Of a stretch of 64,000 nucleotides of DNA, positions 1-64,000 are shown one piece after another. Positions within the stretch are counted from its first letter, which is position 1. Each line of letters starts with the position of its first letter. The stretch is from Candidatus Bruticola sp. GTDB taxonomy: Bacteria > Vulcanimicrobiota > Xenobia > Xenobiales > Xenobiaceae. Both the position numbers and the translations under genes were made by a program. The notes beneath the pieces were generated by a model that ran no database searches, was not told the origin of the DNA, and was given only the letters and a program-made list of their open reading frames with translations. The DNA lies in the NCBI GenBank assembly GCA_051874695.1, contig JBJEGC010000012.1, positions 328 through 64,327 of the forward strand. Direction: 5' to 3'.

Positions 1-1203
1 ACCGTAAAATTCCAGATCATCCAGACTGATTTGGAAATGATGAAGAATGGCACTGAGCGTTGTCTGGCGTCTGGAAATTGCGAGAAGATCGGCTCTTCAG
101 AAGCTCTTTACTCTATGAAAGCCACCGGTACTGACGGTATCAAGGGCGTGCGTTCTCTTCAAGATCACCGTGAAGCTATTATTTCTATCTTTGACTGGAT
201 TGGTTCCGGCAAAGCTGGTATTGAAGGTGTCAGCAGCTTAAAAGATATAGATGCTGTAGGCTATCGCGTTCTGCACAGTGGTGAGCTTTTCAATAAATCT
301 GTTTTAATTGACGACGAAGTTCTGCAGGGTATTTTGGGATTAGCTTGCTTAGGTCCTCTGCATCAAATGGCCCAATACAAAGGTATGCTGGCCTGTAGGG
401 AAATTTTAGGTAACGACATTCCGCAAACGGCTGTTTTCGATACTTCGTTCCATTCAACAATGGAGCCGAAAGTTTTTCTGTACGGACTTCCTTACGAATA
501 TTACGAGCGCTACAAGATTCGCCGCTACGGATTCCACGGTACTTCCCACCGCTATATTACCCACAAGTATGCCGAGTTGACCGATACTCCCTTAGATAAG
601 GTCAATATCATTTCTTTGCATTTGGGCAATGGTAGCTCGGTGGCTGCCGTTAAAGGTGGCAAGTGTGTCGATACTTCTATGGGATTTACTCCTTTAGAAG
701 GTTTGCTTATGGGCACTCGCTGCGGCGATCTCGATGCTTCGGTTTTGCCCTTTATCATGGAGAAAGAGAATCTTACTCCGGCTCAGGTCGATACTCTTAT
801 GAATAAAAAGTCCGGCCTGTTGGGTATTTCCGGTTTGTCTTCTGATATGCGCGATATAGAAGAGGCCGCTGCTTCAGGTAATGAGAAAGCTAAGCTGGCT
901 TTAGATATGTTCTGCTTGCGTTTAGTTAAGTACATCGGCGCCTATATGGCTGAAATGGGCGGAGCAGATGCCATCGTCTTTACTGGTGGTATCGGCCAGA
1001 ATTCGCCTGTCACTCGTGCTCTGACTTGCGCCAATTTAGGATGCCTCGGTTTGGATCTCGATTCCGAGAAGAATGAGTCTTTGAAGCGTGGCAGTGCCGG
1101 TGAAATTTCTCAAACTGATTCTAAGAAGAAAATTTGGGTTATTCCCACCAATGAAGAGCTTATGATCGCTCGCGATGCCGTTATGTGCATGGAAGCTAAG
1201 TAA
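1..1203 (+). CDS. ackA: acetate kinase (5' partial; about 15 codons missing upstream of window)
   Basis: Motifs VFDTSFH, RRYGFHGTSHRY, GTRCGDLD, VFTGGIG and IPTNEE are colinear with E. coli AckA. The reading frame is open to position 1. Confidence 0.9.
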   Translation, partial: TVKFQIIQTDLEMMKNGTERCLASGNCEKIGSSEALYSMKATGTDGIKGVRSLQDHREAIISIFDWIGSGKAGIEGVSSLKDIDAVGYRVLHSGELFNKSVLIDDEVLQGILGLACLGPLHQMAQYKGMLACREILGNDIPQTAVFDTSFHSTMEPKVFLYGLPYEYYERYKIRRYGFHGTSHRYITHKYAELTDTPLDKVNIISLHLGNGSSVAAVKGGKCVDTSMGFTPLEGLLMGTRCGDLDASVLPFIMEKENLTPAQVDTLMNKKSGLLGISGLSSDMRDIEEAAASGNEKAKLALDMFCLRLVKYIGAYMAEMGGADAIVFTGGIGQNSPVTRALTCANLGCLGLDLDSEKNESLKRGSAGEISQTDSKKKIWVIPTNEELMIARDAVMCMEAK

Positions 1204-1243
1204 TTCACTTCCAGAGTGTTTTAGACTGATTAGTCTGTAAAAA

Positions 1244-1283
1244 AGGGCTCCGGTTTACCATAAAACCGGCAGCCCTTTTTTTG
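1244..1283. terminator. rho-independent terminator between convergent genes
   Basis: GGGCTGCCGGTTT...AAACCGGAGCCC inverted repeat, flanked by an A-run on one side and TTTTTTT on the other. Confidence 0.6.
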
Positions 1284-1315
1284 TCTTAAGCGAAGTCTGT
1301 TATATGAAAAGTCCG

Positions 1316-2407
1316 CTATTTTAAAATTATCGTGTGATCGCTCATCATAGCTGAACGTATATCTTTGGGAGAACTCTGGTCAATAGGCTTGACTATATCG
1401 TAAGCCAATCGAAGCCCAGCGTAAAGACTTATTAAAATCAGAAAAGTACCCAAAGCAAAGCCGCAGTTAGATGTAGCAATGGGGTAGAGACGATAGTCTA
1501 AAGGCAGGAAGCCTAAGAACATTGCTCCTCCCAACAGCCCGAAACTAAAACCACGTTTGTCTGGTAGAACCTTTGCTAGAGCCCAAAAAGTAAGGGGGCA
1601 GCTCATAGACAGAGTGAAAACTGCCAAACACCCGATTAAAGTCTGATCTGACCAAAAAAATAGACAGATAGAGACTATCAGAGAAAAAGACGCCGTTTTC
1701 ATAAAGCCGAATCGATCGCTGAGGAAACTGCCCATCAATTGCCCCAAGGCAACGGCCAACATTAGTGCCCAGATATAATCTTTGGGCCAAGGTGAGTCAA
1801 GTCCGCAAATCAGGTAGGATCGCACCGTCATGGAGCAGACTAACAGTAAAACGGTCAGCACAGTTAGTTTTTCAAAGCTCCAAGGTTTAAAAACCGTATT
1901 GTCTGATTGGAAGCTTGGATTTTTTCTGTACTGGAATACGGCAATGAGGGTCAGGGCAGTGAGAACAGCAATAATGGGCCAGACTGTGGACTCTGTCGGT
2001 TGTCCGCAGCCCGCTGCCGTTCCTAAGTACCACCCTAACCCCCCCATGGCCAGAAATATACTTAGCGGTAGAGATTTACTTTGGCTGTAATTGAGCACTT
2101 CTGCTCCGCTGCCCGCATAGAAAAGGGCACTCCCTAAACCAGCCAGGATGACTAAGGCCAAAGGATGCATGGCAAAGCCGCACCCTACCGCAGCCATCAG
2201 GCAGCCAAAAACGGCCAGAACGGCATTGTGGTTTAACTTATCAGCTAGAATTCCCAGCGGAGCTTGTAGCCCGAAAGCACAAAAATTGTAAATAAGAGCC
2301 AGCATCTCCCAGTTGGCAAAGTTTGGAGCTGCGTTAGCAAAATAAGCAAAAGCGCAAGCAAAGTCGAGCAGAGCATGCGCTAAAGCGTAAACTATAACCA
2401 GACTCAT
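1316..2407 (-). CDS. MFS-like polytopic membrane transporter
   Basis: About 12 predicted hydrophobic helices. GILADKLNHN resembles MFS motif A. Its start overlaps the upstream stop, indicating translational coupling. Confidence 0.6.
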   Translation of the reverse strand: MSLVIVYALAHALLDFACAFAYFANAAPNFANWEMLALIYNFCAFGLQAPLGILADKLNHNAVLAVFGCLMAAVGCGFAMHPLALVILAGLGSALFYAGSGAEVLNYSQSKSLPLSIFLAMGGLGWYLGTAAGCGQPTESTVWPIIAVLTALTLIAVFQYRKNPSFQSDNTVFKPWSFEKLTVLTVLLLVCSMTVRSYLICGLDSPWPKDYIWALMLAVALGQLMGSFLSDRFGFMKTASFSLIVSICLFFWSDQTLIGCLAVFTLSMSCPLTFWALAKVLPDKRGFSFGLLGGAMFLGFLPLDYRLYPIATSNCGFALGTFLILISLYAGLRLAYDIVKPIDQSSPKDIRSAMMSDHTIILK

Positions 2408-3883
2408 TTATTTTTTCTTACTCGGTTTTTTAAATATACTACTCAAGATGCCGTCGTTTCCGGATGAGGTGTTTTGGGATTCTTTCCCAGACGACTCCTT
2501 ATTATCCGCTGTTTCGTGAGCCTCAACCCTGGAACCGTCAGTTTCGTTAGGTTGCACTTGATCTTCCTTTTTGTATTCAAGTGTGCCGTTAACAATCATT
2601 TTTACCTGGCTCTTAGCCACTTCATGAGTAGACAACACGCACATGTGCGGAATATCATTACAGATCAGCTCCGAGACAAAACGGCGCAGCTCCGGAGTAG
2701 TAATGATAACGCTCGGATTACCTGCAGCATGAAGTTTTTCCTTGATACAGGATATAATGCGGTCTGTCAGAGTTTTGAGGTCATCGCTTGTTTCTGTACT
2801 GTTTTGTATATGCTTGAGTTTATGCAGGTCAGCTTCCAATTTATCGCCGGTTACTGCTGCCTGCAGTTCCTCGTTGGGAGTCAAATTGGACCAGCAGATT
2901 TGTCTGGCCAAGGCTAATCTGCAGCTTTCCGCCAGCTTTTCGATAACACTTTCTTTTAGGCTGATATGGTCAATCATACCGTCGCCTACAGTTTCTAAAA
3001 TGGTGACCATGTTGTTTAAAGCAACACGTTCGCGCAGCAGTGACTGTAGAACACGGCGTAAAATGCGGAGTTTTAAGCTGTCTTGAAGGAATTCATTGAC
3101 TACAATTGGATGGGTAATCTGTAAACGGGAAATTAAATTAAAGGTATCTTGCAGGCCCAGAAGTTCGGGAGCAGATTCTAGCATAACACTTTTCAGATGG
3201 GTGAGTAGTACCTGAAGTGGACTAACCAGCAGGCATCCCGACTGTTCAGCCTTCTCTCGAAGATCGGCTTCAATCCATTTGGCTTTCATGCGGTAGGTCG
3301 GTTCAATTGCTGCCCACCCTTCTAAGGCAGAAAGCTGCTCGAATGAACCTATAGCTAAGAATCTATCTAAGTAGAGCTCACCTGAGGCTATAGGGGAGTT
3401 ATGCAGTAAAATTTTGTAGCAGCAGGGATCGAGGTTTAAATTGTCCTTGATGCGCACACCAGCCGGAACTAATCCGGATTCTTTCGCTATTTCATCGCGC
3501 AGTCCCGGCATTGCTGCAACCAGAGGAGCACTGCACTGAGGATCGAGTAAAATTAACAATCTTTTGCCGAGTTCCAAAACAACAGGATCTTGATACACAT
3601 AGGGATCTATACCCGGTTCTGTGGATCCCTCAAACGACATAGTTAGCTCCCCGGCAACGTTCCAACCTTCGTTAACTAAGCGCATAAGGGCCTGTTGTAG
3701 CTCTGCATCCAGAACGCAGTTCTCACCGACATAAAGGAGGGCGTCTTCTTGGTCGCGAGTCATCTTTATGTACACTTGCTGGCCCCTCTCACTGCGTTTC
3801 CAGGGCATAAAATCGTCTTTGTAGCTCTTAAGAGAAAAGAGTTTTATTTCATTTGTTGTTTCATCTATTTGAGGAAGCGGCAT
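2408..3883 (-). CDS. FlhA/SctV-family cytoplasmic domain protein (FHIPEP C-terminal domain only, no transmembrane region)
   Basis: Colinear with FlhA residues about 350-690: LVPAGVRIKDNLNLDPCCYKILLHNSPIASGELYL matches LPPVVHIRDNMDLQPARYRILMKGVEIGSG, and LRILRRVLQSLLRERVALNNMVTILETVGD matches LHKVLQNLLAEKVPIRDMRTILETLAE. No hydrophobic segments. AGGAG lies 13 nt upstream of the ATG. Confidence 0.7.
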   Translation of the reverse strand: MPLPQIDETTNEIKLFSLKSYKDDFMPWKRSERGQQVYIKMTRDQEDALLYVGENCVLDAELQQALMRLVNEGWNVAGELTMSFEGSTEPGIDPYVYQDPVVLELGKRLLILLDPQCSAPLVAAMPGLRDEIAKESGLVPAGVRIKDNLNLDPCCYKILLHNSPIASGELYLDRFLAIGSFEQLSALEGWAAIEPTYRMKAKWIEADLREKAEQSGCLLVSPLQVLLTHLKSVMLESAPELLGLQDTFNLISRLQITHPIVVNEFLQDSLKLRILRRVLQSLLRERVALNNMVTILETVGDGMIDHISLKESVIEKLAESCRLALARQICWSNLTPNEELQAAVTGDKLEADLHKLKHIQNSTETSDDLKTLTDRIISCIKEKLHAAGNPSVIITTPELRRFVSELICNDIPHMCVLSTHEVAKSQVKMIVNGTLEYKKEDQVQPNETDGSRVEAHETADNKESSGKESQNTSSGNDGILSSIFKKPSKKK

Positions 3884-3914
3884 ATTAAGTTCACGACTCC
3901 TGAAAATAATAAAA

Positions 3915-3946
3915 ACGGGAACGTTGATAATATTAACGTTCCCGGA
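3915..3946 (-). terminator. rho-independent terminator downstream of the secreted/lipoprotein gene
   Basis: Perfect inverted repeat CGGGAACGTT-gataatatt-AACGTTCCCG, followed on the minus strand by a U-rich tract (GTTTTTATTATTTTC). Confidence 0.5.
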
Positions 3947-3957
3947 GAAAAACTTAT

Positions 3958-4782
3958 TTATATAGCCGGGGTGGGCTGAACGGAACCATCTTCAGGCATT
4001 GTCTCATGATAGTGCGGAGTCGGCACCGCCTCGGGAACTCCGCTGCTGTCTGCAGAAATTGAGTTGTCCTGAATTGCCTCCGAGCTCTCGGAGACACTTT
4101 GCGCGTTAGAAGCTGCATCGGAAATGCTGTCTGCTTCTTTCGGTACATAATCGGTGCTAGGAGAAGGTTCGTCTTCAGAAACTATGTTGGTCTCTACCGG
4201 CTCATCTTTGGGCTTTGATAAAGGAGTTCCTTCTAAAGGAAGGCTGATCACTTTGCTCGTCGGAGCCTTTTGACTGGCTCCGGGAAGATTAAAGTTGATA
4301 GGAGTTTCTGCTTCAATATAAGCTAATTCTCCGGAAGAAGTAAGGGCCAGATTAACTCCCAGCGCTTCTTTGAGGTAAGCAGCCAGAGGAGGGCAGTTGA
4401 CCGATTTTACATTGCCGGTTACTACCACTATGCTGCTGTTTGGGCTTTTATAAGCTTCTTCAGGAACATCGGAAGGAGCCTGTACCAAAATAGCCTCTGA
4501 GGGAGCTTTGGAGTTTAGCAAAATAAAGAAAGCCTTAATATTGTTAGGGGCCTGCCCTCCTAAGGCAGCCAAATGTTCCTTTATATCCGGAGCGGAACTG
4601 TACAGTGCCGTTCCTTCAATACTCTCGTAGCGGTCAGCAGCCGGAGATGACATTTTGAAGCTGCTGTTTTTTATAACAGTCGGAGCCGGTTTTGTGGCAG
4701 AATTTTTGCTGCAAGCGGGAGTGAAAAGAGCTGCAGCGCCGAGTAAAGCAATGAGTATAAAAGTTGAGAACTTACATTTCAT
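3958..4782 (-). CDS. secreted protein / probable lipoprotein with acidic Ser-rich C-terminal tail
   Basis: N-terminal signal peptide MKCKFSTFILIALLGAAALFTPAC, with a Cys after the hydrophobic core in a loose lipobox. The C-terminus is low-complexity and rich in D, E and S. Confidence 0.55.
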   Translation of the reverse strand: MKCKFSTFILIALLGAAALFTPACSKNSATKPAPTVIKNSSFKMSSPAADRYESIEGTALYSSAPDIKEHLAALGGQAPNNIKAFFILLNSKAPSEAILVQAPSDVPEEAYKSPNSSIVVVTGNVKSVNCPPLAAYLKEALGVNLALTSSGELAYIEAETPINFNLPGASQKAPTSKVISLPLEGTPLSKPKDEPVETNIVSEDEPSPSTDYVPKEADSISDAASNAQSVSESSEAIQDNSISADSSGVPEAVPTPHYHETMPEDGSVQPTPAI

Positions 4783-4891
4783 GTTATTTAGGCCTCAAAA
4801 TAAAAAGTTGTGCGGCAGGACCGCAGCCTATCTCTCTGGCGTCAATTAGCAAATACCAACTCTCGAAGTTCCTTATTTTGTGTAAATATCC

Positions 4892-7800
4892 TTGCATAGG
4901 AAAAGAGAGATCCTTTCTCGAAGGTTTCACGCAATGTCTAAGTTCTACACTATCGAAGAAGTTTCTGAATTAATCAACGTTCCGGCCGACGTTATTCGTG
5001 AATGGATAACTGAAGGAAAAGCATCTGCTTCCCGTCGTGCCGGCGATGTGGTTTTGCGTCATCACGAGGTTCAGCGTCTCCTAGCCGAATATGGAGAAAA
5101 TGATGACAGCGCTAAGGAAACCGGCAACACTGATATAAAAAGCGGCTCCTTAGATTCGTCGTCTAACGGTTACATTGGCGGATCTGCTCAAAATAATGCT
5201 GACGATCCGGCCAGTTACTACGGGTATCCCAATCCAGAGCCGGAACCTGAGCCCGAGCCGGAAGAAACAGAGAAATTTAAGCCTCCGACGGCCCCCACTC
5301 CGCCTTCGGGTGTAGGTGCCTCTCCGGCTAAACTTGTTTTGAATAGCCGAGCCGTTGCCATTGTGAACAGTATTCCCGATGGTCCGATCGATGGCGACGC
5401 TACCGTTAGCATTTCTGCGCCTATTACTTTTGAAAGCTTAGTAGGAACTGCCCCGGCTCTAGATTATTCGTCTTTTTACGATCGAGAACTCGATGAGTAC
5501 GAATCACAGTTGCGCTATTTGGAAATGGAACTTCCGCTGCGTCCCAGTTCTTCTGAAAATGGTTCGGCAGCCGATCAGCGTGTTTCTACGTCGAATTTAG
5601 ACGGTAGAAATGCCAAGGGCAGTGAAGATGAATCTATTAGCGCAGCTCAACTTGAGCATGCTATCGAGCGCACGGTTGAACCTTTGGCCAGAGCTCAAGC
5701 CAGACTCATCAAGTTGTTTAACGAGTCACGTGAAGAATCGCGGCGGCCTACAGCCCTGCCTGCTCCCGGCGGCAGTGCTTCCGACAAAGCTTTGGCTCGT
5801 ATAGAAGAGAAGCTCGCTAAAATGCAGAGCAAACTGGAGACTCCTACCGAATCGAACAATAAGCCTGCCAGTCTTTTAGCAGAAAACGTAACTAACAGCT
5901 TGCGCCAAGAACTAGCCTCTTTACGAACTTTCTGCGCAGAGCGTTTCACAGATATAAATGCTAAGCCTGTTGCTCCTTCTCAGGAAATTATCGATAGTTT
6001 GAAAGAGATAAAAGCCTCTGTAGACAGGTTGGCCGCTAAGCAGGATCCTTCGTCTATCAGTGTCGGCTTGAGCAGCTTACAGAAAAAGTACGATCTGCTA
6101 ACGCAGAAATATAACAATTTACGTATTGAGCATGAGCGCATGGCCCAAGAACACTCTGCTGTTAGTGAGGCCGGAGCTGATGTCGATGATATTCTGAACC
6201 GTTTAGAGGTACTGCGGGCTCCTCTCGATGCTTACGGCCTTGAAGTTGGCGATTTTATGGAAAAAATTGTCAGTCATATCGATGAGCTGAGTACAGCTAA
6301 GCGCGATTTGGTCAGAAAATACTCCGATTTGGAAAAGAATTACAGCGAGTGTGAGGCCCGTTATGAAGCTTGTGAAGAGGAGTCGTCTGCTTTCCAAGTT
6401 TTAGTCGGCAATCTGCAGCAGGAAAACCGTACTCTCAAAGACGAGCTTGATAATTTGGAAGCTGAAAATTCTAAAGCTAAAGAAGAACTAGTCGAGTTGG
6501 AAAATTTGCGCGAAACCTGTCTCAATTTGCAGCATACGGCTAGCGGTTCCGATGAGGCTTTCACCAAACTTCAAGAAGAGTATTTGGGCTTGCAAGAACA
6601 GAATAAAGATCTGCTTAGGAAATTGCAAAGCGCCGATAACGAGCTTAAAGATACGCTTTTAAAAATGCAGGAAGGCAAATCTGACAGTGCAGCTGCGGCA
6701 GCTGCTTTGCAGTCTGAACTGAGCAGTAGAGAAGAAGCGCTGCGCGATTTTGAGGCCCGCATTGAAGAGCTTTCTATCCAGTTAGGTAAAACGATTGAAG
6801 ATTATGAGGCCTCTTCAAGTGAGCTGAATGAAATGAAGTCTCTGCTTGGAGAAGCTAAAGAAGAGGCGGAAGAGGCCCGCAGCCAGTTGGCTCAGGCAAA
6901 TGAAGCCTACAACGACCTTTCAGAGGCTTACAAACAGAAAGAAGAAGAGGCTAAAGGAGCCAAAGCGGAGCTGTTGCAGCTGCAGACAGTGGTAAGGTCT
7001 ACTCGGGCTCAGTCAGCTGAATTAGAAAATATGGCTGCTGAAGCTCACAAAGAGGCCTCGGAAGCTTTAGCTAAGCTCAAAGAAGCTGAGAATCGTTTGG
7101 AAGAGGCCGAAAAAGATTTTGAGGCTCAGCAGGTAAAAACCGAAGAAGTTGAGGCCTCCAGGGAGGAACTTCGAGAACAGCTGAGTTTAGCTCAGAGAGA
7201 GACTGAGGAACTCTTGGCTAAAGCTCAAGAAGAGAGTCAGCAGGCTTTAGAGCTTATGCAAAGTGAGCTTGAAGCAGCTAGGGCGAAAGCTGAAGCCAGT
7301 GCTATTGAACTGGCTCAGCAGATTGAAAGCATGGCAGCCAAAGATAAGGCTATCATGGAAACTTCTGCCAGGATGGAAAGTGAAAAAGTGCGCCTATTGA
7401 GACGAATTAATACGCTCCAGGCCAAAAATGAAGCTTTACAGGCAGAAATTGAAGAAAGTCACGAGTTAGGCAACAGCTACGAGTCTGCTAAAGTTGTAGA
7501 GTTGCAGGATCGTCTTGAGGCTGTTACTTTCGAACTCAATGAAACTAAAGACAAGTTAAAAGAATATGAAGAACGTGGTGCCACCGACGGTAGCGGTAGT
7601 CTGGAGCTAGAGGAAGCTTTAAACCAGCTGCAGACTTTAAAGTCTGAAAATGACGAGCTGCGTTACGAACTGTCAGTGCGCGATAATGCCGATGATTTGC
7701 ATAAGCAGTCAGCCGAGATGCTGGAAGCGATAGCTAATTTTGAAGCTGAGAATGCAGAGAAAGATCGCCTTATCGAGGAGTCGCACCAAGATCGGGCTCG

Positions 7801-7987
7801 TTTGCGCGAGGAGTTGGAGCGTGTTAAGCAGTCTCTCTTTGAGCAGCAGCAGCTTTACGAGCGTGAGCGCAAAGAGTGGTCTGAAATTTTAGCTAAGCAG
7901 GTTAAGGGAGAAGGCGTTGACACTGGAGTAGATTCTCCGCGTCGAAGTGGATTTAAACTGTTTAGAAATAGGGGTGGTTCTATTTAG
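4892..7987 (+). CDS. HTH (MerR/excisionase-type) DNA-binding domain fused to a (PE)n linker and a 750-aa coiled-coil protein
   Basis: The N-terminal FYTIEEVSELINVPADVIREWITEG...RHHEVQRLL matches the HTH_17/excisionase fold. PEPEPEPEPE follows. From about aa 250 to the end the sequence is E/K/A/L/Q-rich heptad-like, as in SMC arms or myosin tails. Likely true start: the ATG at about 4934 (MSKFYT). Confidence 0.8.
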   Translation: MHRKREILSRRFHAMSKFYTIEEVSELINVPADVIREWITEGKASASRRAGDVVLRHHEVQRLLAEYGENDDSAKETGNTDIKSGSLDSSSNGYIGGSAQNNADDPASYYGYPNPEPEPEPEPEETEKFKPPTAPTPPSGVGASPAKLVLNSRAVAIVNSIPDGPIDGDATVSISAPITFESLVGTAPALDYSSFYDRELDEYESQLRYLEMELPLRPSSSENGSAADQRVSTSNLDGRNAKGSEDESISAAQLEHAIERTVEPLARAQARLIKLFNESREESRRPTALPAPGGSASDKALARIEEKLAKMQSKLETPTESNNKPASLLAENVTNSLRQELASLRTFCAERFTDINAKPVAPSQEIIDSLKEIKASVDRLAAKQDPSSISVGLSSLQKKYDLLTQKYNNLRIEHERMAQEHSAVSEAGADVDDILNRLEVLRAPLDAYGLEVGDFMEKIVSHIDELSTAKRDLVRKYSDLEKNYSECEARYEACEEESSAFQVLVGNLQQENRTLKDELDNLEAENSKAKEELVELENLRETCLNLQHTASGSDEAFTKLQEEYLGLQEQNKDLLRKLQSADNELKDTLLKMQEGKSDSAAAAAALQSELSSREEALRDFEARIEELSIQLGKTIEDYEASSSELNEMKSLLGEAKEEAEEARSQLAQANEAYNDLSEAYKQKEEEAKGAKAELLQLQTVVRSTRAQSAELENMAAEAHKEASEALAKLKEAENRLEEAEKDFEAQQVKTEEVEASREELREQLSLAQRETEELLAKAQEESQQALELMQSELEAARAKAEASAIELAQQIESMAAKDKAIMETSARMESEKVRLLRRINTLQAKNEALQAEIEESHELGNSYESAKVVELQDRLEAVTFELNETKDKLKEYEERGATDGSGSLELEEALNQLQTLKSENDELRYELSVRDNADDLHKQSAEMLEAIANFEAENAEKDRLIEESHQDRARLREELERVKQSLFEQQQLYERERKEWSEILAKQVKGEGVDTGVDSPRRSGFKLFRNRGGSI

Positions 7988-8020
7988 AACTTTTAGTTCT
8001 TAAATTAAGAGCGCCAGTAG

Positions 8021-8059
8021 AGCGGTTTGCTTTATGTTAAGGTAGACCGCTTTTTTTTT
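8021..8059 (+). terminator. rho-independent terminator
   Basis: Hairpin AGCGGT...ACCGCT followed by T9. Confidence 0.55.
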
Positions 8060-8136
8060 ACTAGTCTGGGTAATATTAGGCTTTTCTGTTAATAATGCAG
8101 GCAGCCTGTTGAGGCCGGGAAGAAAGAGAGCCGTAC

Positions 8137-9819
8137 ATGGGGCAAAAAGATAAAAATTCCACCGATATAAAGCAACTGGGGCTAGTTGCCGCACTAATGA
8201 GTTTGGGCTATGTATTCTGGGTAGTCGGTGCTATGGAAATGGTAGAGCGCTTGGCTTATTATGGCGTACGTGCAGTAGCTGGCCTTTATGCAACAGCTCC
8301 CGTATCTGAAGGAGGTTTAGGAGTTACTGCTGCCAAATTCGGTATCATTTTAATGGTTTGGTCTGGTTTTCAAGGCTTTATTCCAATCTTTGTCGGTGGC
8401 TTAGCCGACCGTTATGGATATAAGCTTATGATTGGCATCTCTACAGCTGTGAAAATGAGTGCTTATCTGATTATGGCAGCTTTTCCTACTTTTTATGGCT
8501 TTTTAGTAGGCGCTGTATGCTTAGCTACAGGTACAGCTATATTCAAACCCGGTATTCAAGGCACTTTGGCAAAAGCTACTAAGCCGGAAAACAGTTCCAT
8601 GGCTTGGGGAGTTTTCTACCAAACGGTTAATATTGGAGGCTTTATCGGTCCTGTATTAGCCGGCTTTTTAAGAAAAATGGAGTGGAGCCATGTCTTTTTG
8701 GCTTGTGCCATGATTATTGCCTGTAATTTTTTGCTGTTATTAACTTATAAAGAACCGGGCTTAGAAGAACGCTTGGCTAAAGCCAAGGAGCGTGAGGCTA
8801 AAAAAGAAAAGCAGAAGAATATAGTTTGGGAAACTATTAATGAATTGCGCCGTCCCCATTTGTTTGTATTTTTGGCCATTTTTACCGGTTTCTATTTTAT
8901 GTTTAACTGCATGTTCGATGTACTGCCTCTTCACATTCGAGATTGGGTTGACAGCCGTGATGTAGTTTCCACCGTGTCGCATTTCCTCAATACTGATAAT
9001 GCCGTAGTCGGTTTTATCATGATTTTAGATAAGACTAAATCGTATATTCAGCCTGAAGGCATGTTAAATTTGAACTGCGGCATGATTATGTTTACTTGTT
9101 TCTTCTTTGCTTGGTTGTCATCTAAAATGCGCATTCTGCACAGTATAGCTTTGGGTACGGCTTTGGCTGCTGTTTCTATGTGCTTAATTGGCATATCTCA
9201 TATGGGCTGGTTCTGCCTGTTGTCTATTGCCGTTTTCAGTGTCGGTGAAATGATGTCTAGTCCTAAATTTAGTGAGTTTGTAGGTACTCATCTGGCTTCG
9301 CATGATAAAAAGGGAATGTACTTAGGTTTGGGCCAGATGTCTTTTGCTATAGGCTCCACATTGGAAGGGTTGGTTGCTCCTCGACTGTACGATAAGCTGG
9401 CTTCTAAAGATACTTTTTCCAGACAAATGCTGGTTGATAGTAATTTAATGACTTCTGCTCAAGCAGAGGCTATTAAGCCTGGTGAGGCTTTTGAACAACT
9501 AGTTTCTTTGAGTGGCCGAAGCGCCGACGAGTTGACTCAATTTATGTACCATCACCACAATGTAGCCAGCATGTGGGAAATTATGGCTTGTATCGGTTTT
9601 GCTACTGCAGTACTCATTTTAATCTATGCTGTTTGGTGGGCTAAAACTGGACACAGTGCCGCTGTAGCAGATTCTGCTCAAATAAAAGATGCGGATGGTG
9701 AAAGTAGCAGCTCAACTGAACAAAAACTATCAGTATCAGCTTTATCCGAACAGGCGACAGATGCAGAGTCTACTCGGAATACTAAGGAGCAGAAGGTAGA
9801 TAGTTCCGGAAGTCATTAA
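8137..9819 (+). CDS. MFS transporter, POT/PTR2 (peptide transporter)-like
   Basis: ERLAYYGVRA is a POT signature (ExxERFxYYG). GGLADRYGYK motif present. 12 or more hydrophobic segments, plus an acidic C-terminal tail. Confidence 0.7.
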   Translation: MGQKDKNSTDIKQLGLVAALMSLGYVFWVVGAMEMVERLAYYGVRAVAGLYATAPVSEGGLGVTAAKFGIILMVWSGFQGFIPIFVGGLADRYGYKLMIGISTAVKMSAYLIMAAFPTFYGFLVGAVCLATGTAIFKPGIQGTLAKATKPENSSMAWGVFYQTVNIGGFIGPVLAGFLRKMEWSHVFLACAMIIACNFLLLLTYKEPGLEERLAKAKEREAKKEKQKNIVWETINELRRPHLFVFLAIFTGFYFMFNCMFDVLPLHIRDWVDSRDVVSTVSHFLNTDNAVVGFIMILDKTKSYIQPEGMLNLNCGMIMFTCFFFAWLSSKMRILHSIALGTALAAVSMCLIGISHMGWFCLLSIAVFSVGEMMSSPKFSEFVGTHLASHDKKGMYLGLGQMSFAIGSTLEGLVAPRLYDKLASKDTFSRQMLVDSNLMTSAQAEAIKPGEAFEQLVSLSGRSADELTQFMYHHHNVASMWEIMACIGFATAVLILIYAVWWAKTGHSAAVADSAQIKDADGESSSSTEQKLSVSALSEQATDAESTRNTKEQKVDSSGSH

Positions 9820-9840
9820 CCGATTGTGGCTTCAAAAAAA

Positions 9841-9882
9841 CAAGGGCCAGCTATATTAGGCTTGGCCCTTGTTTTTTTTGGG
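9841..9882 (+). terminator. rho-independent terminator
   Basis: CAAGGGCCAG-ctatattaggctt-GGCCCTTG followed by TTTTTTTT. Confidence 0.6.
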
Positions 9883-9892
9883 TTATTGGCGG

Positions 9893-11371
9893 TTAGCAAT
9901 GTGTGTGCACACGGCGATATGTTTCACAGAGCTGAGAGCTAGGAGAAGCATTAAGATATTTTTTCATATTTTTTCTAAATACGTTAAAGGTTTGTATAGC
10001 CAGTTGTGGCTGGCATGCGGCTGCATAAGCACACATTAAAATTTGAACGCACTGTTCATTGAGAGGATCAAGAGAAGCTGCCTGCGAGGCAGTTTCAATT
10101 GCTGCTGACCAATCTTTTTGGCTGTATTCATGCTTAGCTAATTCAAGTAGGGCCTGTTGTGAAATGTAGTCGAGTCTTACTCTTTTCATTTCTGCCCATT
10201 CCATAGAACATTGGCACAAAAAATGCCCCTGGCTCAGTTTCTTGATAGAAATAAGGTGTTGAAGCAGCTTTTGCGATCGATATTCTGACCAATGCTGTTC
10301 CAATACGAGCCAATCTGCTTCTATATGAAGTTTAGAATTGAGCGCTAGTGAAGCTGAACTGCGTATTATGGGTATGAAATTGGGACAGACCTGACGAAAG
10401 ATTTTTTTTATGACAGATACGGCTTTCCAAAGATTTGTCTGCCCACCGCTGTCTGGCCAAAACTCTTCAATAAGTTGATCTGCACTGAAGTCAGTATGGC
10501 TGCTTGCCAAGCGCAGAAAAAGATATTTGATTTTTTGAGTTACCCACATTTTGTCGTCAATGGGTTGACCGTTCAAGCTGATACGGCATTGACCTAAGAG
10601 GGACAACTCAAGCTTGGGGAGTTTCTGTTCAGAAGCTCCTGGCAGATCTTGGACCGATGACATGGAAGAAATTATTATTTGGCGGGCTAAAGCAAATTTT
10701 GGATGGAAGTAATTCTGCGTAAAACTGCCTTCCCAAAGCTCTTTATCTGGTAGAGCGAAATCATTATTTTGCTCCCATTTCAGGGTACGCAAAACAGCAT
10801 TAATTTCAATTTCTTGTACGGTAGGAGCATCGAGCCCGGCTTGTATGGCCAAACGTTTAGCTACTGAACTAATATGTTGGGCTGTCTTAATGACTTGGGT
10901 GGAAAGTTCACCCTTACAGAAACTACCGAGCAGAGTTTTGATAGACCACGAGTGCAAGGCCTGCAGGCGCAGATTGTACTCGCAATTTTGTCGGTAGCGA
11001 ATGTTTTGTCTTATTAAACAGAATACTACTGCTAAAAAAGTTTTCAGTTCGAAGGGTTGACGCAGACAATCTGTCGTACCCGGATGGAGGGCTCTGATCG
11101 AATCTTCCTCACTGGCATTTCTGGTTATAACCAGAACCGCCGCCTCTCTGAGATGACTTTGTACCGTTAAGACGGGCAGCAAGGCCTCGGGATTGTCAGT
11201 ACAAGTATCTAGCACAATTAGATCGAATGATTTACGCGAGGAGATCGCGACAGCGTATTCCCCCCTGGACGCAGCCGTCACCTCAAACCCTTCGTCTTGA
11301 AGAGCGCGGCTGAGCATATTTCTCAGGGAAGCGTCATCTTCAAGCACCAGGATTCGTGCTGTCTTGATCAC
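9893..11371 (-). CDS. response regulator with receiver domain, winged-helix and BTAD (SARP-like) C-terminal domain
   Basis: The N-terminal ILVLEDD...FDLIVLD is a CheY-like REC. The middle region resembles an OmpR-type winged helix (LSLLGQCRISLNGQPI...LWKA). The C-terminal ...DWSAAIETASQAASLDPLNEQCVQILMCAYAAACQPQLAIQTF is BTAD-like, as in AfsR/DnrI. Confidence 0.65.
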   Translation of the reverse strand: MIKTARILVLEDDASLRNMLSRALQDEGFEVTAASRGEYAVAISSRKSFDLIVLDTCTDNPEALLPVLTVQSHLREAAVLVITRNASEEDSIRALHPGTTDCLRQPFELKTFLAVVFCLIRQNIRYRQNCEYNLRLQALHSWSIKTLLGSFCKGELSTQVIKTAQHISSVAKRLAIQAGLDAPTVQEIEINAVLRTLKWEQNNDFALPDKELWEGSFTQNYFHPKFALARQIIISSMSSVQDLPGASEQKLPKLELSLLGQCRISLNGQPIDDKMWVTQKIKYLFLRLASSHTDFSADQLIEEFWPDSGGQTNLWKAVSVIKKIFRQVCPNFIPIIRSSASLALNSKLHIEADWLVLEQHWSEYRSQKLLQHLISIKKLSQGHFLCQCSMEWAEMKRVRLDYISQQALLELAKHEYSQKDWSAAIETASQAASLDPLNEQCVQILMCAYAAACQPQLAIQTFNVFRKNMKKYLNASPSSQLCETYRRVHTHC

Positions 11372-11502
11372 GCTTCCCTAATTAGCTATTAGAAGTAATT
11401 TTTTCCTGCTTGCATACGATGGTTAAATTTCCAATTTATTTCAGCTTCAAGTAGTATAAACAATTTGTACAGGAAACTGTTTTGTTAGGGGGAGGGAAAA
11501 GT

Positions 11503-11883
11503 ATGCCGAATTTTTTACCTATTTTGTTAGAGAAAGCTAGGACCCGCACGTTGTCACCGCGAGAATTTTCTGTGCGTTGGCACTCGATACGCCGAGGAAT
11601 CAATGAACGATGTGCTTGTGTTAGGCGTGAGTTTGAAGATATGAGGCAGCGCGCTTCCGGACGCGTGTCTAAAGGGCGGGTTGATCGTATTTTGCGAGGA
11701 GTAAGCGAAAAAGAAATTGAGTACTGGCAGTTAGTTATTTTTTGCATAGAAAATTGGTTAGAGCGCAGTGGGAGCACAGCTTATTTGTTGCAGGCTCAAG
11801 AGTCGTTCGCTATAGTAGAAAAACTTTGCAGTAAAAGGGTGAAAGCTTTGAAAGCCGTTTGGGAAGGCGAATTCATTCGTTAG
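11503..11883 (+). CDS. hypothetical protein (first gene of the pseudopilin operon)
   Basis: ATG is preceded by GGGGGAGGG, 7 nt upstream. Basic protein of 126 aa. An overlapping minus-strand ORF has no RBS. Confidence 0.4.
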   Translation: MPNFLPILLEKARTRTLSPREFSVRWHSIRRGINERCACVRREFEDMRQRASGRVSKGRVDRILRGVSEKEIEYWQLVIFCIENWLERSGSTAYLLQAQESFAIVEKLCSKRVKALKAVWEGEFIR

Positions 11884-11898
11884 CAAGCTGAGCTGTCT

Positions 11899-12525
11899 TT
11901 GAGCTATATATGCCAAATTGGGGGGTCAAAATTGAATAACCATTCTGATTCGGTTTGGAAAGTTCTCTCAACGTTGTCATTGCGCTGTTTAAATGCGCAC
12001 AAATTAGCAGAAATCAGACATACTGGTCTGACTTTGCTTAAAAAAGAACGTGGCGGCAGTGCCATCATTATGTCAATATTTATTATTACTATTATGATGA
12101 TTTTAGCCGCCACCTACCTGATGTCTCTGCAAACCGAGCGCCATTTTTCTGCAGTTCAGGAGCGCCGTCTGCAAGCCTGGTATTTAGCTGAATCGGGGCG
12201 AGATTATTTCCTCAATTACTGTAGTATTGGTTCTGCCGATACTTTATTGGCTGCACCGGGCAACACTTTAAAAGCGACGCAACCTGGTGAACATGGGGAG
12301 CTTATTTTAGCTAAAGTTTGCGTGCCAGAGTATTCTGCTAATTATTACTTTGAAATATCTTCACTTAAACCAAATGTTATTTGTGTGAGGGGAGTTGTTT
12401 ACGACACATTAAGCAGCAGTGGCCAGCCTGCCTGTTTAGAGAAAAAAATCTATTTGACTGGCAGTTTTTCAAAGGGGTGGGGAAATGCTTTCTACGATAA
12501 ATTGGCTGAGGAAAACGAAATATAA
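11899..12525 (+). CDS. minor pseudopilin-like protein (PilX_N / GspK-like hydrophobic N-segment); start uncertain
   Basis: ERGGSAIIMSIFIITIMMILAATYLMSLQTE resembles PilX/GspK N-termini (QRG-ALIV...). Annotated TTG start; alternative starts at about 11932 or 12070. Confidence 0.5.
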   Translation: MSYICQIGGSKLNNHSDSVWKVLSTLSLRCLNAHKLAEIRHTGLTLLKKERGGSAIIMSIFIITIMMILAATYLMSLQTERHFSAVQERRLQAWYLAESGRDYFLNYCSIGSADTLLAAPGNTLKATQPGEHGELILAKVCVPEYSANYYFEISSLKPNVICVRGVVYDTLSSSGQPACLEKKIYLTGSFSKGWGNAFYDKLAEENEI

Positions 12526-13162
12526 TCAGCGCGGAGTCACTATCATTGAGTTGTTGATTTGCTGCGCTTTAACGGTAACTTTTTTAGGTTTGGTAGGGCG
12601 ATTAGCTTCGGCGGCAGCTGAAAATTACAAGCATAGCGAAAAAGGAATGAGGGCCATGCGCTCGGCAGCCTTAAGTGCGGAAAACATGAGCTGCGATTTG
12701 CGTTTATGTCAGAGTATTCTATGGCCCAAGGTAAGCTCTGAAAAGTGGCTCCAAGGATATTCTGTGAAAGGTGATAGTCAGGTCGCCTTCAAGTTCATTT
12801 TTAGACAATCTCCTCCGGTAGGCGGTGCGCCATCCATAATCGGTTACCATTGGGATTCGGTCAGTCGGGAACTGACTAAATGTATCTATCGCCCTAATTT
12901 TAATCCGCAGGCGAGCAATTTGAACGACTCCGGACAGATCATTTCTCAAAAAATTTTAGCACGCGATCTGTCAGCTATTTCCATTAATTCGGTAAACTGT
13001 CGTCTGCGCGGAGGAGCACAATTTTTAGAACTGAGCTTAACTGTTTCATTTAATGAACTAGATCGGGGGCTTCGCAAACTAAATAATATTTCAACTCAGC
13101 CTCCTGAACTGTTCAAGAGTATTTATACACAGTTCGAAATCAGGGAGGGGGCGTCTTTATGA
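12485..13162 (+). CDS. type IV pilin-like / T2SS pseudopilin (prepilin N-terminal cleavage/methylation motif)
   Basis: QRG|VTIIELLICCALTVTFLGLVG is a canonical G|xTxxE prepilin leader plus hydrophobic helix. Overlaps the upstream gene. Confidence 0.65.
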   Translation: MLSTINWLRKTKYNQRGVTIIELLICCALTVTFLGLVGRLASAAAENYKHSEKGMRAMRSAALSAENMSCDLRLCQSILWPKVSSEKWLQGYSVKGDSQVAFKFIFRQSPPVGGAPSIIGYHWDSVSRELTKCIYRPNFNPQASNLNDSGQIISQKILARDLSAISINSVNCRLRGGAQFLELSLTVSFNELDRGLRKLNNISTQPPELFKSIYTQFEIREGASL

Positions 13163-14424
13163 AAAGACAAGGTCAGTTTGCTTATACGCTTATAGAGCTA
13201 ATGGTCGGTCTGTTTCTGATTTTTTCTGCTGCCAGTTGCTTATTTAGCACTTACGCTTTTGGAACTAAAGCTAATTTAGGCACCGATCGCTTCACTACAG
13301 CTATAAATTTAGGACAGGCCAAAATGGAAGAGCTGCAAAGCCGTCCCTATACATCTCTGCCTGATCGACAGCAGGGTAAATTCGCCCAACCTTACCAGAA
13401 TTACAGTTGGAGTGCCGATCTTTCGGATTTTAGTGAAGACTTCGCTTTGCTCACTCTTTACACCGGTTATAACGGGGCACCTCTATGTACTCTGCGTCGT
13501 TTGTTGGCTAAAGACTGCCCGTCTTCAATTTCTGCTCACATTTACGATAGTGAGGCGTCCTTTACCGATCGAACTTTTAGTTCTCCTTTTGGTAAATATA
13601 ATTTTTGGCTAACTCGTTCTGTCGAGCAGAAACTTGTAGGCAGTTTTCCCAAAGGAGAAATGGGAGCCATGTGCGGTTATCCCGCGCAAGGTATTGTCTG
13701 GCTGGCATATTTGCGCCAGCCTAAGCTGTGTCGGCTTATATTTGATGGCGACGGCAATCATATAGGAACTAAATTGGTTAATGTGCCTAAGCTGACTTAC
13801 GGATACGAAGCTGATATTGTCGATATGGCCGCCGATCAAATGGGGTGCTTTGTGTTTTGTGCCGATAGGGCTAATCAGTCAGTGTGGGTTCTAGATGATT
13901 CTCAGAATCAGGGACAGGTTTCATGGAGCAACGGTAGGTGTTTAACTAGTCGACTCAATCCTCTAAAAGATTTGCGATCTATTGCCTGCGATCAATATGG
14001 GACTTCTGCCTGGATCTGTGAGGGGCAGCCTCGTCGCTTGCGTCAATTCTATTGGGGCAGTTTACCCAAAAGTTTTGAGGAAAAAATCAATAATTATGCA
14101 GCTTGGGGGAGTTGTTTTGAGGTGCCTTTTTCCGGTTCTGGTCGCCTTCACAGTGTGGCCGTCAATAGTTGGGGATCGGCGGTCTATACCATCGACAACA
14201 ATTTTCTATATGGCTTGCTTTTTCAGGAGTGTAGCGGCCTTGGACAGTGGTCTAAAACACCTATGCCGTCTGAATTATGCCGTTCCGCTCCCAGAGCCCT
14301 GTGGGTCGATCCCGGCAGCAGCATAATTTATATCAATACTTTGTACGGAGGACAATGGGCTGCTAAACCACTCACTGATGGTTCTCTATCTCCGTCTTGT
14401 TTCAGCAAACTTAGTTGGAGGTAG
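13159..14424 (+). CDS. large pseudopilin-like protein with non-canonical prepilin N-terminus
   Basis: MKRQGQFAYTLIELMVGLFLIFSAAS looks like a GspI/PilV N-terminus, but with spacing G-Q-F-A-Y-T-L-I-E. ATGA-type start/stop overlap with the upstream gene. Confidence 0.55.
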   Translation: MKRQGQFAYTLIELMVGLFLIFSAASCLFSTYAFGTKANLGTDRFTTAINLGQAKMEELQSRPYTSLPDRQQGKFAQPYQNYSWSADLSDFSEDFALLTLYTGYNGAPLCTLRRLLAKDCPSSISAHIYDSEASFTDRTFSSPFGKYNFWLTRSVEQKLVGSFPKGEMGAMCGYPAQGIVWLAYLRQPKLCRLIFDGDGNHIGTKLVNVPKLTYGYEADIVDMAADQMGCFVFCADRANQSVWVLDDSQNQGQVSWSNGRCLTSRLNPLKDLRSIACDQYGTSAWICEGQPRRLRQFYWGSLPKSFEEKINNYAAWGSCFEVPFSGSGRLHSVAVNSWGSAVYTIDNNFLYGLLFQECSGLGQWSKTPMPSELCRSAPRALWVDPGSSIIYINTLYGGQWAAKPLTDGSLSPSCFSKLSWR

Positions 14425-15455
14425 TGTCTATGGAAAAAATATTTTTATATCGCCAGCTAGGTGTTATGTTAGGTTCAGGAGTTCCCATTGTTAAAGCCTT
14501 GGAGTCTGCTGCCGGGTGTTGCAAATATTATAAAGATAAGCAAGTTTGGTATGAAGCTGCCGAAGCGGTCAGTCGCGGAGAAAATCTGACTCAAGTTTGG
14601 AGTTCAAACCCTAACTATTTTGAAATGATAGAAACTGGCCTTATTAGAGCAGGGGAAGCTTCTTGTTCAGTAGCCGAAATATGTCTGTACATTTCAGAGT
14701 TTTTTTCATTTGAGCTGCATATGAAGCGGCGATTAAGGGGAGCTCTTCAGTATCCTTGTGTAGTTTGCTTCAGTTTTATTGTGCTGAGTATTATGATGTC
14801 ACTCTATATTGTACCTTCATTTTCTCCGGTATTTGCCGCTCTGACCGATTTGCCCTGGTCTACATCTGTTTTACTGCTTTTTATCAATTTGCTAAAAAGT
14901 CCGCTATTCTGGATTTTGATTGGAACTGCTATTTTAGGATTTTGGGTATTTTTTAAGTTTTACCGCCGGTTTGCTTTGGTCCGGCGCCAGTGGCAGCTGC
15001 TTGTTTTGACTACTCCGCTGCTGGGTAAAATAGTCAAAAATATTGTAACAGCTCGTTTTTGCCACACTATGTCTATGTTGGTGCGCAGTGGCCTGCCCTT
15101 AAACAATTCATTACAGATTGCCGGACTGTCTTTAGCCAACTATCCTTTGGCTGCAGCTTTAGAACTAGCTGCTGCGGAAATAGATGAAGGTTCGGAATTG
15201 AGCCAAGCGTTGCAGGCAGGAGGTTACTTTTCGTTATCATTTATAGCTGCTTTGAACGTAGGATCGGAATCAAGTTGCCTTGACTGCGTTTTTGAGCGTC
15301 TCAGCCGCTCTTATAATGAGCAGGTAAAGTTAGATATTGAGAAATTGTCAGTATATATAGAGCCTGTAATGATAGCCGTTATGGGAGTCGCCACAGCCGC
15401 AGTACTTTTCGCTTTATTTGCACCTCTTTATGAGTACATTAATAGGCTGACTTAA
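14415..15455 (+). CDS. type II secretion / type IV pilus platform protein GspF/PilC family
   Basis: Two T2SSF-type repeats (FLYRQLGVMLGSGVPIVKALE...; ...TARFCHTMSMLVRSGLPLNNSLQIAG...) and three hydrophobic helices. 10-nt overlap with the upstream gene. Confidence 0.8.
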   Translation: MEVVSMEKIFLYRQLGVMLGSGVPIVKALESAAGCCKYYKDKQVWYEAAEAVSRGENLTQVWSSNPNYFEMIETGLIRAGEASCSVAEICLYISEFFSFELHMKRRLRGALQYPCVVCFSFIVLSIMMSLYIVPSFSPVFAALTDLPWSTSVLLLFINLLKSPLFWILIGTAILGFWVFFKFYRRFALVRRQWQLLVLTTPLLGKIVKNIVTARFCHTMSMLVRSGLPLNNSLQIAGLSLANYPLAAALELAAAEIDEGSELSQALQAGGYFSLSFIAALNVGSESSCLDCVFERLSRSYNEQVKLDIEKLSVYIEPVMIAVMGVATAAVLFALFAPLYEYINRLT

Positions 15456-15481
15456 AGATAATTTTAAGGGGGAGGGAATGG

Positions 15482-16531
15482 ATGTCAGATAAACCTTTCA
15501 TTATTCTTTGCGATCAAGATTCTGCTATCGGAGACTTACTTTTTTGCACTTTGCAAAAATTAGCGGGGAGAATAAGCCGTCTTAGAGGGCGCTCTTCACT
15601 TCTGGCGGCTGAGTTGTTAGAGCGGCGTGCAGACTTGTTAATAGTAAACGGCACTGCTAAGGTCGGCGAATTGCTGCATATTATGCGTTGCTGTAAGGCA
15701 AAATATCCCGATCAAAAACAAATTTTTATTACTGCTGTTTTTGAAGGCTATGAAGAAGAGCTGAAAGCAACTCAATTGGACGGTTTAATTTTTAAACCGT
15801 TTAAGATTAACCAACTAAATGATATGGTAGCAGGTTTGCTTCCTAGCCTTAATAGAGCAAATCAGCAGGTCTCTGTCGATGTTATTAGCCGAATTGAACA
15901 ATTGAGCAAAATAAAAATAGCGGTTGTCATGCAATACTTGAAGTCTTGGTTAACCACACTACAAACTGTTTGGCACAACTTCAGTCTTAGAGAACTTGAA
16001 AATGAACGCCTTATAACTTTAAAAACTGTTTATCGTTTTTGTTTGTCCAAGTTTTCTAGCTACCGGTTTGCTTTAAAATTGTGGCATTATTTAGAGTTTT
16101 TGGAGCGTCATTATCTGCTTATCAAGGGAGGAGCCGATGTCGAGCGGGAGGCGCTAAAGTTCCATTACACTATGTTAAAGAGCAAACTGGAGAGAGGAAT
16201 GCAGGGCAAGTTTATCTCTATGGGTGAAGGAGACGGATTCGGGCCTAAGCTCGATCTTGTCCAATTCGGTCAGTTTTATGAGCGCTTGCGCCGTCAAGAA
16301 GTTAGCTTCGGCTGCTTTCGTTTAGCCGCTCAGGCTAGGCTGGTGCGATGGGCTTGTGATCGGCCTCCTATGAATGAGCTAAAATATTGGGCTCAAGGAC
16401 GTCGCTGTTTAGAGCGTCACAGACATTTATCCTACAAAGCCAGTGTAGCTGAAGCCGAAGCTGAGCTGAAGTTTTTGGCTGCTGCGAGTGAGCCGGGGCT
16501 ACAGGAGGTATTCAGCCAAGTTTGGGGATAA
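15482..16531 (+). CDS. receiver-like (pseudo-receiver) domain protein of unknown function
   Basis: The N-terminus IILCDQD...ADLLIVNG...IFITA...LIFKPF follows the CheY fold pattern, but has N where the phospho-acceptor Asp is expected. GGGGGAGGG RBS. C-terminal domain unknown. Confidence 0.5.
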   Translation: MSDKPFIILCDQDSAIGDLLFCTLQKLAGRISRLRGRSSLLAAELLERRADLLIVNGTAKVGELLHIMRCCKAKYPDQKQIFITAVFEGYEEELKATQLDGLIFKPFKINQLNDMVAGLLPSLNRANQQVSVDVISRIEQLSKIKIAVVMQYLKSWLTTLQTVWHNFSLRELENERLITLKTVYRFCLSKFSSYRFALKLWHYLEFLERHYLLIKGGADVEREALKFHYTMLKSKLERGMQGKFISMGEGDGFGPKLDLVQFGQFYERLRRQEVSFGCFRLAAQARLVRWACDRPPMNELKYWAQGRRCLERHRHLSYKASVAEAEAELKFLAAASEPGLQEVFSQVWG

Positions 16532-16561
16532 AGATGGCCTGGTAGTTTTGACTTACAATAA

Positions 16562-16632
16562 AAGAACGAGCCGACACACAAACAACCTTCATATTGGTAT
16601 ATCGGTGCTCATCGGCTCGTTCTTATTTTTTG
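16562..16632. terminator. bidirectional hairpin terminator between convergent genes
   Basis: AAGAACGAGCCGA...TCGGCTCGTTCTT 13-bp stem with a large loop, followed by TATTTTTTGG on the plus strand and TTTTATTG on the minus strand. Confidence 0.45.
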
Positions 16633-16642
16633 GTTGCACTAT

Positions 16643-17023
16643 TTAGGCGCCGCCAAATATTTTTCCCAAACGTTTAAAAACGCCGGGCCGTTCTTTCATT
16701 GAAGTTAGTTGTTCTTTACTCACGAACACACCACCGCAATTAGCGCATTTAGGCAACGACATGCCTAATTCTTCTATATTGCTCATGGTCAGATCGAAAC
16801 CACAGCTAGGACATTTCATATAATGAATATTAGCCGTAGACTCTGTTCCTGGTCCATTTTGTTCTGTCTGGGATTTTTGCGCTTCTTGTAGCTTTTTATT
16901 GCGCATCTGCTCCAGCAGCCTTCTTTCGTGTTCTTCCACGCCCTTGATTTTCAGGCCGCTGCTTTTTCCAGCCATTTGTTCCTGAGTTTTACCCTTAGAG
17001 GCAAAATGGTCACTACTACCCAT
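16643..17023 (-). CDS. zinc-ribbon domain protein
   Basis: C-terminal CPSCG...x17...CANCGG four-Cys ribbon. The N-terminus is charged and K/E/Q-rich. Confidence 0.5.
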   Translation of the reverse strand: MGSSDHFASKGKTQEQMAGKSSGLKIKGVEEHERRLLEQMRNKKLQEAQKSQTEQNGPGTESTANIHYMKCPSCGFDLTMSNIEELGMSLPKCANCGGVFVSKEQLTSMKERPGVFKRLGKIFGGA

Positions 17024-17235
17024 CTGCGCTGATGCAACCTCCTACTTGAAGTTTGTGAACAACACTCGCGGCTCCTTCGTGCTTGAAGGTGTTTCCCCTT
17101 CGGATAAGCAAGGGCGTCCAGCAGAGCAGGAGGCCCCAAAAAAGTATAAAATTTTTAGCCGCTGTTTTTTTCAGATGTGCTATTAAGCATCAGTTTGTGC
17201 AGCAAGGAAGCGGCCGACATAGAGGAGCGATGGAA

Positions 17236-18042
17236 ATGAATTTTTGCGGCGAAGAAATACGCGATTGGGTATACGATAATTATCAGGCTGCCTATTGTAT
17301 AGGTACAGGTCTCCTTACGCTTGGAGCTTGGGCCCTATGCCCGAAAAAAATGAGAAAAGCTTCTTTTTTTTGGGGCGCTTACAGTGCAGCTCTTACATTA
17401 GGAGCTTTGCTCGAACCTTGTGTCAACGTCACCTCTTCTCTTTACGGAGAAGTACTGTCTTGCGGCTCACGAAATAGTCGCAAAATAGCCTTGACCTTCG
17501 ATGACGGCCCTCATCCACTGAATACTCCTCAAATTCTTGAAGTTTTGGCTCAGGAAAAGGCGATGGCATCTTTTTTTTGTGTGGGTGCCCATGTGCTTGA
17601 GTATCCAGACCTAGTTAAACGCATAAAAAAAGGTGGTCATTTGCTGGGATCACATAGTTTTTCCCATTGTAATTTTCTGGGATGTACTCCTAGCCGTGCC
17701 CGACAGGAAATTTTTGAAGGAGGATTGGCCCTGGAAACAGTTTTAGGCGAAAAAACTCGCTACTATCGTCCTCCTTACGGCATGCGCTATCCTTGGAACT
17801 TAAAAGATGGCTGCGATCTACGTCAACTAGCGGTGCTTTGGTCTAACTGCCCTCGTGACTGGCAGATGCCCGGGGCTGAAGTAATTGCGCAAAGAGTTAT
17901 TTCTCAGGCTCAGCCTGGCGATATCGTCCTTCTTCACGATGGAGGAGGAGATCGTAGTCAAACTGCTTTGGCTCTGCCCTCTATTATCAGAGGATTACGT
18001 CAGCGCGGCTTTGAGTTGGTAAGAGTCGATCAGCTGCTGTAA
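17236..18042 (+). CDS. polysaccharide deacetylase (NodB-homology domain) family protein
   Basis: LTFDDGPHP, HSFSHC, RPPYG and LLHDGGG are carbohydrate esterase family 4 motifs. The start is set at an ATG 7 nt after GAGGAG; the track ORF extends further upstream. Confidence 0.8.
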   Translation: MNFCGEEIRDWVYDNYQAAYCIGTGLLTLGAWALCPKKMRKASFFWGAYSAALTLGALLEPCVNVTSSLYGEVLSCGSRNSRKIALTFDDGPHPLNTPQILEVLAQEKAMASFFCVGAHVLEYPDLVKRIKKGGHLLGSHSFSHCNFLGCTPSRARQEIFEGGLALETVLGEKTRYYRPPYGMRYPWNLKDGCDLRQLAVLWSNCPRDWQMPGAEVIAQRVISQAQPGDIVLLHDGGGDRSQTALALPSIIRGLRQRGFELVRVDQLL

Positions 18043-18145
18043 TATTTAATTTATCCGTATGTATTTGCTGCTGGTATAGTACTATGTTTATAAGTAAGCT
18101 TAGGAAAGCGAACAAAATTAGGAAGGAAGAGTCTAGTCTGAATAT

Positions 18146-20224
18146 ATGGATGATAAACAACCCAGGGTGCGTCTTTTAGAAAAAAGCGTTTATGAGCGCA
18201 TTGCCGCCGGAGAGGTTGTTGATCGTCCGGTTTCAGTTATTAAAGAGCTGGTAGAAAATGCTCTGGACGCTTCTTCAAGCAGAATCAATGTTAGCATAAG
18301 GGGCGGCGGTCGTGAGTTTATGCAGGTTGTCGACGACGGATGTGGCATGAGTCCTGAGGACGCCCGTTTATCTGTGCAACGTTTTGCTACTTCTAAACTT
18401 AAAGATTGGGAAGACCTGGATAATCTGTATACTTTAGGCTTTCGGGGCGAGGCTCTACCCAGCATTGCGGCTGTATCGCGTTTGGAAATACGCACTTGTC
18501 AATCTGGCGATTTGGAAGGCACTCTTTTAACTATGGAGGGTGCCTCCGACCCTAAAATTAGTGTATGCGCCGCCGTACCCGGAACTCGTATCACTGTGCG
18601 CGATCTCTTTTTTAATACTCCGGCCAGGTTGAAGTTTTTACGGTCAGCCAGCGCTGAAAGTTCTCAAATTACCGATCTTTTAGGACGTTTATCCGCTGCC
18701 TGGCCCGAAGTCGCTTTTTCGCTTACTTCTAATGGAAAGGAAGTTTTTTCCTTCTCTTCTGATATGAGCAGCGACAAGCGATTGGCCAAGCTATGGAAGT
18801 TGGATAAGAAAGATTTTATACCTGTATTTGCTAACGGTGAAGGTATAAGTTTAGACGGTTTTGTAGCTAAGCCCGAAACTGCCAGAAGCAATCGCACTTG
18901 TCAGCTTTTTGTCATGAACGGTCGAATTATACGCTCTCAGAACTTGTCTCAAGCTTTGGCGGAGGGTTTTGGTCCTCTTATTGAAAAGGGCAAATTCCCA
19001 GTGGGTATGATGCGCTTGAGTGTCGATCCAGCTTTTGTAGACGTAAATGTTCATCCTGCCAAGTTGGAAGTGCGCTTTGCTGACCCCCGCCCCGTCTTTT
19101 CACTTATTTACAGAGCTGTTAGCCAAGCTTTGGAAACTTACAAAGCGGATAGTGTGCTGCCCAAACACTTCGATTTTTTAAATCGCCAAATAAAGGCGCA
19201 AAACGGCCCTATTATAAGCGAGTTTTCTTCTCCTTCCGTTAAAGCTGGAGAAGAAGATAACGTATCAGTTGTTTCTAAACAGACAGTCAGTTGTAATGTG
19301 CCGCTTGAGTCTGCCAGTAAAGTTGATCCGCCTCGTGCAGGTGGAGCCCCATCCAATACAACTTTTTCTACTGGTCTTATGAATCGTACCGTAGGTAAAC
19401 GCTTGGCCGACATGCGCCTGTCATCTGCCGAATCTGGAGCTGCTTTAGAGCTTTATGCTCCCTATAAAACAACTGAAATTAAGAACGATATTGTAGTTGG
19501 TGAAAATACATCCTCGGAACTGGTTGAATCAAGTCCGGGGGCAGAGGCAGATAGTTTATCTGCTGCTCAAATTGACAGCAACTGTGACGAGAGCTCCAAC
19601 CAAAATATGCAAGCAGAATTTTGGCAAGGAGCCAAGAGTGTTGGCCATTTTAAAGTTTTAGGCCAAGTTTATAAGACTTTCATAGTGGGAGTATACGAAG
19701 ACAAACTGTGGTTGGTAGATCAGCATACGGCTCAAGAACGCATAAATTATGAAAGTTTTGCTCATATGAGAGTTTTGAGTGAGCGGTCTCAAGGATTGCT
19801 AATTCCGGAAGTAGTTGAGTTCACTCCCGATATCAGTCAATTTCTGCAAGACAGTTTAGATAATTTTCGCGAGTATGGTTACGAGGTAGAAAATTTCGGC
19901 CATAACAGTTTCGCTTTACGCGGAGTACCCGCTTCTTTGCCCGCTCGTCAGGCTGCGGCAACCTTCTCCGAATTGGTTGAAGAGCTGGCCCATGAATTTG
20001 TATCCGTGCGTGGCGGTACTGCAGAGCTGATGAGAGAAAAAATTAGAGCTATGGCCAGTTGTAAAGCAGCTGTTAAAGCTGGTGATGTTCTTAGTTTGGA
20101 GGCTATGGAAGGGTTGGTGAACAATATGCTTAAAGTCGAGCATTCTCTGTACTGCCCTCACGGTCGTCCGACCAGAATTATTTTAGAAGAAAAGGTGCTG
20201 GAACGGTTGTTCCATCGTATTTAG
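18146..20224 (+). CDS. mutL: DNA mismatch repair protein MutL (with endonuclease motif)
   Basis: GHKL ATPase motifs: ERIAAGEVVDRP, ELVENALDA, VDDGCGM and GFRGEAL. C-terminal DQHTAQERINYE endonuclease motif. Confidence 0.9.
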   Translation: MDDKQPRVRLLEKSVYERIAAGEVVDRPVSVIKELVENALDASSSRINVSIRGGGREFMQVVDDGCGMSPEDARLSVQRFATSKLKDWEDLDNLYTLGFRGEALPSIAAVSRLEIRTCQSGDLEGTLLTMEGASDPKISVCAAVPGTRITVRDLFFNTPARLKFLRSASAESSQITDLLGRLSAAWPEVAFSLTSNGKEVFSFSSDMSSDKRLAKLWKLDKKDFIPVFANGEGISLDGFVAKPETARSNRTCQLFVMNGRIIRSQNLSQALAEGFGPLIEKGKFPVGMMRLSVDPAFVDVNVHPAKLEVRFADPRPVFSLIYRAVSQALETYKADSVLPKHFDFLNRQIKAQNGPIISEFSSPSVKAGEEDNVSVVSKQTVSCNVPLESASKVDPPRAGGAPSNTTFSTGLMNRTVGKRLADMRLSSAESGAALELYAPYKTTEIKNDIVVGENTSSELVESSPGAEADSLSAAQIDSNCDESSNQNMQAEFWQGAKSVGHFKVLGQVYKTFIVGVYEDKLWLVDQHTAQERINYESFAHMRVLSERSQGLLIPEVVEFTPDISQFLQDSLDNFREYGYEVENFGHNSFALRGVPASLPARQAAATFSELVEELAHEFVSVRGGTAELMREKIRAMASCKAAVKAGDVLSLEAMEGLVNNMLKVEHSLYCPHGRPTRIILEEKVLERLFHRI

Positions 20225-20227
20225 ACT

Positions 20228-21244
20228 ATGAGCAAGCGCCGTCATTTTGATGATTACAGTTTTAAGGCAGCGGAGTCTTGGCGCCACCGAAAGGAAGAAG
20301 GCCATAAACACAACGTTCAGCTAGAGGCTTATCGTCATAAAAATCCTAGTGCGGAAGCTCAGCAATGGTGGGACGGTTCGCTGCTATACTCCGATTTGCC
20401 GAACCGTTTTTCTCTTAAAACAAATGCTGATTCGTTAAAAAAAGGACAGTCACCAACTCAGTGCGGCCTTGGAGGGAATGCAGAATCCGGTTCCAATAGT
20501 TGGAAATGCTTAGATCGGGCTGTTACACCTGAAGGTACGGTTATGGAGTTGATGTGCTATGGTGAAGAACTAGCTATTTTTATAGACGGCATAGAATTGA
20601 TGGCCAGTGGACAGCACGGCTCTGAAGAGCTCATGGCTTACTTGTGTGCCTTGTTGCATAACGATTGGCATAATATGAGCAACGGTAAGCTTGATCGATT
20701 GGTTGAACAGGCCTTTTCGGAAAGCTGGCAAGAGGATAAATTAGAGACTAACGATGCCTCATTAAAGGTTTTAATTGGAGGGTTGGGACTTGGTTATACT
20801 TTGAAAGCTGCTCTGAAGGCCTTCCCTAAGTCAAATCGTATTACTGCTGCCGAACTGATGAATTGTGTGGCTGAGTGGAATAGAGGGGTTTTGGGAAAAC
20901 TGGCCGGTTTTCCCTTGCGCGATTCTAGGGCAGACCTGTTTATCGGTGATGTAAGAGAGGCGATATGTTCCCAAAATTGGGACATAATTATGCTCGACGT
21001 AGATAATGGCCCAGAGCCGATTACACAGATGGCTAATCACACTCTGTATAGCGAAACCGGACTGAAAGAAATAGGTGAACACCTTGATACTGGAGGTATT
21101 CTTGCCGTTTGGTCAGTCAACCACGATCGCAACTTTATAGGACGTCTTCAGCACTTAGGATTTACTTGCCGGGCAGTTACGGTGCCTTCTGTATTGGGCA
21201 CGTCTAATTGCGATCGTCACACAATATTTTTAGCTTATCAATAA
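20228..21244 (+). CDS. spermidine synthase-like (PABS-fold) methyltransferase-family protein
   Basis: VLIGGLGLGYTL (glycine-rich loop) and DIIMLDVDNGPEP resemble polyamine aminopropyltransferase motifs. 3-nt gap after mutL suggests co-transcription. Confidence 0.5.
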   Translation: MSKRRHFDDYSFKAAESWRHRKEEGHKHNVQLEAYRHKNPSAEAQQWWDGSLLYSDLPNRFSLKTNADSLKKGQSPTQCGLGGNAESGSNSWKCLDRAVTPEGTVMELMCYGEELAIFIDGIELMASGQHGSEELMAYLCALLHNDWHNMSNGKLDRLVEQAFSESWQEDKLETNDASLKVLIGGLGLGYTLKAALKAFPKSNRITAAELMNCVAEWNRGVLGKLAGFPLRDSRADLFIGDVREAICSQNWDIIMLDVDNGPEPITQMANHTLYSETGLKEIGEHLDTGGILAVWSVNHDRNFIGRLQHLGFTCRAVTVPSVLGTSNCDRHTIFLAYQ

Positions 21245-21281
21245 GTTCGGAATTAGTTTTTATACTACTAAGTGCAATAAT

Positions 21282-21316
21282 CCGGGGCCGATAAATTATC
21301 GGCCCCGGATTATTTT
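21282..21316. terminator. rho-independent terminator between convergent genes
   Basis: Perfect hairpin CCGGGGCCGAT-aaatt-ATCGGCCCCGG, followed by ATTATTTT. Confidence 0.65.
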
Positions 21317-21347
21317 AGTGATACATAATTTAAGAAGAAGCAACAAA

Positions 21348-22616
21348 TTAATTTATAACTTGATGAAGCTCTTTGCGGTTCATGCAGTTCAAGTAAATTT
21401 CTTCCAGTACGTACTTGACTTCGTTATCGTTGCGCTTTTCCAGGCCTTTGGTTACTATAAGAAATCTGGCTGAGAAACTGCCGGGTATCTCTTCAAACGG
21501 CATATGCAGCAGATTCAGCATATGCCCCAACACTACCCTGGCAGCACGGCTGTTGCCGTCTTGGAAAGGATGAATGTGGACAAATTCGTTATAAGTGTAA
21601 GCGCATAAATCGAGAGCTTCCTCAAAAGTAGAAGGAGAAGCCTGATCCAAATAATCGACTAGCTGTTGTAAGCGCTGAGGGATTTCGTTGATGGGAGCTG
21701 GTTTAAAATTAGGATTATTGGCTATCATAACCTCATGATCACGATAGATTCCGCCAAAATCGGTATTAGCCATGGCTAAGTGATGGTATTCACGCAGTAT
21801 ATCTACAGTTAACTTGCGCCCTTCTCTGCTATACTCATGCATTTTATCCCAAGAACGTTCGTAGCAGGCCTTAGAGGCAGGATCGAACATTTCTGAATCT
21901 TCTTTTTCTACACTTTCGCGGATCTCTTCTCCGAGAGTAGGAAGTCCCCAGTTTCGACCTGCCAAATTTTTATTGTGGAACAGCTCCATAGCTGCTTTCA
22001 ATTGAGGATCGTCGGCATTTTGAAAGCTCTCCACTCGCCCTTCTAGGAACTGCTCCAGAGGCACCCGACGCCTAAAGAAAAATGACTTAATGCGCTTTAT
22101 TTTGAGATAATCGCACAGACCATCCAAAAACATATTTTCGACCATTCGGCCGGTAAAAGGCTCATAACTGTAAATAAGCAGCAAAGCGTTGTCGACCAAA
22201 CGGCAAAGAAGCTCCGGATCCATGAGCTCGGGAGGTACATCTCTGTTGTTGAAATAGTCGCTGCGATAAGCCTTCTTCAAAAAGGCAATCATTTTCTCTG
22301 AAAAATAAACATTGTAGTCGCAGTTTGAAGCCAGAGCAAAGGATAAAGTTTGGCGCAGATTCTTAGCTACTTGAGACTTATTATTCAGAATATAGTGATC
22401 ACGGCTGTCGCATACGATTAACCCTTCATCTTCAAGGGCTCCCAGAGGAACTATGAGTGAACGTTCGCGATCTACATGAAGTATGTGAGCCAGTCTCGTT
22501 AACGCAATGCCTTCAGGGCGGCCGGCCACGCAGGCAAAAAGATCCCAGCGGGTAATGTCTTGGGAACTTAGATGAAGTCTGTTATTAGGAGCAATAGCCA
22601 TAGATCTCGTATCCAA
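21348..22616 (-). CDS. Fic/Doc-family protein (Fido domain) with N-terminal winged-helix-like region
   Basis: The motif HPFQDGNSRAAR matches the Fic core HxFx(D/E)GN(G)RxxR, with Ser replacing the second Gly. Confidence 0.8.
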   Translation of the reverse strand: MDTRSMAIAPNNRLHLSSQDITRWDLFACVAGRPEGIALTRLAHILHVDRERSLIVPLGALEDEGLIVCDSRDHYILNNKSQVAKNLRQTLSFALASNCDYNVYFSEKMIAFLKKAYRSDYFNNRDVPPELMDPELLCRLVDNALLLIYSYEPFTGRMVENMFLDGLCDYLKIKRIKSFFFRRRVPLEQFLEGRVESFQNADDPQLKAAMELFHNKNLAGRNWGLPTLGEEIRESVEKEDSEMFDPASKACYERSWDKMHEYSREGRKLTVDILREYHHLAMANTDFGGIYRDHEVMIANNPNFKPAPINEIPQRLQQLVDYLDQASPSTFEEALDLCAYTYNEFVHIHPFQDGNSRAARVVLGHMLNLLHMPFEEIPGSFSARFLIVTKGLEKRNDNEVKYVLEEIYLNCMNRKELHQVIN

Positions 22617-22883
22617 TTCTAAAAATTGGCTTACTGTTTTCTATAGCTTATCGGCAGATCCTAGCTGCATAGTTAATTTATCCATTTTCTGTAGTATTTT
22701 AGAATGGCTAATCTGCACAAGAAACAGAGAATATCGGGTACTTTTGGGGGAATGTGAATTTTATGCATCTTTTATTGGGAGCTTATCTTAATTTTAATTT
22801 TACATTGAAGCTTATAAACTAATTAAGCAAAATTTTGTTTTGCTTGAAGGAGTAGGCGTTTTTTAATTGAAAGCGCAGCAATC

Positions 22884-23291
22884 ATGTTTTCAGAAGTTGT
22901 TTCTTATCAGGCCTCTGCCCAGGGGCTCTATAACATCACCCAGCAGATTAACGATGTTGTCAAGCACAGCAATATCGAAAATGGTATGTGCAACCTGTTT
23001 GTCTTACATACCTCCTGCAGTTTGTGCATTCAAGAAAATCATGACCCCAACGCCCGTCATGATCTCGAAGAATGGATGATGCGTTCTGTTCCCTTCGCCG
23101 ACTGGTTTAAACACGTCGAAGAGGGGGAAGATGATATGCCTTCTCACATTAAGTCCGCTATAACCAATGTTTGTCTGACTATTCCCGTCATCGACGGCAA
23201 GTTGGCCATGGGACAGTGGCAGGGAATCTATCTCTGGGAGCATCGCAATAATCCTAACGCTCGTAAAATCCGCGTTTCTGTTTGGGCATAG
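22884..23291 (+). CDS. YjbQ/UPF0047 family protein
   Basis: HTSCSLCIQENHDPNARHDLEEW...EGEDDMPSHIKSAI...QWQGIYLWEHR matches the UPF0047 signature pattern. Confidence 0.75.
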   Translation: MFSEVVSYQASAQGLYNITQQINDVVKHSNIENGMCNLFVLHTSCSLCIQENHDPNARHDLEEWMMRSVPFADWFKHVEEGEDDMPSHIKSAITNVCLTIPVIDGKLAMGQWQGIYLWEHRNNPNARKIRVSVWA

Positions 23292-23324
23292 AATGTAGTC
23301 TGCTTTAGTAAGGCGCATTTTCTT

Positions 23325-24032
23325 ATGACCGCAGAACGTTTACAGAAGATTATGGCCGATGGCGGGGTCGGATCTCGCAGATATTGCGAGTCTCTTATTT
23401 CCGGAGGCCAAGTCAAAGTAAATGGTCAGACTGCTTATTTAGGCAGTAAGGCTGATCTTGATTGCGATGATATTGAAATCGTTGGCTGGGGAAAATTAAA
23501 CAAAGTTGATTCCAAGAGGATTTATATAGTCCTCAATAAGCCTCGCGGTTTCGTTTCAACCGTCAAAGATCAGGCTGGCCGTCCCACTGTCATGGAGTTT
23601 GTACGCGACATTCCCGTCCGCATCTATCCCGTTGGCAGACTGGATCGGGACACTGAGGGACTGCTCGTTTTTACCAATGACGGTGCTCTGACCAATAAAC
23701 TGCTTCATCCCAGCAGTCTTGTCGACAAAGTGTATATCGCTTGTGTCGATATCCTTCCCGGTGAGCGTGAAATACGTTTCTTGGAAGAGGGGATCTGCCT
23801 CGATGACGGGTGGACAGCTCCTGCTAAAGTGAAAATTTTGGCAGAAGACAAAGTTCAGCTTACGATTCATGAAGGGCGTAAGCGTCAGGTTCGTCGTATG
23901 CTCGCAGCTGTTGGTTGCAGAGTTAAGAAGCTGGAAAGAGTCAAGTTAGGCCCAATCTGTCTGGGTAATTTACCTCGTGGCAGATACCGCCGTTTGAGTG
24001 ACAGCGAGGTCAGGGCTCTTAAGGAACTTTAA
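23325..24032 (+). CDS. RNA pseudouridine synthase, RsuA/RluB family (S4 domain plus catalytic domain)
   Basis: S4-like N-terminus (RLQKIMADGGVGSRRYCESLISGGQVKVNG) and catalytic motif GRLDRDTEGLLVFTNDG. Confidence 0.8.
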   Translation: MTAERLQKIMADGGVGSRRYCESLISGGQVKVNGQTAYLGSKADLDCDDIEIVGWGKLNKVDSKRIYIVLNKPRGFVSTVKDQAGRPTVMEFVRDIPVRIYPVGRLDRDTEGLLVFTNDGALTNKLLHPSSLVDKVYIACVDILPGEREIRFLEEGICLDDGWTAPAKVKILAEDKVQLTIHEGRKRQVRRMLAAVGCRVKKLERVKLGPICLGNLPRGRYRRLSDSEVRALKEL

Positions 24033-24048
24033 ACAAGTTCACAACATG

Positions 24049-24085
24049 AAAAAAGCTCCCTTCCTTCAGGGGAGCTTTTTTCATG
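24049..24085 (+). terminator. rho-independent terminator
   Basis: AAAAAAGCTCCCCT-gaaggaagg-... hairpin (AGCTCCC/GGGAGCT), followed by TTTTTT. Confidence 0.65.
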
Positions 24086-24186
24086 TTGTTATCGGCTTCA
24101 AATAAGCTGCAAATGTCAATCCGTAAAACGGCACATGCTTGGGAATTCTGTAGCTCGGAAAGCTGCAGTTAGGGGGCAGTGTGTGG

Positions 24187-24771
24187 CTATAAGAAAATGT
24201 CTTGTTTTTTAGCTAAGCGGCGTACTGTCTTTATGTCAGTACATAATTTGTCGTATTTAGGGAAGAAGAAGCGTTCAATTACAAAGCTATTTTGCCCGTC
24301 GCTTACAGTAGTGTGGTCAAAGATGCTCTTTGTGGGCTTTATTTCTGTGGCTGTCTGAAAATTTTTCCAGGCCATGTTGATAATCTTTTTGCGGCTGTCG
24401 TCGTAAATAAGATGTGTAGGGGTAAGAATAATGGTCCTATCGCGGAAAATCGAGTAGGCCATAATGAGCATTACTATGCAAGCTACAGCCAGCAGAATAG
24501 GGATGGAACCTATGATAATTGCTTCTGCGTCGAGACTGTCGCCTCGTCCACTCATCATAGAAATTCCTGTTTTTACTAGTGCTCCCGATAATAACAGAAG
24601 CAGCAAGGAGGCTATGTAGAAGTTTCTCATGGAAGACTGGTAAACAATTCTCTTATCGAGAACATCTGACTTCTTGTCTTCCGCAGTTTGGCCGTTGGTA
24701 GCGCTCGCTTCCTCGGTGGAGGCGTCGCTAGGGATACTACTTTCTTCTTTTATATTATCTGCTTCACTCAC
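24187..24771 (-). CDS. hypothetical membrane protein (two TM helices, bacterial PH-like topology)
   Basis: Acidic N-terminus, then two hydrophobic helices (FYIASLLLLLLSGALV and IIIGSIPILLAVACIVMLIMAY). Confidence 0.45.
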   Translation of the reverse strand: MSEADNIKEESSIPSDASTEEASATNGQTAEDKKSDVLDKRIVYQSSMRNFYIASLLLLLLSGALVKTGISMMSGRGDSLDAEAIIIGSIPILLAVACIVMLIMAYSIFRDRTIILTPTHLIYDDSRKKIINMAWKNFQTATEIKPTKSIFDHTTVSDGQNSFVIERFFFPKYDKLCTDIKTVRRLAKKQDIFL

Positions 24772-24875
24772 GTGGAGAAAGTTATCTAAAAAGGACTTTA
24801 GTTCCTGTTTGTTTTATACCAAAAAAGTGCGTATATTTCGCATTATTTTTGCATATTGGCTATTTGTACCTAAAT

Positions 24876-26618
24876 ATGAAAATTCCTGAAGAAACAATTA
24901 GTGAAATAAGTAATCGTATCGATATTTCAACTGTTATTGGTAGATATTTGCAGTTGAGAAGATCTGGCGGCAAATACTTGGGGCTATGTCCATTTCACAA
25001 TGAGAAGACACCATCTTTCAGTGTCGATCCTGATCGCGGCTTTTGGTACTGCTTTGGCTGCCGTCAGGGAGGGAATGTATTTCAATTTCTTATGAAGATA
25101 GAGGGCATGGGGTTTCCGGAAGCTGTTAAGAAATTGGCTGCTGAAGCTGGGGTGGAAATTAAATTGCAGTCTGATGAAAGTGCCGGGGATACCTCACGCC
25201 AGCGCAGTCTTCAGCTGTTGGAGCGAATTACTGGTTACTATAGCCGCATACTTTTTGAAACTGAAGAGGGACGGCCGGGGCGAGAGTATCTGAAAAAGAG
25301 GCGCATATCTAAAAGTGTAGCTCAAAAATTTCGTTTAGGGTTTGCTCCCGGAAATTCAGCCCGTCTCCTGCAAGCCGTGCGTCGTTCGGGGTTCAATGAA
25401 GAAGATTTGCTGCGCAGCGGTGTGTTCGTTAAAAAAGAACGCGGACTGCGAGAACTGTTGAACGGTCGTTTAATATTCCCTATTGCCGATTTTCAGGGTC
25501 GCATTATAGCTATGGGAGGACGCATTCTAGGGGATGGCTTGCCAAAATATATAAATTCTCCTGAGACAGAGTTGTACTCTAAGCGCTTCCATCTCTACGG
25601 ATTAAATGTCGCTCGGGGAGCTATCTCCCGAGAAAACAGAGCTATCTTGACGGAAGGTTATCTCGATGTCATTTCTATGCACCAGATCGGCATAGATTGT
25701 TGTATCGCTTCTTTGGGAACGGCTCTGACCGCGGACCAGGCAAAGTTGCTAAAGCGCTACACCAAGCAGGTGGTGTTAGCGTACGATGGAGACACGGCTG
25801 GGGCTAAGGCTATCATTAGCGGCAGCGCCATTTTAGAGGAAGCGGGTCTTCAAGTTATGACTGTGTCTTGGCCGGATGGAGAAGATCCCGATTCTATGTC
25901 TGCTAAGGGGCGTCAGGCAGTCGACGAAATATTAAACGAAAAAGTGGGCATAGTTAAATTTAAAATTGATCGACTGTTGAAAACGTTAGATACGACAACT
26001 CCGGAAGGCAAAGAAGATTTAGTTAAGAACGTTCTGCCTTTCATTATGCGCATTCAAGATCCGGTTCGGCGCAATGCTTATGTGAGTGAATTGGCCTATT
26101 ACAGCGGATTTTCGGAGAATAAGCTGCTGATCTATCTCAATCGCAGCCGCCGTGCCCTTCCTCGCGCACCTGAATATAAAGCTAAGGAGCGCGTTTTAAC
26201 TTCCGCAGAAAAATTGTTCAGTTTATGTACTTCTCATCCGGAGTGGATAAAGGAAGCCAAAGCTTTGGTTGAGCCTGACTACGTGGAAAATGACGGGTTG
26301 CGTCTGCTCTTTGCTAAATTGTGGCATATGGAAGAGCGCACAAAACCGATCACAGTTAATGAGCTGCTTGATGAGGAATGCGATCAGACTGAAGCGGAAA
26401 GATTAAGTGAGCTTATGGCTTATGATCGCTTGAGCAGTGATACTGACGATATACGCAAACTGGCCACCGATATAAGAAATGAGCATTTGAAAAAACGCTT
26501 GGAAAGTTTGAAATGCCAAGTATTAAAAAAGTTAGAGTCGGGAACTCTATCTAATGACGATCCGCTTTACGTGGAATATATTGGCATGCAAAAAAAGCTG
26601 AGAACCGGGGGGCTGTAA
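24876..26618 (+). CDS. dnaG: DNA primase
   Basis: CHC2 zinc finger CPFHNEKTPSFSVDPDRGFWYCFGC. TOPRIM motifs EGYLDVIS and YDGDTAG. The start is set at MKIPEE; the track ORF begins 9 codons earlier. Confidence 0.9.
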   Translation: MKIPEETISEISNRIDISTVIGRYLQLRRSGGKYLGLCPFHNEKTPSFSVDPDRGFWYCFGCRQGGNVFQFLMKIEGMGFPEAVKKLAAEAGVEIKLQSDESAGDTSRQRSLQLLERITGYYSRILFETEEGRPGREYLKKRRISKSVAQKFRLGFAPGNSARLLQAVRRSGFNEEDLLRSGVFVKKERGLRELLNGRLIFPIADFQGRIIAMGGRILGDGLPKYINSPETELYSKRFHLYGLNVARGAISRENRAILTEGYLDVISMHQIGIDCCIASLGTALTADQAKLLKRYTKQVVLAYDGDTAGAKAIISGSAILEEAGLQVMTVSWPDGEDPDSMSAKGRQAVDEILNEKVGIVKFKIDRLLKTLDTTTPEGKEDLVKNVLPFIMRIQDPVRRNAYVSELAYYSGFSENKLLIYLNRSRRALPRAPEYKAKERVLTSAEKLFSLCTSHPEWIKEAKALVEPDYVENDGLRLLFAKLWHMEERTKPITVNELLDEECDQTEAERLSELMAYDRLSSDTDDIRKLATDIRNEHLKKRLESLKCQVLKKLESGTLSNDDPLYVEYIGMQKKLRTGGL

Positions 26619-27035
26619 GAGGACAGACAGGAGAGCTCCTGCAAAAGAAGGAGAAAACATTTTTCTTGCGTATTGTCCAAAGCTATCTTCTGCGTGAAGG
26701 AAGAAGCTGGAGCGGCTCAGTCGCACCAGGCTGCTGTCTGCTCTGGCAGCGGTAAGGCCTACTTCTCTCGACGCAGGCGGTCTGCAAGCTTAATTATATA
26801 TACGTTTATAGGCGGGATGTAAAGGGGCTTTTCGGCTTTTTTTGCTTAGCTTGAATCTTTGTACTTTCCGTTGATTGATCGGCTCCAGCCGAGGTCTTTT
26901 TGCAGCTTCGGGCACAAGATTTTACTCTCATAAACAACAAGAGAGAGTCACATTCAAATACAGCATGTTTAAGCTGCTTGTACCAGTGGCATACTACTAT
27001 AGATTTTTGTTTCTTTTAGCAGCGTAAGGTAAAGG

Positions 27036-28799
27036 TTGAATATGGAAAATATTAGAGGAGAAGAGTCTGCCAAGAGTATTACAGAGTTAGATCTAGGTTC
27101 ATCTATATCTTACTGCTGTCTTGGAGCCGATCTTAGCTCGAGTGATGACCTTGGACTTGGCAATATAGATTTGTCTGCAAACTATGGAGCGTACGAGTGC
27201 GAAAATTTAGATTTAGTAGAGTCTCCATCGTCATCGAGTTTTGATACTCCCCCTGAAGTTATTGTTCCGGAGTTAGCTCAAAAGAGAAGGATTGAAGCTG
27301 CCCGTCAGGTTGAACGTGAGTTAAAGCTGGAAGAAGCTAAAAAACAACTGGAAAAAGACGGACTGATCAAAGCAAAGTCTTCATCAAAGTCTGTTGCTAA
27401 GCCCGCTAAAGCTAAGAAAAAATCGGGCAGTTCTGCTGATACGGTTACCGTTGATGATCCCGTACGTCAGTACCTGAAAGAAATTGGCGATGTGGCTTTG
27501 CTTACTTCTGAGCGGGAGTGTAGGCTGGCTGAGAGCATAGAAAAGGGTAATGAGGCGGCTGAAGAACTTCTTTTGGAGCCTGGTTTCCGGGAGCTGGTTT
27601 TGGATATTCTCAGTCAAGTGGCTGACGCGCGTGATGTTCCCGGCTTCTCTTTAACTCTGGATGAGACAGACCCAGATTTAAAGGCCGATCTTGGCAAAGA
27701 TGATTATACAAGCGATGATGCTGTTACTTCTCACTGTACGCTTAGTGATTTGGTCAAAAGATTGAGAACTTGTGATTCCAAAGTTTGGAAGATTAAGTTC
27801 CGTGAACTGATTGAGCGTCAGAAAGAGTTGGTGGGAGGATGCTTTGAGCAGGCTAAGCGTGAGTATCATTCCGATTTGCAGAAGCAAACATACAACATGG
27901 TTGCCGGAGCTGCTGAGCGTTTAAAGCGCTTTGAAGAGTTAGATCGGTTAGTCAGAAATGGCAGCGAAGCCAAAAACGACCTGACTCAGGCTAATCTTCG
28001 CTTGGTTGTTAGTATTGCCAAAAAATATATCAGCCGCGGTATGCTGTTTTTGGATTTGATTCAAGAAGGCAACTTAGGACTGATTCGTGCAGTTGAAAAA
28101 TTTAACTATCATAAAGGGTACAAGTTCAGCACTTACGCTACTTGGTGGATTCGTCAGGCTATTACGCGTGCTTTGGCGGATCAGGCGCGCACGATCAGAA
28201 TCCCCGTTCATATGGTGGAAACAATTAACCGTTTAACTAGGGTTACCAGGCTGCTACTTCAGGAAAACGGACGCGACCCAACGGTAGAAGAGATTGCTAT
28301 GCGCATGTATCCTATCGATGAAGATGCTCTGTGCAAAGAGTTAAGTGAACTCTATAAAACAGAGATTACTCCCGATGACAAGCGTTACAAGGAAAAGGCT
28401 GCTGAAAGAAAGCAAAGTGCCGAAGCTAAGGTTCGCGACATTCAAAAAATAGCTCAAGAGCCGATTTCTCTGGAAACGCCCATTGGTGAAGAAGAAGATT
28501 CCCACTTAGGTGACTTCCTGGAAGATGAAGGAGCTGTCGCTCCAGCTGATGCTGCTTCCAGAGTTTGGCTAAGGGAACGCATTAAGTCTGTGCTTCACGA
28601 TCTTTCTACTCGAGAGAGAGAAGTTTTAGAGCTGCGCTTTGGTTTGCGTGACGGTCATACTCGTACTTTGGAAGAAGTGGGAGCCATATTCAAAGTAACT
28701 CGCGAGCGTATAAGACAAATCGAAGCCAAGGCTTTGCGCAAGCTGCGTCAGCCTGGACCGCGCAAATATCTGGAAGATTATTGGGATACTAACGGCTAA
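27036..28799 (+). CDS. rpoD: RNA polymerase primary sigma-70 factor
   Basis: Region 1.2: [11 protein letters not shown]. Region 2: [12 protein letters not shown]...[16 protein letters not shown]...[14 protein letters not shown]. Region 3: [13 protein letters not shown]. Region 4: [28 protein letters not shown]. Acidic region 1.1 present. Confidence 0.9.
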
Positions 28800-28848
28800 A
28801 TTTTAACAAAACGCCGTATTTTGTGCTTATTAAAGGTGTATAACAGCA

Positions 28849-29781
28849 GTGTGCATTTATAAGTTTCGATCGGTAAGACGGTCGCGCTTGGGTATTTTAT
28901 TTAGAATTGCGTTTTTGGGTATTTGCTGGTGTTGGCTGAGTTTGAGTGGAACTTCAGCTGCCCAGAGCCAATCAGAAGGGAAAGCCGTCGAAGCTCATCG
29001 AGCAGCGTCTGCTGTAACTAAGTCCGCTCCTTCTGCCTCTGCGGTTAAGAAAGAGAATCGTCAGGTTTCTGAAGCCTCCTCAGTTAAGCTCAGTCCCAAG
29101 GCCTGTGGCATACGGGCTTATGCTCGCTTGCAGGTGTTAATTGAGTACTACTTTATGGAAAGTGGTCTCTATCCAGTCAGTTTGCAATCTTTAGAACGTA
29201 GTTTTAACACTGGGCTGCCTACTGATGCTCCTAAAGTTATCTTGGGTACCGATCCTCTTTCAGGCAAACCTTTTGTTTATCAGGTAAGCGAAGATCGCCA
29301 CCATTACACTTTGTCTGTACCTGAGCCTGAAAAGTACGGATCGGACTTGCCTACTTTGGAAACTATAGATTGGGGCTGGCTGATGCTGGCTGCCGAAGGC
29401 AAGCGCATTGAGCGTCTTTTATCTGATTGCACCAGAAACATAAATGAGTTGGCTACGGCCTGTGAAATTTACGCTAAAGATCACAATAAAGCTTTTCCTG
29501 CCAAATTGGAATCTTTGCGTCCTCAGTACATGTTCCGCGAACTGCGCTGCCCTGCGTCTTCCAAACCTTATATTTATACTTTCAGACGTGGCGGGTACAC
29601 TATCGAATGTCCGGAACCGCGCCGACATGGTCTGGGGTCCATAAAGTACGATTCTGATAGAGGACTCTTCGTAGGTGGCGTTGAGAGCGTCGGTGCTGAT
29701 AATGCCGAGAAAAAAGCTAATTCAACTGTTATCAATTCTGAAAATAGTGGGGCTCCGGCAGCCAAAACCGAAAAAAAATAA
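28849..29781 (+). CDS. secreted protein with two GspG-like periplasmic repeats
   Basis: Signal peptide FRIAFLGICWCWLSLSGTSAA. Two internal repeats (YPVSLQSLERS...GKPFVYQV...HYTLSVPEPEKYG and FPAKLESLRP...SKPYIYTF...YTIECPEPRRHG) resemble the C-terminal motif of T2SS pseudopilin GspG. Confidence 0.5.
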   Translation: MCIYKFRSVRRSRLGILFRIAFLGICWCWLSLSGTSAAQSQSEGKAVEAHRAASAVTKSAPSASAVKKENRQVSEASSVKLSPKACGIRAYARLQVLIEYYFMESGLYPVSLQSLERSFNTGLPTDAPKVILGTDPLSGKPFVYQVSEDRHHYTLSVPEPEKYGSDLPTLETIDWGWLMLAAEGKRIERLLSDCTRNINELATACEIYAKDHNKAFPAKLESLRPQYMFRELRCPASSKPYIYTFRRGGYTIECPEPRRHGLGSIKYDSDRGLFVGGVESVGADNAEKKANSTVINSENSGAPAAKTEKK

Positions 29782-29904
29782 GTCAGCCGTTTTCTAACTT
29801 AAATTTTTCGTTCATCTTATAGCAAAAGCGTCTTGGGACTCAAACTTAAGCCGTTCTCGAGGCGCTCTTTTTTTTTGTATACATATAGTCTTGAAAGGTA
29901 TAGT

Positions 29905-31833
29905 ATGGAATTAATTCCCTTTGCTCAGTGGCCACTTAACAGTACGTTGCAGGAAAGTTTGCAGCAGGCCGGTTTTATCACACCTACAGAAGTACAGCAG
30001 GCCTGCTGGGATGACATTTTGGCTGGAGCCGATCTACTGGTGCAGTCTTGTACAGGCACTGGTAAAACTTTGGCTTTTGCTCTTCCTTTACTTAACGATC
30101 CTAAAAATACGCGCCCTTCTTCTATACTGGTTGTGCTGCCTACACGCGAATTGGCCATGCAGGTTGCTAGAGTTATTACCTCATTGGGCAGTAAAGCTGC
30201 CCTACTTTATGGCGGCGGCAGCTATCACGAACAAATGTGTTCTTTGAAACAAGGGGCGCCTGTTATTGTGGGTACTCCAGGCCGTTTAATAGATCATTTA
30301 GAACGAGGTTCTCTGAACTTATCAGACTGCCGCACCTTAGTTCTCGATGAAGCCGATGAAATTTTAGATATGGGCTTTGCAGAAGAACTGGACAAAATTT
30401 TGGCTGCTTTACCTTCTCAGCGCCAAACTTTGCTTTTTTCCGCTACCATGCCTAACGAAATGGAAGAGTTGGCTCAAAAAACGTTGCGTGAAGGATGTCG
30501 CCGCATTTCAGTTAGTATCGGTCTGACAGCTGCTCATGATATAAGTCATGAGGTATATTTAGTAGCTAAAGAGCACAGGCCTAAGGCTTTAAGCAACATT
30601 TTGCACGCTGAGTCTCCTCAATTGGCCATCATTTTTTGTCACACTAAGGCCGAGACTGATGAGTTGACGCAAACTTTAATTAAATCTGGTTTAAATGTGC
30701 TTTCTTTGCACGGTGATATGGCTCAAGCTGAACGCACGCGGACCTTAAGCAGTTTCCGTAGTGGTGTTGCCAAGTATTTAATTGCAACCGATGTGGCCGC
30801 CCGCGGACTAGATGTAGAGGGAGTGACTCATGTTATAAATATGGCCCCTCCTCAAAATACGGAAACATACATCCATCGCGTTGGACGCACAGGCAGAGCT
30901 GGCAAGAGGGGCACGGCTATTACTTTTGCAGCCAGACATGAATTTAATCGCTTTAAGCGCTTGACAGGTAAGGCCAATATTTGCTTAGAGATAGGCAAAT
31001 TGCCTCAAGCCGAAGAGGTACGTCGTCGTATTAGAGCTGATTTTCATAAAGAAATTGCGGAAAAGCTGAGCTCAGAAGTGAACGAAGATTACCGTTTTCT
31101 GGCAGCTGAACTACTTTGTTATCTGAGCCCGGCTGATAGTTTAGCTGCGGTTTTGAGTATGTTGCCCAGGGCTGGAGCTATTTTCAGAGCCGGATGCAAT
31201 GTCGCCGTACAGGAACTCGACAGGGGAAATAGGCGCAATCGGGCGGAAAAAAACAGTCTCGTGGAAAGAGTTTCCAAAAAAGCCGGTGCTGCCGCTGCTG
31301 AGGGTATGAGTTTTATTCAAATAAATTTGGGGCGCAGCGATGGTATAAATGTACAGGCTGTTTTGCGTATGCTGGGAGAAGCTGCATCCCTATCTAAAGC
31401 CGAGGTAGGAGACATTGAGCTGCGATCCCACACTTCATTTATAGAGTTGCCTAGTGCCGAGGCCGCATCTGTTTTAGAAGCACTCAACCATTTCGACTTT
31501 GGAGTTGTGCGTGTGCGGGCCCGCCTAATTACTCCAGAAAAATTAAAGGCTCTGCTGCCTCCTCCTGAATTCAAAGTAGGAAAACGTAAAAAATCTGCCG
31601 GCGGTGAGGTGCGCAGCTCCGAGCGCAGCCGCCATGGTGAAGGTCGTCGATTAGAAAAGAAGGGCGGTAAAGATAGAAGAAGCAGACGAAACGGAAGTGA
31701 TAAATTCGCTGAGCGTCGCAGCAGCACGGCAGATAAGGAACGCTGCAAACGTGAGTCTCACTTTTCGGCAGTGCGTAAAAAAGAAAGTTCCAATAGGGGA
31801 GGCATGGGCAAGCGCAGAAGTAGAAGGAATTAG
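29905..31833 (+). CDS. DEAD-box ATP-dependent RNA helicase with DbpA-type RNA-binding domain and Arg/Ser-rich tail
   Basis: Q-motif TPTEVQ, Walker A CTGTGKT, DEAD box VLDEADEILDMGF, SAT, and HRVGRTGRAGKRG. C-terminal RRSRRN-rich tail. The start is placed at MELIPF, after an AAAGG RBS. Confidence 0.85.
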   Translation: MELIPFAQWPLNSTLQESLQQAGFITPTEVQQACWDDILAGADLLVQSCTGTGKTLAFALPLLNDPKNTRPSSILVVLPTRELAMQVARVITSLGSKAALLYGGGSYHEQMCSLKQGAPVIVGTPGRLIDHLERGSLNLSDCRTLVLDEADEILDMGFAEELDKILAALPSQRQTLLFSATMPNEMEELAQKTLREGCRRISVSIGLTAAHDISHEVYLVAKEHRPKALSNILHAESPQLAIIFCHTKAETDELTQTLIKSGLNVLSLHGDMAQAERTRTLSSFRSGVAKYLIATDVAARGLDVEGVTHVINMAPPQNTETYIHRVGRTGRAGKRGTAITFAARHEFNRFKRLTGKANICLEIGKLPQAEEVRRRIRADFHKEIAEKLSSEVNEDYRFLAAELLCYLSPADSLAAVLSMLPRAGAIFRAGCNVAVQELDRGNRRNRAEKNSLVERVSKKAGAAAAEGMSFIQINLGRSDGINVQAVLRMLGEAASLSKAEVGDIELRSHTSFIELPSAEAASVLEALNHFDFGVVRVRARLITPEKLKALLPPPEFKVGKRKKSAGGEVRSSERSRHGEGRRLEKKGGKDRRSRRNGSDKFAERRSSTADKERCKRESHFSAVRKKESSNRGGMGKRRSRRN

Positions 31834-31859
31834 TCAAGATCAGGGGAGATACCGATTCT

Positions 31860-33545
31860 ATGTTGTGTAAAGTTGTGCTGCCTCATGGTATTCAAGAAGT
31901 TTCCAATGATACTTTTGTCTGTGATGTCATTTGTCGTGATCTGGGAATTGACAGCACAGAACAGGCTCTGAAATTTGTACTATGCATGAAGCATCTTCGT
32001 GAATTCGGCTGTGTGGGAGCTCAGGTTGACGGGGAAATTGTCGATTTAAAGTCGCGCATAACTTCCAACTGTACTGTAACTCCTCTCACTCAAAACGATT
32101 ATTTTGGCCGCCACATTATTATGCGCAGCTCGGCGCATTTGCTGTTCTATGCGGCCAAATTGGTTAATCCTGAAGCCGTGCTGGAAATTGGCCAGTCGCT
32201 GCACAGTCAGTTGTTCTTCAGTGTCAAAAATGTCAGCGATATTGAGTCATTCGGCGAAGAAGTCAATAAAAAGTTCGCTTATCTCTGTGCAAAAAATACG
32301 CCTTTTAAAACTAATTCGGTCGCGCCTTCGGCAGCTCTGAGTATGATTGAAGATCCCGACGGCGATCGTCGCCATGTCGTGAATTGCTGGGTCGGTTCCA
32401 GTTTCGGCATTGTTAATATCGGCCATTATACCGATTTAGCTTACGGTCCCTTTGTGCCCGATGCCGGTTTCCTGCGTTCCATTAAGGTAGTTGGCATGGC
32501 AGAAGGTTTGCTTTTGACTCAGGAACCTGTGCAGCTTCCCTCACAAGAACTCAAAGATTTTATGCTCGGGGCCGCTAGGCAAGCCAAAGAGTGGAATAAG
32601 CGCATGAATATCGATACTGTTGGCAAGCTGAACAAGATGATTTTGAGTGGCGAGGGACAGAACTTAGTGCAGGTCAGTGAAACTTTGCATGAGCTACGTA
32701 TCGGCCAGATCGCCCGTGATGTGCTTTCCCGCTCTGGAGTGAAAGTTGTCTTTATTTCCGGACCTTCCAGTTCGGGTAAAACCAGTACTGTGCGCCGTCT
32801 ATCCACCCATTTGCAAGCTATGGGCAGGCGCACTGTCTATGTTGGCCTAGATGATTACTATCTGCCTTGTGAACAGTGCCCGCGTGATGAAAAAGGCGAC
32901 TACGATTTTGAGGCTATAGAAGCCCTTAACTTGCAGCGCATTCAAGACGATCTTCAGTCGTTGGTTGAAGGCAAGGCTACTAGAATTCCTCATTACGATT
33001 TTGTCAGCCAGCGTCCTGGCCCGGCTGAAAATGAGAATGTTGTCCGTTTAGCCGACGATCAAATTTTACTTATAGAGGGTATTCATGGTCTAAATCCGGC
33101 TATAACTGATGCAGTTGACAGAGAGAAACGCTATGCGCTCTTTGTCAGCGCTCTTCCGCAGTTGAACATGGATAAAGCTAACAGGGTACCGACTACTTAT
33201 GCCCGCCTGTTGCGCCGTATTATTAGAGATCGTCGCTACCGAGGCATTTCAGCTGTCAGCACGATTATGCGTTGGCCTAGTGTCCGCCGAGGGGAAAATA
33301 AATATATCTTCCCTTATCAAAGTCGTTCCGATGCTATGTTTAATTCAGCTTTAGCATATGAATTGGCTGTTTTCCGCCATTATGCTTGGCCTTATCTGCT
33401 GGAAGTACCCGATGACAGCCCGGCCTACACTATGGCCAGAGATATGCTGCGCTTTTTAACTATGGTTGTGCCCATGGATTCTGAGTGGGTGCCTAAAAAT
33501 TCTGTTTTGCGCGAGTTTTTGGGAGGCAGCATTTACCAATATTAG
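31860..33545 (+). CDS. fusion of ThrRS-N-like (TGS + second additional domain) and uridine kinase/phosphoribulokinase-family P-loop kinase
   Basis: The N-terminus (...HIIMRSSAHLLFYAAKLVNPEAVLEIGQSLHSQLFF) resembles the ThrRS/AlaRS editing-associated domain. C-terminal P-loop FISGPSSSGKTS with uridine-kinase-like downstream motifs. Confidence 0.65.
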   Translation: MLCKVVLPHGIQEVSNDTFVCDVICRDLGIDSTEQALKFVLCMKHLREFGCVGAQVDGEIVDLKSRITSNCTVTPLTQNDYFGRHIIMRSSAHLLFYAAKLVNPEAVLEIGQSLHSQLFFSVKNVSDIESFGEEVNKKFAYLCAKNTPFKTNSVAPSAALSMIEDPDGDRRHVVNCWVGSSFGIVNIGHYTDLAYGPFVPDAGFLRSIKVVGMAEGLLLTQEPVQLPSQELKDFMLGAARQAKEWNKRMNIDTVGKLNKMILSGEGQNLVQVSETLHELRIGQIARDVLSRSGVKVVFISGPSSSGKTSTVRRLSTHLQAMGRRTVYVGLDDYYLPCEQCPRDEKGDYDFEAIEALNLQRIQDDLQSLVEGKATRIPHYDFVSQRPGPAENENVVRLADDQILLIEGIHGLNPAITDAVDREKRYALFVSALPQLNMDKANRVPTTYARLLRRIIRDRRYRGISAVSTIMRWPSVRRGENKYIFPYQSRSDAMFNSALAYELAVFRHYAWPYLLEVPDDSPAYTMARDMLRFLTMVVPMDSEWVPKNSVLREFLGGSIYQY

Positions 33546-33777
33546 CTTTGGCATATATTAGCTGAACATAGGGGCCCGGCCGGTGTTATTCGGTAGCGTA
33601 TGGGCTCCTTTTTTCTCGATAATATCGAGTTTATGTAGGTAAAATTATATTTAAGTAATGTTAACATGCTCAGTTGGAGTTTATTTATGGGGCACATGCC
33701 GTTGATTTATGCTAAACTTAACAGGAAGCTGCTTTATAACAGCAGATAGAAAAAAATATATATGGGGGGAAAATAAA

Positions 33778-34764
33778 ATGGGTAGCGTTGCCTGTGCTTC
33801 ATCTGACAGTAATTGTGCTTACGTTCGTAGCCCTTTGACGACTCGTCCGACATGTTGTTCCAATTCTCAATTAGTTGATAGTAATTCCTTATTTGACGGT
33901 ACTACCGATTGTTATGCTGTTTCTGAGGGCAGAGTGGCTATCTTGACAGCAGAATTTTCTCAGGGCGGTGCTAGTCAATCTTCGGCCCATACGTGGCAGA
34001 TTAATAATTGCACCGATAATTGCGCCACTCTGTTTTTTGCATCTAATGTTTTAAATGATGCTGAGGCGGAGGCTCTCTCTAACGAGCAGCTGCAGGCCGA
34101 ATACGGACGCCATCAGAAAATATCCTATCAGTCGCAAACTGAGGAACAAAAATGCTTATGTCAATCGGCAGCTTTAACTCAAAGTCAAGGCGAAGCTGTA
34201 CGGATGAATGAGCTGGCCCTTAACCTTAAACAGAGTGCTGTTCAAATGAAACAATGCGCTCTAACTCAGGTAACCGTCGGAACTGCTTTATACGCTTCAG
34301 GAGTCGCCTTGGAAGCTGCTGGGAAAGCTCTTTCTGCTTGTCCTTTTTCCAAAGCGGCCGGTTTGGCTTTAATAACTAAAGGAAAGGCCATGAAGCAGCA
34401 AGGAGCAGAAATACAGCAGGCAGGAAAAAAACTTAACTTAGGGGCCAAAAATCTGCTGAATTCCGGTTTTAAGTTAGCTTCTTCTGCTTCTAGGCGGTTA
34501 AAAAAAATAGCCGATTCTTGGCAAAAATTAGGTAGTTTGTACCGTCAGGTTAAAGAAATAGGCAGTTCTGCTGAAAAAAGCATGAACTGTGTCGTCAAAG
34601 AAGGGCAGAAGCGCGGCTTAAATATGATCATTTTGCATCCAGAGCGTACTTTTATCTATAATTATGGATCTTGTGCTCCGGTTAAGAACCTGTCTCACTC
34701 CAGCACCCGGTTCGGTTTTTCTTCAGATGAGACAATATTGCCCTCAATAAGTAGCATAAAATAG
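33778..34764 (+). CDS. hypothetical Cys-rich protein with alpha-helical Ala/Lys/Gln-rich C-terminal half
   Basis: ATG preceded by a GGGGGG RBS. 10 Cys in the first 150 aa. No signal peptide or TM helix. No recognisable domain. Confidence 0.45.
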   Translation: MGSVACASSDSNCAYVRSPLTTRPTCCSNSQLVDSNSLFDGTTDCYAVSEGRVAILTAEFSQGGASQSSAHTWQINNCTDNCATLFFASNVLNDAEAEALSNEQLQAEYGRHQKISYQSQTEEQKCLCQSAALTQSQGEAVRMNELALNLKQSAVQMKQCALTQVTVGTALYASGVALEAAGKALSACPFSKAAGLALITKGKAMKQQGAEIQQAGKKLNLGAKNLLNSGFKLASSASRRLKKIADSWQKLGSLYRQVKEIGSSAEKSMNCVVKEGQKRGLNMIILHPERTFIYNYGSCAPVKNLSHSSTRFGFSSDETILPSISSIK

Positions 34765-34920
34765 TAAATAATCATATTTACATGTTATAAAAGCGCAGAT
34801 AGACGCAGTAACAGCCTGTTTTATCTGTGCTTTATCTTTGTTCTCTAGGTAAATTTTATGTCTTATTATCTATAAAAAATACAGGAAGGGCTGCAAAGCG
34901 CTAGAACTTTTCACATTACA

Positions 34921-36135
34921 ATGGCTAAGTTTCCTCTTCTAGACGACAATTTCCCTCGTATAATTCCCTCTTTCAGACAGTTGGTGAAGATAATGTCTGA
35001 ATGTGTTGACGGTGGAGTGAGTTTAGGCTGCACCGCTTTTGAATTCCGCCAGTGTGATATTGCTCTTGGGACGGCTTTGGGCAATTTTATGGAAGTTTTG
35101 CGGTTGAAGGAACTTCCTCCTGAGAGAAATGAAGCAATTAATGAGATAGTGCTTCTTTTTACTCGCATGAGTTCGGAAATGGCTAAATTAGAGACTGCAT
35201 TGAGCATGGATGCTACGGCGGCCGCTGTTAATTGTGTAGCTAACATATACGAACACTTAAAAGACTTAGAAGAATTAAATATGGACCTGAAGGCTGCTGT
35301 AGGTGATAGCCATATTTATTCTGAAGTACCGGTTGTTGACAGTTTGTTGCGTGCGGGCAACTTTGTGCTGGAAACTAACGGCGCAGAGTGGGATGCTTTG
35401 AGTGCCCGTCTGGAAGCACTTATACCTCAGTGGAATGAAATAGTTTCCGGCAGCGGTCTGCCGGAGGAATTGATTCGCCACGACCATGCTTTGGAACGCC
35501 TGGTTGAAGTGCTTAACGAAAGAAATTTGGAGGCGCTTCCTGATGTTTTGGAAGAGGTCAAGTCTAGTGGTGAAGATTTGGTCAATTTTCAGGACAGCCA
35601 GATAGACGTCGAAAATACTTCCGTAGTGCTCTGCCCTTATTGCGGCAAGCCCATGTTGGGAGGAAGTAAAAAGTGCTTCTCTTGTGGAGCTAGGATGCCC
35701 GAAGAGTTTGAACGGGGCGGTTCTTCCGACAAAGAAACAGATAAGGGCGAGGCCATCAGTGGAATGCCTGAGTATGTACAACGCATTTTCGATGTTGCCC
35801 AAGAACTTCCCAACAATCCTAAAATGATACGTCCTTTCAAGAGAGCTGTGGGTGAGCTGCGCCGTCGTGTTGCCGATGCCAGTTCGCGCATCAATAAAAT
35901 GTCTTCTTCTAAGTTAAAAACTACTCCGGAAGAACGTGAAAATATTGACGGTATTATCGACCTCTCCAATACTTGTATAGACAATTTCTCCAAGGCAGTA
36001 GAACTGTTAGAGGAATTTGAACCTCCTGTTGATCGATTCCATATGCAGTGCGCCTTAGAGGTTATGGTTGAAGCTGTAAAGGAGATGCGCGGCATAGGTG
36101 GCTTGGCCCAAAAATATCGCAATTCGAAGAAATAA
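34921..36135 (+). CDS. hypothetical protein, paralog A of tandem pair with central zinc ribbon
   Basis: Aligns along its full length with the next gene: FPLLDDNFPRIIPSFRQLV / LPKLDDSFPKLIPHLRSFV, NLEALPDVLEEV / NLEELPAALESF, CPYCG...CFSCG / CPKCG...CPKCG. No signal peptide or TM helix. Confidence 0.6.
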   Translation: MAKFPLLDDNFPRIIPSFRQLVKIMSECVDGGVSLGCTAFEFRQCDIALGTALGNFMEVLRLKELPPERNEAINEIVLLFTRMSSEMAKLETALSMDATAAAVNCVANIYEHLKDLEELNMDLKAAVGDSHIYSEVPVVDSLLRAGNFVLETNGAEWDALSARLEALIPQWNEIVSGSGLPEELIRHDHALERLVEVLNERNLEALPDVLEEVKSSGEDLVNFQDSQIDVENTSVVLCPYCGKPMLGGSKKCFSCGARMPEEFERGGSSDKETDKGEAISGMPEYVQRIFDVAQELPNNPKMIRPFKRAVGELRRRVADASSRINKMSSSKLKTTPEERENIDGIIDLSNTCIDNFSKAVELLEEFEPPVDRFHMQCALEVMVEAVKEMRGIGGLAQKYRNSKK

Positions 36136-36187
36136 TCAATTTTTCCAATATTAAGTTCGTACGACAAGACAATCCTTTGGAGGTCCC

Positions 36188-37384
36188 ATGCTAGATACGC
36201 TGCCTAAGCTGGATGATTCTTTCCCCAAATTAATACCTCATTTGCGCTCTTTCGTGAGCGGTTTAGAACATTGTATCGCTAATAAAGAACCTTTGCTCCA
36301 GCTGCGTGAGGAACTGCACCAGTGTGATGTGGTTATGTCCGCTTTTATACTGGCCTTCAAATACAGTGTACGCGGTTACGACTATAACGAAGAAGAATTG
36401 CCCCATATCGCCCAGGTTTATGCCGATTTTGAAGGAACAGCTGGCGTACTGTCATCCCTTATTTGCGATTTAAAGAGTGAAGATGCTGAAGGGGCGGTGC
36501 GTGACGTCAACGCCTTGGTGGAACAGCTTAAAGAAACCGAAAAGAGTTTGGCCAAGCTGGAAGAACTGAAAAAAGCCAAGACAAAAATGTCTGAGTTTGT
36601 CGGTATAGACAGTGTATTGAAAGCTGGCTTGGCCGTAGCTGAGGGGCGCCGTGAGTGGGACATGTTGGAAAATTGCTTGGATTCTCTCCGTCCGGCCTTT
36701 GAACGTTTAGTGGCCTGCAATTCCCTTCCCGACCATATAGAAGATTACTGTGAAGCTCTTGATGATCTGTTCAAAATTTGTGAACAGCAAAATTTAGAGG
36801 AACTTCCTGCTGCTTTGGAATCGTTTAAAGGCGCCAGCGAAATAATGATTGCCAAATATAATGAGGTTAAAGCCAGTAAACAAGCTAACGACAGCTCGCG
36901 CAGCTGGAATTGCCCCAAGTGTGGAGTTGACCTGGGAGAGTGGGATAAGCGTTGTCCTAAGTGCGGCTTGCGTCTGCCTGATCGCTCTGTCGTAGAACAG
37001 AATTTGAATGAATGTTGTAATTGCACAGATTTACCAGGTTGTGTGCAGATTATATTTGACAGTATAAATGGTCTTCGCGATGGCGGTGATTGTTGGAGGG
37101 CTTTCTCGGAAGGCTTGAGCGAGTATGCGGCTTTTGTAGAAGACTTAAAGTGTAAGTACGCTTCTTTGCCGGAAAGCGCCTTCAATAGTTCTTCTTCTGC
37201 AGGTGAGGCTTTAATTTTGTCCCGTGAAGCTGTTGAAGAAGGTTTAACTAAGCTTGAAAACGCCTATTACGTGTGTGAGCATATGCAGAATGGCGGAGAA
37301 GTTACCGATGAAGAACTGGATGCCGCTTTGGAAAATATGGTTGAAGGAGTAGAACAGACTCGTCAAATAACTAGTATGGTCTAG
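36188..37384 (+). CDS. hypothetical protein, paralog B of tandem pair with central zinc ribbon
   Basis: Same architecture as 34921-36135, at about 25-30% identity. The WNCPKCGVDLGEWDKRCPKCGLRLP ribbon lies between two alpha-helical domains. Confidence 0.6.
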   Translation: MLDTLPKLDDSFPKLIPHLRSFVSGLEHCIANKEPLLQLREELHQCDVVMSAFILAFKYSVRGYDYNEEELPHIAQVYADFEGTAGVLSSLICDLKSEDAEGAVRDVNALVEQLKETEKSLAKLEELKKAKTKMSEFVGIDSVLKAGLAVAEGRREWDMLENCLDSLRPAFERLVACNSLPDHIEDYCEALDDLFKICEQQNLEELPAALESFKGASEIMIAKYNEVKASKQANDSSRSWNCPKCGVDLGEWDKRCPKCGLRLPDRSVVEQNLNECCNCTDLPGCVQIIFDSINGLRDGGDCWRAFSEGLSEYAAFVEDLKCKYASLPESAFNSSSSAGEALILSREAVEEGLTKLENAYYVCEHMQNGGEVTDEELDAALENMVEGVEQTRQITSMV

Positions 37385-37559
37385 TAATTTGGCTTTTCAT
37401 GCAGTGTCTTTTCATTGGAGCACAAGTTTGAATGAGCTTCAAGGAGAAGACATTTTTTTTATAGTTTTTTGTCCGGTTACTGTCTGGCGGCTCTTTACTT
37501 TAGTGTAAAATGTATTGAAAATATAGCCAATTCTAGTTTTAAAGGAGAGGTATCTTCTC

Positions 37560-38579
37560 ATGAACGCTCTAACGAACGCTTCCTCCATGTCCGGTATGGC
37601 CAACATGGTTGGCCAAGATCTAAAGAATTCTCAGCTAATGTATTCTGGTATGGCCAATACCGATATTTCCGCTACTTCCGTTTTCGGTGGTGGTCAGGGC
37701 CTGATGGGTGTGTCCCAGGAACTGATCGATACCCAGATGAAGAGCCTTGAAGGGGCTGGCGACGTTGGCAAAACAATTGCTGCCGGTTTGAACTCCATTT
37801 ACTCTGGTGGCAGCTTTGAAGACTTCTTGCAGGCCACTATCGGGAGTATGGACATTAATCCTACTGTTGATAACGAGATTACTCAGGGAGCGACCGATAT
37901 GCTCGCTAAGTATCTTAAAACTTACTTCCCCGGTATGAGCGATGCCACCATTAAAGCTATGTGCAACTCTATGGTGGCTCAGTACGGCGACGTAGCCCAG
38001 GCTATGGATCTGAGCTCTTTGGCTTCCAGCGTAATCGGCTCTTCCGGTTTAAGCGCCAGCAGCTTAGGTGAGAGCGCTAGCAGTTCTAGCAGTGTAGGCA
38101 ACAATGGCAACTATGGCGCCAACAAAGGTGTAAGCGGTTTGCTGTCTGATGCCAGCTCCATGGTTGGTATGACTGAACAGTCTAATGCTTCTTCCATTAA
38201 CGCTATCACTAAGAAGAGCGGTATCAATTGTCAGACTACTCCGTGGTGTGCTGCCTGGGCTATGAACATGCTCAAAGATCACGGTGTGCTCGATACTTCT
38301 TCCTGCTCCAACGTTAACTATTGTCCGACTATTGTTAACTGGGCCAAGAAAGAAGACATCTGGGCTGGTCGTGGCTCCTATACTCCTCAACCCGGCGATG
38401 CCATTCTCTTTGACTGGCAAGGCGACGGTACTTCCGATCATATCGGTATTGTAGAGAAGGTTGCCAACGGTAAGGTTTACACCATTGAAGGTAACTCTTC
38501 CGACTCCGTGGCTAGGAGAAGCTACAGCCTTAATAGCTCCAAGGTAATGGGCTACATTAACTGCGCCGCTCAGAAGTAA
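37560..38579 (+). CDS. CHAP-domain peptidoglycan hydrolase/amidase-like protein with long low-complexity N-terminal region
   Basis: The C-terminal ...TPWCAAWAMNML...PQPGDAILFDW...SDHIGIVEKV...YTIEGNSSD has the Cys...His arrangement of CHAP domains. The N-terminal 220 aa are Ser/Gly/Met-rich with no signal peptide. AAAGGAGAGG RBS. Confidence 0.7.
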   Translation: MNALTNASSMSGMANMVGQDLKNSQLMYSGMANTDISATSVFGGGQGLMGVSQELIDTQMKSLEGAGDVGKTIAAGLNSIYSGGSFEDFLQATIGSMDINPTVDNEITQGATDMLAKYLKTYFPGMSDATIKAMCNSMVAQYGDVAQAMDLSSLASSVIGSSGLSASSLGESASSSSSVGNNGNYGANKGVSGLLSDASSMVGMTEQSNASSINAITKKSGINCQTTPWCAAWAMNMLKDHGVLDTSSCSNVNYCPTIVNWAKKEDIWAGRGSYTPQPGDAILFDWQGDGTSDHIGIVEKVANGKVYTIEGNSSDSVARRSYSLNSSKVMGYINCAAQK

Positions 38580-38582
38580 GTT

Positions 38583-38660
38583 TTAGAGGCCGTTTCCCTT
38601 GTTTGGTAACGGCTTTCGTGAAATGGGCCCCCGCTTCTTGTTCTATTGAGGCGGGGGTCC
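38583..38660. terminator. two tandem hairpins between convergent genes (possible bidirectional terminator)
   Basis: GCCGTT...AACGGC followed by TTTCG, then CCCCCGC...GCGGGGG followed by TCCATTTG. Confidence 0.4.
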
Positions 38661-38695
38661 ATTTGTGTTAAGGAATTTTAAATTTGCAGATGCAC

Positions 38696-41017
38696 TTACT
38701 CAAACATTGAATCGAGTTCTGCCATCTTAAACTTCTCCGGTTCATGGCCGGTCCAATCTATTACAAAGTATGTACGACAAGGTAGGGTCATTTTGCTAAA
38801 ATAGCGTATTTGTTGGGTAGGAATCATTTTTTTGTACCCATAATACCAGCCTACAGGAACAGGTGGAGTGTTAGAGCCTTTATTGCACAGATGGCGGGTC
38901 CCTTTAGGAAAAAAGGGCATAACTCTGGCACTAAAAGAATTACCTACAACTTTACATCCCATGTCGCTACGCATAACGAAGTGAAGGTGAGGCGCAAAGA
39001 GCAAACTGCTGCCAAATTCAATAGTGACCTCCGGGTCTCCGCAGCTTATCGTATCCCTGATAACCAACATTTGCTGATTCGATTTTAAGAGCAGCTCGCG
39101 TCCAATGCTTATAAGCATTCCGTTGTTGAGCTTGGCTTGTCGCTTGGCTTTAAAAATAATGTCTCCACCAAGCGTACTTCTGTAGAGCGGGGAGCAGAAT
39201 AAGCGGTTTCCCTTATCAATATCTTCTATAGAGTCGGGGCACAAACTCGCTTCGCTGCTATTAAGATCTTCCTGACGCGCCACCTCAAAAGGTCTAATTT
39301 CACCTTTGATAACGGGAGTTGAATGTGAGAAAAAGCTATTTAAGTAAGCGGAAGTTTTACCATAATAGTCAGGGAAGCCGGAGTCTATTAAGAAAGGCTC
39401 ACCCTTCACATTAACAATCACTGACAAGAAATCGCAATGAGTCGCTTTGGGACTGGCAGCTTGATTAGGGGGATTATAGAAATCTCGGCTGTAGTTTCTT
39501 GGCTGGCATCCTCTAATAATAGCCTGGGAGCCAGATTCTTCCCAAGTGTCTCTGACAACTCCCAAACCTGCAGCTGAAAAATAAAACTGATTTGTCTTAG
39601 GAGCATAGGGAATAATCTGGTTGAACATTTCCGAGGCGTTAGGACCTACCCACCACAGAAGTTCACCAGGCATATTTTTGATGGCATAGGACCATTGACC
39701 GCAGTTCAAGGCGATAGCCCCCAAACATAGCAGATTCTGCGCATATTCAAAACTTGAGTAGGCAAATCGGCCTAAAAATCCGGGAGGACTATAAGTTCCT
39801 ATGTTAGGGATGAGTGGATGTGGTACAGGCTTGCTCGTTTTCGCTGTTCCGTCAGTATTTTGAAAGGGATTATAGCTTATATGCTTGATAACTCTGTTCG
39901 TTCCGCTTATGGCTTGTAGGGCCTGGAGAGCCTTAATGCAAGCTTCTGTCAGAAAAACCGGGGGAGACGTTTGGGTGCGCATATGCTGCACAATAGGCAG
40001 AAGTAGCCATTCCATAGCGGAACAGTGGACGCATAGGGAAGCACTAAGATGCAATCCGTTGCTGTCAAATTCCCTTTTTATAAGCTCAGGTAATTTAGAT
40101 TTCGCTAAATTCTGCCATCGTTCAGCCAGCTTAAGCTCCGGGAAATTGACGGCAAACATGTATAGGCAGGAAGCTGCTGGCAACGATAAGGTCTGATCGT
40201 GCGTCAGGTGCCAGCTTAAGGCCGATGCATGTAAGATCATGGTCTTAAGGACTTCTGCAAACAGAACTGGAGTTACAACCCGACTGTTCAGGCACATATT
40301 GATAGCTATCATCCAGTTCATCAGACGCACCGCTACAGTATCGAAATTGAGCCAGTTAACCCCTATCCAGAGAGGGTTGCTTTTGCTCCAGCTGATCGCC
40401 TGTATCATTACTTCTGCGGCGTAATTGTCTTGTTGAGCCAGCCAAAAAGAGCGCGCTAGTGTCAAAAAATGAAAATGCTGATTTAAATCCCAAGTACGAT
40501 CGAAAGAGACAAAACCGCCGCGCTGTTTTTCGCTATCGGAATAGAGTTCCTTTAGGAGTTTTTTTACGTGAATGTTGGGACAACTGCCTGAGTGGAAGTC
40601 GTAGAACCAGTCTATATCTTGGCCTAAAGCTACAGGTTTTTCTGTATCGTAGGGACAAAAAATATGCCTCATTGCTTGTGAGGCAGGGAGCTCTGTAGCT
40701 TTAATTACATTGGGAAAATATTCAAAACGTTCTCTGAGCAGATCTTGCTCTGAGCTGCGGAGAAAAAACACCGGAGTACTGCGGCCGCGAAAGTAATTGA
40801 GAAGTGCTTTCGCGGCCAGTTCCGGTTGTTCGTTATGATAATGATTTTTAGCTTCCCCGATTCCGCGCACATTAGAGAATTGGCCGTATAAGTAGCCGTC
40901 TTCGAGCCTGTACTCAGACTCATTCTCATAAGCGAACTCTACCTGCCCCTCTAATTTAAACAAGGGCCTGACAGGGTCTATAATACTTTTGCGAAACCAG
41001 GGAAACATTTTATTCAA
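38696..41017 (-). CDS. heparinase II/III-like (alginate-lyase-fold) family protein
   Basis: 773-aa protein. The N-terminal alpha/alpha toroid region is W/F/H-rich and the C-terminus is beta-rich, as in Hepar_II_III proteins in surface-glycan loci. Domain assignment is by recall, not by a search. Confidence 0.5.
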   Translation of the reverse strand: MNKMFPWFRKSIIDPVRPLFKLEGQVEFAYENESEYRLEDGYLYGQFSNVRGIGEAKNHYHNEQPELAAKALLNYFRGRSTPVFFLRSSEQDLLRERFEYFPNVIKATELPASQAMRHIFCPYDTEKPVALGQDIDWFYDFHSGSCPNIHVKKLLKELYSDSEKQRGGFVSFDRTWDLNQHFHFLTLARSFWLAQQDNYAAEVMIQAISWSKSNPLWIGVNWLNFDTVAVRLMNWMIAINMCLNSRVVTPVLFAEVLKTMILHASALSWHLTHDQTLSLPAASCLYMFAVNFPELKLAERWQNLAKSKLPELIKREFDSNGLHLSASLCVHCSAMEWLLLPIVQHMRTQTSPPVFLTEACIKALQALQAISGTNRVIKHISYNPFQNTDGTAKTSKPVPHPLIPNIGTYSPPGFLGRFAYSSFEYAQNLLCLGAIALNCGQWSYAIKNMPGELLWWVGPNASEMFNQIIPYAPKTNQFYFSAAGLGVVRDTWEESGSQAIIRGCQPRNYSRDFYNPPNQAASPKATHCDFLSVIVNVKGEPFLIDSGFPDYYGKTSAYLNSFFSHSTPVIKGEIRPFEVARQEDLNSSEASLCPDSIEDIDKGNRLFCSPLYRSTLGGDIIFKAKRQAKLNNGMLISIGRELLLKSNQQMLVIRDTISCGDPEVTIEFGSSLLFAPHLHFVMRSDMGCKVVGNSFSARVMPFFPKGTRHLCNKGSNTPPVPVGWYYGYKKMIPTQQIRYFSKMTLPCRTYFVIDWTGHEPEKFKMAELDSMFE

Positions 41018-41029
41018 AGAGATACTCTC

Positions 41030-42133
41030 CTATGCGCGGAAAAAACTCTTAATTGCAGCTGCTACGGTATCAATTTGTTCATCGGTAAGCTCAGGGAACA
41101 TGGGCAAGGACATGACCTCTTTCTGAAGCTGTTCACAAACAGGGAGAGAGCCCTCCTTCATTCCGCTGGCTGCAAAAGTTTTCTGCAAGTGGAGGCAAAC
41201 CGGATAGTAGATGGCTGGGCCTACGCCATTGGCGCGCATATGCTCGAAGAGCTCGTCGCGCTTAGGAACACGAATCGTGTACTGATGGAAAACATGGCGG
41301 TAGCCTTCGCGTTCAATAGGAGTAATTAACCCTTCAATACCTTGTAAAGCCTCGGTGTATTTTTTAGCAACAGCGCGCCTTTTATCATTCCATTCGGGGA
41401 CGTGCCTTAACTTCACACGCAAAGCGGCGGCTTGAATTTCATCCAGTCGGCTGTTGGTACCTAAAATTTCGTGGTAATAGCGCACTTTGCTGCCATGACC
41501 GCGCAACATTTGCAGTTTCTCGAAGTAAGTGTCGCTGTTCGTCAGAACCATGCCGCCATCACCGATACCGCCTAAGTTCTTGCTGGGGAAGAACGAGAAG
41601 CAGCTCATATCACCGAATCCGCCGACCTTTTGTCCGTTGATTTCGGCACCGGTAGCTTGGGCACAGTCTTCAATGAGAGCTAAACTGTGCTCTTGACAGA
41701 TAGCCTTAATAGCGGAAATATCTGCTGCGTGTCCATAAAGATGAACGCAGATAACCGCCTTAGTATTAGGAGTTATAGCTTTTTTAAGACTTTCCGGATC
41801 TAAAGAAAAAGTGTGGGGATCAATATCAGCGAAGACTACTTTAGAACCGGCTAAAGCGACAGCGCCGGCGGAAGCAACAAAAGTGAACGAAGGGACGATC
41901 ACTTCATCTTCAGCTTTCAAATCGAGGGCTCTGACTGCCAACTGTAAAGCGTCGGTGCCGTTGCCTACGCCGATACCGTGCTTTACTCCGTTCCAAGCGG
42001 CAAACTCTTCTTCAAAAGCTTTTACTTCGGGGCCTAGAACGTAGGCTGTAGAGCGCAGAACTTTCAGTACCGCCTCTTCCAACTCATTTTGAATTTGAGA
42101 GTACTGAGTGCGAAGCTCTAAAATAGGGATCAT
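41030..42133 (-). CDS. DegT/DnrJ/EryC1/StrS-family PLP-dependent sugar aminotransferase
   Basis: GNGTDALQLAVRAL, VIVPSFTFVASAGAV, FSFFPSKNLGGIGDGGMV (PLP-binding Lys region) and NSRLDEIQAA. Confidence 0.85.
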   Translation of the reverse strand: MIPILELRTQYSQIQNELEEAVLKVLRSTAYVLGPEVKAFEEEFAAWNGVKHGIGVGNGTDALQLAVRALDLKAEDEVIVPSFTFVASAGAVALAGSKVVFADIDPHTFSLDPESLKKAITPNTKAVICVHLYGHAADISAIKAICQEHSLALIEDCAQATGAEINGQKVGGFGDMSCFSFFPSKNLGGIGDGGMVLTNSDTYFEKLQMLRGHGSKVRYYHEILGTNSRLDEIQAAALRVKLRHVPEWNDKRRAVAKKYTEALQGIEGLITPIEREGYRHVFHQYTIRVPKRDELFEHMRANGVGPAIYYPVCLHLQKTFAASGMKEGSLPVCEQLQKEVMSLPMFPELTDEQIDTVAAAIKSFFRA

Positions 42134-42473
42134 AAATATGTCTCCTTCTATCCGTTCATCAGGAGCGGAACTGCTTTGATGGCAGAAAATCCCAAAATTA
42201 TGGGGTAATTTTCCGTCGGCAAATGTAGGTTACCTACTCGTTAAGGGAAGGCTGTAAATAATTGCCTTTAATCCCAAGGTAATTTTGCTTGGAGGCAAAC
42301 GGCTATTTATCGCCTTCGTTGACGAGTATTTTTGTAATATACTCAAGCTTCATCTTAAGATAGATGAGCAAAAGCTGAGTGGACTACAGAATCCGATATT
42401 TTCCAAACACGGGGGGGAAGCCCTGCCTAAATAAAGTACATTTTACAAATGTTTAGCTTCCCGCATTTGTTGA

Positions 42474-44288
42474 TCAGGACTGCGAGGCAGAGCGCACCTC
42501 AAACTCAAGACGCCATTTGGGATGGCCGTCTTGGCAGCACCATACCTCTAGAGTGCCCACTTCCGTAACGTGAGTTTCCAGGGTAACAGGAATCACCTTA
42601 CCGACTTCACCTACTTCGGCAGGTAAGGTAATCTGCAGAGGAGGCAGTTCTTCTATATCATCTTCCCAATCATCTATAAGATCGCCAATTTGATCTTGCT
42701 GTCGGCACGTAGAAGCTAAGAAGCGAAACTCTACCGGTTCCCCTACTACTAAACCGAAACTCCTACCTGGCAAACGTTCACGGGAATCTTCTTCCATACC
42801 GAATGGGGCTGCGCAGAGAGCTTTTATAGGAGGAATAAGGCCTGGCACAGCGGGCATGGAAGTTTCTATACCAAGGTAATAGGAGCGATTTGTTCCTGCC
42901 TTTATTCTTATGCCTGCTCCTTGACTGGCCAGCCCGCTGCGCACGGCACCGCGAGCTACGGCTAAATCATAATCGGCTCCTTCCAGCTCTTTTACTGGCG
43001 GTGCTCCTACAGAGGTCAGCCAGCTGTTTAATGTTTCTGTTAAACGACGGCGCAGGACAGGAGCTTTAAGGACGCCTCCGTTGAATAAAATTGCTGTAGG
43101 TGCAAAAAAAGGCAAGGAGTTGTCTTCAGGTTTATTGACGGTTAGGAAGCGAGCCAAGTGCTTGGTAATGGCCGGATTGGATTCAAACGGAAGGCCTAAT
43201 TCGCGCAAGCCACTTTGACGGGAGCGAATGGCCTGATCTTCTATTGAACATTTAGGGAAGAAACCGTCTACTATAAGTTGCTCGGTAAGTTGCTTGGAAA
43301 GAGGAAGCGTTACAGAGGAGGCAATCAGGCTGCTGCCACGCCCGGGAATGGTTACATTCCATTCTTCTTCTCCATCTTCTTGTAAGAGTTGTTCTTTGGC
43401 AGTGCGACAGGCATGAGTGAGGACTTGCATCTGCCAGCTATCTAATTTAGTTTTTCGCTCAGTTTTGAGTTTTTGCTGTAAGCAGACGGCTAAAGTAAGA
43501 TCCATGTTGTCGCCGCCTAATAAAATATGGTCGCCTACCGCGGAGCGTTCCAAAGATAAATTTCCGTCTTGATCAGTTACACTTATGAGACTGAAGTCAG
43601 TGGTGCCCCCTCCAATATCACAAACTAAAATTTTGTCGCCTACGGAAACTTGGGAACGCCAATCTTTTTCGCTGTTGCCTAGCCAGGCATAGAAAGCAGC
43701 TTGAGGTTCTTCCAATAAAGTGAGATTTGTGAGGCCTGCTTTATGAGCAGCCTGGACTGTCAGCTCTCTGGCAATAGTATCAAAAGAGGCAGGAACGGTA
43801 AGTACAATTTGTTGTTCGGCAAGCGGGGAATTCGGATGTTCAAAGTCCCAAGCAGAGCGCAAATGCTCCAAGTATCTAGCCGAAGCGTCTATGGGAGAAA
43901 TGTGTTCTACTTCATCGGGGGCATTCCAGGGCAGGATGGGGGCATTGCGGTCAGCTTGTTCACTAGAAAGCCACGATTTCGCTGAAGAGACAACTCTATG
44001 AGGAACTTTCACCCCCTGTTCACGGGCCATGTAGCCCACAACGCTGTTAGCCTGTTTGTTCCAAGGGAGTTCCAAGCTTCTGGGAGGCAGTTCATGGGCT
44101 CCGGGAAAATATAAAAAAGAAGGCAGAGTTTTGCGAGGTTCAACCGTGGCCGGATAAGTTAGCTGGGAAACGGCAAAATGGTGTATAGGTGGAGTCTCTT
44201 TGCGTGTTCTCTGTTCTGATGAAACAGCATCCGGATCGGACCAGGCCACGGCGCAGTTAGTCGTTCCTAAGTCTATACCTATAATCAT
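42474..44288 (-). CDS. divergent Hsp70/actin-fold ATPase family protein
   Basis: Phosphate-1 motif MIIGIDLGTTNCAVAW, VCDIGGGTTDFSLI, and LFNGGVLKAPVLR. Not canonical DnaK: it lacks the DnaK substrate-binding-domain signatures. Confidence 0.7.
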   Translation of the reverse strand: MIIGIDLGTTNCAVAWSDPDAVSSEQRTRKETPPIHHFAVSQLTYPATVEPRKTLPSFLYFPGAHELPPRSLELPWNKQANSVVGYMAREQGVKVPHRVVSSAKSWLSSEQADRNAPILPWNAPDEVEHISPIDASARYLEHLRSAWDFEHPNSPLAEQQIVLTVPASFDTIARELTVQAAHKAGLTNLTLLEEPQAAFYAWLGNSEKDWRSQVSVGDKILVCDIGGGTTDFSLISVTDQDGNLSLERSAVGDHILLGGDNMDLTLAVCLQQKLKTERKTKLDSWQMQVLTHACRTAKEQLLQEDGEEEWNVTIPGRGSSLIASSVTLPLSKQLTEQLIVDGFFPKCSIEDQAIRSRQSGLRELGLPFESNPAITKHLARFLTVNKPEDNSLPFFAPTAILFNGGVLKAPVLRRRLTETLNSWLTSVGAPPVKELEGADYDLAVARGAVRSGLASQGAGIRIKAGTNRSYYLGIETSMPAVPGLIPPIKALCAAPFGMEEDSRERLPGRSFGLVVGEPVEFRFLASTCRQQDQIGDLIDDWEDDIEELPPLQITLPAEVGEVGKVIPVTLETHVTEVGTLEVWCCQDGHPKWRLEFEVRSASQS

Positions 44289-44337
44289 AAAACGTTATCT
44301 CTCCTGGAATATTTTCCCAAAATCAGGTGACCGCAGA

Positions 44338-44841
44338 CTAAAGCTCTACTTCGGCAGGGCAAATAATATCCGAATCGTCATCGGTACTTTGAGGAAGATT
44401 AGCTTGGGCAAGGCGCCAACCTTGGTGGCGCAAGATACCTTTAAATGGTGGGTTGCCCTCAACTTTACCGACTAAGCGGATGCTGCTCGGATCGAAGCCT
44501 TCTTCTATTGTAATATCCGAACCTTCTTCCTCAGAGCGCACCGGTTCGAGTGTAAGATACTCTTTAAGCGCTTTGCGGCACCCTTTATATACGGTCGACT
44601 TAACGACTGCACCTATTTGCTCTTCAGGAACGTTCTCCAAGTCTTCTTGCAAAAAGTCGATGAGACGTCCTTCGCGCTGCAGCAAAGCCAGAATGCCAAC
44701 GGCACCAGGGTACAACGAGGGAGTACTGGCAGAAGATACGGGCTGATCTGCTTTGTCTTCTAACAATAGGGATAATTTTTCAGCGAAGGCACCATTGAAC
44801 AGAGCTTTAAAAAAAGCCTTGAAAGCTGTAATTATACGCAT
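44338..44841 (-). CDS. hypothetical protein (possible DUF2760-type partner of the Hsp70-like gene)
   Basis: 167 aa with an amphipathic N-terminus. Lies directly downstream of the Hsp70-like gene. The family assignment is from memory of this gene pairing. Confidence 0.35.
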   Translation of the reverse strand: MRIITAFKAFFKALFNGAFAEKLSLLLEDKADQPVSSASTPSLYPGAVGILALLQREGRLIDFLQEDLENVPEEQIGAVVKSTVYKGCRKALKEYLTLEPVRSEEEGSDITIEEGFDPSSIRLVGKVEGNPPFKGILRHQGWRLAQANLPQSTDDDSDIICPAEVEL

Positions 44842-44884
44842 GTCTGAAGTTACGACAGTTGTAGGCCTTTAACCTTTTGTATAC

Positions 44885-45841
44885 CTAATCAGCACAGGCC
44901 CGCTGCAGTCGATCTAGGAGAGCAGACCAGCGTTCTTCGTTTTGCGGAGGCTTTTCAACGAGAATTGTCTGTGGGCGCAGACTGTCTGCGTAACGGAGCA
45001 GACTGTAAAGAGATTGAGCGCATTCAGCCGGATTATCGGGCAAATGCAGACGGCGAATTAAATTGTTGTCTGGATAAATATGTTCGCGTCTGCTTAAAAT
45101 TACGGTCGGTCCCTGAGCCTTAGAGGCTAATTGCAAAAGTTCTTCCGCTGTTACTAAATGGGCAGGGGAGTGGGGAGCATAATGCTTTTTTAAAGTTCCC
45201 GGGGCTTTGCTGCCTTGACCATAAGCAATAGGTAGGCCCGCTACCTCACTGATCACCGAAGCACTGAGCATACCCGGCCTAACTATAACTGGTTGCTCTT
45301 TAGAAAAATCTATAATCGTTGATTCTACACCTACCGAACAGGGGCCGCCATCTAGGATAAAGCGGAGCCGATTGCCGAATTCTTCACGTACGTGGGCGGC
45401 ACTGGTAGGGCTTATATGACCAAAGCGGTTAGCTGAAGGTCCAATTAGGCCGCGTCCGAAGACGGAGATTAACTTTCTGGTAAGAGGATGGGCCGGTATG
45501 CGCAGTCCTACATTGTCTTGGCCGCCGGTTACTTGAGCCAGTACTCCGGGTTGTTTAGGCAATATTAAAGTCATAGGACCTGGCCAAAAATGTTCGGCTA
45601 ATTTCAGGGCCGCTTCCGGAATTTCTCTAGCCCATAATTCTATTTTGTCCAGATTGTCTAGGTGGACAATTGAGGGGTGATCTGCCGGTCGTCCTTTAAG
45701 AGCGTATACTTTGCGTATAGCTTCCTGATTAGAAGCGTCAGCGCCTAATCCATAAACTGTTTCTGTGGGAAAAGCAGCCATGCCGCCTCTCTCTAATTCT
45801 TGAGCTGCTTGTTGAATGAGTTCATCTTCGGAGGTAAACAT
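44885..45841 (-). CDS. tsaC: L-threonylcarbamoyladenylate synthase (Sua5/YrdC family, with Sua5 C-terminal domain)
   Basis: AFPTETVYGLGADASNQEAIRKVYALKGRPADHPSIVHL is the YrdC signature. 318 aa implies the extra Sua5 domain. Confidence 0.85.
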   Translation of the reverse strand: MFTSEDELIQQAAQELERGGMAAFPTETVYGLGADASNQEAIRKVYALKGRPADHPSIVHLDNLDKIELWAREIPEAALKLAEHFWPGPMTLILPKQPGVLAQVTGGQDNVGLRIPAHPLTRKLISVFGRGLIGPSANRFGHISPTSAAHVREEFGNRLRFILDGGPCSVGVESTIIDFSKEQPVIVRPGMLSASVISEVAGLPIAYGQGSKAPGTLKKHYAPHSPAHLVTAEELLQLASKAQGPTVILSRREHIYPDNNLIRRLHLPDNPAECAQSLYSLLRYADSLRPQTILVEKPPQNEERWSALLDRLQRACAD

Positions 45842-46080
45842 ATTTTGTCTGATCTTTCTTTGCCGGGGCCGTTTATTTGTTAGGGACCCTTATGAAGTCG
45901 CTGCTTGTAGGCTTTCCGGTCAAATATGAGCAACCAAAGAGGGGGGCTGCAGCTTCAGGGCTGCCTTCGAAACTCGGTTGCACACTTTTCTTTCGTAAAA
46001 AAATAAGGCCGTTCCCCCCATTGTATAAGGAACGACCGTATACATACGCTTATGCTTTCAAAGTTTTGCGCAACGTAGAA

Positions 46081-46386
46081 CTAACGGCGGGCACCGCCAT
46101 GGTTCTTGAAACATTCGCTACAGTAAATAGGTTTGTCGTTGCGGGGACGGAAAGGCACTTTGGCCGTTTGGCCGCACTCTGCACAGATTACTTCGAACAT
46201 TTCACGAGTACCGTTGGAACGGCCTAAGTCGCCATTTTCGCGGTTACGTTTGTGAATGCGGCGGCATTCTGGGCAGCGCCGGGGGTCACTGGAAAAACCT
46301 TTAGACGCATAAAATTCTTGTTCTCCGGCAGTGAAGACAAAATCGTTTCCACAGTCGCAGCAGGTTAAAGTACGATCAGAAAACAC
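46081..46386 (-). CDS. double zinc-ribbon protein
   Basis: Two CxxC...CxxC units (CCDCG...CPECRR; CAECG...CSECF), each with FxAxEQxFY-like spacing. Confidence 0.5.
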   Translation of the reverse strand: MFSDRTLTCCDCGNDFVFTAGEQEFYASKGFSSDPRRCPECRRIHKRNRENGDLGRSNGTREMFEVICAECGQTAKVPFRPRNDKPIYCSECFKNHGGARR

Positions 46387-47196
46387 TCAAATTCCCTCCA
46401 ATAAGGAACATAGCCAACGGGAACGCGAGCTTCGTAAGACATATTTCCCACAGTCTGAACAACTTAGAAAACTTAGGACACTAACAAGCCAAATTCGCGG
46501 CTCGCGACGGTCCATATGGTCGGCATCAGAGTACTTTATTTGATTTCGCACTTAGACGCACTTCCAGCCCTTATTCCTATGTGTGCTGTAAACCGTTTAT
46601 TTTGTAGCTATGATCGCAATAATAACTGAAAAAAACTTGCAAAGTTTAAAGCGTCCGTATAGTTGCAGTCCATGTCTGCATAGCCGCAGAAAGTATCCTT
46701 TCGGCAATGGCACTGGAGACGAAAATATTACAGATTAAACTTCCAAACTCGTATTTACAAGTAAAAATACAATTAAATGCAATCAAAAAAACAATTAGCA
46801 CTAAGGAAAGCCGCAGCTTTAATTCCAATTCGCATTGAGATTGTAAAACGGCTAAAAAGAGTAGTCAAGGACTCGAACTGTCGAAATGTTCCCCAAAAAT
46901 TAATCTAAGAAAGTTGTTTTTCAGTAATTTAAGCTTATTCTGCACTAATAAAATCGATAAAAACGTATATTTATATTCGTTTCTGCAAATTGTACGTATT
47001 AATGTAAGCAGATTATTTTTTTTATTAGATAAATACGTAAGTATTTTCAGCAGACAGTTAGAGCTACGAGTGACATTTTTGTCTGTTTTTGTGAAGCAAA
47101 ATAACTGAATATAAGCTTTTGAAGATAATTCAGCTGTCTGCACCAGCTTGATTTGCTGCAAGTTTGGGCTGATGCAGGCAGTTAATGTCAGCATAA

Positions 47197-48912
47197 TCAC
47201 TGACTAATGAGCTTGCGCAAATCGCCATACTGTCTGATTTTAAACCAAGTCAGTTCTCCGTTAAGTAGGTATCGCCAGGCGACTGCGCCCATTTTTAGGA
47301 AGTTAGCTGCCCAAGCTAGTATAAACGGGACATGCCAGTGAAGCTTAAAATACTCACGGTGTTTGAGCAAAAAGCGGATAAAGCTTTTAGGAACGAATGA
47401 TTTGGAGACTAGGCAATAAACAGCCAAGTAAAAGCGATCTTCAGGGCTGCGCGGCCAGTCCATGGAGACGCGGAACTGCTTCCAAGCTTTATTGTTCAGC
47501 CCTTCCACTTGATTGGCATTAATTTTCCCTTCAGCCAAAAGGCGTTTGGTAATAGCTGTGCCGGGGAAATAATTTAGAGAGTAGAAATAAATGTCGTAGG
47601 GGCGTTCCAGAGCTAACAAAAACTGAGCTGTTTCTAGCTTCATTTCTTCCGAAGCCCAAGGGTTGTCAATAATAAGATCGTAAACCGCATTGATATTTAG
47701 TTCTTTATTGAATTTAGAAAAAGCCAAAATATTGTTGTTACCCGGCACTCTGTTATGTACGGCTAAGCTTTCTTGAGGAGAGCCACTCTCAATGCCAGTT
47801 TGTAGGCGTACTAACCCGGCTTTCTTGAGTTTCTCCAAGAAAGGACGTTTCAGCATGGGGGGAATAAGCATGCATTCGAAGGGAAGGTGAATGCGCTGCG
47901 GATACTTGGTGCAGAATTCATCTACCCATGCGGCCGGAGCAGCAAAAGCTGTATCATCATCTATTTTTACTCTGGCCAGGCGAGGAAAACGATCTTTTAT
48001 ATATTCAAGTTCACCCAATATGTGCTCAACTGAGCGCAAGCGGTAAAACTTTTGCTTATCTGCGGCAAATTTTTCGCGCAAAATAGATACATAACAGTAA
48101 GAGCAATTGTAGGGACAGCCTCTAGAACAATAAATGCGGTATTCTGCCGTACGTTTCCAAGGCTCTTCATTATGAATAGTTTTATCTTCAATATAAAATT
48201 TATTAAAGTCGTCTATGTCGGGATAGGGAAGCTCATCCAAATTGGCAATAAGCGGGCGCATATCATTTCTGAAAATTTGCCCGTTGATCTTGGCCCAAAT
48301 ATTGGGAATATTGCCGGTAAACTGATGATTGTATAGCGCTTCGCACAAGTCGATTAGGGGAGCTTCTCCTTCTCCAAGGCAGATGTAGTCTGCATAATCG
48401 AGAGCCCCTTCAGGTACAGCCGTAACATGAATCCCTCCCCAACAAATTGGTAAGTTTGGAAAACGTTCTTTTAAACGTACAGTGAGCTTTTCTGCCATGG
48501 AAAGCAGGCTGGAAATAAAACCTATACCTATAAAATTTGCTTTTTTCTCATCAATAATTTTGAAAACTAACTCTAGCTCTTCGGCGGAAGGCATCTCTAA
48601 TTTGTTGTTGACCCAGTCTCTCAGGAATATCAAATTCACTTCAAAACCTGCGCGGCGCAGAGCTGCCGATAAATAACGCAGGCCCGAATTTTCCACGCTG
48701 TACATGGCTATGAGGGCTACGCTAAATTTTTTGGGCTGACCGTACCAGCCTGATTTGGGAGCCCAAGGAGCTTGAGGATTTTGGACTGATGAACCTACGG
48801 CAGGATTAAAAACTGCTTCAGCAGATCCTGGAGAGGCTCCAGGAACTGAGGCAATTTGCTCTTTGCACTCATTCTGTATATTCTGTATAGTTTGGATAGA
48901 TGAATCTAACAT
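47197..48912 (-). CDS. B12-binding-domain radical SAM protein (class B)
   Basis: Cobalamin-binding region (...IGIGFISSLL...PICWGGIHVTAVPE...YICLGEGE), then YCSRGCPYNCSYC (CxxxCxxC). Confidence 0.8.
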   Translation of the reverse strand: MLDSSIQTIQNIQNECKEQIASVPGASPGSAEAVFNPAVGSSVQNPQAPWAPKSGWYGQPKKFSVALIAMYSVENSGLRYLSAALRRAGFEVNLIFLRDWVNNKLEMPSAEELELVFKIIDEKKANFIGIGFISSLLSMAEKLTVRLKERFPNLPICWGGIHVTAVPEGALDYADYICLGEGEAPLIDLCEALYNHQFTGNIPNIWAKINGQIFRNDMRPLIANLDELPYPDIDDFNKFYIEDKTIHNEEPWKRTAEYRIYCSRGCPYNCSYCYVSILREKFAADKQKFYRLRSVEHILGELEYIKDRFPRLARVKIDDDTAFAAPAAWVDEFCTKYPQRIHLPFECMLIPPMLKRPFLEKLKKAGLVRLQTGIESGSPQESLAVHNRVPGNNNILAFSKFNKELNINAVYDLIIDNPWASEEMKLETAQFLLALERPYDIYFYSLNYFPGTAITKRLLAEGKINANQVEGLNNKAWKQFRVSMDWPRSPEDRFYLAVYCLVSKSFVPKSFIRFLLKHREYFKLHWHVPFILAWAANFLKMGAVAWRYLLNGELTWFKIRQYGDLRKLISQ

Positions 48913-50084
48913 AGTGGAGGAACCTTTTTTATTATTTCTGCTAATTCTGAAGGTGAGGGTAGTTGCTTATCCGGAAAACGACGGAAGTTTAGGTTGAGGG
49001 CATTTATAAAAGATGAGCTGTTATGCATAGTTAAGGCTATTTCCCACCAGCAAGGACGGAAACAAGCTTGACAGTTGCGGCGTAGTTCCTTTATTTTGGC
49101 CAGATTGCGTTGGTGTTTATACCAGCTTATAAAGTTGTCTTCATATACTTTGGGGTGATCTTCAGGAGATTCGTCTTGAAAATGGCACATGGAACAGCGT
49201 CCGTCCGGGCTGACAGAGAAGCTGAGAGTGCCCGTTTGGCAGTCGATCCCAGTTCCCCAAAAGTTCGCATTGAGTGAAGCTGATTTCTCTGGGGAAGTCT
49301 CTTGACATCCGCACTTTAAGAAATTAATCATAGCCTTCAGATAAGGCATAGAGTTAAAAATAGGAGAATGGGACTGCTTTTTCAGCCTGCACAGATATTC
49401 TAACAGACAATCCAGTTTGGCTTCATCTTGGCTGGCAAAACGCATATCTTCCGAATCGGGGGAGCAGCTGAGAATTTCACCCTGATAGCTGTGCTTTTCT
49501 AAAGGCACCAAAGATAGATAAAAATTGTAAGCTTTGGCAATGGCCACCATTTGGGGAATGTCATTTATGTTGCGTGCTGATACCACGCAGTTTAATATGC
49601 CGGTACCTGATCTTTTCTGTATATAAGAAGACCAGAAACGGACTCGCTCAATAATTTTCGCCCAAATTTCCGGCTTATGACAAATTTCACTCTGCACTTG
49701 AGGATTAGGCGTATCTAACGATATAGATATGTGGCGCAGACCTGCAGCGGCTACCGCCTCATGTAGATCCGGAGAACCTGCTAGAGCATTAGTAAGAACT
49801 CGGGTTTCAATACCGTTATTGATAAAAGCAGCGACAATTTGCGGTAAGTCTGAGCGCAAAAAAGGCTCCCCGCCGCCTAATGATATGGCCGTTGTGCCCA
49901 GTTGACGGAAGTGGCTGGCCGCAGTCTCGATTTGTTCTAAACTGAGCTCCTCATCTTTGTTGCCTTTTTTCCATAAACCGCACATGGCGCAAGTTAAATT
50001 GCATCGATGAGTTAGACCAAAGTGTACGTAAATAGGCGTATTACCACCGATTATAGCTTTCAGAACCGGCCAAGGGTTTCTCAT
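48906..50084 (-). CDS. radical SAM protein with SPASM/twitch-like Cys-rich C-terminal domain
   Basis: HRCNLTCAMC (CxxxCxxC) and GGGEPFL. The C-terminal half has 9 or more Cys (CGCQ...CQTG...CSMCH...CQACFRPC). 7-nt overlap with the downstream gene. Confidence 0.75.
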   Translation of the reverse strand: MRNPWPVLKAIIGGNTPIYVHFGLTHRCNLTCAMCGLWKKGNKDEELSLEQIETAASHFRQLGTTAISLGGGEPFLRSDLPQIVAAFINNGIETRVLTNALAGSPDLHEAVAAAGLRHISISLDTPNPQVQSEICHKPEIWAKIIERVRFWSSYIQKRSGTGILNCVVSARNINDIPQMVAIAKAYNFYLSLVPLEKHSYQGEILSCSPDSEDMRFASQDEAKLDCLLEYLCRLKKQSHSPIFNSMPYLKAMINFLKCGCQETSPEKSASLNANFWGTGIDCQTGTLSFSVSPDGRCSMCHFQDESPEDHPKVYEDNFISWYKHQRNLAKIKELRRNCQACFRPCWWEIALTMHNSSSFINALNLNFRRFPDKQLPSPSELAEIIKKVPPLC

Positions 50085-51538
50085 AATTTTAAAATCTCCC
50101 AGCCGGCTTTTAATTTGCGGGCCATGTCGTGGAAATTTTTCAGCTCCAGCAGTTTGCGGAACATCTGTTTGGGACGCAGGTAGAAGCGTTTAAAGGCCTG
50201 ATCGCACAGAGAGCTTAATTCAGCAGCGCTGAAAAATTCCGTCCAGACTTGCGGCTTAAAGTTAGGATACGGATTGGCTAGGAATTGATCCCAATGATTA
50301 GGATCGAGTATGCCCTTCTCAATGCCCTGATTATAAACTAACGTGTTGGGATAGGGAGTCAAAATACCGAAGAGAGCGTAGTCCGGATCTAGAGAAATGG
50401 CAAAATCGACAGTTTTGTTTATTTCATCTAGAGAACTATCGTGGGGGCAGCCTATCATAAAGTAGCATACGGTGGTTAAGCCTTCGTCGGTAAGCATATT
50501 AAAAGCTTGGCGCACTTTCGCTGTAGTTAAATTTTTGTTGAGCGCTTTCATTCCCTCGTCGGTGCCAGATTCTACTCCGATATGCACCCGAGTACATCCT
50601 GCACTGCGCATGGCCTTCACTGTTTCTGGAGTGATACAGTTGGCTCTGGCTCTGATATTCCAGTTAACTTTTATGGAACGCTTTTTGATCTCGCTGCATA
50701 TGGCTAAAACGCGATCTTGGCGCACATTGAAAGTGTCGTCTACAATATATACTTCGTGGACTCCCAGCTTAGCACACTCAGCCAACTCGTCCACTACTGA
50801 TTCCGCACTGCGCCATCTCCAGGTTGTGCGCCCGGGGGTATTGCAGAATGAGCATTTGTAGGGACAGCCGCGGCTGGTTAACAACGAAGTGGCGACAGCT
50901 TCACTGCCTAGTACATAGCTGTATTTGCGATAATCGAGAATTTCACGCCGAGGAAAAGGCAAACTATCTAAATCGGCTATGGGGGGACGGGTTGGGGTTT
51001 GTACAATTTGCTGTTGTTCGTTTTTAAAATATATACCGTTTATTTTTTGCAGATTGTTGGCCAAAGTTTGGCTGTCGTACCCGGATTCTTCATTCCAGGC
51101 TGCTGTATGAGCGGCTACAACTTCTGTAAAAGCTTCTTCTCCTTCAAAAGGAATGCAGCCGTCTACGCAGCTGTATTTCATACACTGAGCGGGAAAATCA
51201 GAAACGTGAGGACCACCCCAAAATATTCTTACTCTGCTTCCCAGCTCTTCTTTGGCTATCTGGGAAGTTTGCATCATATCGATTAAATCGTGAGTATGTC
51301 CGGTTATACCTACAACTTGAGGTCGGTAATCAGCTATGATTTTGCGCAGGTGAGTGCTGTGAAGGTGGTCGGCCAGGCAATCGACTATGCGCACTTCCGA
51401 CTGAGAATATTTATGCAGATGAGCCTCTAGATACATTAATCCCAAAGGCGGTATAGTGTTTGTTTCAGCGTTGACTGTGGTAGGGACTTCTGAGGATATG
51501 CTGTTGTCGCGCGGCGGGTTAATTAAAAGTATCTTCAT
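50081..51538 (-). CDS. B12-binding-domain radical SAM protein (class B)
   Basis: MKILLINPP B12-domain start, then SRGCPYKCSFCNTP. 4-nt overlap with the downstream gene. Confidence 0.8.
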   Translation of the reverse strand: MKILLINPPRDNSISSEVPTTVNAETNTIPPLGLMYLEAHLHKYSQSEVRIVDCLADHLHSTHLRKIIADYRPQVVGITGHTHDLIDMMQTSQIAKEELGSRVRIFWGGPHVSDFPAQCMKYSCVDGCIPFEGEEAFTEVVAAHTAAWNEESGYDSQTLANNLQKINGIYFKNEQQQIVQTPTRPPIADLDSLPFPRREILDYRKYSYVLGSEAVATSLLTSRGCPYKCSFCNTPGRTTWRWRSAESVVDELAECAKLGVHEVYIVDDTFNVRQDRVLAICSEIKKRSIKVNWNIRARANCITPETVKAMRSAGCTRVHIGVESGTDEGMKALNKNLTTAKVRQAFNMLTDEGLTTVCYFMIGCPHDSSLDEINKTVDFAISLDPDYALFGILTPYPNTLVYNQGIEKGILDPNHWDQFLANPYPNFKPQVWTEFFSAAELSSLCDQAFKRFYLRPKQMFRKLLELKNFHDMARKLKAGWEILKL

Positions 51539-51600
51539 AAAATTTCCTATAATGAAAGATCACAATCGCTGACAGAATTAAGATAACTATTTATAAGCTG

Positions 51601-52632
51601 CTATTTTTGGCTCAATCTGCTGCCCATGGCCATAACCCACTGCATTATGGTTCGGTGATTGAGTGAGAAAAGCAGATTATATTCCGTAAAACAGGTTGCA
51701 GAGCAACTATGGCAGGGAAGAGGCTGGCTGCTGACTTGAGAGGCAGCTTCAGCAAATCCTAGCTCCAGAGCACTGGGACCGGGTTTATCTCCTATCAACA
51801 GAGAACAAGGGTAAAGACGACCGTCGGCGTCTATATTTAGATAAAACCGTCCGGCCCAGCATTTACTCCAGCCAATACCTCCTTGGACAGAAGTATTTTG
51901 GCTGAAGTCTTGCCAATTCAAAAGATGATCTAGGCATTGAATTGAATTGCCGATCCTGCGCCCCCTTAGTTTAGCTTCTTTTAGATAGCGCAGACAATCT
52001 TTATATTCTTGGTCGGAAGGACGCAGAGGGTTGTTAACGCCAAAATGTTCACTGTGATGCAGAACTTGAAATGTAGGAGTGAAGTTGTACTTGTCAGCCT
52101 GGTCTAGTATCCACTCTACTTTGTTAATGTTATTTGAAGTTAGTACAGTAATGGTCCAAAGAGCTACTTGACTGGCTGAGGCTGTTTCCACCGCAGCCAT
52201 AGCCTTGGCAAAAGATCCAGGTTCTCGGTTGGCATCGTGAGCTTCTTCCGGGCCGTCTAACGAAATAATTAGGTGGTCAAGTTCTTTCAGCAGAGAGGCT
52301 TTTTGAGGAACCAGATAGCCGTTTGTGTCTAAAGTTGTATATAAACCAGAGTGCCTGGCATAAGCGACCAGCTCTTCAATGTCACTGCGCAGTAAAGGTT
52401 CTCCTCCCCAGATTCCCAATCGCTGAATTCCGAAGTCGGCCATCTGTTTGATGAGTGTTTTTATCTGCTCCGTTGTTAGTTCAGGTTGTTTTCTGGCAGG
52501 AATTTTGCAGTAGCGGCAGCGCGACTGACAGGTGTTATTTGTGGCTATAGTTGCAAAAATAGGGCGAGGCGAACCAGTAAGGCGTCCCTTTAGAACCGCC
52601 GCTCCTGCTTTGGCCATGGTTATAAATTTCAT
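51601..52632 (-). CDS. radical SAM protein with SPASM/twitch-like C-terminal Cys cluster
   Basis: CQSRCRYC (CxxxCxxC), GGEPLL, and C-terminal CWAG...YPCSLL...CHSCSATC. Confidence 0.75.
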   Translation of the reverse strand: MKFITMAKAGAAVLKGRLTGSPRPIFATIATNNTCQSRCRYCKIPARKQPELTTEQIKTLIKQMADFGIQRLGIWGGEPLLRSDIEELVAYARHSGLYTTLDTNGYLVPQKASLLKELDHLIISLDGPEEAHDANREPGSFAKAMAAVETASASQVALWTITVLTSNNINKVEWILDQADKYNFTPTFQVLHHSEHFGVNNPLRPSDQEYKDCLRYLKEAKLRGRRIGNSIQCLDHLLNWQDFSQNTSVQGGIGWSKCWAGRFYLNIDADGRLYPCSLLIGDKPGPSALELGFAEAASQVSSQPLPCHSCSATCFTEYNLLFSLNHRTIMQWVMAMGSRLSQK

Positions 52633-52747
52633 ATGGTTTTTCTTTGCCTGACTGTGAATTAAGATTTATAAGTAAATTTGGCCCAAGCGGAAGCGGACAC
52701 AAAGTTTACACCGCAGAGAACTGTTCACCACCGATTGTATCTTGAAC

Positions 52748-54763
52748 TTACGTCTTGTCGTTGTCTGAAGCAAGTTTAGAAGCACGATTGCTTATTTCTG
52801 CACTTCCAGACGGGCCCAAAGCCGGACTTTTGCGCAGAGCCAAGATATTCTTTGCGACAGAAGAGGCTACCGGGCGTGGCGATGCAGGAGCTGCTGAGGG
52901 GCGATCTGCGTTCGATAAAGATGCAGATGCCGGGCGTCCGGTATTAGGATGGGGTAATGACGAGTGTCGTCCAGCTACCGAAGGCGGCAGAGGCGGAGCG
53001 GTAGGACGGGGGGCTGGGGATGGAGCAGGCCGCCCAGCGGCGGAGCGAGGGAGAGGCGGAGCAGTGGGGCGGGTGCTTGGTGCTGAAACCTGGCGCTCAG
53101 CGGTTGAAGGAGGTAGTGGCGGAGCTACCGGGGGCTTGGATAGTATTGATGTTGACTGTGTCGTTGCGGCGTGGGGCAGTGGCGGAGCGGCCGACTGCCT
53201 AGGCTGTGCTGAAGCCGACGGTTGAGTTAATTTTGCAGAAGAAGATAACGGAAGTGCAGCCGAGCGATCAGACATTAAGTCTGAGACTGCAGCTGGACTA
53301 ACTGCCGGAGATTCTGTTGAAGTATGTTCCTCTGCTGAGGATTCGTCGGAACCTAAATGGTAAATTGACTGCTTATCGGGCTTAGGACGCCTGCGCGATG
53401 AATAACTGGGAGAAGGTACATTGTTGTTTTGGTAAATTACATCTTGCGGTTTTTCTTCCTTAACTATAGGCAAGTTGAACTCTTTGTTTCCTCCGTAGTG
53501 GAGAACCGTATCGAGTGAATATCTGCATCCTTTAACGATACGCTCCAAATCGGAGTCTTTCAGGCGCGGATATATGGGTAAGTGAAGTTGGGTACGTGCC
53601 AACAAATTAGTGGTTGTTAGCTTGCTAGTGTAACTCACCGATTCCGAGAACATGGGAATTTGCTGAACAGGCTTCAGATAACCTGGGGAGGTATCGACAC
53701 TGTGGCTAGACAGTTGACGGGCTAACTTCTCGTTTTCGATGTGGCCAACAACGAATGAGGTGAAAACTGATTCTCCGTAAGACGGATATTTGGGAATAAC
53801 TAATCCGGGTAACTTGGCTTGTTGTAAAAGTTCAATAAGTTTTTTTCCGTTCTGAGTGCGCTGTTTGTTCTGTTCGTCGGCCCACTCCAGTAGGCGTCTT
53901 CCCAAAGCAGCTTGAACCGGCGAAGGTTTGGAGCTTATATCGGGAGCGTTGGTATTAATGCTGTCTTCAAACATGCTGTGCAGCGTATCTTTTCCTAGGA
54001 AAGACCAGCCGACACTAAGAAGAACGTAGGCACTTAAAGTGAAACCTACTGTGGTAGTGCCTGCCCACATAGCGGCCGCTTTGAAAATTTTGGGATAAAT
54101 GGAAGAACTGGGGGTAATATATGAATCTTCCATGCGCAGAGAAGCTACTTCTGCTAAATGTTCGTTTTGGAAGACGGCCATGCCACCGCCTAAGGTAGTA
54201 AAGTTCTTGGTCAGAGCAAATGAGAATATGGCGGCGTCACCGAAAGTACCGACCTTTTTTCCGTTGACAGAAGCTCCGAAGCCTTGGGCACAATCTTCTA
54301 TGACTACAATACTTTTGCTCCTGGCAATGGCTGCCAGTTCTTCTACCGGAGCAGGACATCCGTACATGTGGGTAATAATGACGGCTGAGACACCTTCCCA
54401 GTCTTCATCACTTATGGTCTCCGGCCCCATTACCCAGCTGCCTTCACGTATGTCTACTAAGTGAGGCTGTAGGCCGGCTGCAATAATAACCGAGGGTATA
54501 GAATGATGTGTCCAAGCGGGAATGATTACTTTGGAATGCGGAGCAAAATTTAGGCACTGCAGTATCAGATAAAGGGCCCCGCGAGCAGAGTTCATGTAAA
54601 TAGCTTTTTTAACGCCTAAAAACTCCGCAAATTTATTTTCAAATTTTTCAATTTCGCTATCTCTGGCGTTGTTAATTTCGCTGATAAGCCATTGAATATC
54701 GGTTAGGCCCAGTGCTAAATCAAACCTTGGAATAGGCCATCCGTTCTTTAAAACATTAGACAT
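52748..54763 (-). CDS. DegT-family aminotransferase domain fused to a 250-aa proline-rich tandem-repeat tail
   Basis: N-terminal 430 aa: DegT fold (CAQGFGASVNGKKVGTFGDAAIFSFALTKNFTTLGGGM). C-terminus: four repeats of the form (T/V/A)APPLP(x)S..GR. Confidence 0.7.
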   Translation of the reverse strand: MSNVLKNGWPIPRFDLALGLTDIQWLISEINNARDSEIEKFENKFAEFLGVKKAIYMNSARGALYLILQCLNFAPHSKVIIPAWTHHSIPSVIIAAGLQPHLVDIREGSWVMGPETISDEDWEGVSAVIITHMYGCPAPVEELAAIARSKSIVVIEDCAQGFGASVNGKKVGTFGDAAIFSFALTKNFTTLGGGMAVFQNEHLAEVASLRMEDSYITPSSSIYPKIFKAAAMWAGTTTVGFTLSAYVLLSVGWSFLGKDTLHSMFEDSINTNAPDISSKPSPVQAALGRRLLEWADEQNKQRTQNGKKLIELLQQAKLPGLVIPKYPSYGESVFTSFVVGHIENEKLARQLSSHSVDTSPGYLKPVQQIPMFSESVSYTSKLTTTNLLARTQLHLPIYPRLKDSDLERIVKGCRYSLDTVLHYGGNKEFNLPIVKEEKPQDVIYQNNNVPSPSYSSRRRPKPDKQSIYHLGSDESSAEEHTSTESPAVSPAAVSDLMSDRSAALPLSSSAKLTQPSASAQPRQSAAPPLPHAATTQSTSILSKPPVAPPLPPSTAERQVSAPSTRPTAPPLPRSAAGRPAPSPAPRPTAPPLPPSVAGRHSSLPHPNTGRPASASLSNADRPSAAPASPRPVASSVAKNILALRKSPALGPSGSAEISNRASKLASDNDKT
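52965..53230. repeat. imperfect tandem DNA repeats (about 45-50 nt units) encoding the APPLP repeats
   Basis: GGCGGCAGAGGCGGAGCGGTAGGACGGGG, AGCGAGGGAGAGGCGGAGCAGTGGGGCGGG, GAAGGAGGTAGTGGCGGAGCTACCGGGGG and GGCAGTGGCGGAGCGGCCGACTG recur in register. Confidence 0.5.
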
Positions 54764-55009
54764 TCTGCGTGTGCTGCAAATTGATCGCCCAAACTGCGAG
54801 CTCAGCCGTTTCGCTCCTTTACCCTTAGAAGGCGGTTGCCTCGACGGAAGATCAACTCCCCTTTCCTAAATTTGACAAATTTAATTTTTACAATTTATGC
54901 AATTTTCCGCTCAGTTCAAAGCCGATTTGCGGTATATACGAAATCTAAAAGACAATATAGTGCATACCACAATCGGTCTAAACCACCTTACTTCCAAATT
55001 TAGGTGATG

Positions 55010-56512
55010 CTATGAAACTTCCTTCATAACAGATTCCCCCTCTGCAGACAAATTCGTCAGCTTTTTTAGATACTTGGCGGCCGTACTTAGCGAGTTTTCT
55101 ATAGAGTGATCTAGATTGTTATACCAGAAGCGGCCGGTGCGTCCTAACAACTCCAGATTGTCGAAAGCAGAGCATTCTTTTTCTAATAGGTTGAGTCTGT
55201 CAATGTAATTGAGGCTGTAGATAGGATAGGCGTCTCTAATTTTTTCTACTTTGGCGTCAAGGACTTTAAAGCTTTCGTCAATAACGCCGACCTGCTTTAG
55301 CTCTTGAATCAGACGGGGAATAAGCTTGTCTGGATTATGCCACATGTCGTCTTGATATTGACAGGTTATTTCCAGACACAGCCCGCCCCGTCCGTCGGGA
55401 GCGCAACTTGAACTAAAGCATGATGGATTGGATATGCGAGAAAACAGCAGGTTCTTGTCACCGAAATAGCACCACTGCGAGCGATGCAGGGGAGGCTTAT
55501 CTAGCATTACTGAACAAATGAGTTGCGATCTGTAGTCTAATTGGGTAGGCGTCAGATTTAATTTGTCAGTCAGTTCGTTAATGGAGGCGCTCCAGGCCAA
55601 TTCCTGACATTCGATTTTTCCTTCAGGGGTAATCACTTCGCTAATTTTGCTCTTGCCGTTGTTGTCTGTGCTGCGTATCAAAGCAGATACTTCGCTTTGA
55701 GTTATAATTTCGCCGCCCATAGCTGTTATACGCTGTTGACAACTCTCCCAAAAAGAGCAAATGCCTCCCTCTTTGGGATAGAGAAAATTGAGCTCTGCTT
55801 TCTTGGGCAGCAGCATCAGTTTAAATATTTCAAACAGGGAAGCCGTGTTTACGTTGTCGTCGATAGTAGCCCGCTCTAATCCTATTTTCGCCCAATTGCG
55901 GTGGGTATTTTCTGTAGAGATGCCGACAAATTTCTCGGTGTAATCTTTAAAAAAAGTTTCATATAAAGTTTTTCCGTAACGGCATAACACGTAATCTTTA
56001 AAAGTGAGGCTGGAACGGCGGTTGCTTCGTCCGGTTCTGAGAATCATGTCCAAGCCGGCTTGTATAGCCACTTGGGGAGGAAGTTTGGCTATGGTCGCCA
56101 AGCGCAGAGGCCACTCATGATAGTGGCCCATAAAGTATACTTGGGAGAACCGAGGAATTTCCGCAAAGCTGTCGCCATGGACTTCTTTTAAAAACCGATT
56201 CACTTTCGGATTTTGTGAGTAGAATCGATGGGGACCTATATCGAAAGACCAATCTCCGTAGTGAAAAGTGCGCGACAGACCGCCTACTTTTTTTTCTCTC
56301 TCTATAACTACAGTAGGTAGTCCGGCCTTACACAAATAATAAGCCAACGTTAGACCGGCAGCTCCGCCTCCCACAATTACATAGCGCTTCAAGGAAGATC
56401 TCTCCAAAACAAAAATTATCTTCGGCTTATGAACTGACGGGAGCTTTATGCTTCTTACAGAGAAGTCCGGAGTTGCTCTCCGGAGTATATAAGCGCATAG
56501 CGAACTATCCAA
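55010..56512 (-). CDS. FAD-dependent oxidoreductase (amine oxidase / phytoene desaturase / UDP-galactopyranose-mutase-like Rossmann family)
   Basis: YVIVGGGAAGLTLAYYLCKAGLPTVVIEREKKVGG dinucleotide-binding motif. The true start may lie just upstream of this motif. Confidence 0.7.
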   Translation of the reverse strand: MDSSLCAYILRRATPDFSVRSIKLPSVHKPKIIFVLERSSLKRYVIVGGGAAGLTLAYYLCKAGLPTVVIEREKKVGGLSRTFHYGDWSFDIGPHRFYSQNPKVNRFLKEVHGDSFAEIPRFSQVYFMGHYHEWPLRLATIAKLPPQVAIQAGLDMILRTGRSNRRSSLTFKDYVLCRYGKTLYETFFKDYTEKFVGISTENTHRNWAKIGLERATIDDNVNTASLFEIFKLMLLPKKAELNFLYPKEGGICSFWESCQQRITAMGGEIITQSEVSALIRSTDNNGKSKISEVITPEGKIECQELAWSASINELTDKLNLTPTQLDYRSQLICSVMLDKPPLHRSQWCYFGDKNLLFSRISNPSCFSSSCAPDGRGGLCLEITCQYQDDMWHNPDKLIPRLIQELKQVGVIDESFKVLDAKVEKIRDAYPIYSLNYIDRLNLLEKECSAFDNLELLGRTGRFWYNNLDHSIENSLSTAAKYLKKLTNLSAEGESVMKEVS

Positions 56513-56867
56513 GTATCCTATTCAGCCGGGGCCGGTGAGGTTCTTCTTTAATGTAAAGCTAACCTGCCATTTTTCAGGGAGTTGAGCCTTTTTTTTAGCT
56601 GAAGGAAGTAAATTGAAATTTGCAACTTTTTTTAAATTTGCGCCATAATTTAAAAACAATTTAGTCTCATTTTTGTTGTTGGACGTATATAGTCTCTAAC
56701 AGTATATTTTTTGTGTAATATTATACAATATTACAAATGTAATGCGCCAAAAATAGTACAATATTTTGTTTGAAAAAATGTTTGCTTATACAATAAAATG
56801 TTTTATTATTTGCTACATATAGTATATTTTTGAGATGATGAACCCAAAAAAATGATGTCGATAAATT

Positions 56868-56905
56868 TTGACGCCGTTGACGAAAATTTTCGGCTTTTAT
56901 AGTAT
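56868..56905 (+). promoter_or_regulatory. candidate sigma-70 promoter for the dcw cluster
   Basis: Tandem TTGACG hexamers, then a 15-17 nt spacer, then TATAGT/TAGTAT. Lies about 400 nt upstream of rsmH. Confidence 0.3.
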
Positions 56906-57314
56906 TGGCTTGAAGTTGTGGCTGTAAAAAGAAATTAACAACTTTTTAGATTGTAAGTTTGCTGTGTCGGGATGCACCTTGTTCTCAGAAATTAGCTCTG
57001 ATCGGAGCCGATGGTTATTTGAGAATAAGTTGGCGACAACTTGACATTGTGGGCTGAATTCAAATCAGAAGCTTTGGCTGAAGACTTGGAGGCGAAGATC
57101 TTTGATTAACGCAGCCTATAAGAAAGACAACGTTTATCCAATGCTGGCCCAGATGGGAATTAACCGATGGCATCGGGTCACGGGAATCCGATCTGGCGGA
57201 GAACATAAATCAGAAAATCATGTCACTATACGCCTTTCAATAGGGCTTGTTTCTTCCTCTAGTCCGTTCGCCTTACTTCCAAATTTAAAAGAAATGAGAT
57301 CAGCCGAGTAATTT

Positions 57315-58301
57315 ATGAGCAATTACCATGTTCCTGTACTTCTGCATGAAGCTTTAGAGCTCTTAAACATAAGGAGTGGCTGCATCTATGTTGACGCTAC
57401 TCTTGGAGGTGGCGGACATACTCTAGCTATTTTAAAAAAGCTCAGAGAGTGCGGAGGGGGTTGCCTGTTCTCTATTGATCAAGATCCTGAAGCTGTGGCT
57501 GAAGCTGAGCATGTTGTTAAAGAAAGCGGAGTTCTGGAAGGTGACGAGGGGCAGAGAGTTCGCTTTTCTATTTTGCAGGGCAATTTTTCACAGATGAAAG
57601 AGATGCTGGAGCTGGCCGGAGTCAGTGCGATCGATGGTGTGCTCATGGATTTGGGCGTTTCTTCACATCAGTTGGATGCGCCTTGGCGCGGTTTTTCCTT
57701 CAGAAATGACGGAAAGCTCGATATGCGTATGTCCGGCTCGTCCGATCTTGCCAGTGCCGCCGATTTGGTAAATAACGCTTCTTATGAAGAATTGAGAGAT
57801 ATTATAAGCCGCTGGGGCGAGGAACGGTACGCTGGTCGAATTGCGGCAGCAATCGTTAGGGAACGCGTTGTTAAACCTATCTCGACTACGTTTGAGTTGG
57901 CTGATATTATTTCGCAGGCGGTGCCGGTTCATAAAGCTTATTCCGGATTTCATGGAAGGACAATCCATCCTGCCACCAGAACATTCCAGGGATTGCGCAT
58001 TGCCGTAAATAATGAAATTTTTGTGTTGAAGCGAGGCGTTGAAAGCGCTCTGGAACTACTTAATTCGAAAGGGCGCGCAGTCGTTATCAGTTATCACTCT
58101 CTGGAAGATAGGATTGTCAAGACCGCTTTTAAAAGTGGCTTGGGACGATGCAAATGTCCGCCTCTTGCTCCGGTATGTACTTGTGGTGCCAGAGCTATTT
58201 TCAAAGAACTCACTAAGCGTCCGCTGCTTCCAAGCACTGATGAATTGGAAGCTAATCCCCGCTCCCGTTCGGCAAAGCTTCGTTCCGTAGAAAAATTATA
58301 G
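57315..58301 (+). CDS. rsmH: 16S rRNA (cytosine1402-N4)-methyltransferase RsmH (MraW)
   Basis: HVPVLLHEALELL, YVDATLGGGGHT, DLGVSSHQLD and GFSFR motifs. Confidence 0.9.
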   Translation: MSNYHVPVLLHEALELLNIRSGCIYVDATLGGGGHTLAILKKLRECGGGCLFSIDQDPEAVAEAEHVVKESGVLEGDEGQRVRFSILQGNFSQMKEMLELAGVSAIDGVLMDLGVSSHQLDAPWRGFSFRNDGKLDMRMSGSSDLASAADLVNNASYEELRDIISRWGEERYAGRIAAAIVRERVVKPISTTFELADIISQAVPVHKAYSGFHGRTIHPATRTFQGLRIAVNNEIFVLKRGVESALELLNSKGRAVVISYHSLEDRIVKTAFKSGLGRCKCPPLAPVCTCGARAIFKELTKRPLLPSTDELEANPRSRSAKLRSVEKL

Positions 58302-58371
58302 CTCAGTAAATGCAGATGTTTATGTTTCTTTGACTACTAATTTGGAATCTGCTTTATGGGAAAGGAAAGTC

Positions 58372-58839
58372 ATGTCTCAGTTTAGCGTGCAGCGAGCTCA
58401 TATAAATCTCCCTAAACTGCCGGAATGGGCCAGGCAGCTTCGAAGAACGGTTCGTTCTGCAGAAGAACTAAGCGATCTTTCAGTTCAGGCCGAAAATGAA
58501 CTTCCTAAGTTAGCCGTACTACCTAAAGTGTGGTGTTTTTGTGTCTTTTCCATTGTGATATCCTTGGTTTTTCTGATGACTTTTCAATATGCCGGTATTG
58601 TTGAAGTTCAGTATGAACTGAACAGAGCCCAGTCCAAGCTGGCCGCTCTAAAAGATGACCAGCTTAAATTAAAAATTGAAGTTGAAAAGTTATCTTCGGT
58701 TGAGCGGATTAGCCCGCAAGCTATTGCTCTTGGTATGGAAGTACCTCGTCCTGATAAAGTTCATCTCGTTAAGCTGCACTCCTCAGCCAGTAACGGTGAA
58801 GTCAAGGCCGTTTATTACCCTCCTGTTCGTAAAAAGTGA
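58372..58839 (+). CDS. ftsL: FtsL-like cell division protein (single TM helix plus coiled coil)
   Basis: Sits between rsmH and ftsI. One TM helix (VWCFCVFSIVISLVFLMTF), then a leucine-rich coiled coil. The start is placed at the ATG after AGGAAAG. Confidence 0.5.
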   Translation: MSQFSVQRAHINLPKLPEWARQLRRTVRSAEELSDLSVQAENELPKLAVLPKVWCFCVFSIVISLVFLMTFQYAGIVEVQYELNRAQSKLAALKDDQLKLKIEVEKLSSVERISPQAIALGMEVPRPDKVHLVKLHSSASNGEVKAVYYPPVRKK

Positions 58840-59173
58840 AGATCTACTTTTTGGGTTGCTTATTTGGTTTGATTATGTTGTAGATGCATTTTTGCCGTTA
58901 GTGCATATTTTTGTACTGGTTTTGTGTATATAATACTTGTGCGAGTTAATACCTGAAGTTATAATCTCCTCCAATGAGGGGAACTTGAATTTTTTTTATG
59001 AGTTTCATTGCAGAAGCTGTAGGCATTTAGGTGATCGTTGCGCCCGTTTGAATTTGTTCACCGTTGGGTAGCGGGCTTAGAACTTGTGTTGGTCGTCTCT
59101 TTATTGAGGGTGTCTCAAATCCTGTCTCCCCAGCCTTTTGGGCTTTTCGGCAATAACATTTGGTGATAATACG

Positions 59174-61024
59174 ATGGAAAAAGATTTTCATAGCTGTTTT
59201 CGCAAACGTGTTATTACGATCTTTATCGTGTTAGTTGCGTGTTTTGCCGCGGTAGCAATGCGTCAGCTGTGGATGCAATGGTTTGCGGGCAGTTTTTATG
59301 CTTCATGGGCAGATAAACTTCAGGCTAGTATAAAAGAGGGCAAAGGAAAAACCATTGGTTTACGGGGATCTATTTTAGATCGCAACCGCGTAGTTCTGGC
59401 TGCCAGCCGACGTCGATACGAGATTAGATGTCATCCTTACCTAGTTAAAAATGCTGCCGAAACGAGTGCCATACTGGCCCCCGTTCTCAAGATGGATCAG
59501 CAGAAGCTGTTTAAAATTTTAAATACTGACAACAATTTTGAGGTTCTGAACGAGAATGCTCCAGATGAGATGCTCTCTGAGCTTAGGAAATTGAAGGCGT
59601 CATCTGAAGATGACGATGACAAATATTCTCTCGGAGCTATCGAAATTACAGAGGCTGAGTCGGGTTTCCGCTACTATCCTAAAGGGCGTTTGGCCTCTCA
59701 AGTTTTAGGTTTTGTCGACTTCGATAGTGGGGAAGGTCGCGACGGAATAGAGGCTTTTTTCGATCAGGAACTCTCTCATAGAGTGGCTTCTCATGCTGAT
59801 GAACAGGTCGATCGTTACGGTGGTGTCGTTCCTGGGGCGCCGGTGTTTGTCCGCGATAAGAAAAATGACAGTCAGTCTATCGACGGTTGCAGTGTCGTTT
59901 TGACAATAGACGAGTTCGTCCAGTTTGTGGCTGAAGAAGAGCTGCGAAAACAGGTTATAAAGTTTGGGGCTGTTGGAGGCTCTGTGCTCATTATGGATGC
60001 CAAGAGCGCCGATATTCTGGCCATGGCTAATTACCCCGATTTTGAGCCTCAGCGATATTACGCTTATCCTGTAGAATCTTATGTCAACGGGATTGCCTGT
60101 TATTGCTATGAGCCGGGCTCCATTTTTAAGGTTCTTACCGCTTGTGCAGCCATTAAAAATGGTTATTCGAGTACTTCTCTGTTTCCTTGCCCCGATGCCG
60201 TTCCTGTTGGCGGTGAAGTAATTCATAACGCTGAAGATGGACTATATTCTCGTGGTGTAGAAACTATAGCCGATATAATTGCCTACTCTTTTAACACAGG
60301 CACTGTCAATATGGCTCTGGTGCTGGGGGCCGAAAAGTTAGGTACGAGTTTGGAAGATTTCGGCATCGGTCAGGAAACCGGTATCGAGGTTAGCGGTGAG
60401 TCTTGCGGGCTGTTTTTTTCTTGGAAAGATTGGAGCAAACTGACCATGGCCAATATATCTTTCGGACAGGCTGTCGGTATCACTCCTTTACAGTTAGGAT
60501 CTGCCATCCAGGCTGTGGCCAACGATGGTGTGCGCATGAAGCCTCATTTGGTTAAAGAGATCATAACCCCCAAAGGTGAGGTGGTTAAGTCGTACTCAAG
60601 GACGAAGAGGGATCACAAGGTTGTTCACTCTCTAAAGCCTGAGGTGCTAATCCGTCCGATCAGCAAAGAAGGCGCTAAACAAGTTCGCAGCATAATGGCC
60701 GGCGTAGTTAGTGTCGGGTCCGGCAAGCGAGCTAGAGTTCCGGGGTACAAGGTCGGCGGTAAAACTGGCACTGCCCAAATAGCCGAAGGTGCACGAGGTT
60801 ATCTGCCTAATCAGTATACCGCAGGTTTTGTCGGAATAGCTCCCATAGACGATCCTGCTGTCGTAATAGTAATAAAGATTGATCGGCCCAAAAAAGAATA
60901 TTATGGCGGTCGGGTGGCTGCTCCTGTATTCAGTAGTATATGCAAAAGAATTTTGCCGGTTTTGGGGGTTCCTCCCGTTCCAGGATATGTTCAGGAAGAA
61001 TATGAGCCCGGAAATGTAAAGTAA
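59174..61024 (+). CDS. ftsI: peptidoglycan D,D-transpeptidase FtsI / PBP3-class penicillin-binding protein
   Basis: N-terminal TM helix and dimerisation domain. Transpeptidase motifs YEPGSIFK (SxxK), SFN-like SFNTG, and KTGTA. Confidence 0.85.
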   Translation: MEKDFHSCFRKRVITIFIVLVACFAAVAMRQLWMQWFAGSFYASWADKLQASIKEGKGKTIGLRGSILDRNRVVLAASRRRYEIRCHPYLVKNAAETSAILAPVLKMDQQKLFKILNTDNNFEVLNENAPDEMLSELRKLKASSEDDDDKYSLGAIEITEAESGFRYYPKGRLASQVLGFVDFDSGEGRDGIEAFFDQELSHRVASHADEQVDRYGGVVPGAPVFVRDKKNDSQSIDGCSVVLTIDEFVQFVAEEELRKQVIKFGAVGGSVLIMDAKSADILAMANYPDFEPQRYYAYPVESYVNGIACYCYEPGSIFKVLTACAAIKNGYSSTSLFPCPDAVPVGGEVIHNAEDGLYSRGVETIADIIAYSFNTGTVNMALVLGAEKLGTSLEDFGIGQETGIEVSGESCGLFFSWKDWSKLTMANISFGQAVGITPLQLGSAIQAVANDGVRMKPHLVKEIITPKGEVVKSYSRTKRDHKVVHSLKPEVLIRPISKEGAKQVRSIMAGVVSVGSGKRARVPGYKVGGKTGTAQIAEGARGYLPNQYTAGFVGIAPIDDPAVVIVIKIDRPKKEYYGGRVAAPVFSSICKRILPVLGVPPVPGYVQEEYEPGNVK

Positions 61025-61053
61025 TAACTAAAAGGAGAGCGCAGTGGAAGGTC

Positions 61054-62655
61054 ATGGCTAGTGTATCGGAGTTAAGTCAGCTAATAGAAAGTGCTGAAGT
61101 TATAGGCGATCCCTCTACAGAGGTCAATAAGTTGAGCTGTGATTCCAGGCGGGTTGCCCCTGGAGATCTATTTGTGTGTATAACCGGATTTCAGAGTGAT
61201 GGCCACGCTTTCGCAGCCGAAGCGTTGGATAGGGGCGCTGCTGCTCTAGTAATGGAACATGTTCCGGAGAAATTGGCTTCTTCCGGTGTAGCTATTATAA
61301 AAACACCTGATACCCGAAAGGCCTTGGCTGTTCTCTCTGCTAAATTCTGCGGATATCCTGCTGCAAAGTTAAAAACTATTGTTGGCATAACCGGCACTAA
61401 CGGAAAAACTACCACTTCTTACCTTACTGAAGCCGTTCTCAAAGAAGCTGGATATAATCCTGGAATGCTTGGTACCATCGAAGCTCATGTCGCCGGAAAG
61501 TCGTACCCACTTTCCAATACTACTCCTGAATCGTTCGATTTGCACAAAATGTTTGCCGACATGGTTGGTGCCGGTCAGGATAGTGTTGTCATGGAGGTCT
61601 CTTCTCACGCGTTGGCCCTGAATCGGGTTTACGGAATTCCGTTTGATATTGCTGTTTTCACTAATTTGACTCAAGATCATCTGGATTTCCATGAAACTAT
61701 GGAAAAATATTTCCTGGCTAAAGCTAAGTTGTTTACAAATTTGGGTATTTATAGCGATCGGGCCGTCAGTCCTTTTGCCATCATCAATCTTGACGATCCT
61801 TACGGCGAGCGTTTGGTTGAACTTATAAAGAATAGAGTGCCGTTTATAACTTATGGTACTCCCAAAAATGCTGATGTGCGAGCTTACAATGTCCAGGCCG
61901 ATCCTAGTGGATTGAGCTTTACAGTTGAGACCAGAGTCGGCGCATACGACGTCAACTTGCAGTTTTCCGGCCTCTTTAATTTGCATAATGCTTTAGCCGC
62001 CTTCTCTGTAGGTATGGCTCTGCGCCTTGATTGCAAATCTATTGTTAAGGCTTTAGAATCGGTTACTGCTGTACCCGGGCGGTTCCAGCTTGTGCGTAAG
62101 GGGCAAAGCTTTACTGTGATTGTCGATTACGCTCACACTCCAGATGGTTTGGCTAATCTGCTCGACTCGGCTCGCGCTATTACTAAAGGAAAACTGAGCT
62201 TAGTTTTCGGCTGCGGAGGAGATCGCGATAAAGGCAAACGGCCCATTATGGGGCGTTTAGCCGTTGAGAAAGCTGATAAAATTTACATTACTAGCGATAA
62301 TCCGCGCAGCGAGAATCCTGAAAGTATCGTTCAGCAGATTTTGGCTGGCATCTCAAGTGACAATATGCAATATGTTGAAATAATCCTGGATCGGGCTGAA
62401 GCAATATCTAAGGCGGTGAATAGTGCTAAAGTCGGCGATACTGTAGTTATTGCCGGCAAAGGACATGAAACTTATCAAAAGTTGCGTGATTCGACCGTTT
62501 ATTTCGACGACGTAAAGCAAGCCGAGTTGGCTTTAAGCAAAATGGCTTTAGGAAATAATTGCGATTACTTTAGTTCGAGCAAAGTTCGTATGGTTGCCAA
62601 ATGGAATCGTCCAGCTCTGGACCATAGTCGCTATGTCATGGATAGTTCTTTATAG
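61054..62655 (+). CDS. murE: UDP-N-acetylmuramoyl-L-alanyl-D-glutamate--2,6-diaminopimelate ligase MurE
   Basis: GITGTNGKTTTSYL P-loop, DSRRVAPGDLFV, and C-terminal DNPR motif (TSDNPRSENP). Confidence 0.9.
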   Translation: MASVSELSQLIESAEVIGDPSTEVNKLSCDSRRVAPGDLFVCITGFQSDGHAFAAEALDRGAAALVMEHVPEKLASSGVAIIKTPDTRKALAVLSAKFCGYPAAKLKTIVGITGTNGKTTTSYLTEAVLKEAGYNPGMLGTIEAHVAGKSYPLSNTTPESFDLHKMFADMVGAGQDSVVMEVSSHALALNRVYGIPFDIAVFTNLTQDHLDFHETMEKYFLAKAKLFTNLGIYSDRAVSPFAIINLDDPYGERLVELIKNRVPFITYGTPKNADVRAYNVQADPSGLSFTVETRVGAYDVNLQFSGLFNLHNALAAFSVGMALRLDCKSIVKALESVTAVPGRFQLVRKGQSFTVIVDYAHTPDGLANLLDSARAITKGKLSLVFGCGGDRDKGKRPIMGRLAVEKADKIYITSDNPRSENPESIVQQILAGISSDNMQYVEIILDRAEAISKAVNSAKVGDTVVIAGKGHETYQKLRDSTVYFDDVKQAELALSKMALGNNCDYFSSSKVRMVAKWNRPALDHSRYVMDSSL

Positions 62656-62765
62656 GCACCTTATAATTAGCGTCCTCTTAGCGTGAGTTCTGCCTCTGCT
62701 GAGAGGATTTTGTTTTAACTGTACTACTTTATCATTCACGAGAAACGGAATTTCAGAATATTTTT

Positions 62766-64000
62766 ATGGTCGAAATTTGGAAAACAGAAACAATAGTTAA
62801 AGTTCTTCAGACCAAACTTCCTAAACAAGTACCCGGTAATTTTGTTTTTGCCGGCCTTTTCACCGACAGCCGTCGTCCTATATCCGGAGGCTTGTTTGTA
62901 CCTCTGTGCGGTGAGCGTTTCAATGGCCACAAATTTGTAGAAACTGCTATAAAAGACGGGGCGGCGGCTTCTCTCTGGTCGTTGCGTGAGGCCGGAGATA
63001 TTAAGCCGCCTCAAGAGTGCTCCGGCAAGCTTATTTACGTTGATTCCTGTCTTCAGGCTTATCTTCTTTTAAGCGGTTACTATTTGCACTGTTGCGGTGC
63101 TAAGGTTCTGGCTGTAACCGGTTCAGTGGGAAAAACAACAGTAAAAGATTTTGTTAATTCCATTCTTAGCCAACGTTATAAGGTCGCTGCCACTATTGCC
63201 AATCACAACAACGAGGTGGGCTTTGCCGAAACCCTTTTGTCTCTGCGCTCGGATACTGATTGGGCTGTCACTGAAATGGGTATGCGGGCTCGGGGAGAGA
63301 TTGATCGTTTAGCTAAAATAGCTGTTCCTCAGATCAGCGTTATTGGCACTATAGGTGAGTCTCATTTAGAGAGGCTAGGGAGCAGACATGAAATAGCTCT
63401 AGCTAAAGCTGAACTTTTGGACAACAGCGATTCTGAAGGGGTGTCTATTCTGCCGGCAGATTCTGATTTTTATGAACTTTTATGTCAGCATGCTAAAGGA
63501 AGGTGCATTTCTTTCGGTGTGCAGAACGGCGATGCTGATTGGCATTTGCTTGAGGTTAAAGAAAAAATTCAATTGGCAGAATCTTGTGATAATGGCAACA
63601 TGCGGCGTCTGATTTGGGGACAGACTGTGCGTTTTGTTTCTCCTTCGGGAATTAGAGAAGTGTTTCTCCCTGTGCCCGGAGTACATAACTGTGCTAATAT
63701 GCTGGCTGCTTTAGCCGCTTGTTATGAGGCAGGAGTTAATCTGGAAGAAGCAGCTCGCGGCATTTCTTCCTGTCGGCTAACCGGCAAAAGGTTGCAGATT
63801 GAGGTCGCTCCGGACGGTACCGTTTTAATTGATGATTCATACAATGCTGCCCCCAGTTCAGTAAGAGCCGCTCTAGAGTTGATGCCTAAACTGCCGACTC
63901 TGTTGGATTCGGTCGGTTTGTACATTTCCCAAAACAGAGAACAAAGGCGTCGCTTGGCTGTTTTGGGAGATATGCTTGAATTGGGGACTGAAGAACAGGA
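62766..64000 (+). CDS. murF: UDP-N-acetylmuramoyl-tripeptide--D-alanyl-D-alanine ligase MurF (3' partial; not in ORF track because the frame is open to the window end)
   Basis: FTDSRRPISGGLFVPLCGERFNGHKFVETAIKDGAAA and AVTGSVGKTTVKDF P-loop. The frame stays open through position 64000. Confidence 0.8.
   Translation, partial: MVEIWKTETIVKVLQTKLPKQVPGNFVFAGLFTDSRRPISGGLFVPLCGERFNGHKFVETAIKDGAAASLWSLREAGDIKPPQECSGKLIYVDSCLQAYLLLSGYYLHCCGAKVLAVTGSVGKTTVKDFVNSILSQRYKVAATIANHNNEVGFAETLLSLRSDTDWAVTEMGMRARGEIDRLAKIAVPQISVIGTIGESHLERLGSRHEIALAKAELLDNSDSEGVSILPADSDFYELLCQHAKGRCISFGVQNGDADWHLLEVKEKIQLAESCDNGNMRRLIWGQTVRFVSPSGIREVFLPVPGVHNCANMLAALAACYEAGVNLEEAARGISSCRLTGKRLQIEVAPDGTVLIDDSYNAAPSSVRAALELMPKLPTLLDSVGLYISQNREQRRRLAVLGDMLELGTEEQ

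Follow-up and report, generated by a model that had tools for sequence, protein, structure and literature searches.

A tandem pair of triplicated helical-bundle zinc-ribbon proteins in Candidatus Bruticola, from an undescribed family encoded beside signal-less wall hydrolases

Peptidoglycan amidases normally depend on a signal peptide or else on a dedicated secretion apparatus and its adaptor proteins. Among described systems, the T6SS adaptors (DUF4123/Tap-Tec, DUF1795/Eag and DUF2169) and their Tae-type amidases resemble the locus reported here in two ways, which we take from general knowledge and use as analogy only: a dedicated cytoplasmic partner would be encoded beside papain-like wall amidases that lack a signal, and that partner would be tied to an N-terminal delivery region that stays the same from one catalytic domain to the next. 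They differ in having no sequence or fold relationship to the two proteins described below (A and B), and no periplasmic immunity gene lies beside the hydrolases at our loci. A and B have no Pfam match to DUF4123, DUF1795 or DUF2169, and there are no T6SS components among the scanned genes of the window (the whole 64,000-nucleotide stretch of DNA that was analysed). The Tat REMP chaperones (TorD/DmsD/NarJ family) are all-alpha proteins of the cytoplasm; each is encoded next to its client and binds the client's N-terminal leader before export, which by analogy is the logic that we propose for A and B. However, REMPs belong to another fold and family and have neither a zinc ribbon nor an internal triplication, and the putative clients here have no twin-arginine motif and few or no K/R in their first 30 residues.

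Another comparison is with the CHAP hydrolase Sle1 which, unlike the hydrolases here, has a normal signal peptide. Its ClpXP adaptor in Staphylococcus aureus, CxaR, is likewise cytoplasmic and built of helical repeats; CxaR binds this wall hydrolase and sets its pre-export level, but is described as TPR-like and confined to Staphylococcaceae (PMC12443321). We detected no homology between CxaR and A or B, and Clp genes are not adjacent at our locus. The four-helix-bundle peptide-binding modules (FAT, the GIT1 C-terminal domain, the talin rod and the vinculin tail) are also among the closest known systems. In the present case, a set of CHAP, NlpC/P60, C39-like and Tae3-like enzymes without a signal is linked in the genome to a single undescribed family of helical zinc-ribbon proteins. 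If this link is physical, it would define wall-hydrolase handling in the almost uncultured phylum Vulcanimicrobiota/Eremiobacterota, which includes gut Xenobia of humans, primates and ruminants.

A conserved tandem pair in an undescribed family

The pair and its upstream neighbor come from Candidatus Bruticola (Xenobia, Vulcanimicrobiota), an uncultured gut bacterium:

33709..34764, plus strand: Cys-rich orphan protein of 351 aa, an accessory neighbor (no family match, maximum hydropathy 1.33)
34921..36135, plus strand: paralog A, an ORF of 404 aa (100% match to the MAG protein ACI38Q_03365 of Candidatus Bruticola sp.)
36179..36183, plus strand: GGAGG, putative ribosome-binding site of B as read from the sequence, within the 52-nt A-B spacer and 5 nt before the ATG of B
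36188..37384, plus strand: paralog B, an ORF of 398 aa (ACI38Q_03370), with the same architecture as A

An earlier note on this DNA described two adjacent ORFs of about 400 aa whose products align end to end. The ORFs lie exactly there (404 and 398 aa), and BLASTP aligns their products over 406 columns with 25% identity (E = 6e-32). Given the 52-nt gap, the GGAGG and the lack of any terminator-like site in the spacer, co-transcription of A and B as an operon is the likelier arrangement. The description of the intergenic regions as AT-rich and promoter-like found no support: the GC content of the 33-39 kb interval (0.41-0.47) is inside the range of the window, and its 6 sigma-70-like sites are no enrichment over shuffled sequences (7.8 +/- 2.9). 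The neighbors are as the note had them, with the Cys-rich orphan on one side and a signal-less CHAP protein (PF05257, E = 4.7e-13) on the other.

Related loci (L001 and following) were searched for with the A/B alignment and the CHAP-domain alignment as queries. Only the middle region of the Cys-rich orphan (residues 115-306) is conserved in L011-L018, with a weak match in L001-3, and the gene is missing from L004-6 and L019-21; it is probably outside the core module. The A-B tandem, by comparison, is kept in 11/11 GTDB species loci and in 6 metagenome loci, even where the flanks differ. In L020/L021 the tandem is retained although all the flanking genes are different and identity to A and B is down to 38% and 32%, respectively. 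B is the faster-evolving copy (orthologs 28-85% identical, vs 38-95% for A), and in a neighbor-joining tree the A and B sequences are sister clades with single-copy members as outgroups. Both genes are vertically inherited and have a syntenic housekeeping neighborhood.

The description of the pair as an unknown family holds, because there is no above-threshold match to either protein in Pfam, NCBIfam, PHROGs, PADLOC or the PDB sequences. Single-sequence and profile searches for a known family picked up only background below the threshold, from ribbons or coiled coils (Rad50, SMC, IpaH LRR and designed coiled coils). We also rejected PDB 9SFA, a "putative regulatory protein" (E = 1.7e-4), because the likeness to this Bdellovibrio cNMP-binding protein is limited to a helix plus a ribbon. 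Two outcomes would have counted against the earlier note, placement of the proteins in a well-characterized family and a pairing that is not conserved; since the pair is present in 11/11 related species genomes, and the searches found no such family, neither was seen.

A and B are a Xenobia-specific tandem duplicate within an undescribed, wider family of cytoplasmic proteins. We define this family by a full-length, single-stretch profile match in a protein of about 380-460 aa with one central C..C-x10-C..C. It comprises at least ~75 clusters at 50% identity, mostly single-copy, which form one BLAST-connected component, and its phylum-level range is drawn from two named records (Bruticola and a "Vulcanimicrobiota bacterium"). 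A family HMM built from 70 sequences, with both A and B in the seed, scores them at E = 2.8e-118 and 6.5e-104; independent members match at 1e-108 to 1e-10 in an exhaustive search, and a further protein search with this profile brought in few additional members. A 470-aa "DZR" protein downstream of the family gene in L028 was considered as a member and discarded because it has no HMM match.

The CHAP domains, the endolysin matches of the neighboring gene in PHROG and an MmeI-type RM gene inserted nearby in L001-3 could be read as signs that the pair is a remnant of a phage lysis cassette, a defence system or another mobile element. This idea is effectively refuted: A and B have no match in PHROG, PADLOC or BFVD or among phage and plasmid records, there is no anomaly of composition, and the chromosomal synteny is stable across species. 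Searches with the PADLOC toxin-immunity and defence models gave no match better than E = 0.005 and 0 accepted stretches.

Three bundle repeats and an invariant zinc ribbon

A and B are each an internal triplication of a four-helix bundle of ~115 residues, in which the ribbon and a disordered linker separate the second repeat from the third. Helix boundaries are from AF2 models of the monomers of A (mean pLDDT 77) and B (mean pLDDT 81.6):

34960..35313, plus strand: A repeat 1, residues ~14-131 (predicted helices 16-31, 35-62, 67-95, 99-130)
35320..35616, plus strand: A repeat 2, residues ~134-232 (predicted helices 137-151, 157-175, 182-200, 206-229)
35632..35694, plus strand: A zinc ribbon, residues 238-258, CPYCG-x9-CFSCG (Zn_Ribbon_1 E = 5.7e-4, under the Pfam cut-off)
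35764..36120, plus strand: A repeat 3, residues ~282-400 (predicted helices 284-295, 300-333, 336-364, 372-403)
36236..36577, plus strand: B repeat 1, residues ~17-130 (predicted helices 17-31, 36-62, 71-96, 100-130)
36599..36892, plus strand: B repeat 2, residues ~138-235 (predicted helices 138-151, 157-175, 182-200, 206-235)
36911..36973, plus strand: B zinc ribbon, residues 242-262, CPKCG-x9-CPKCG, with invariant Cys (Zn_Ribbon_1 E = 9.9e-4)
37037..37378, plus strand: B repeat 3, residues ~284-397 (predicted helices 284-297, 303-326, 346-367, 374-391)

The repeats find each other in hhalign comparisons, at 97.7% (E = 1.6e-12) for repeats 1 and 2, 95.5% (E = 1.6e-8) for repeats 1 and 3, and 98.6% (E = 1.1e-15) for repeats 2 and 3, vs at most 54% (E >= 1.3e-4) in nine reversed-sequence controls. 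By this measure the three bundle repeats of the family are mutually homologous. Membership of the T3SS gatekeepers YopN/MxiC would call for a match to the YopN/TyeA/MxiC X-bundle together with T3SS context, and this combination was not found.

Each of the shared motifs reported from the two sequences is also present in an alignment of 18 A/B orthologs. In the N-terminal motif (F/L)P.LDD.FP..IP, residues P5, F11, P12 and P16 are invariant and D8/D9 are at least 90% conserved; the NLE(A/E)LP motif occupies residues 202-212 in both A and B, with L206 and L210 invariant. In A, repeat 2 begins with an S134-E-x-P motif and contains the sequence NLEALPDVLEE. The S134-E-x-P motif is family-wide, and S134 is at least 90% conserved in the 70-sequence alignment. 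The central ribbon, CPxCG-x9-CxxCG, has four Cys residues that are invariant in the A/B orthologs, and these are the sole residues invariant throughout the 70-member family alignment.

The ribbon resembles Zn_Ribbon_1 (PF13240) and DZR (PF12773), which match at residues 238-258 of A and 242-260 of B, but the Zn_Ribbon_1 scores (20.0 bits for A, 19.3 for B) are under the gathering cut-off of 25, and the ribbon is only ~5% of the protein and uninformative on the helical repeats. Because the four Cys are invariant, a ribbon is nevertheless likely in both proteins. One ortholog, P0014, has a precomputed PF13240 match, and in the model of A the ribbon appears as short strands in a low-confidence region. 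Consistent with the reported lack of a signal peptide or transmembrane helix, the maximum 19-residue Kyte-Doolittle hydropathy is 1.00 in A and 1.12 in B, and no enzymatic or toxin domain was found in either protein.

The invariance of these four Cys alone, and the many ribbons of the same type known from proteins of the ribosome and of transcription, would suit a nucleic-acid-binding regulator whose ribbon contacts DNA or RNA and which controls expression of the adjacent hydrolase genes. We think this very unlikely: A and B lack a helix-turn-helix or any other DNA-binding domain, basic residues do not form a patch near the ribbon in the alignment, matches to the ribbon are generic (PDB 9SFA included), and a 400-aa triplicated bundle is unlike the known small ribbon regulators.

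Wall hydrolases beside family members

The gene downstream of B encodes a hydrolase with two recognizable parts:

37560..38579, plus strand: signal-less CHAP amidase of 339 aa, 175 nt after B, the proposed client or partner
37863..38012, plus strand: non-catalytic module shared by Xenobia hydrolases, CHAP residues 102-151, '...AKYLKTYFPGMSD...'

The N-terminal half of this protein is Met/Gly/Ser-rich (its Met richness is under the 20% threshold of our ORF-segment scan), and the CHAP domain occupies residues 226-312. The domain scores 49.9 bits against PF05257 (cut-off 26), with C41 and H105 of the domain alignment invariant. The protein has no transmembrane helix and a single K/R in its first 30 residues. 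It also has endolysin matches in PHROG. The CHAP domain is 52% identical to that of the protein encoded after the B-type gene in L025, and 53% identical to a CHAP in L031 that adjoins a family member of only ~20% identity. The module at residues 102-151 is conserved in the L025 CHAP, and in tblastn it is 48% identical to the Tae3-like second hydrolase of L033, which in turn is 74-80% identical to the equivalent segment of other CHAP genes; Xenobia CHAP and Tae3-like hydrolases thus have a segment of ~50 residues in common.

A papain-like hydrolase gene is clearly adjacent to a family member in 10/15 independent lineages, partially so in 2, and not in 3, with several of the assignments at distant loci being sub-threshold (CHAP E = 4.6e-3, Amidase_6 E = 0.022, Tae3 E = 0.13). 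In these loci, from Vulcanimicrobiota-type genomes, a family member adjoins one to three hydrolases, with CHAP, NlpC/P60, C39_2 (Peptidase_C39_2) or Tae3-like domains; in the Tae3-like type, the invariant Cys and His align on the Tae3 dyad C23/H81 (PDB 4HZ9 is Tae3, as checked in the literature). A CHAP gene follows B in the window, L011-17, L034 and L025 (A 41% and B 34% identical). Met-rich hydrolases adjoin the family member in L008/9 and L026/27 (Tae3-like), L010 (Amidase_6-like) and L022 (NlpC/P60-like start), and in L023 and L030 the adjacent Met/Gly-rich N-termini are cut by contig ends. In L031 there are two members, and each has a divergently oriented CHAP or C39_2 gene as its partner; the two hydrolases share 'MAQLMQMxQLMQLMG' in their N-termini. 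Downstream of the one member in L036/L037 lie two CHAP genes and then an NlpC/P60 gene; the encoded N-termini are Met/Gly-rich in each case. The constant part of these hydrolases is a non-catalytic N-terminal module, Met/Gln/Gly-rich in most lineages and represented by a 'YLKTYFPGMS' segment in Xenobia. We found no Sec or Tat signal in them: hydropathy is under the transmembrane threshold and there are 0-2 K/R in the first 30 residues, or 5 in the case of the L037 NlpC/P60 gene if its longest ORF is used.

The association is seen from both sides. The window and 32 loci gave 4177 ORF segments, and all those with at least 27% Met per 30 residues are at most 120 nt from a family gene. Reciprocally, a family gene lies beside 3/6 testable members of this CHAP subfamily, vs 0/69 generic CHAP loci; for three Met-rich CHAP genes (L039-L041), the surrounding 4-5 kb contain no family member. 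Other neighbors were rejected as family-wide partners: PF03692 CxxCxxCC genes are convergent with distant members only in one related group (L007, L008 and L026), and the neighbors in L010 are unrelated genes.

No Met-rich or hydrolase gene is adjacent to the family member in 3/15 lineages (L004-6/L019, L020/21 and L007), and in L001-3/L018 and L028/29 the neighboring protein is Met/Gly-rich but has no hydrolase domain. The suggestion that the pair is a scaffold for the neighboring hydrolase is supported as regards a functional link, and better than from a single genome, given the signal-less papain-like hydrolases beside family members in 10/15 lineages, but an obligatory scaffold for this one neighbor is too narrow a reading because CHAP is missing beside the pair in several Xenobia lineages. 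A hydrolase-independent scaffold or regulator, such as an organizer of cell division or the envelope or an Rsd-like sigma-factor-binding protein, would explain adjacency by co-regulation of wall remodeling rather than by direct binding. We judge this unlikely but worth keeping in mind; the homology to Rsd, or to ZAS (HxxxCxxC), expected of an Rsd/anti-sigma protein was not found in A or B.

Possible roles of the pair

Because the family is repeatedly encoded beside signal-less wall hydrolases, its members are probably dedicated partners in the handling or control of these enzymes. One form of control would be inhibition, with A and B blocking the amidases in the producer as an antitoxin does, without escorting them. 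Family genes do tightly adjoin hydrolases with a likeness to CHAP and to Tae3, an amidase effector of T6SS; these enzymes, having no signal peptide, are made in the cytoplasm; and in L039 a glutamine-deamidase-type gene adjoins a Met-rich CHAP, giving that locus the flavor of a toxin array. Known immunity proteins track the catalytic domain, however, whereas members of this family occur with four or more different catalytic domains and the N-terminal module is what stays constant. It is hard to see what purpose inhibition of a wall amidase would serve in the cytoplasm, where there is no peptidoglycan. The genes are also vertically inherited in a syntenic housekeeping context, neither polymorphic nor mobile, and they persist where hydrolase adjacency is absent. 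On balance, we consider inhibition improbable. For A and B as an effector/immunity pair in their own right, which the earlier note had raised, the results are unfavorable: they are paralogs of each other, have no enzymatic or toxin domain or phage, plasmid or defence-system match, and are vertically inherited. Its other suggestion, a sensor pair, found no support.

The reading that we favor, tentatively and at somewhat less than an even chance, is that A and B are a cytoplasmic partner of the adaptor or chaperone type that recognizes the shared N-terminal module of the hydrolases; the two paralogs probably work jointly. The helical bundles would bind this module helix-in-groove, as modeled on other four-helix-bundle adaptors, which bind amphipathic peptides. 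A family protein would then hold, escort or gate the hydrolases in the cytoplasm as their dedicated adaptor or chaperone, and the hydrolases might subsequently exit by a non-classical route. Export is assumed here from the usual site of action of such amidases, and no export machinery is encoded nearby. In Xenobia, the duplicated and presumably co-transcribed A and B probably act together, plausibly as a heterodimer.

If the link between family and hydrolases is physical, it would provide a testable receptor-signal pair, as well as a new protein family and repeat unit for databases. Whatever the mechanism, the family, its triplication and its neighborhood rule are reusable annotations for "hypothetical" genes.

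A more specific and more doubtful version of the adaptor idea is that the Met/Gln/Gly-rich module, with its Xenobia variant, is a new Sec/Tat-independent targeting signal for Vulcanimicrobiota wall hydrolases. It would be received in the cytoplasm by the triplicated-bundle zinc-ribbon protein, whose three bundles could each dock one client, and in gut Xenobia this receptor would have duplicated into a heteromer of A and B. If true, it would represent a new pathway of protein export or autolysin control in this barely cultured phylum. In L037, a single proposed receptor gene is followed by three proposed client genes.

The A and B proteins and their family

A and B occupy exactly the positions that the earlier note gave them, and their products are identical to two hypothetical proteins, ACI38Q_03365 and ACI38Q_03370, encoded in a MAG of Candidatus Bruticola sp. 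(class Xenobia of the Vulcanimicrobiota, previously Eremiobacterota):

34921..36135, + strand: A, ORF of 404 aa
36188..37384, + strand: B, ORF of 398 aa

The two proteins are paralogous from end to end, as had been proposed (BLASTP 25% identity, E = 6e-32), and both contain the N-terminal motif (F/L)P.LDD.FP..IP, the motif NLE(A/E)LP and a central CPxCG-x9-CxxCG ribbon. Aligned together, nine orthologs of A and nine of B have 36 invariant columns, among them P5, F11, P12, P16, C28, C45-D46, S134-E135 and the four ribbon cysteines. The note's view of them as proteins of an unknown family lacking transmembrane helices was borne out: the 19-residue Kyte-Doolittle maximum (1.00 in A, 1.12 in B) is not near the transmembrane threshold, and neither protein has an above-threshold match in Pfam, NCBIfam, PHROGs, PADLOC or PDB sequences, where the sole matches are coiled-coil-type noise and a resemblance of the ribbon to Pfam Zn_Ribbon_1 that scores below the cut-off. 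The neighbors are also as described, with a Cys-rich orphan of 351 aa without matches upstream, and downstream a 339-aa protein without a signal peptide that has a CHAP domain in its C-terminal part (PF05257, 4.7e-13). The claim of AT-rich, promoter-like intergenic regions did not hold up, because the GC content of the block is inside the window's normal range and sigma-70-like sites are not enriched (6 observed, versus 7.8 +/- 2.9 in shuffles). The spacer between A and B is 52 nt long, with GGAGG five bases ahead of the ATG of B and no terminator-like site, so the two genes are most simply read as a single operon.

AlphaFold2 models (mean pLDDT 77 in A and 82 in B; the low pTM makes the relative domain positions unreliable) predict three up-down four-helix bundles in each protein, the second and third being separated by the ribbon and a disordered linker. 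When the three bundle segments were cut from the family alignment and compared profile to profile, they matched each other with probabilities of 97.7%, 95.5% and 98.6% (E-values of 1.6e-8 to 1.1e-15), above the nine reversed-sequence controls (probability at most 54%, E at least 1.3e-4). A and B therefore each contain three copies of one unit, about 115 residues long, that arose by internal triplication. The motif NLE..LP..LE belongs to repeat 2 and has a counterpart in repeat 3.

Word-indexed protein searches retrieved close relatives only. Searching 1.84 billion cluster representatives exhaustively with HMMER yielded 118 proteins at E <= 1e-10. Of the 150 best matches, about half are unrelated multi-ribbon proteins that align at the ribbon only. 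The family comprises the other ~75 of these 150, which are 380-460 aa long, match the profile in a single stretch from about residue 17 to 395, have one central C..C-x10-C..C each, and all fall into a single BLASTP-connected component. Only the four cysteines are invariant in a 70-sequence family alignment, with S134 and P260 at least 90% conserved. One distant member is assigned by its record to a Vulcanimicrobiota MAG. We found no curated family that covers these ~75 proteins. The family, its repeat unit and its rule of lying beside hydrolase genes are undescribed in every library searched, and a literature search found no publications on any of the three. In a neighbor-joining tree the A and B clades group together, with single-copy proteins (P0026, P0028, P0030, P0033 and P0037) forming the outgroup clade to them and all other members lying further out; A and B therefore stem from a Xenobia-specific duplication. 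A second, independent duplication is seen in the tree at locus L031.

Scanning a single genome for each GTDB species gave 11 loci, all from gut or rumen MAGs. By tblastn, the A-then-B tandem is kept in all 11 and in six metagenome loci, at 38-95% identity to the window protein for A and 28-85% for B. In most genomes the pair has a stable housekeeping setting: reading outward, one flank has dnaG, rpoD, a DEAD helicase and a uridine-kinase-like gene, while the other has a heparinase II/III-like gene, DegT, an Hsp70-like gene, DUF2760 and Sua5. That the pair is a remnant of a mobile element or defense system seems to us extremely improbable. The flanks are wholly different in the most divergent species, L020 and L021 (TPR protein, polyprenyl synthase, A, B, GAF-GGDEF protein, Mfd), and A and B still adjoin each other there. 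The outcome that would have told against the earlier note, a pairing kept in no related genome, was thus not observed.

Hydrolase genes beside family members

Family members repeatedly lie beside genes for papain-like wall hydrolases without signal peptides, their putative clients. In Xenobia, the CHAP gene comes after B both in the window and in close relatives, and in L012, L014, L033 and L034 it is followed by a hydrolase gene of a second type, of which L015 retains only a remnant and the window has no copy. The hydrolase genes at other comparison loci, and those of the second (Tae3-like) type, are as follows.

Hydrolase genes at the numbered comparison loci
L008/L009, L026/L027: gene directly upstream of the member, beginning 'MMVMMQMMQMMQMMQMMMGQMG...', then a domain with invariant Cys and His
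L010 (Vulcanimicrobiota): upstream gene, Met/Gly/Gln/Pro-rich stretch, then 'NNCADFVSSC...PGDVW...GHTELV'
L022: divergent gene cut by the contig end, Met/Gln-rich stretch, then an NlpC/P60-like start
L023, L030: adjoining Met/Gly-rich ORFs, cut by contig ends
L031: two members, each in divergent orientation to its own hydrolase gene (one CHAP, one Peptidase_C39_2)
L036/L037: one member, then three same-strand genes with Met/Gly-rich N-termini
L012 11963-12904; L014 11972-12907; L033 1419-2354; L034 5640-6575: Tae3-like gene
L015 11878-12048: Tae3-like remnant, 57-residue fragment

The C-terminal domains of the L036/L037 trio are CHAP (1.7e-12), CHAP (3e-12) and NlpC/P60 (9e-20). Proteins of the second type are 45-51% identical to the L008 and L026 hydrolases; their best PDB match, 4HZ9 (Tae3), is not significant (E = 0.13), and their invariant Cys and His align with C23 and H81, the catalytic dyad of that T6SS amidase (bioRxiv 10.1101/2024.06.29.601107). 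The distribution of the Tae3-like gene looks like ongoing gain and loss of clients. Where present in Bruticola-group genomes, it lies between the CHAP gene and the heparinase-like gene; in the window, which lacks it, the CHAP gene ends at 38579 and the heparinase-like ORF at 38696.

The hydrolases are far more strongly conserved than their family partners. In L025, where identity to the window proteins is only 41% for A and 34% for B, a CHAP gene likewise follows B, and its product is 52% identical over 231 residues. The L031 CHAP is 53% identical to the CHAP domain of the window (E = 2e-57), although the neighboring family proteins share only about 20% identity with A.

To count lineages, we treated family proteins less than about 50% identical to one another as separate, giving 15. 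A clear Met-rich (hydrolase) gene is adjacent in 10 of the 15, two (the L001 group and L028) have a Met/Gly-rich neighbor without a hydrolase domain, and three (the L004 group, the L020 group and L007) have no adjacent Met-rich or hydrolase gene. Among 4177 stop-to-stop ORF segments from 32 loci and the window, all those with at least 27% Met per 30-residue window lie no more than 120 nt from a family gene. In the reverse direction, scanning metagenomes with the CHAP-domain alignment recovered 11 loci that belong to this CHAP subfamily, along with 69 generic CHAP loci; a family gene adjoins three of the six subfamily loci with usable flanks and none of the 69 generic controls. The association thus runs both ways. 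A scaffold or regulator acting independently of hydrolases is unlikely in our estimation.

Several loci depart from the usual arrangement. At L001 (12579-13175; also L002, L003 and L018), a lineage with 68% identity in A, the gene after B encodes a 198-aa Met/Gly/Ser-rich protein without a hydrolase domain, which may be a client minus its catalytic domain or another kind of partner; its similarity to the N-terminus of the window CHAP protein is not significant. In L004, L005 and L019 (e.g. L004 11263-12453), which have no adjacent hydrolase, B is 28% identical while A is 62% (the B/A identity ratio is about 0.8-0.9 in hydrolase-bearing lineages); this may, anecdotally, reflect relaxed or shifted constraint on B after client loss. 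At L028, a Nif11-type leader peptide gene (3683-3946) and a 114-aa Gly/Met/Tyr-rich, glycine-zipper-like ORF (4507-4851) lie upstream of the distant member P0112, and a 470-aa multi-ribbon coiled-coil protein outside the family follows it. No member was found within 4-5 kb of the Met-rich CHAP genes of L039-L041; at L039 (3603-4463) a Gln_deamidase_2 gene (PF18626, 3.5e-24) is directly upstream of the CHAP gene with a Met-rich N-terminus, a hint that some such loci are arrays of papain-like effectors. In one set of distant genomes (L008 4754-7038 and 9267-10268; L026 2743-3873 and 6347-7375; L007 2066-3076), paralogous PF03692 genes (CxxCxxCC, putative Zn/Fe-chelating) border the hydrolase-member module, with the downstream copy convergent and overlapping the 3' end of the member by about 30 nt, and two T2SSE ATPase genes just upstream. 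This arrangement was not seen in L010, L031 or Xenobia.

A proposed partner role

The catalytic domains of the clients vary (CHAP, NlpC/P60, C39_2, Tae3-like and Amidase_6-like), and a non-catalytic N-terminal part is common to them. Both L031 hydrolases start '...MAQLMQM(I/M)QLMQLMGAFANQGQ.G.CGCGH' and are nearly the same over their first 50 residues, and the Xenobia CHAP and Tae3-like hydrolases have in common a segment of about 50 residues, '...AKYLKTYFPGMSD...' (window 37863-38012). These N-termini have 0-2 Lys/Arg in their first 30 residues (except the L037 NlpC/P60 gene, with five in its longest-ORF reading) and no segment above the transmembrane hydropathy threshold, so they are neither Sec nor Tat signals.

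A constant partner and a constant N-terminal module combined with a variable catalytic domain follow the logic of an adaptor or chaperone and its client, and not that of immunity and toxin. In immunity-toxin pairs the protector follows the catalytic domain; here the family protein is constant while catalytic domains vary, which argues against an immunity-type partner. That the family protein is a cytoplasmic inhibitor of the adjacent hydrolase is rather more doubtful to us than a hydrolase-independent role, and a nucleic-acid-binding regulator, for all the zinc ribbon, is less probable again.

The comparative-genomic signal is solid and surprising. What the analysis establishes is the family itself, its triplication, its invariant ribbon, the conserved pairing and the rule of lying beside hydrolase genes; binding, chaperoning, heteromerisation and export are inferred. 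The best-supported reading is a dedicated cytoplasmic partner of signal-less hydrolases, built on an unrelated fold. Four-helix bundles of this kind commonly bind amphipathic helices in grooves, and from this structural analogy and the adaptor-client pattern we propose, tentatively and at a little less than an even chance, that the bundle repeats would bind the N-terminal module, that the family protein would hold, escort or gate the hydrolases ahead of a non-classical exit from the cytoplasm, and that A and B would work together. Such a partner role makes directly testable predictions. No export machinery was found in the window, only a T2SS-F/pilus platform gene 20 kb away. By proposed mode of action the closest known systems are T6SS effector adaptors partnering Tae amidases, Tat REMP chaperones (TorD, for example), and CxaR, which in S. 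aureus is an adaptor to ClpXP for Sle1, a CHAP hydrolase (PMC12443321), all without homology to the family; A and B did not qualify as members of the T6SS adaptor, YopN, Rsd or PADLOC families. The boldest reading, in which the module is a novel targeting signal and the family protein its receptor for delivering hydrolases independently of Sec in Vulcanimicrobiota, we consider unlikely.

Other genes around the pair

By tblastn, only the middle region of the Cys-rich orphan is conserved in the closest relatives, and the gene is absent in L004-L006 and L019-L021; it is no constant partner of the pair. In the L001-L003 lineage the uridine-kinase-like gene and A are separated by an inserted MmeI-type restriction-modification gene together with one or two ORFs of unknown kind (6170-8576), which makes the region just upstream of A, where the window has its orphan, a variable insertion spot. 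The uridine-kinase/PRK-like gene (31860-33545, + strand), which adjoins the pair in most Xenobia, encodes 561 aa with an N-terminal extension of about 290 residues that has a faint TGS-like match. On the - strand, an atypical Hsp70-like gene (42474-44288; weak HSP70/MreB matches) is paired with a DUF2760 gene (44338-44841), in synteny kept across Xenobia loci L001-L005, and three consecutive radical-SAM genes (47197-51538), two with B12-binding domains, adjoin DegT-type aminotransferase and amine-oxidase genes in what may be a sugar or lipid modification cluster. A 1031-aa ORF (4892-7987, + strand) has no Pfam match at E <= 1e-5, and the ORFs at 13159-14424, 15482-16531, 20228-21244 and 28849-29781 are also without matches. 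Lastly, L014 (CAAGRW010000158.1) is titled 'Candidatus Riflebacteria bacterium', but its A is 90% identical to that of the window and its flanking genes are 76-89% identical, in the order seen in Bruticola/UBP9 MAGs, so the public taxonomic label is probably wrong.

Follow-up and report, generated by a model that had tools for sequence, protein, structure and literature searches.

A signal-less CHAP-domain hydrolase of Candidatus Bruticola and the N-terminal module that may deliver wall hydrolases in Xenobia

The substrate of cell wall hydrolases lies beyond the inner membrane, and in nearly all bacteria these enzymes cross that membrane via Sec or Tat, or else travel as phage or T6SS cargo. 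How, then, would a hydrolase that shows none of the usual export signals reach peptidoglycan in Candidatus Bruticola (class Xenobia, phylum Vulcanimicrobiota/Eremiobacterota), a genus reportedly named by Ji et al. in 2021? To our knowledge, the only cultured member of the phylum, which belongs to another class than Xenobia, is diderm. The question is raised by a single gene in a 64-kb stretch of Candidatus Bruticola DNA, hereafter the window, whose 339-aa product matches an NCBI “CHAP domain-containing protein” of Candidatus Bruticola sp. at 100% identity. The gene and its parts are as follows.

37544..37550, + strand: ribosome-binding site GGAGAGG, 9 nt before the ATG
37560..38579, + strand: coding sequence of the 339-aa CHAP-domain protein
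37560..37709, + strand: leader, aa 1-50, rich in Ser, Met, Gly, Asn and Ala, uncharged and predicted to be disordered
37716..38003, + strand: predicted five-helix module, aa 53-148 (AlphaFold model, pLDDT 70-85)
38004..38114, + strand: linker, aa 149-185, Ser/Gly-rich, low-complexity and disordered
38115..38576, + strand: CHAP (papain-like) catalytic domain, aa 186-339 (pLDDT >95; extent from the family alignment and the AlphaFold model)
38247-38249, + strand: catalytic Cys230
38439-38441, + strand: catalytic His294
38487-38489, + strand: catalytic Glu310
38493-38495, + strand: catalytic Asn312

An earlier note on this DNA had called the product a CHAP-domain hydrolase, and the assignment is borne out by Pfam CHAP PF05257 (E=4.7e-13 over aa 226-312; 49.9 bits, where the cutoff is 26) and by the four catalytic residues, including the Cys/His pair, which are invariant in two alignments of 21 and 45 sequences. 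The AF2 model has a papain-like alpha+beta fold, for which Foldseek returned 7cfl, 5d74, 5udm, 4csh and 3a2z as well as phage CHAP lysins; by name, the matches include the C. difficile autolysin Acd24020 (the best of those in the PDB), the LysK, Ly7917 and PlyPy CHAP domains, phage CHAP/TIGR02594 lysins and also the E. coli Gsp amidase. Searching PDB sequences with the whole protein, or with a profile of the domain, yielded no significant match. PHROG endolysin families match the protein with E down to 8e-17, and the domain is ~32-36% identical to annotated phage endolysins and up to 44% identical to unannotated phage records. The NCBIfam model TIGR02594 aligned over positions 2-130 of its 132 and scored 27.8 bits, under its curated cutoff of 70.55, and the protein is thus related to TIGR02594 and not a member of it. 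By sequence comparison the domain is nearest to phage CHAP/TIGR02594-type endolysins (LysK CHAPK, Ly7917, PlyPy, PlyC and gp75 of Pseudomonas phage ZC01), with which it shares the papain-like CHAP fold, the Cys-His-Glu/Asn set and the lack of a signal peptide, and the gene product is predicted to be an active endolysin-type CHAP peptidoglycan peptidase or amidase.

A start codon placed too far downstream could hide a signal peptide, and such an upstream start was sought. There is none: an in-frame TAG stop lies at 37524-37526, 12 codons 5′ of the ATG, with no ATG, GTG or TTG in between, and together with the GGAGAGG site this fixes the start of the gene. A block of ~65 nt directly 5′ of the gene (about 37495-37559), which includes the ribosome-binding site, is near-invariant among gut-lineage orthologues and looks like a promoter and 5′ UTR of its own. 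A T-run follows the upstream gene, ZnR2, and together with this block it suggests that ZnR2 and the CHAP gene are transcribed separately. No Rfam match to a riboswitch or RNA leader (e.g. of the c-di-AMP type) was found 5′ of the gene, and a consensus scan for promoters and terminators around it was uninformative.

The extension ahead of the CHAP domain was described in the earlier note as a low-complexity N-terminus of 220 residues; its length is rather ~185 aa, and low complexity holds for aa ~141-200, the only part whose entropy in 40-aa windows falls under the 1st percentile for the proteins of this DNA window, whereas aa 41-140 are of ordinary complexity and the helical module occupies aa 53-148. 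This module has no Pfam match. Within and just beyond it lies a conserved motif of ~47 aa (aa ~110-156, nt 37887-38027), “MLxxYLKxYFPGMSDxxIxxxCxxxxxQYGDxxxAMDxSSL”, which occurs in repeated copies in some relatives and recurs in a second, different CHAP-like hydrolase of sister genomes. The reported absence of a signal peptide and of a hydrophobic core held on every count. The leader has neither a positive n-region nor a hydrophobic core, the first Lys is residue 22, and the most hydrophobic 19-residue stretch of aa ~1-185 has a dG19 of +6.1 kcal/mol on the Hessa scale, similar to the cytoplasmic proteins of the window (7-10) and far from the signal of the gene at 28849 (0.2) and the FtsI anchor (1.2); by charge and dG19, then, a Sec signal is absent. 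Aa 1-185 hold no Arg and hence no Tat twin-arginine motif, a lipobox Cys is lacking near the N-terminus since the first Cys is residue 135, and the dG19 of 6.1 leaves no SAR-type, weakly hydrophobic transmembrane segment. Candidatus Bruticola does have ordinary signal peptides elsewhere in the window, as in the gene at 28849 and a lipoprotein at 3958-4782. The lack of any Sec, Tat or lipoprotein signal implies either a non-classical route or an action that begins only after the membrane has failed.

The same N-terminal character extends through the family. We found 1801 homologues, nearly all from Xenobia-type genomes, with a tight subfamily of 44 representatives at 50% identity. All 43 loci in GTDB species genomes look Xenobia/Vulcanimicrobiota-type, to judge by record titles and the source names of proteins, some being labelled otherwise in what we take as misassignments, and these genomes carry several paralogues each; a search of 2.9 million viral contigs (IMG/VR) returned one distant match. 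A signal-less, Met/Gly/Ser-rich N-terminus is common to the homologues (pooled composition G 19%, S 14%, M 10%, K+R 2%), with a median minimum dG19 of 7.1 over 120 of them and a value below 2 in two. The gene starts appear sound here too: among 17 starts checked in relatives, 11 are separated from the nearest in-frame stop upstream by no other possible start codon, and a GAGGTG-like site comes before most. CHAP relatives that do have normal signal peptides occur only outside the tight Xenobia subfamily. The Met/Gln-rich helices were considered as membrane anchors and ruled out for most members on the Hessa scale. In a minority of relatives, P0054, P0084 and P0115 among them, Gly/Met-rich helices of weak hydrophobicity (dG 1.2-2.6) might serve as atypical signal anchors, and “non-Sec” may therefore fail for some members. 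In these few the Gly-rich segment recalls SAR endolysins; most members, the window protein included, are by contrast too polar for membrane insertion, and positive charges are missing from the N-terminus. A low-complexity extension before the catalytic domain of a housekeeping hydrolase is also known from Firmicute autolysins (Enterococcus AtlA, Bacillus cereus CwpFM) and from C. difficile Acd24020, all of which begin with a normal Sec signal peptide, unlike the tight Xenobia subfamily.

Divergence between orthologues gave a dN/dS of 0.16 for the N-terminal module (0.19 for the leader, aa 1-50, against the orthologue of locus L020) versus 0.02 for the CHAP domain, and the module is under purifying selection. 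No consensus signal motif was found among the family N-termini; [NQ][FY] is weakly enriched (36/132, 27%, versus 52/745, 7%, in controls) and is not counted as a defined signal. Used as a query by themselves, the N-terminal 178 aa scored no match, probably because of composition filtering, so fusion partners of the module were surveyed locally, in Xenobia DNA totalling 0.9 Mb from around CHAP-family members. This DNA holds 36 ORFs with an N-terminus of this type: 26 CHAP, three NlpC/P60, three SLT, one GH19-like, one GH73-like, one unassigned and one likely spurious shadow ORF, a census that is biased by having been collected around CHAP genes. Counted with the second CHAP-like hydrolase, Xenobia wall hydrolases of at least six catalytic types thus appear to bear a common, conserved signal-less module.

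Our preferred reading, at a probability of roughly 45%, is that a lineage-specific, non-Sec module delivers the wall hydrolases of Xenobia, this CHAP enzyme included. The enzyme would belong to a Xenobia-specific set in which the Sec signal peptide has been replaced by an N-terminal module of three parts: an uncharged, disordered leader rich in Met, Gly, Ser and Asn, a helical segment of either the Met/Gln-rich or the “YLKxYFPGMSD” type, and a Ser/Gly linker. Such a module would act as a delivery or targeting device that depends on neither Sec nor Tat and brings the enzymes to peptidoglycan, be it the cell's own wall or, after secretion in one step, the walls of neighbouring bacteria. Export of the CHAP protein, and the route it would take, we infer from sequence. 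A stronger version, in which an undescribed Sec/Tat-independent export pathway dedicated to Xenobia wall hydrolases recognises the module as its signal, possibly with ZnR proteins as adaptors, we put forward as doubtful. If it were true, the CHAP, NlpC/P60, SLT, GH19 and GH73 enzymes of a whole bacterial class would take that pathway, either to the wall or to the outside. More generally, a module that proved to be an export or targeting signal would mean a new route of protein delivery or a new control of autolysins, and its sequence could be used to trace the machinery through phylogenetic profiling; were the enzymes secreted to lyse neighbours, they would point to a bacteriolytic lifestyle of gut Xenobia and be a source of new lysins. 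The gut-associated Xenobia of primates, humans and ruminants are part of this uncultured class with signal-less wall hydrolases, and the module is a natural case of Met-rich low-complexity sequence in bacteria. In the literature on Bruticola, Xenobia, Met-rich hydrolases and TIGR02594 we found no description of the family or the module.

The spread of the module over several enzyme classes bears on a further explanation, in which the protein is an amidase of the cytoplasm that needs no export because its substrate is soluble, for instance a recycled muropeptide or a conjugate resembling glutathionylspermidine. A CHAP protein without export signal would fit this, as would the fold match to the Gsp amidase of E. 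coli, a cytoplasmic CHAP enzyme. However, SLT, GH19-like and GH73-like enzymes, which bear the module as well, need polymeric glycan strands, and the nearest kin in both sequence and fold are wall-degrading lysins and not the Gsp amidase, so we regard this explanation as very unlikely.

Codon usage raised the question of where the gene came from. As the earlier note had remarked, its GC3 is above that of its neighbours (0.547 versus 0.427±0.034 in the 44 other genes of the window, z=3.5), while the amino-acid composition of the protein would predict 0.44 only. A recently acquired foreign gene or a lysin left by a prophage would account for this deviation, and the likeness of the domain to phage lysins would fit. 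The excess, however, arises from shunning A-ending codons, and the same avoidance (z(A3) of -3 to -4.3) is common to the gut-lineage orthologues over genome GC3 values from 0.37 to 0.72. The gene order rpoD, DEAD helicase, PRK-like, ZnR1, ZnR2, CHAP, heparinase-like is kept in other gut Xenobia, at least seven species in number; the 64-kb window holds no phage or holin genes and no mobile-element genes lie close by, in agreement with the earlier remark that phage genes are lacking nearby, and the single distant viral match speaks the same way. By synteny and the codon bias shared across genome GC, foreign origin is ruled out as the cause of the GC3, and the idea of an acquired lysin is effectively refuted. 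The gene is, on these comparisons, chromosomal and vertically inherited, and the recurrence of its codon bias in orthologues points to high expression instead; to judge from codon usage alone, it is probably highly expressed.

The kinship with phage endolysins suggests another alternative, in which the enzyme is an endolysin-like autolysin that is kept in the cytoplasm, is never actively exported and reaches the wall once the membrane is permeabilised. The disordered Met/Gly-rich region would perhaps keep it inert or condensed, until a holin encoded elsewhere, or stress, triggers a programmed lysis that frees DNA, particles or public goods. Phage endolysins, the nearest kin of the domain, act in just this manner, and published TIGR02594 examples include a holin-dependent endolysin; export signals of any known kind are absent, and the lytic transglycosylase, amidase and peptidase types that carry the module resemble a full lysis cocktail. 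Against this, no holin or spanin gene is found nearby: small membrane ORFs of the holin type are not conserved within 2 kb of the 56 family genes examined, 34 of which have no small membrane ORF at all in that range, and most of the ORFs seen near the rest are antisense shadow ORFs. The genes are scattered in housekeeping contexts, and strong purifying selection, several paralogues per genome and a codon bias that suggests high, constant expression are unexpected for a suicide enzyme, as is the fusion of one relative to RTX secretion repeats. The Xenobia gene also differs from those of phage endolysins in being chromosomal, syntenic and class-wide, without holin, spanin or phage neighbours and near-absent from viral contigs, and its product has an N-terminal module of 185 aa for which no phage lysin gave a match. 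We consider a cytoplasmic autolysin unlikely.

A last alternative makes the protein an antibacterial effector of a T6SS, a T7SS, an extracellular contractile injection system, a T3SS-like machine or a T1SS, with the N-terminus as loading signal and the ZnR protein as adaptor or chaperone. TIGR02594-type domains do serve as T6SS effectors in Stenotrophomonas, where a LysM+TIGR02594 protein is linked to VgrG4, and like the Tae amidases these are signal-less wall hydrolases of the NlpC/P60-CHAP superfamily delivered without Sec. Substrates of T7SS and T3SS type (mycobacterial PE-PGRS enzymes such as LipY, LXG toxins, FlgJ) carry a signal-less, helical or disordered targeting region at the N-terminus and the enzyme at the C-terminus, joined by a Gly/Ser-rich linker, and a cytoplasmic partner is sometimes encoded next door; from general knowledge of these systems and of contractile-system cargo, the layout of the Xenobia protein (disordered N-terminus, helices, linker, enzyme, with a helical cytoplasmic protein encoded upstream) is alike. 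One relative, P0130, combines four CHAP domains with RTX repeats and Peptidase_M91, an effector-type peptidase, in what appears to be a type I secretion-like architecture that would tie the CHAP domain to one-step secretion. An orphan gene for an FlhA C-domain protein also lies in the window, 34 kb from the CHAP gene, and no flagellar gene adjoins the latter.

The loci examined nevertheless offer this alternative little. VgrG, Hcp, PAAR, Rhs, EssC, WXG, tail-sheath and other contractile-tail, T7SS, T3SS core, holin and immunity genes are all absent from the 64-kb window and from six other annotated homologue contexts, and neither linkage or fusion to VgrG, PAAR or Hcp nor an adjoining immunity gene was seen in the window or at loci L001-L006 and L050-L052; the VgrG/PAAR/Rhs or phage-tail connection that the earlier note had suggested looking for did not appear. 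At L001, four hydrolase genes follow one another with gaps of ~190-230 bp and no immunity gene. Aa 1-185 contain no Trp, which makes a WXG motif impossible, and Pfam gave no match to WXG, LXG, PE, MIX-type or FlgJ-type rod-binding domains; a YxxxD/E motif was not found when the sequence was scanned by eye, and the window protein has no RTX nonapeptide repeats. The catalytic domain, moreover, is very highly conserved (60-69% identity class-wide, at the low dN/dS given above) and not diversifying or polymorphic. An effector role we consider improbable. What the earlier note had deduced about delivery thus stands in part: the endolysin-type hydrolase is signal-less, and clade-wide so, whereas the routes it had named (T3SS, T6SS, T7SS, contractile injection, holin) find no support at the loci examined.

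Delivery by a lineage-specific module, which we prefer, leaves room for a partner, and the two genes upstream are the nearest candidates.

34921..36135, + strand: ZnR1, 404 aa, tandem paralogue of ZnR2 (~25% identity)
36188..37384, + strand: ZnR2, zinc-ribbon helical-bundle protein, 398 aa, directly 5′ of the CHAP gene, without signal peptide or transmembrane segment

The adjacency of ZnR2 and the CHAP gene is shared by the gut lineage with one other lineage of Xenobia, where the ZnR protein is ~31% identical and the remaining synteny differs, and it is limited to these two lineages (about 12 of 53 loci). For the ZnR protein, homology searches returned nine close, unnamed homologues only, NCBIfam and PHROG nothing beyond the zinc ribbon, and a fold search with the AF2 model only generic helical-bundle matches (E>0.09). 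It is possible that ZnR2 acts as a cytoplasmic partner of the CHAP protein.

A minor observation concerns the enzyme itself. Three extra cysteines, 224, 249 and 335, covary in the gut lineage, a pattern confounded by phylogeny; they could form disulfides, which may hint at an extracytoplasmic location.

The open reading frame at 37560-38579 (+) is a real gene; the 339 residues it encodes match at 100% identity a Candidatus Bruticola MAG protein annotated as "CHAP domain-containing protein". An in-frame TAG lies 12 codons 5′ of the start with no ATG, GTG or TTG in between, and GGAGAGG stands 9 nt 5′ of the ATG, so that the start codon is secure; the upstream in-frame start that could have hidden a signal peptide, a doubt left by the earlier note, was sought and is not there. 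Candidatus Bruticola belongs to the class Xenobia of the phylum Vulcanimicrobiota (formerly Eremiobacterota), whose sole cultured member, from another class, is diderm: its peptidoglycan layer is thin and its outer membrane carries LPS. With an envelope of that kind, any wall hydrolase would need to cross the inner membrane. The gene's neighbourhood is ordinary chromosome:

Upstream, same strand: dnaG, rpoD, a secreted protein, a DEAD-box helicase, a PRK-like kinase and a protein of no named function
34921-36135 (+): ZnR1, zinc-ribbon helical protein
36188-37384 (+): ZnR2, zinc-ribbon helical protein
37560-38579 (+): CHAP hydrolase
Downstream, convergent: a heparinase II/III-like protein, a DegT aminotransferase and an Hsp70-like/DUF2760 pair
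Beyond that pair: start of the dcw cluster

The claim that no phage genes lie nearby holds for the entire window, and holin, T6SS, T7SS and contractile-tail genes were likewise not found within its 64 kb, nor were tRNAs or Rfam RNAs.

The C-terminal domain is a CHAP domain by every testable feature (Pfam CHAP at aa 226-312, E=4.7e-13, 49.9 bits, cutoff 26). NCBIfam TIGR02594 aligns nearly full-length with aa 194-332 at a sub-threshold 27.8 bits, and membership in that family is ruled out by its curated cutoff (70.55). Cys230 (PWCAAW), His294 (DHIGIV), Glu310 and Asn312 (TIEGN) do not vary across 21 aligned catalytic domains or 45 aligned full-length homologues, which bears out the supposed catalytic Cys/His pair. 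The AlphaFold model of residues 186-339 is very confident, and resembles in the PDB the catalytic domain of the C. difficile autolysin Acd24020, the CHAP lysins Ly7917, PlyPy, PlyC and LysK-CHAPK, and the E. coli Gsp amidase. Many CHAP, TIGR02594 and PlyB-like endolysins match among predicted viral structures (E down to 3e-9), as do PHROG endolysin families (E 8e-17 to 1e-11), and by tblastn annotated endolysins from phages of Firmicutes and Streptomyces are ~32-36% identical, unannotated phage records at most 44%. The domain is of the endolysin type, a predicted peptidoglycan peptidase/amidase whose active-site residues are all in place. In the literature, TIGR02594 domains occur in holin-dependent phage endolysins and also in T6SS effectors. 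The Bruticola protein resembles phage endolysins and Tae effectors in being signal-less, but their defining genomic context is missing here. An endolysin-like autolysin retained in the cytoplasm for programmed lysis is, in our judgement, unlikely. Three extra cysteines, Cys224 (38229-38231), Cys249 (38304-38306) and Cys335 (38562-38564), co-occur in the gut lineage (gut-associated Xenobia), with all three present in 30 and none in 75 of 117 sequences, Cys255 being invariant besides. Disulfide bonds between them are possible and would hint at a location outside the cytoplasm; phylogeny confounds the pattern.

The N-terminus bears no Sec-type, Tat or lipobox feature, and the proposal of a hydrolase without classical export signal is thereby upheld. 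The first Lys is residue 22, the absence of Arg from residues 1-185 leaves no possible Tat motif, and there is no lipobox because the first Cys comes only at residue 135. On the Hessa scale, the most hydrophobic 19-residue stretch scores +6.1 kcal/mol, which we take as within the range of the window's cytoplasmic proteins (7-10), against 0.2 for the true signal peptide of the 28849 gene and 1.2 for the FtsI anchor; a lipoprotein encoded at 3958-4782 shows that the same organism uses ordinary signals. The 220 low-complexity residues claimed before have to be cut back, since the catalytic domain starts near 186 and local entropy drops under the first percentile at residues ~141-200 only. AlphaFold places five helices at residues 53-148 (pLDDT 70-85) between disordered stretches at 1-50 and 149-185. 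This arrangement of uncharged disordered leader, helical segment and Ser/Gly linker is referred to here as the module.

A homology search returned 1801 proteins, the best of them from Xenobia, UBP9, Eremiobacterota or Vulcanimicrobiota MAGs; across the class, identity is 60-69% over the C-terminal ~145 residues, and the N-termini are hypervariable. When 1.84 billion representatives were searched exhaustively by HMM, 44 formed a tight subfamily (E<1e-30), outside which lie ordinary CHAP proteins, some with classical signal peptides. Among 185,579 species genomes, 43 loci came up, and a single genome has as many as four paralogues. Judged by record titles and protein-source names, all look Xenobia/Vulcanimicrobiota-type, divergent labels in some titles being taken as misassignments. 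In 2.9 million viral contigs there was one distant match. Nearly all members have an uncharged N-terminal region rich in Gly, Ser, Met, Ala, Gln and Asn (pooled: G 19%, S 14%, M 10%, K+R 2.2%). The region lacks a membrane-competent segment, the minimum insertion energy (dG19) having a median of 7.1 and falling below 2 in just two of 120 regions scored. The 17 gene starts checked in relatives are for the most part as secure as that of the window gene: in 11, an in-frame stop is reached before any other possible start codon, and a GAGGTG-like site precedes most starts. Against the other Bruticola species, dN/dS is 0.16 for the module and 0.02 for the CHAP domain, values that are approximate at dS ~1; judging by these ratios, the module is under purifying selection.

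The module also occurs on other wall hydrolases. In L001, a locus from another Xenobia genome, the order is ZnR, CHAP, second CHAP, NlpC/P60 and SLT, and all four hydrolases open with 'M..G....MQ[FY]GM(S/G)GM…' repeats and continue into a Met/Gln-rich helix, an arrangement that recurs in L019 and L022. The gut lineage has, in place of the Met-rich helix, a helical module whose conserved motif of ~47 residues (…YLKxYFPGMSDxxI…QYGDxxxAMDxSSL) is present in two or three copies in some relatives. In sister genomes the motif is shared with a second Cys/His hydrolase of a different kind, whose gene lies immediately downstream there and is not in the window. Across 0.9 Mb of fetched Xenobia DNA, a sample of CHAP-gene neighbourhoods and hence biased towards CHAP, 36 ORFs carry a module-type N-terminus: 26 CHAP, eight other recognisable wall hydrolases, one without assigned class and one probably spurious shadow ORF. 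The eight include a GH19-like lysozyme (L047) and a GH73-like glucosaminidase (L044), neither of which quite reaches its Pfam cutoff. Some family members are GH73-CHAP fusions. A cytoplasmic amidase acting on a soluble substrate is highly improbable, given that glycan-cleaving enzymes bear the module too.

As had been noted, the CHAP gene is more GC3-rich than its neighbours (0.547 vs 0.427±0.034 in 44 other genes, z=3.5), its amino-acid composition predicting 0.44. The excess arises because A-ending codons are almost wholly avoided (TCA 0/50, GCA 0/33, ATA 0/19, GGA 1/38), a bias that orthologues share (z(A3) -3 to -4.3) at genome GC3 from 0.37 to 0.72. Foreign origin was rejected as its cause since orthologues show the avoidance whatever their genome GC3, and recent foreign acquisition is essentially refuted. 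We read the avoidance as probable translational selection, i.e. high expression.

Our preferred reading, at a probability of roughly 45%, is a resident, probably abundant wall hydrolase whose module would replace the Sec signal and serve its delivery or targeting to peptidoglycan by a path other than Sec or Tat. The enzyme might remodel the producer's own wall; alternatively, one-step secretion might let it lyse neighbours, and immunity genes would then be lacking because such enzymes never sit in the producer's periplasm. The one-step variant fits P0130 (L023 72-6038), a 1988-residue homologue from a rumen/gut Xenobia MAG with four CHAP copies, RTX repeats and a Peptidase_M91 effector domain, followed by a 1284-aa RTX+M91 protein (L023 6325-10179). 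In that MAG the CHAP domain occurs at four loci, L014, L021 and L026 encoding further giant CHAP proteins (826-923 aa). In L052 (2134-3243 and 10454-13606), an environmental CHAP paralogue lies among Peptidase_S8, PHB depolymerase and GH64 beta-1,3-glucanase genes, which together suggest secreted lytic enzymes. Partial parallels exist with SAR endolysins, with Firmicute autolysins whose N-terminal regions are disordered, and with modular substrates of T7SS or T3SS. That the CHAP protein is cargo of a known dedicated secretion machine is improbable, with machinery and immunity genes missing from the window and from six other annotated contexts and the catalytic domain extremely conserved. We found no account in the literature of the module or of signal-less wall hydrolases in Eremiobacterota. 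The finding gains weight if the module defines a new export route, which we regard as rather doubtful.

All gut-lineage loci have a ZnR homologue directly 5′ of the CHAP gene, as two tandem paralogues, and in the L001/L016/L019/L022 lineage a ZnR of ~31% identity is also directly upstream in otherwise different synteny; near other CHAP paralogues and lineages it is absent. The ZnR proteins are predicted soluble helical bundles with a central CxxC…CxxC ribbon, and gave no informative structural or family match. The window's two are ~400 aa and 25% identical; weaker paralogues lie nearby in L001, L019 and L022, and the family appears restricted to Xenobia. A ~65-nt block (37495-37559) just 5′ of the CHAP start is nearly invariant in five gut-lineage species where the coding N-terminus diverges. 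Together with a T-run 3′ of ZnR2, ahead of this block, it suggests that the CHAP gene has its own conserved promoter, likely with a 5′ UTR, so that the ZnR-CHAP link is positional only.

Elsewhere in the window, the downstream pair at 42474-44841 (-), an Hsp70-like protein (604 aa, partial HSP70/MreB match) and a DUF2760 protein, is kept in sister genomes. A 491-aa soluble protein at 2408-3883 (-) matches only the FlhA cytoplasmic C-domain (TIGR01398 positions 334-670, 236 bits; Pfam FHIPEP 326-655) and, having neither a transmembrane domain nor flagellar neighbours, is an orphan type III export-gate docking domain. The six-gene cluster at 11482-16531 (+), with a GspF/PilC-type platform protein (14415-15455) and five proteins without family match, is possibly a divergent type IV pilus or T2SS-like system. 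At 47197-52632 (-) lie four radical-SAM genes in a row, two of them with B12-binding domains; beside them, 1.35 kb (45842-47196) holds no convincing ORF, tRNA or Rfam match where relatives have a zf_Tbcl gene. Finally, 4892-7987 (+) encodes a 1031-aa protein with an N-terminal MerR-type HTH and a long SMC/Rad50-like coiled coil.

Follow-up and report, generated by a model that had tools for sequence, protein, structure and literature searches.

The 64-kb window, the whole stretch of DNA analysed here, derives from a gut Eremiobacterota (Candidatus Bruticola) genome and carries six intact minus-strand genes spanning positions 47197-56392 (Table 1). In minus-strand order, they encode a flavoprotein (FAD500), a DegT-family aminotransferase whose C-terminal tail is Pro-rich, the twitch-type radical SAM (rSAM) enzyme rSAM343, a B12-binding rSAM enzyme (B12_485), a second twitch enzyme (rSAM392) and a second B12-binding enzyme (B12_571); a preliminary description had reported such a cluster of four consecutive rSAM genes with DegT and FAD partners, and we find every one of its reading frames in place. 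The overlapping trio, which that description had put in the middle of the cluster, consists of the last three genes, with 4 nt shared by B12_485 and rSAM392 and 7 nt by rSAM392 and B12_571; neighbours that do not overlap lie 62-246 nt apart (62 nt between rSAM343 and B12_485). All six ORFs have Pfam matches above the gathering score. The CxxxCxxC motif is intact in all four rSAM enzymes and the DegT protein has its PLP lysine (K186), indicating that these genes are not the pseudogenised paralogues with broken motifs that had been raised as an alternative.

Table 1. Positions of the six genes, their motifs and the downstream boundary in the window
Feature	Position	Strand	Detail
UGM-superfamily flavoprotein FAD500	55010..56392	-	Pfam NAD_binding_8 / Amino_oxidase
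FAD500 mechanical ORF	55010-56512	-	runs to TTG at 56512
FAD500 GGGAAG	56354-56371	-	dinucleotide fold
FAD500 GPHRF	56222-56236	-	motif
FAD500 GRTGRFWYNN	55115-55144	-	motif
Whole DegT ORF	52748-54763	-	domain residues ~1-410, then 260-residue tail
DegT/DnrJ/EryC1/StrS-family PLP aminotransferase domain	53534..54763	-	residues 1-410; Pfam DegT_DnrJ_EryC1 211.6 bits
DegT Lys186 codon	54206-54208	-	PLP lysine in SFALTK
Pro/Ser/Ala-rich C-terminal tail of DegT protein	52748..53533	-	residues 411-671 + stop
Four degenerate 21-residue repeats in DegT tail	52965-53188	-	each with APPLP; DNA period 63 nt
Twitch-type radical SAM rSAM343	51601..52632	-	Pfam Radical_SAM + Fer4_12
rSAM343 CQSRCRYC	52507-52530	-	CxxxCxxC
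rSAM343 conserved C-terminal Cys	51691-51861	-	258, 276, 307, 310, 314
B12-binding-domain radical SAM B12_485	50081..51538	-	Pfam B12-binding 58.5 bits + Radical_SAM 90 bits
B12_485 CPYKCSFC	50843-50866	-	CxxxCxxC
Twitch-type radical SAM rSAM392	48906..50084	-	Pfam Radical_SAM; overlaps genes on both sides
rSAM392 CNLTCAMC	49980-50003	-	CxxxCxxC
rSAM392 conserved Cys	49050-49241	-	282, 300, 338, 341, 345
B12-binding-domain radical SAM B12_571	47197..48912	-	last gene of unit; Pfam B12-binding + Radical_SAM
B12_571 CPYNCSYC	48094-48117	-	CxxxCxxC
Conserved TTGACT-17-TACAAT promoter	46840..46868	-	downstream boundary, outside system; serves next gene
zf_Tbcl gene	46081-46386		next after cluster; driven by the promoter above

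An identical six-gene order occurs in at least six other assemblies (L007, L008, L009, L090, L091 and L093), and its conservation across a GC range of 44%-69%, with different flanking genes in these assemblies, argues that the cluster is beyond chance. About 80 more distant loci hold the same core; among 83 loci collected with rSAM343 as the anchor, homologues of the flavoprotein are co-located at 33, of B12_485 at 28, DegT at 23, rSAM392 at 15 and B12_571 at 12. Frequent extras at the distant loci are GNAT acetyltransferases, glycosyltransferases of the GT2 and GT-C (PMT_2, DUF2079, YfhO) types, a Tes-like rSAM and U32 proteins, and the commonest families among 126 non-core neighbour ORFs are PMT_2 (5), GNAT (5), GT2 (4), DUF2079 (4) and GT1 (2), an enrichment in glycosyltransferases that is a plain count with no statistical test. 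An independent set of loci anchored on the flavoprotein gives the same picture: a PMT gene runs into the start of the flavoprotein gene and GNAT adjoins (L169); YfhO, GT2 and DUF6541 are neighbours (L170); or PMT and LPG_synthase_TM lie directly upstream of the flavoprotein-DegT-rSAM genes (L171). None of the six proteins reaches an NCBIfam curated or equivalog cut-off, every match falling far below, and literature searches returned no description of the set; the six genes form a conserved module that, in agreement with the preliminary description, we can match to no characterised pathway.

The flavoprotein, previously taken for an FAD oxidoreductase or dehydrogenase, is no generic dehydrogenase and belongs by fold, full-length profile match and hallmark motifs to the UDP-galactopyranose mutase (UGM) superfamily. 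Its start most likely lies at 56392 (460 aa), where the source assembly calls it and where protein-level conservation begins. In a Foldseek search of the PDB with its AF2 model (pLDDT 86), the top 34 matches are all UGMs (TM 0.80), with protoporphyrinogen oxidases (PPOs) a second fold class (TM 0.74). The family profile aligns with T. cruzi UGM over its full length (E 2e-30), whereas it covers desaturases over the N-terminal dinucleotide fold only and PPO over only ~120 N-terminal residues. The family's invariant GPH, FxR and GRxGxFWYNNxD align with the GxH histidine loop, FxR arginine and C-terminal GRxGxW/FxY..N.D of UGM (Glf), residues that contact flavin and UDP in UGM structures. It nevertheless differs from UGM in its TIGR00031 score (36.9 bits, the cut-off being 303.75) and identity (~18%), and falls in an uncharacterised PRK07208-type group (260 bits against 389); mutase and redox activity are alike putative.

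As first described, the DegT domain is fused to a repeat-bearing tail; the repeats number four in one close relative (L090) and two in another (L089), and in high-GC relatives a short linker leads into a fused rSAM where the tail stands here, DegT and rSAM343 forming one in-frame ORF of 757-766 aa in L007, L008, L009 and L091. The SFALTK lysine is kept in relatives, and the best solved ones are sugar and inositol aminotransferases, the closest being glutamine--scyllo-inositol transaminase (7b0d, E 2e-35).

The two twitch enzymes are paralogues with five conserved C-terminal cysteines each (C-x17-C ... C-x2-C-x3-C); of the earlier label 'SPASM/twitch', the second half fits this pattern, while the seven-Cys SPASM motif is absent. 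The nearest solved structure to rSAM343, in its fused type, is the sugar-modifying enzyme BlsE. BlsE is the twitch rSAM enzyme of blasticidin S and acts on cytosylglucuronic acid. Identity to it is only 18-19%, its NCBIfam model gives 52.6 bits where 400 are required, and the other blasticidin genes are absent here. The C-x17-C ... C-x2-C spacing and the DegT-rSAM fusion also fit the pairing known from butirosin (2-deoxystreptamine), in which the twitch enzyme BtrN, with a four-Cys auxiliary cluster, oxidizes an aminocyclitol hydroxyl to a ketone that the DegT-family aminotransferase BtrS(R) aminates (PMC9012708).

With an N-terminal B12-binding domain and an rSAM core, B12_485 and B12_571 resemble the class B sugar enzymes: GenK/Fom3-type C-methylases, the diol dehydratase AprD4, and HpnJ, for which glucosamine ring contraction has been proposed (PMC13459092). 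AprD4 is the top PDB relative of B12_485 (E 1.5e-31), and HpnJ is the second NCBIfam match of B12_485 and the first of B12_571, yet the cut-offs of 480-580 bits stand well above the scores (90-185). B12_571 forms a separate, unusually conserved family: columns average 70% identity in A1, and proteins from Myxococcota-type and UBP9 MAGs are 57-66% identical to it. Its N-terminal extension of ~60 residues, which includes PWAPKSGW, is specific to the lineage, and it has no PDB relative below E 1e-3.

These relationships bear out the sugar-tailoring logic proposed earlier, the best relatives being scyllo-inositol transaminase for DegT, AprD4 for B12_485 and, structurally, BlsE for rSAM343; and of the two destinations then considered, the evidence favours a cell-surface glycan, because GT-C, GT2 and GNAT genes adjoin homologous clusters. 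We give about an even chance to the reading that the module performs anaerobic tailoring of a nucleotide- or lipid-linked sugar whose product enters an envelope glycoconjugate. From family assignments and gene linkage, which are what we observe, we infer each substrate and chemical step as follows. The operon-like unit would tailor an activated sugar that is nucleotide-linked and may later be carried on polyprenyl phosphate, and would do so with neither O2 nor NAD-dependent chemistry. The flavoprotein would bind an NDP-sugar for a pyranose/furanose mutase-type or related flavin-dependent rearrangement; rSAM343 would then abstract a sugar hydrogen atom to yield a keto sugar, by two-electron oxidation (BtrN-like) or radical 1,2-diol dehydration (AprD4-like), its single auxiliary [4Fe-4S] cluster accepting the electron. 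DegT, fused to rSAM343 in relatives, would transaminate the ketone, and GNAT in the longer clusters may N-acetylate the new amine. Further unactivated carbons would be altered by both B12 enzymes and rSAM392, with C-methylation (GenK/Fom3-type), deoxygenation (AprD4-type), ring contraction (HpnJ-type) and epimerisation as candidate reactions, before glycosyltransferases, unlinked in this genome and adjacent (GT2, GT-C) in homologous clusters, move the sugar to its acceptor.

This scheme and the homologous loci recall the Arn system (PmrHFIJKLM, lipid A aminoarabinose) in pairing a DegT-family aminotransferase acting on a keto-sugar nucleotide with a GT2 that transfers to a polyprenyl phosphate carrier and with a transferase of the GT-C (PMT_2/ArnT) type. 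Arn, by contrast, makes its keto sugar with the NAD-dependent ArnA, in place of which radical SAM chemistry is proposed here, and the present cluster has four rSAM enzymes and a UGM-like flavoprotein, in a window without GT2 or GT-C. Several observations count against a sugar pathway: no glycosyltransferase, nucleotidyltransferase or flippase was found in the 64-kb window; no enzyme reaches an equivalog cut-off; the Tes/TrsS-like rSAM, U32 (UbiU/TrhP-like) proteins and IOR-like oxidoreductase of the longer clusters have no obvious sugar role; and Myxococcota-type MAGs carry both B12 enzymes without a nearby sugar-type gene, adjoining instead a small acidic protein and a ferredoxin.

Those same Tes-like enzymes, which have a Zn-ribbon and score 114 bits to Tes, would suit modification of a lipid tail or polyprenoid, the rSAM and B12-rSAM enzymes methylating, cross-linking or cyclising hydrocarbon chains in the manner of Tes, Grs and HpnP/R and the flavoprotein serving as a phytoene-desaturase/HpnE-type desaturase. 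rSAM392 has a weak Tes match, B12_485 matches HpnJ (174 bits), TIGR04072 ('lipid biosynthesis B12-binding/radical SAM', 130 bits) and HpnR (96 bits), and LPG_synthase_TM adjoins the cluster in L171. We consider this unlikely: all these matches are far under the curated cut-offs, the flavoprotein resembles UGMs, not desaturases, over its full length, the DegT fusion and GNAT partners are left without a role, genes for FAS, ACP, squalene, hopene or isoprenoids are absent from both the window and the recurrent neighbours, and no lipid synthase was found in the window.

Maturation of a ribosomal peptide or peptide-derived redox cofactor, with PqqE/MftC/SkfB-like twitch/SPASM enzymes and B12-rSAM peptide C-methylases, would accord with the matches of rSAM343 to PqqE, SkfB, mycofactocin maturase and StsB (76-80 bits), with SkfB and SuiB as its second and third structural neighbours, with the ApyD and RiPP C-methyltransferase models that match B12_571, with the conserved 80-120 aa protein that follows B12_571 orthologues in Myxococcota-type loci, and with an M28 peptidase ending two clusters (L109 and L136). 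The precursor-peptide check proposed in the preliminary description brought up no such peptide, and we hold this reading to be improbable: we found no conserved small ORF in or beside the cluster, where the sole conserved intergenic piece is the downstream promoter, and an HMM built from the small Myxococcota protein had zero matches in the window or in any of the six-gene or long clusters. A called 111-aa ORF (46865-47200) shows no conservation and is probably spurious. Moreover, CxxxCxxC begins at residue 28-35 of the twitch enzymes, too early for an N-terminal RRE domain to fit before it, and the DegT fusion, UGM-like flavoprotein and glycosyltransferase neighbours would go unexplained.

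The earlier first suggestion, a tailoring cassette for a secondary metabolite (aminoglycoside, aminocyclitol or nucleoside antibiotic), draws on the closest solved relatives, AprD4, BlsE and the scyllo-inositol and 2-deoxy-scyllo-inosose aminotransferases, but we likewise hold it to be improbable. The window lacks an aminoglycoside core gene, a synthase for a cyclitol or inosose, a glycosyltransferase, an exporter and a resistance gene; the cluster is surrounded by dcw genes, sua5, dnaG and rpoD, all housekeeping; and it is conserved vertically within one lineage and widespread in uncultured anaerobes beside envelope GT-C genes. Anaerobic tetrapyrrole modification by BchE-like, AhbD/NirJ-like and PPO-like enzymes is scarcely credible, for although BchE is the top NCBIfam match of B12_485 (185 bits), AhbD and NirJ match rSAM343 (~80 bits), PPO is the second fold class of the flavoprotein and JGI labels some of its homologues 'protoporphyrinogen oxidase', all matches are far under cut-off, the flavoprotein profile covers UGM rather than PPO at full length, the DegT, GNAT and glycosyltransferase neighbours do not fit, and no further heme or chlorophyll genes lie nearby.

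Returning to the tailoring of an activated sugar, we conclude that the most likely product of the module is an unusual amino sugar destined for the cell envelope and made through oxygen-independent radical chemistry.

The six minus-strand reading frames of the unit are all present as the preliminary description had them, with domains above the Pfam gathering scores, and the cluster is real rather than an artefact. The CxxxCxxC motif is intact in all four radical-SAM (rSAM) proteins, which disposes of pseudogenised paralogues, and the Schiff-base lysine of the DegT-type aminotransferase is likewise in place. Overlaps, assigned in that description to the middle three genes, lie instead among the last three (4 and 7 nt), and the remaining gaps measure 62, 115 and 246 nt; for the flavoprotein, 56392 is the probable start. 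We searched for related loci with the B12_571 family in 185,579 species genomes and with the rSAM343 family in metagenomes, calling ORFs on high-GC loci with a GC3 filter, as naive calling there yields antisense artefacts. The complete set recurs in unchanged order in L007 (UBP9 UBA6111), L008, L009, L090, L091 and L093, with partial copies at contig ends in L006, L089, L092 and L096–L098. Between the window and L007, protein identities reach 52% (flavoprotein), 42% (DegT), 63% (rSAM343), 61% (B12_485), 42% (rSAM392) and 66% (B12_571), despite a GC content of 67% in L007 against ~45% in the window (range 42–49%). The window belongs to a 127-kb contig assembled from a metagenome (Logan SRR30616805). 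A 'Candidatus Bruticola sp.' metagenome-assembled genome (MAG) at NCBI encodes an rSAM343 of 100% identity, and a different Bruticola MAG has counterparts of B12_571 and the flavoprotein at 90% identity. Neighbouring genes outside the block vary from lineage to lineage, identifying the six-gene block itself as the conserved module. Several cluster-bearing MAGs (L008, L009, L013, L017, L027) are labelled Burkholderiales or Enterobacterales, but their gene content and GC fit UBP9 or Myxococcota-type loci, so these bin labels look unreliable.

In the window, which stems from Bruticola (class Xenobia of the Vulcanimicrobiota, or Eremiobacterota), the unit is flanked on one side by a divergently transcribed rsmH-ftsL-ftsI-murE block and on the other by a run of zf_Tbcl (treble-clef zinc finger), sua5, DUF2760 and Hsp70-like genes, beyond which lie a second DegT and a heparinase II/III-like gene; the remaining window genes are housekeeping (dnaG, rpoD, mutL, ackA and others). 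A link to dcw/peptidoglycan functions was rejected as lineage synteny, since the rsmH-ftsL-ftsI-murE adjacency occurs only in the Bruticola-like genus (window and L090) and not in L007–L009 or L091. Downstream of the unit, the only conserved intergenic DNA is a sigma-70-type promoter and leader (TTGACT-17-TACAAT) serving zf_Tbcl, which thereby marks the 3' boundary of the unit. The second DegT and its heparinase-like partner, ~5 kb from the cluster and likewise paired in the close relative L006, may serve a sugar modification of their own. Neither tRNAs nor Rfam matches at gathering score were found in the window, L007, L009 or L091, and a cobalamin or SAM riboswitch is absent there.

Coordinates of the cluster, its surroundings and selected features of homologous loci
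Locus	Feature	Position (nt)	Strand	Remarks
Window	Six-gene unit	47197-56392	-	Order: flavoprotein, DegT, rSAM343, B12_485, rSAM392, B12_571
Window	Flavoprotein	55010-56392	-	
Window	DegT	52748-54763	-	PLP domain and Pro-rich tail
Window	DegT tail	52748-53533	-	Residues 411-671; four 21-residue APPLP repeats
Window	rSAM343	51601-52632	-	C-terminal Cys 258/276/307/310/314
Window	B12_485	50081-51538	-	PF02310 58.5 bits, PF04055 90 bits; CPYKCSFC
Window	rSAM392	48906-50084	-	C-terminal Cys 282/300/338/341/345
Window	B12_571	47197-48912	-	PF02310 53 bits, PF04055 44.6 bits; CPYNCSYC
Window	111-aa ORF	46865-47200	-	Just downstream of B12_571
Window	zf_Tbcl promoter	46840-46868	-	
Window	zf_Tbcl	46081-46386		
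Window	Second DegT and heparinase II/III-like gene	38696-42133	-	Standalone DegT (367 aa, 407 bits); heparinase-like protein of 773 aa
Window	Three successive ORFs	33709-37384	+	351, 404 and 398 aa; no Pfam match
Window	1031-aa ORF	4892-7987	+	Sole match weak, MerR-type, N-terminal
Window	491-aa ORF	2408-3883	-	Aligns with FHIPEP/FlhA only in the profile's C-terminal half (positions 326-655 of 657); possibly a flagellar/T3SS export-gate gene that is truncated or split
L006	Counterpart of the second DegT and heparinase II/III-like gene	7834-11199		
L090	APPLP repeats	about 9400-9970		Four copies
L089	APPLP repeats	about 3000-3470		Two copies
L004	Acidic small protein	4541-4846		
L019	Acidic small protein	about 11544-11858		

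A notable feature of the relatives is a gene fusion: in L007, L008, L009 and L091, DegT and rSAM343 form a single unbroken ORF of 757–766 residues with a short linker (...ATRARPST-MKFSTMVRAG...), lying at 5173–7446 in L007, which argues that the PLP enzyme and rSAM343 act consecutively on one molecule. Members of the Bruticola-like genus encode the two separately, and their DegT ends in a repeat-bearing tail of 17% Pro, 18% Ser and 14% Ala. By its PF01041 match (211.6 bits against a cut-off of 19.8) and its lysine K186, which lies within SFALTK and is kept in relatives, the window protein is assigned to the DegT/DnrJ/EryC1/StrS aminotransferases. It has no NCBIfam equivalog (PseC, 120 against a cut-off of 423), and its nearest solved structures are sugar or cyclitol aminotransferases: the glutamine:scyllo-inositol transaminase 7b0d (E 2e-35), QdtB and BtrS-type enzymes. 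The Pro-rich tail stands where the high-GC relatives have the fusion linker, and it terminates in a conserved VASS(V/L)AKNILALRK; TRF reported no tandem repeat in it, its 63-nt periodicity being visible with a seed-based repeat finder only. Motifs of the APPLPP type are similar to proline-rich ligands of eukaryotes, and the organism itself lives in association with animals.

We next consider the flavoprotein, which scores 260 bits with the PRK07208-type 'hypothetical protein' model of NCBIfam and falls short of the Glf equivalog (TIGR00031, 36.9 bits against a cut-off of 303.75). Foldseek comparison of its AlphaFold model (pLDDT 86) returned UDP-galactopyranose mutases (UGMs) at all of ranks 1–34 (TM 0.80, E 5e-28), with protoporphyrinogen oxidases (PPOs) below them at TM 0.74. 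A profile built from 16 family members likewise placed UGMs at ranks 1–21, the profile itself aligning over its full length (positions 3–443 of 456) with the Trypanosoma cruzi enzyme (E 2e-30), whereas desaturases, amino-acid oxidases and PPOs matched only at the N-terminal dinucleotide fold. Three family-invariant motifs (G53-P-H55, F317-x-R319 and G417-R-x-G-x-F-W-Y-N-N-x-D428) align with the UGM histidine loop, FYR arginine and GRFGAWRY..NQD motif, which we take to be flavin and UDP contacts in UGM structures. Model and profile together place the flavoprotein in the UGM superfamily at the level of predicted fold, and the aligned contacts make a nucleotide-sugar substrate the most economical assumption.

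The two smaller rSAM proteins, rSAM343 and rSAM392, are paralogues of about 25% identity that share five conserved C-terminal cysteines spaced C-x17-C...C-x2-C-x3-C. The twitch domain is an abridged C-terminal domain whose three or four cysteines hold one auxiliary [4Fe-4S] cluster, as in BtrN, MoaA, SkfB and BlsE. Of the earlier SPASM/twitch assignment, the twitch half is borne out by cysteine pattern and fold, with BlsE and SkfB as top structural matches, while full SPASM falls away: the seven-Cys CX9-15GX4C...CX2CX5CX3C...C pattern is absent from both proteins, which have the five cysteines only, and neither matches PF13186. Both are thus of twitch type as judged from sequence, with a single predicted auxiliary cluster.

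Domain content similarly marks B12_485 and B12_571 as class B rSAM enzymes for which cobalamin use is predicted. The nearest solved relative of B12_485 is the rSAM diol dehydratase AprD4 (E 1.5e-31); some class B enzymes, AprD4 among them, neither bind cobalamin nor transfer methyl groups. B12_571 has no solved relative below E 1e-3, and its family is unusually conserved, with a mean column identity of 70% across Eremiobacterota and Myxococcota-type MAGs; remoter paralogues of 30–42% identity number in the thousands. Arrays in which three to six paralogues of B12-domain rSAM genes stand side by side occur in many loci from Omnitrophota, Anaerolineae, Planctomycetia and DPANN (L029–L085, for example L035, L046, L059 and L085).

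Homologues at 40–55% identity to rSAM343 are spread widely over uncultured anaerobes, with Firmicutes, Armatimonadota, Omnitrophota and Fermentibacteria MAGs among the carriers. Across 83 loci anchored on this gene we find the flavoprotein in 33, a B12_485-like gene in 28, DegT in 23, and rSAM392-like and B12_571-like genes in 15 and 12, together with a Zn-ribbon Tes/TrsS-like rSAM (27), a U32 protein (UbiU/TrhP-like; 16) and a UbiV-like protein of ~262 aa (12); many of the contigs are short, so that these counts are lower bounds. In long forms such as L130, L136, L148, L109, L146 and L171, nine to twelve of these genes stand in a row and a GNAT acetyltransferase is added, in some cases along with an IOR-like 2-oxoacid:ferredoxin oxidoreductase; the window cluster is a six-gene short form. 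In these loci and in L088, a further long form, the extra rSAM, whose Zn-ribbon is PF23545, comes with the U32 protein, its UbiV-like partner and a GNAT. The Tes-like rSAM, U32 pair and IOR have no clear place in sugar chemistry, and all characterised U32 hydroxylases of which we know act on aromatic carbons.

Among 126 non-core neighbour ORFs, the commonest Pfam families are PMT_2 (5), GNAT (5), GT2 (4), DUF2079 (4), TPR, POR/IOR (3) and GT1 (2). The glycosyltransferase association is seen again in three loci found independently by way of flavoprotein homologues: in L169 a PMT-type GT-C gene overlaps the flavoprotein start and a GNAT gene is present, in L170 YfhO, GT2 and DUF6541 lie near the flavoprotein homologue, and in L171 PMT and LPG_synthase_TM lie directly upstream of a flavoprotein-DegT-rSAM-U32-B12-rSAM-B12 series. 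The 64-kb window holds no glycosyltransferase, and hence lacks the GT2 and GT-C (PMT_2/ArnT-type) genes of an Arn-like pathway; genes of these kinds adjoin homologous clusters in these three loci and others.

Among the rivals to a sugar substrate, maturation of a peptide (RiPP) or cofactor draws on Myxococcota-type MAGs, in which the B12_485-like/B12_571 pair stands alone. In MAGs labelled Myxococcota or 'Deltaproteobacteria' (L002, L004, L010–L028), a conserved acidic protein of 80–120 aa without Pfam match comes after the B12_571 orthologue (57–63% identity). It bears MGLRxRIK (N-terminal), EEAxHPGRPxPH (central) and (P/F)W(Y/F)LxGxxDxxGWDxTNP (C-terminal), and a 7Fe-type ferredoxin is often next in line. 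The acidic protein, a possible partner or substrate of the B12 enzyme, occurs in 16 loci, and an HMM search of the window and all 171 loci in six-frame translation matched it in Myxococcota-type loci only; the two paired B12 enzymes may thus act on a peptide or another substrate. In the window itself, neither the ORFs of at least 20 aa in 46387–47196 nor intergenic DNA aligned with close relatives yielded a conserved precursor gene, in keeping with the preliminary description, which saw none, and nothing apart from the zf_Tbcl promoter was conserved. The 111-aa ORF there, annotated in the source assembly, is AT-rich and not conserved, and so probably no gene. The Pfam search gave no PqqD match, and no N-terminal extension precedes the rSAM motif that could hold an RRE (PqqD-like) domain. 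The dapF/dapD neighbourhood of the Myxococcota pair, considered as a link to DAP, was set aside as lineage synteny. Eremiobacterota B12_571 carries an N-terminal extension of 45–60 residues, within residues 1–60 of the window protein, with PWAP(K/R)xGW, absent from the Myxococcota-type orthologues in the family alignment, which loosely recalls the W..GW motif at the C-terminus of the small protein.

Modification of a lipid tail is a further rival. In NCBIfam, HpnJ is the best match of B12_571 (90.8), and B12_485 scores 184.6 with BchE (cut-off 481) and 174 with HpnJ (cut-off 578); no cut-off of a named B12-rSAM equivalog is reached (BchE, HpnJ, HpnR, PhpK, BzaD, ApyD or the ladderane/lipid model TIGR04072). 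As for an antibiotic cassette, the small rSAMs are not assigned to the BtrN-type dehydrogenases, a class marked by closeness to BtrN and by a 2-deoxystreptamine context with DOI synthase. A tetrapyrrole reading was dropped because the flavoprotein profile matches PPO at the N-terminal fold only and UGM over its full length. PADLOC gave no specific match to anti-phage defence models (viperins and others), only generic rSAM-core cross-matches of 54–62 bits. The initial impression that the set fits no known pathway holds: all six proteins score below the curated cut-offs of NCBIfam, the six genes do not fall into a known contiguous pathway family, and a full-text literature search found no description of such a cluster.

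Gene linkage, the fusion, superfamily assignments, intact cofactor motifs and the glycosyltransferase/GNAT neighbourhood of relatives, all shown by the analysis, point towards sugar tailoring, a reading that, taken as a whole with its inferred substrate and product, we regard as evenly poised. The UGM-like flavoprotein would first handle an activated sugar, from which rSAM343 would make a keto sugar by H-atom abstraction, with precedents in the radical diol dehydration of AprD4 and in BtrN, which performs a two-electron oxidation using a four-Cys auxiliary cluster (PMC9012708). DegT, fused or adjacent, would transaminate the ketone, and in long forms GNAT would acetylate the amine. The B12-domain rSAMs and rSAM392 might then introduce C-methyl, deoxy, epimer or ring-contraction changes, the nearest lipid-linked precedent being the glucosamine ring contraction proposed for HpnJ (PMC13459092). 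Finally, the product would be carried to an envelope acceptor, in the manner of the Arn pathway, by GT2 and GT-C enzymes, which in this genome are unlinked.

The system is best filed as a known kind, radical-SAM-based sugar tailoring, with an unprecedented gene set. Two of its features are of special interest, the fusion of DegT to an rSAM and the tight conservation of the B12_571 family. More tentatively, and with appreciably less confidence, we suggest that the window cluster is the short form of a widespread, undescribed anaerobic pathway (Eremiobacterota, Omnitrophota, Fermentibacteria, Armatimonadota and Firmicutes MAGs) in which the UGM-like flavoprotein, a fused rSAM/PLP 'hydroxyl-to-amine' enzyme and several B12 rSAMs assemble a new amino sugar, heavily modified at carbon (branched, deoxy or carbocyclic), which GT-C transferases install on the envelope. 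Outside the antibiotic pathways of actinomycetes and bacilli, hardly any rSAM enzyme acting on sugars is known to us. Such chemistry would here form a conserved module of primary type, with a UGM-like partner and an aminotransferase naturally fused to an rSAM, in gut Eremiobacterota and many uncultured anaerobes, beside envelope glycosyltransferases. If so, several activities would be new: the fusion as a bifunctional enzyme type, the class B rSAM function of the tightly conserved B12_571, and those of the PRK07208-type UGM homologues, labelled 'hypothetical' for years. The compact six-gene system offers enzymologists a testable case and a lead into the envelope chemistry of gut Eremiobacterota and numerous uncultured anaerobes. 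If the pathway proves true, a hitherto unknown envelope sugar could serve animal-associated Xenobia as a determinant of host interaction or be of use as a biomarker for them.
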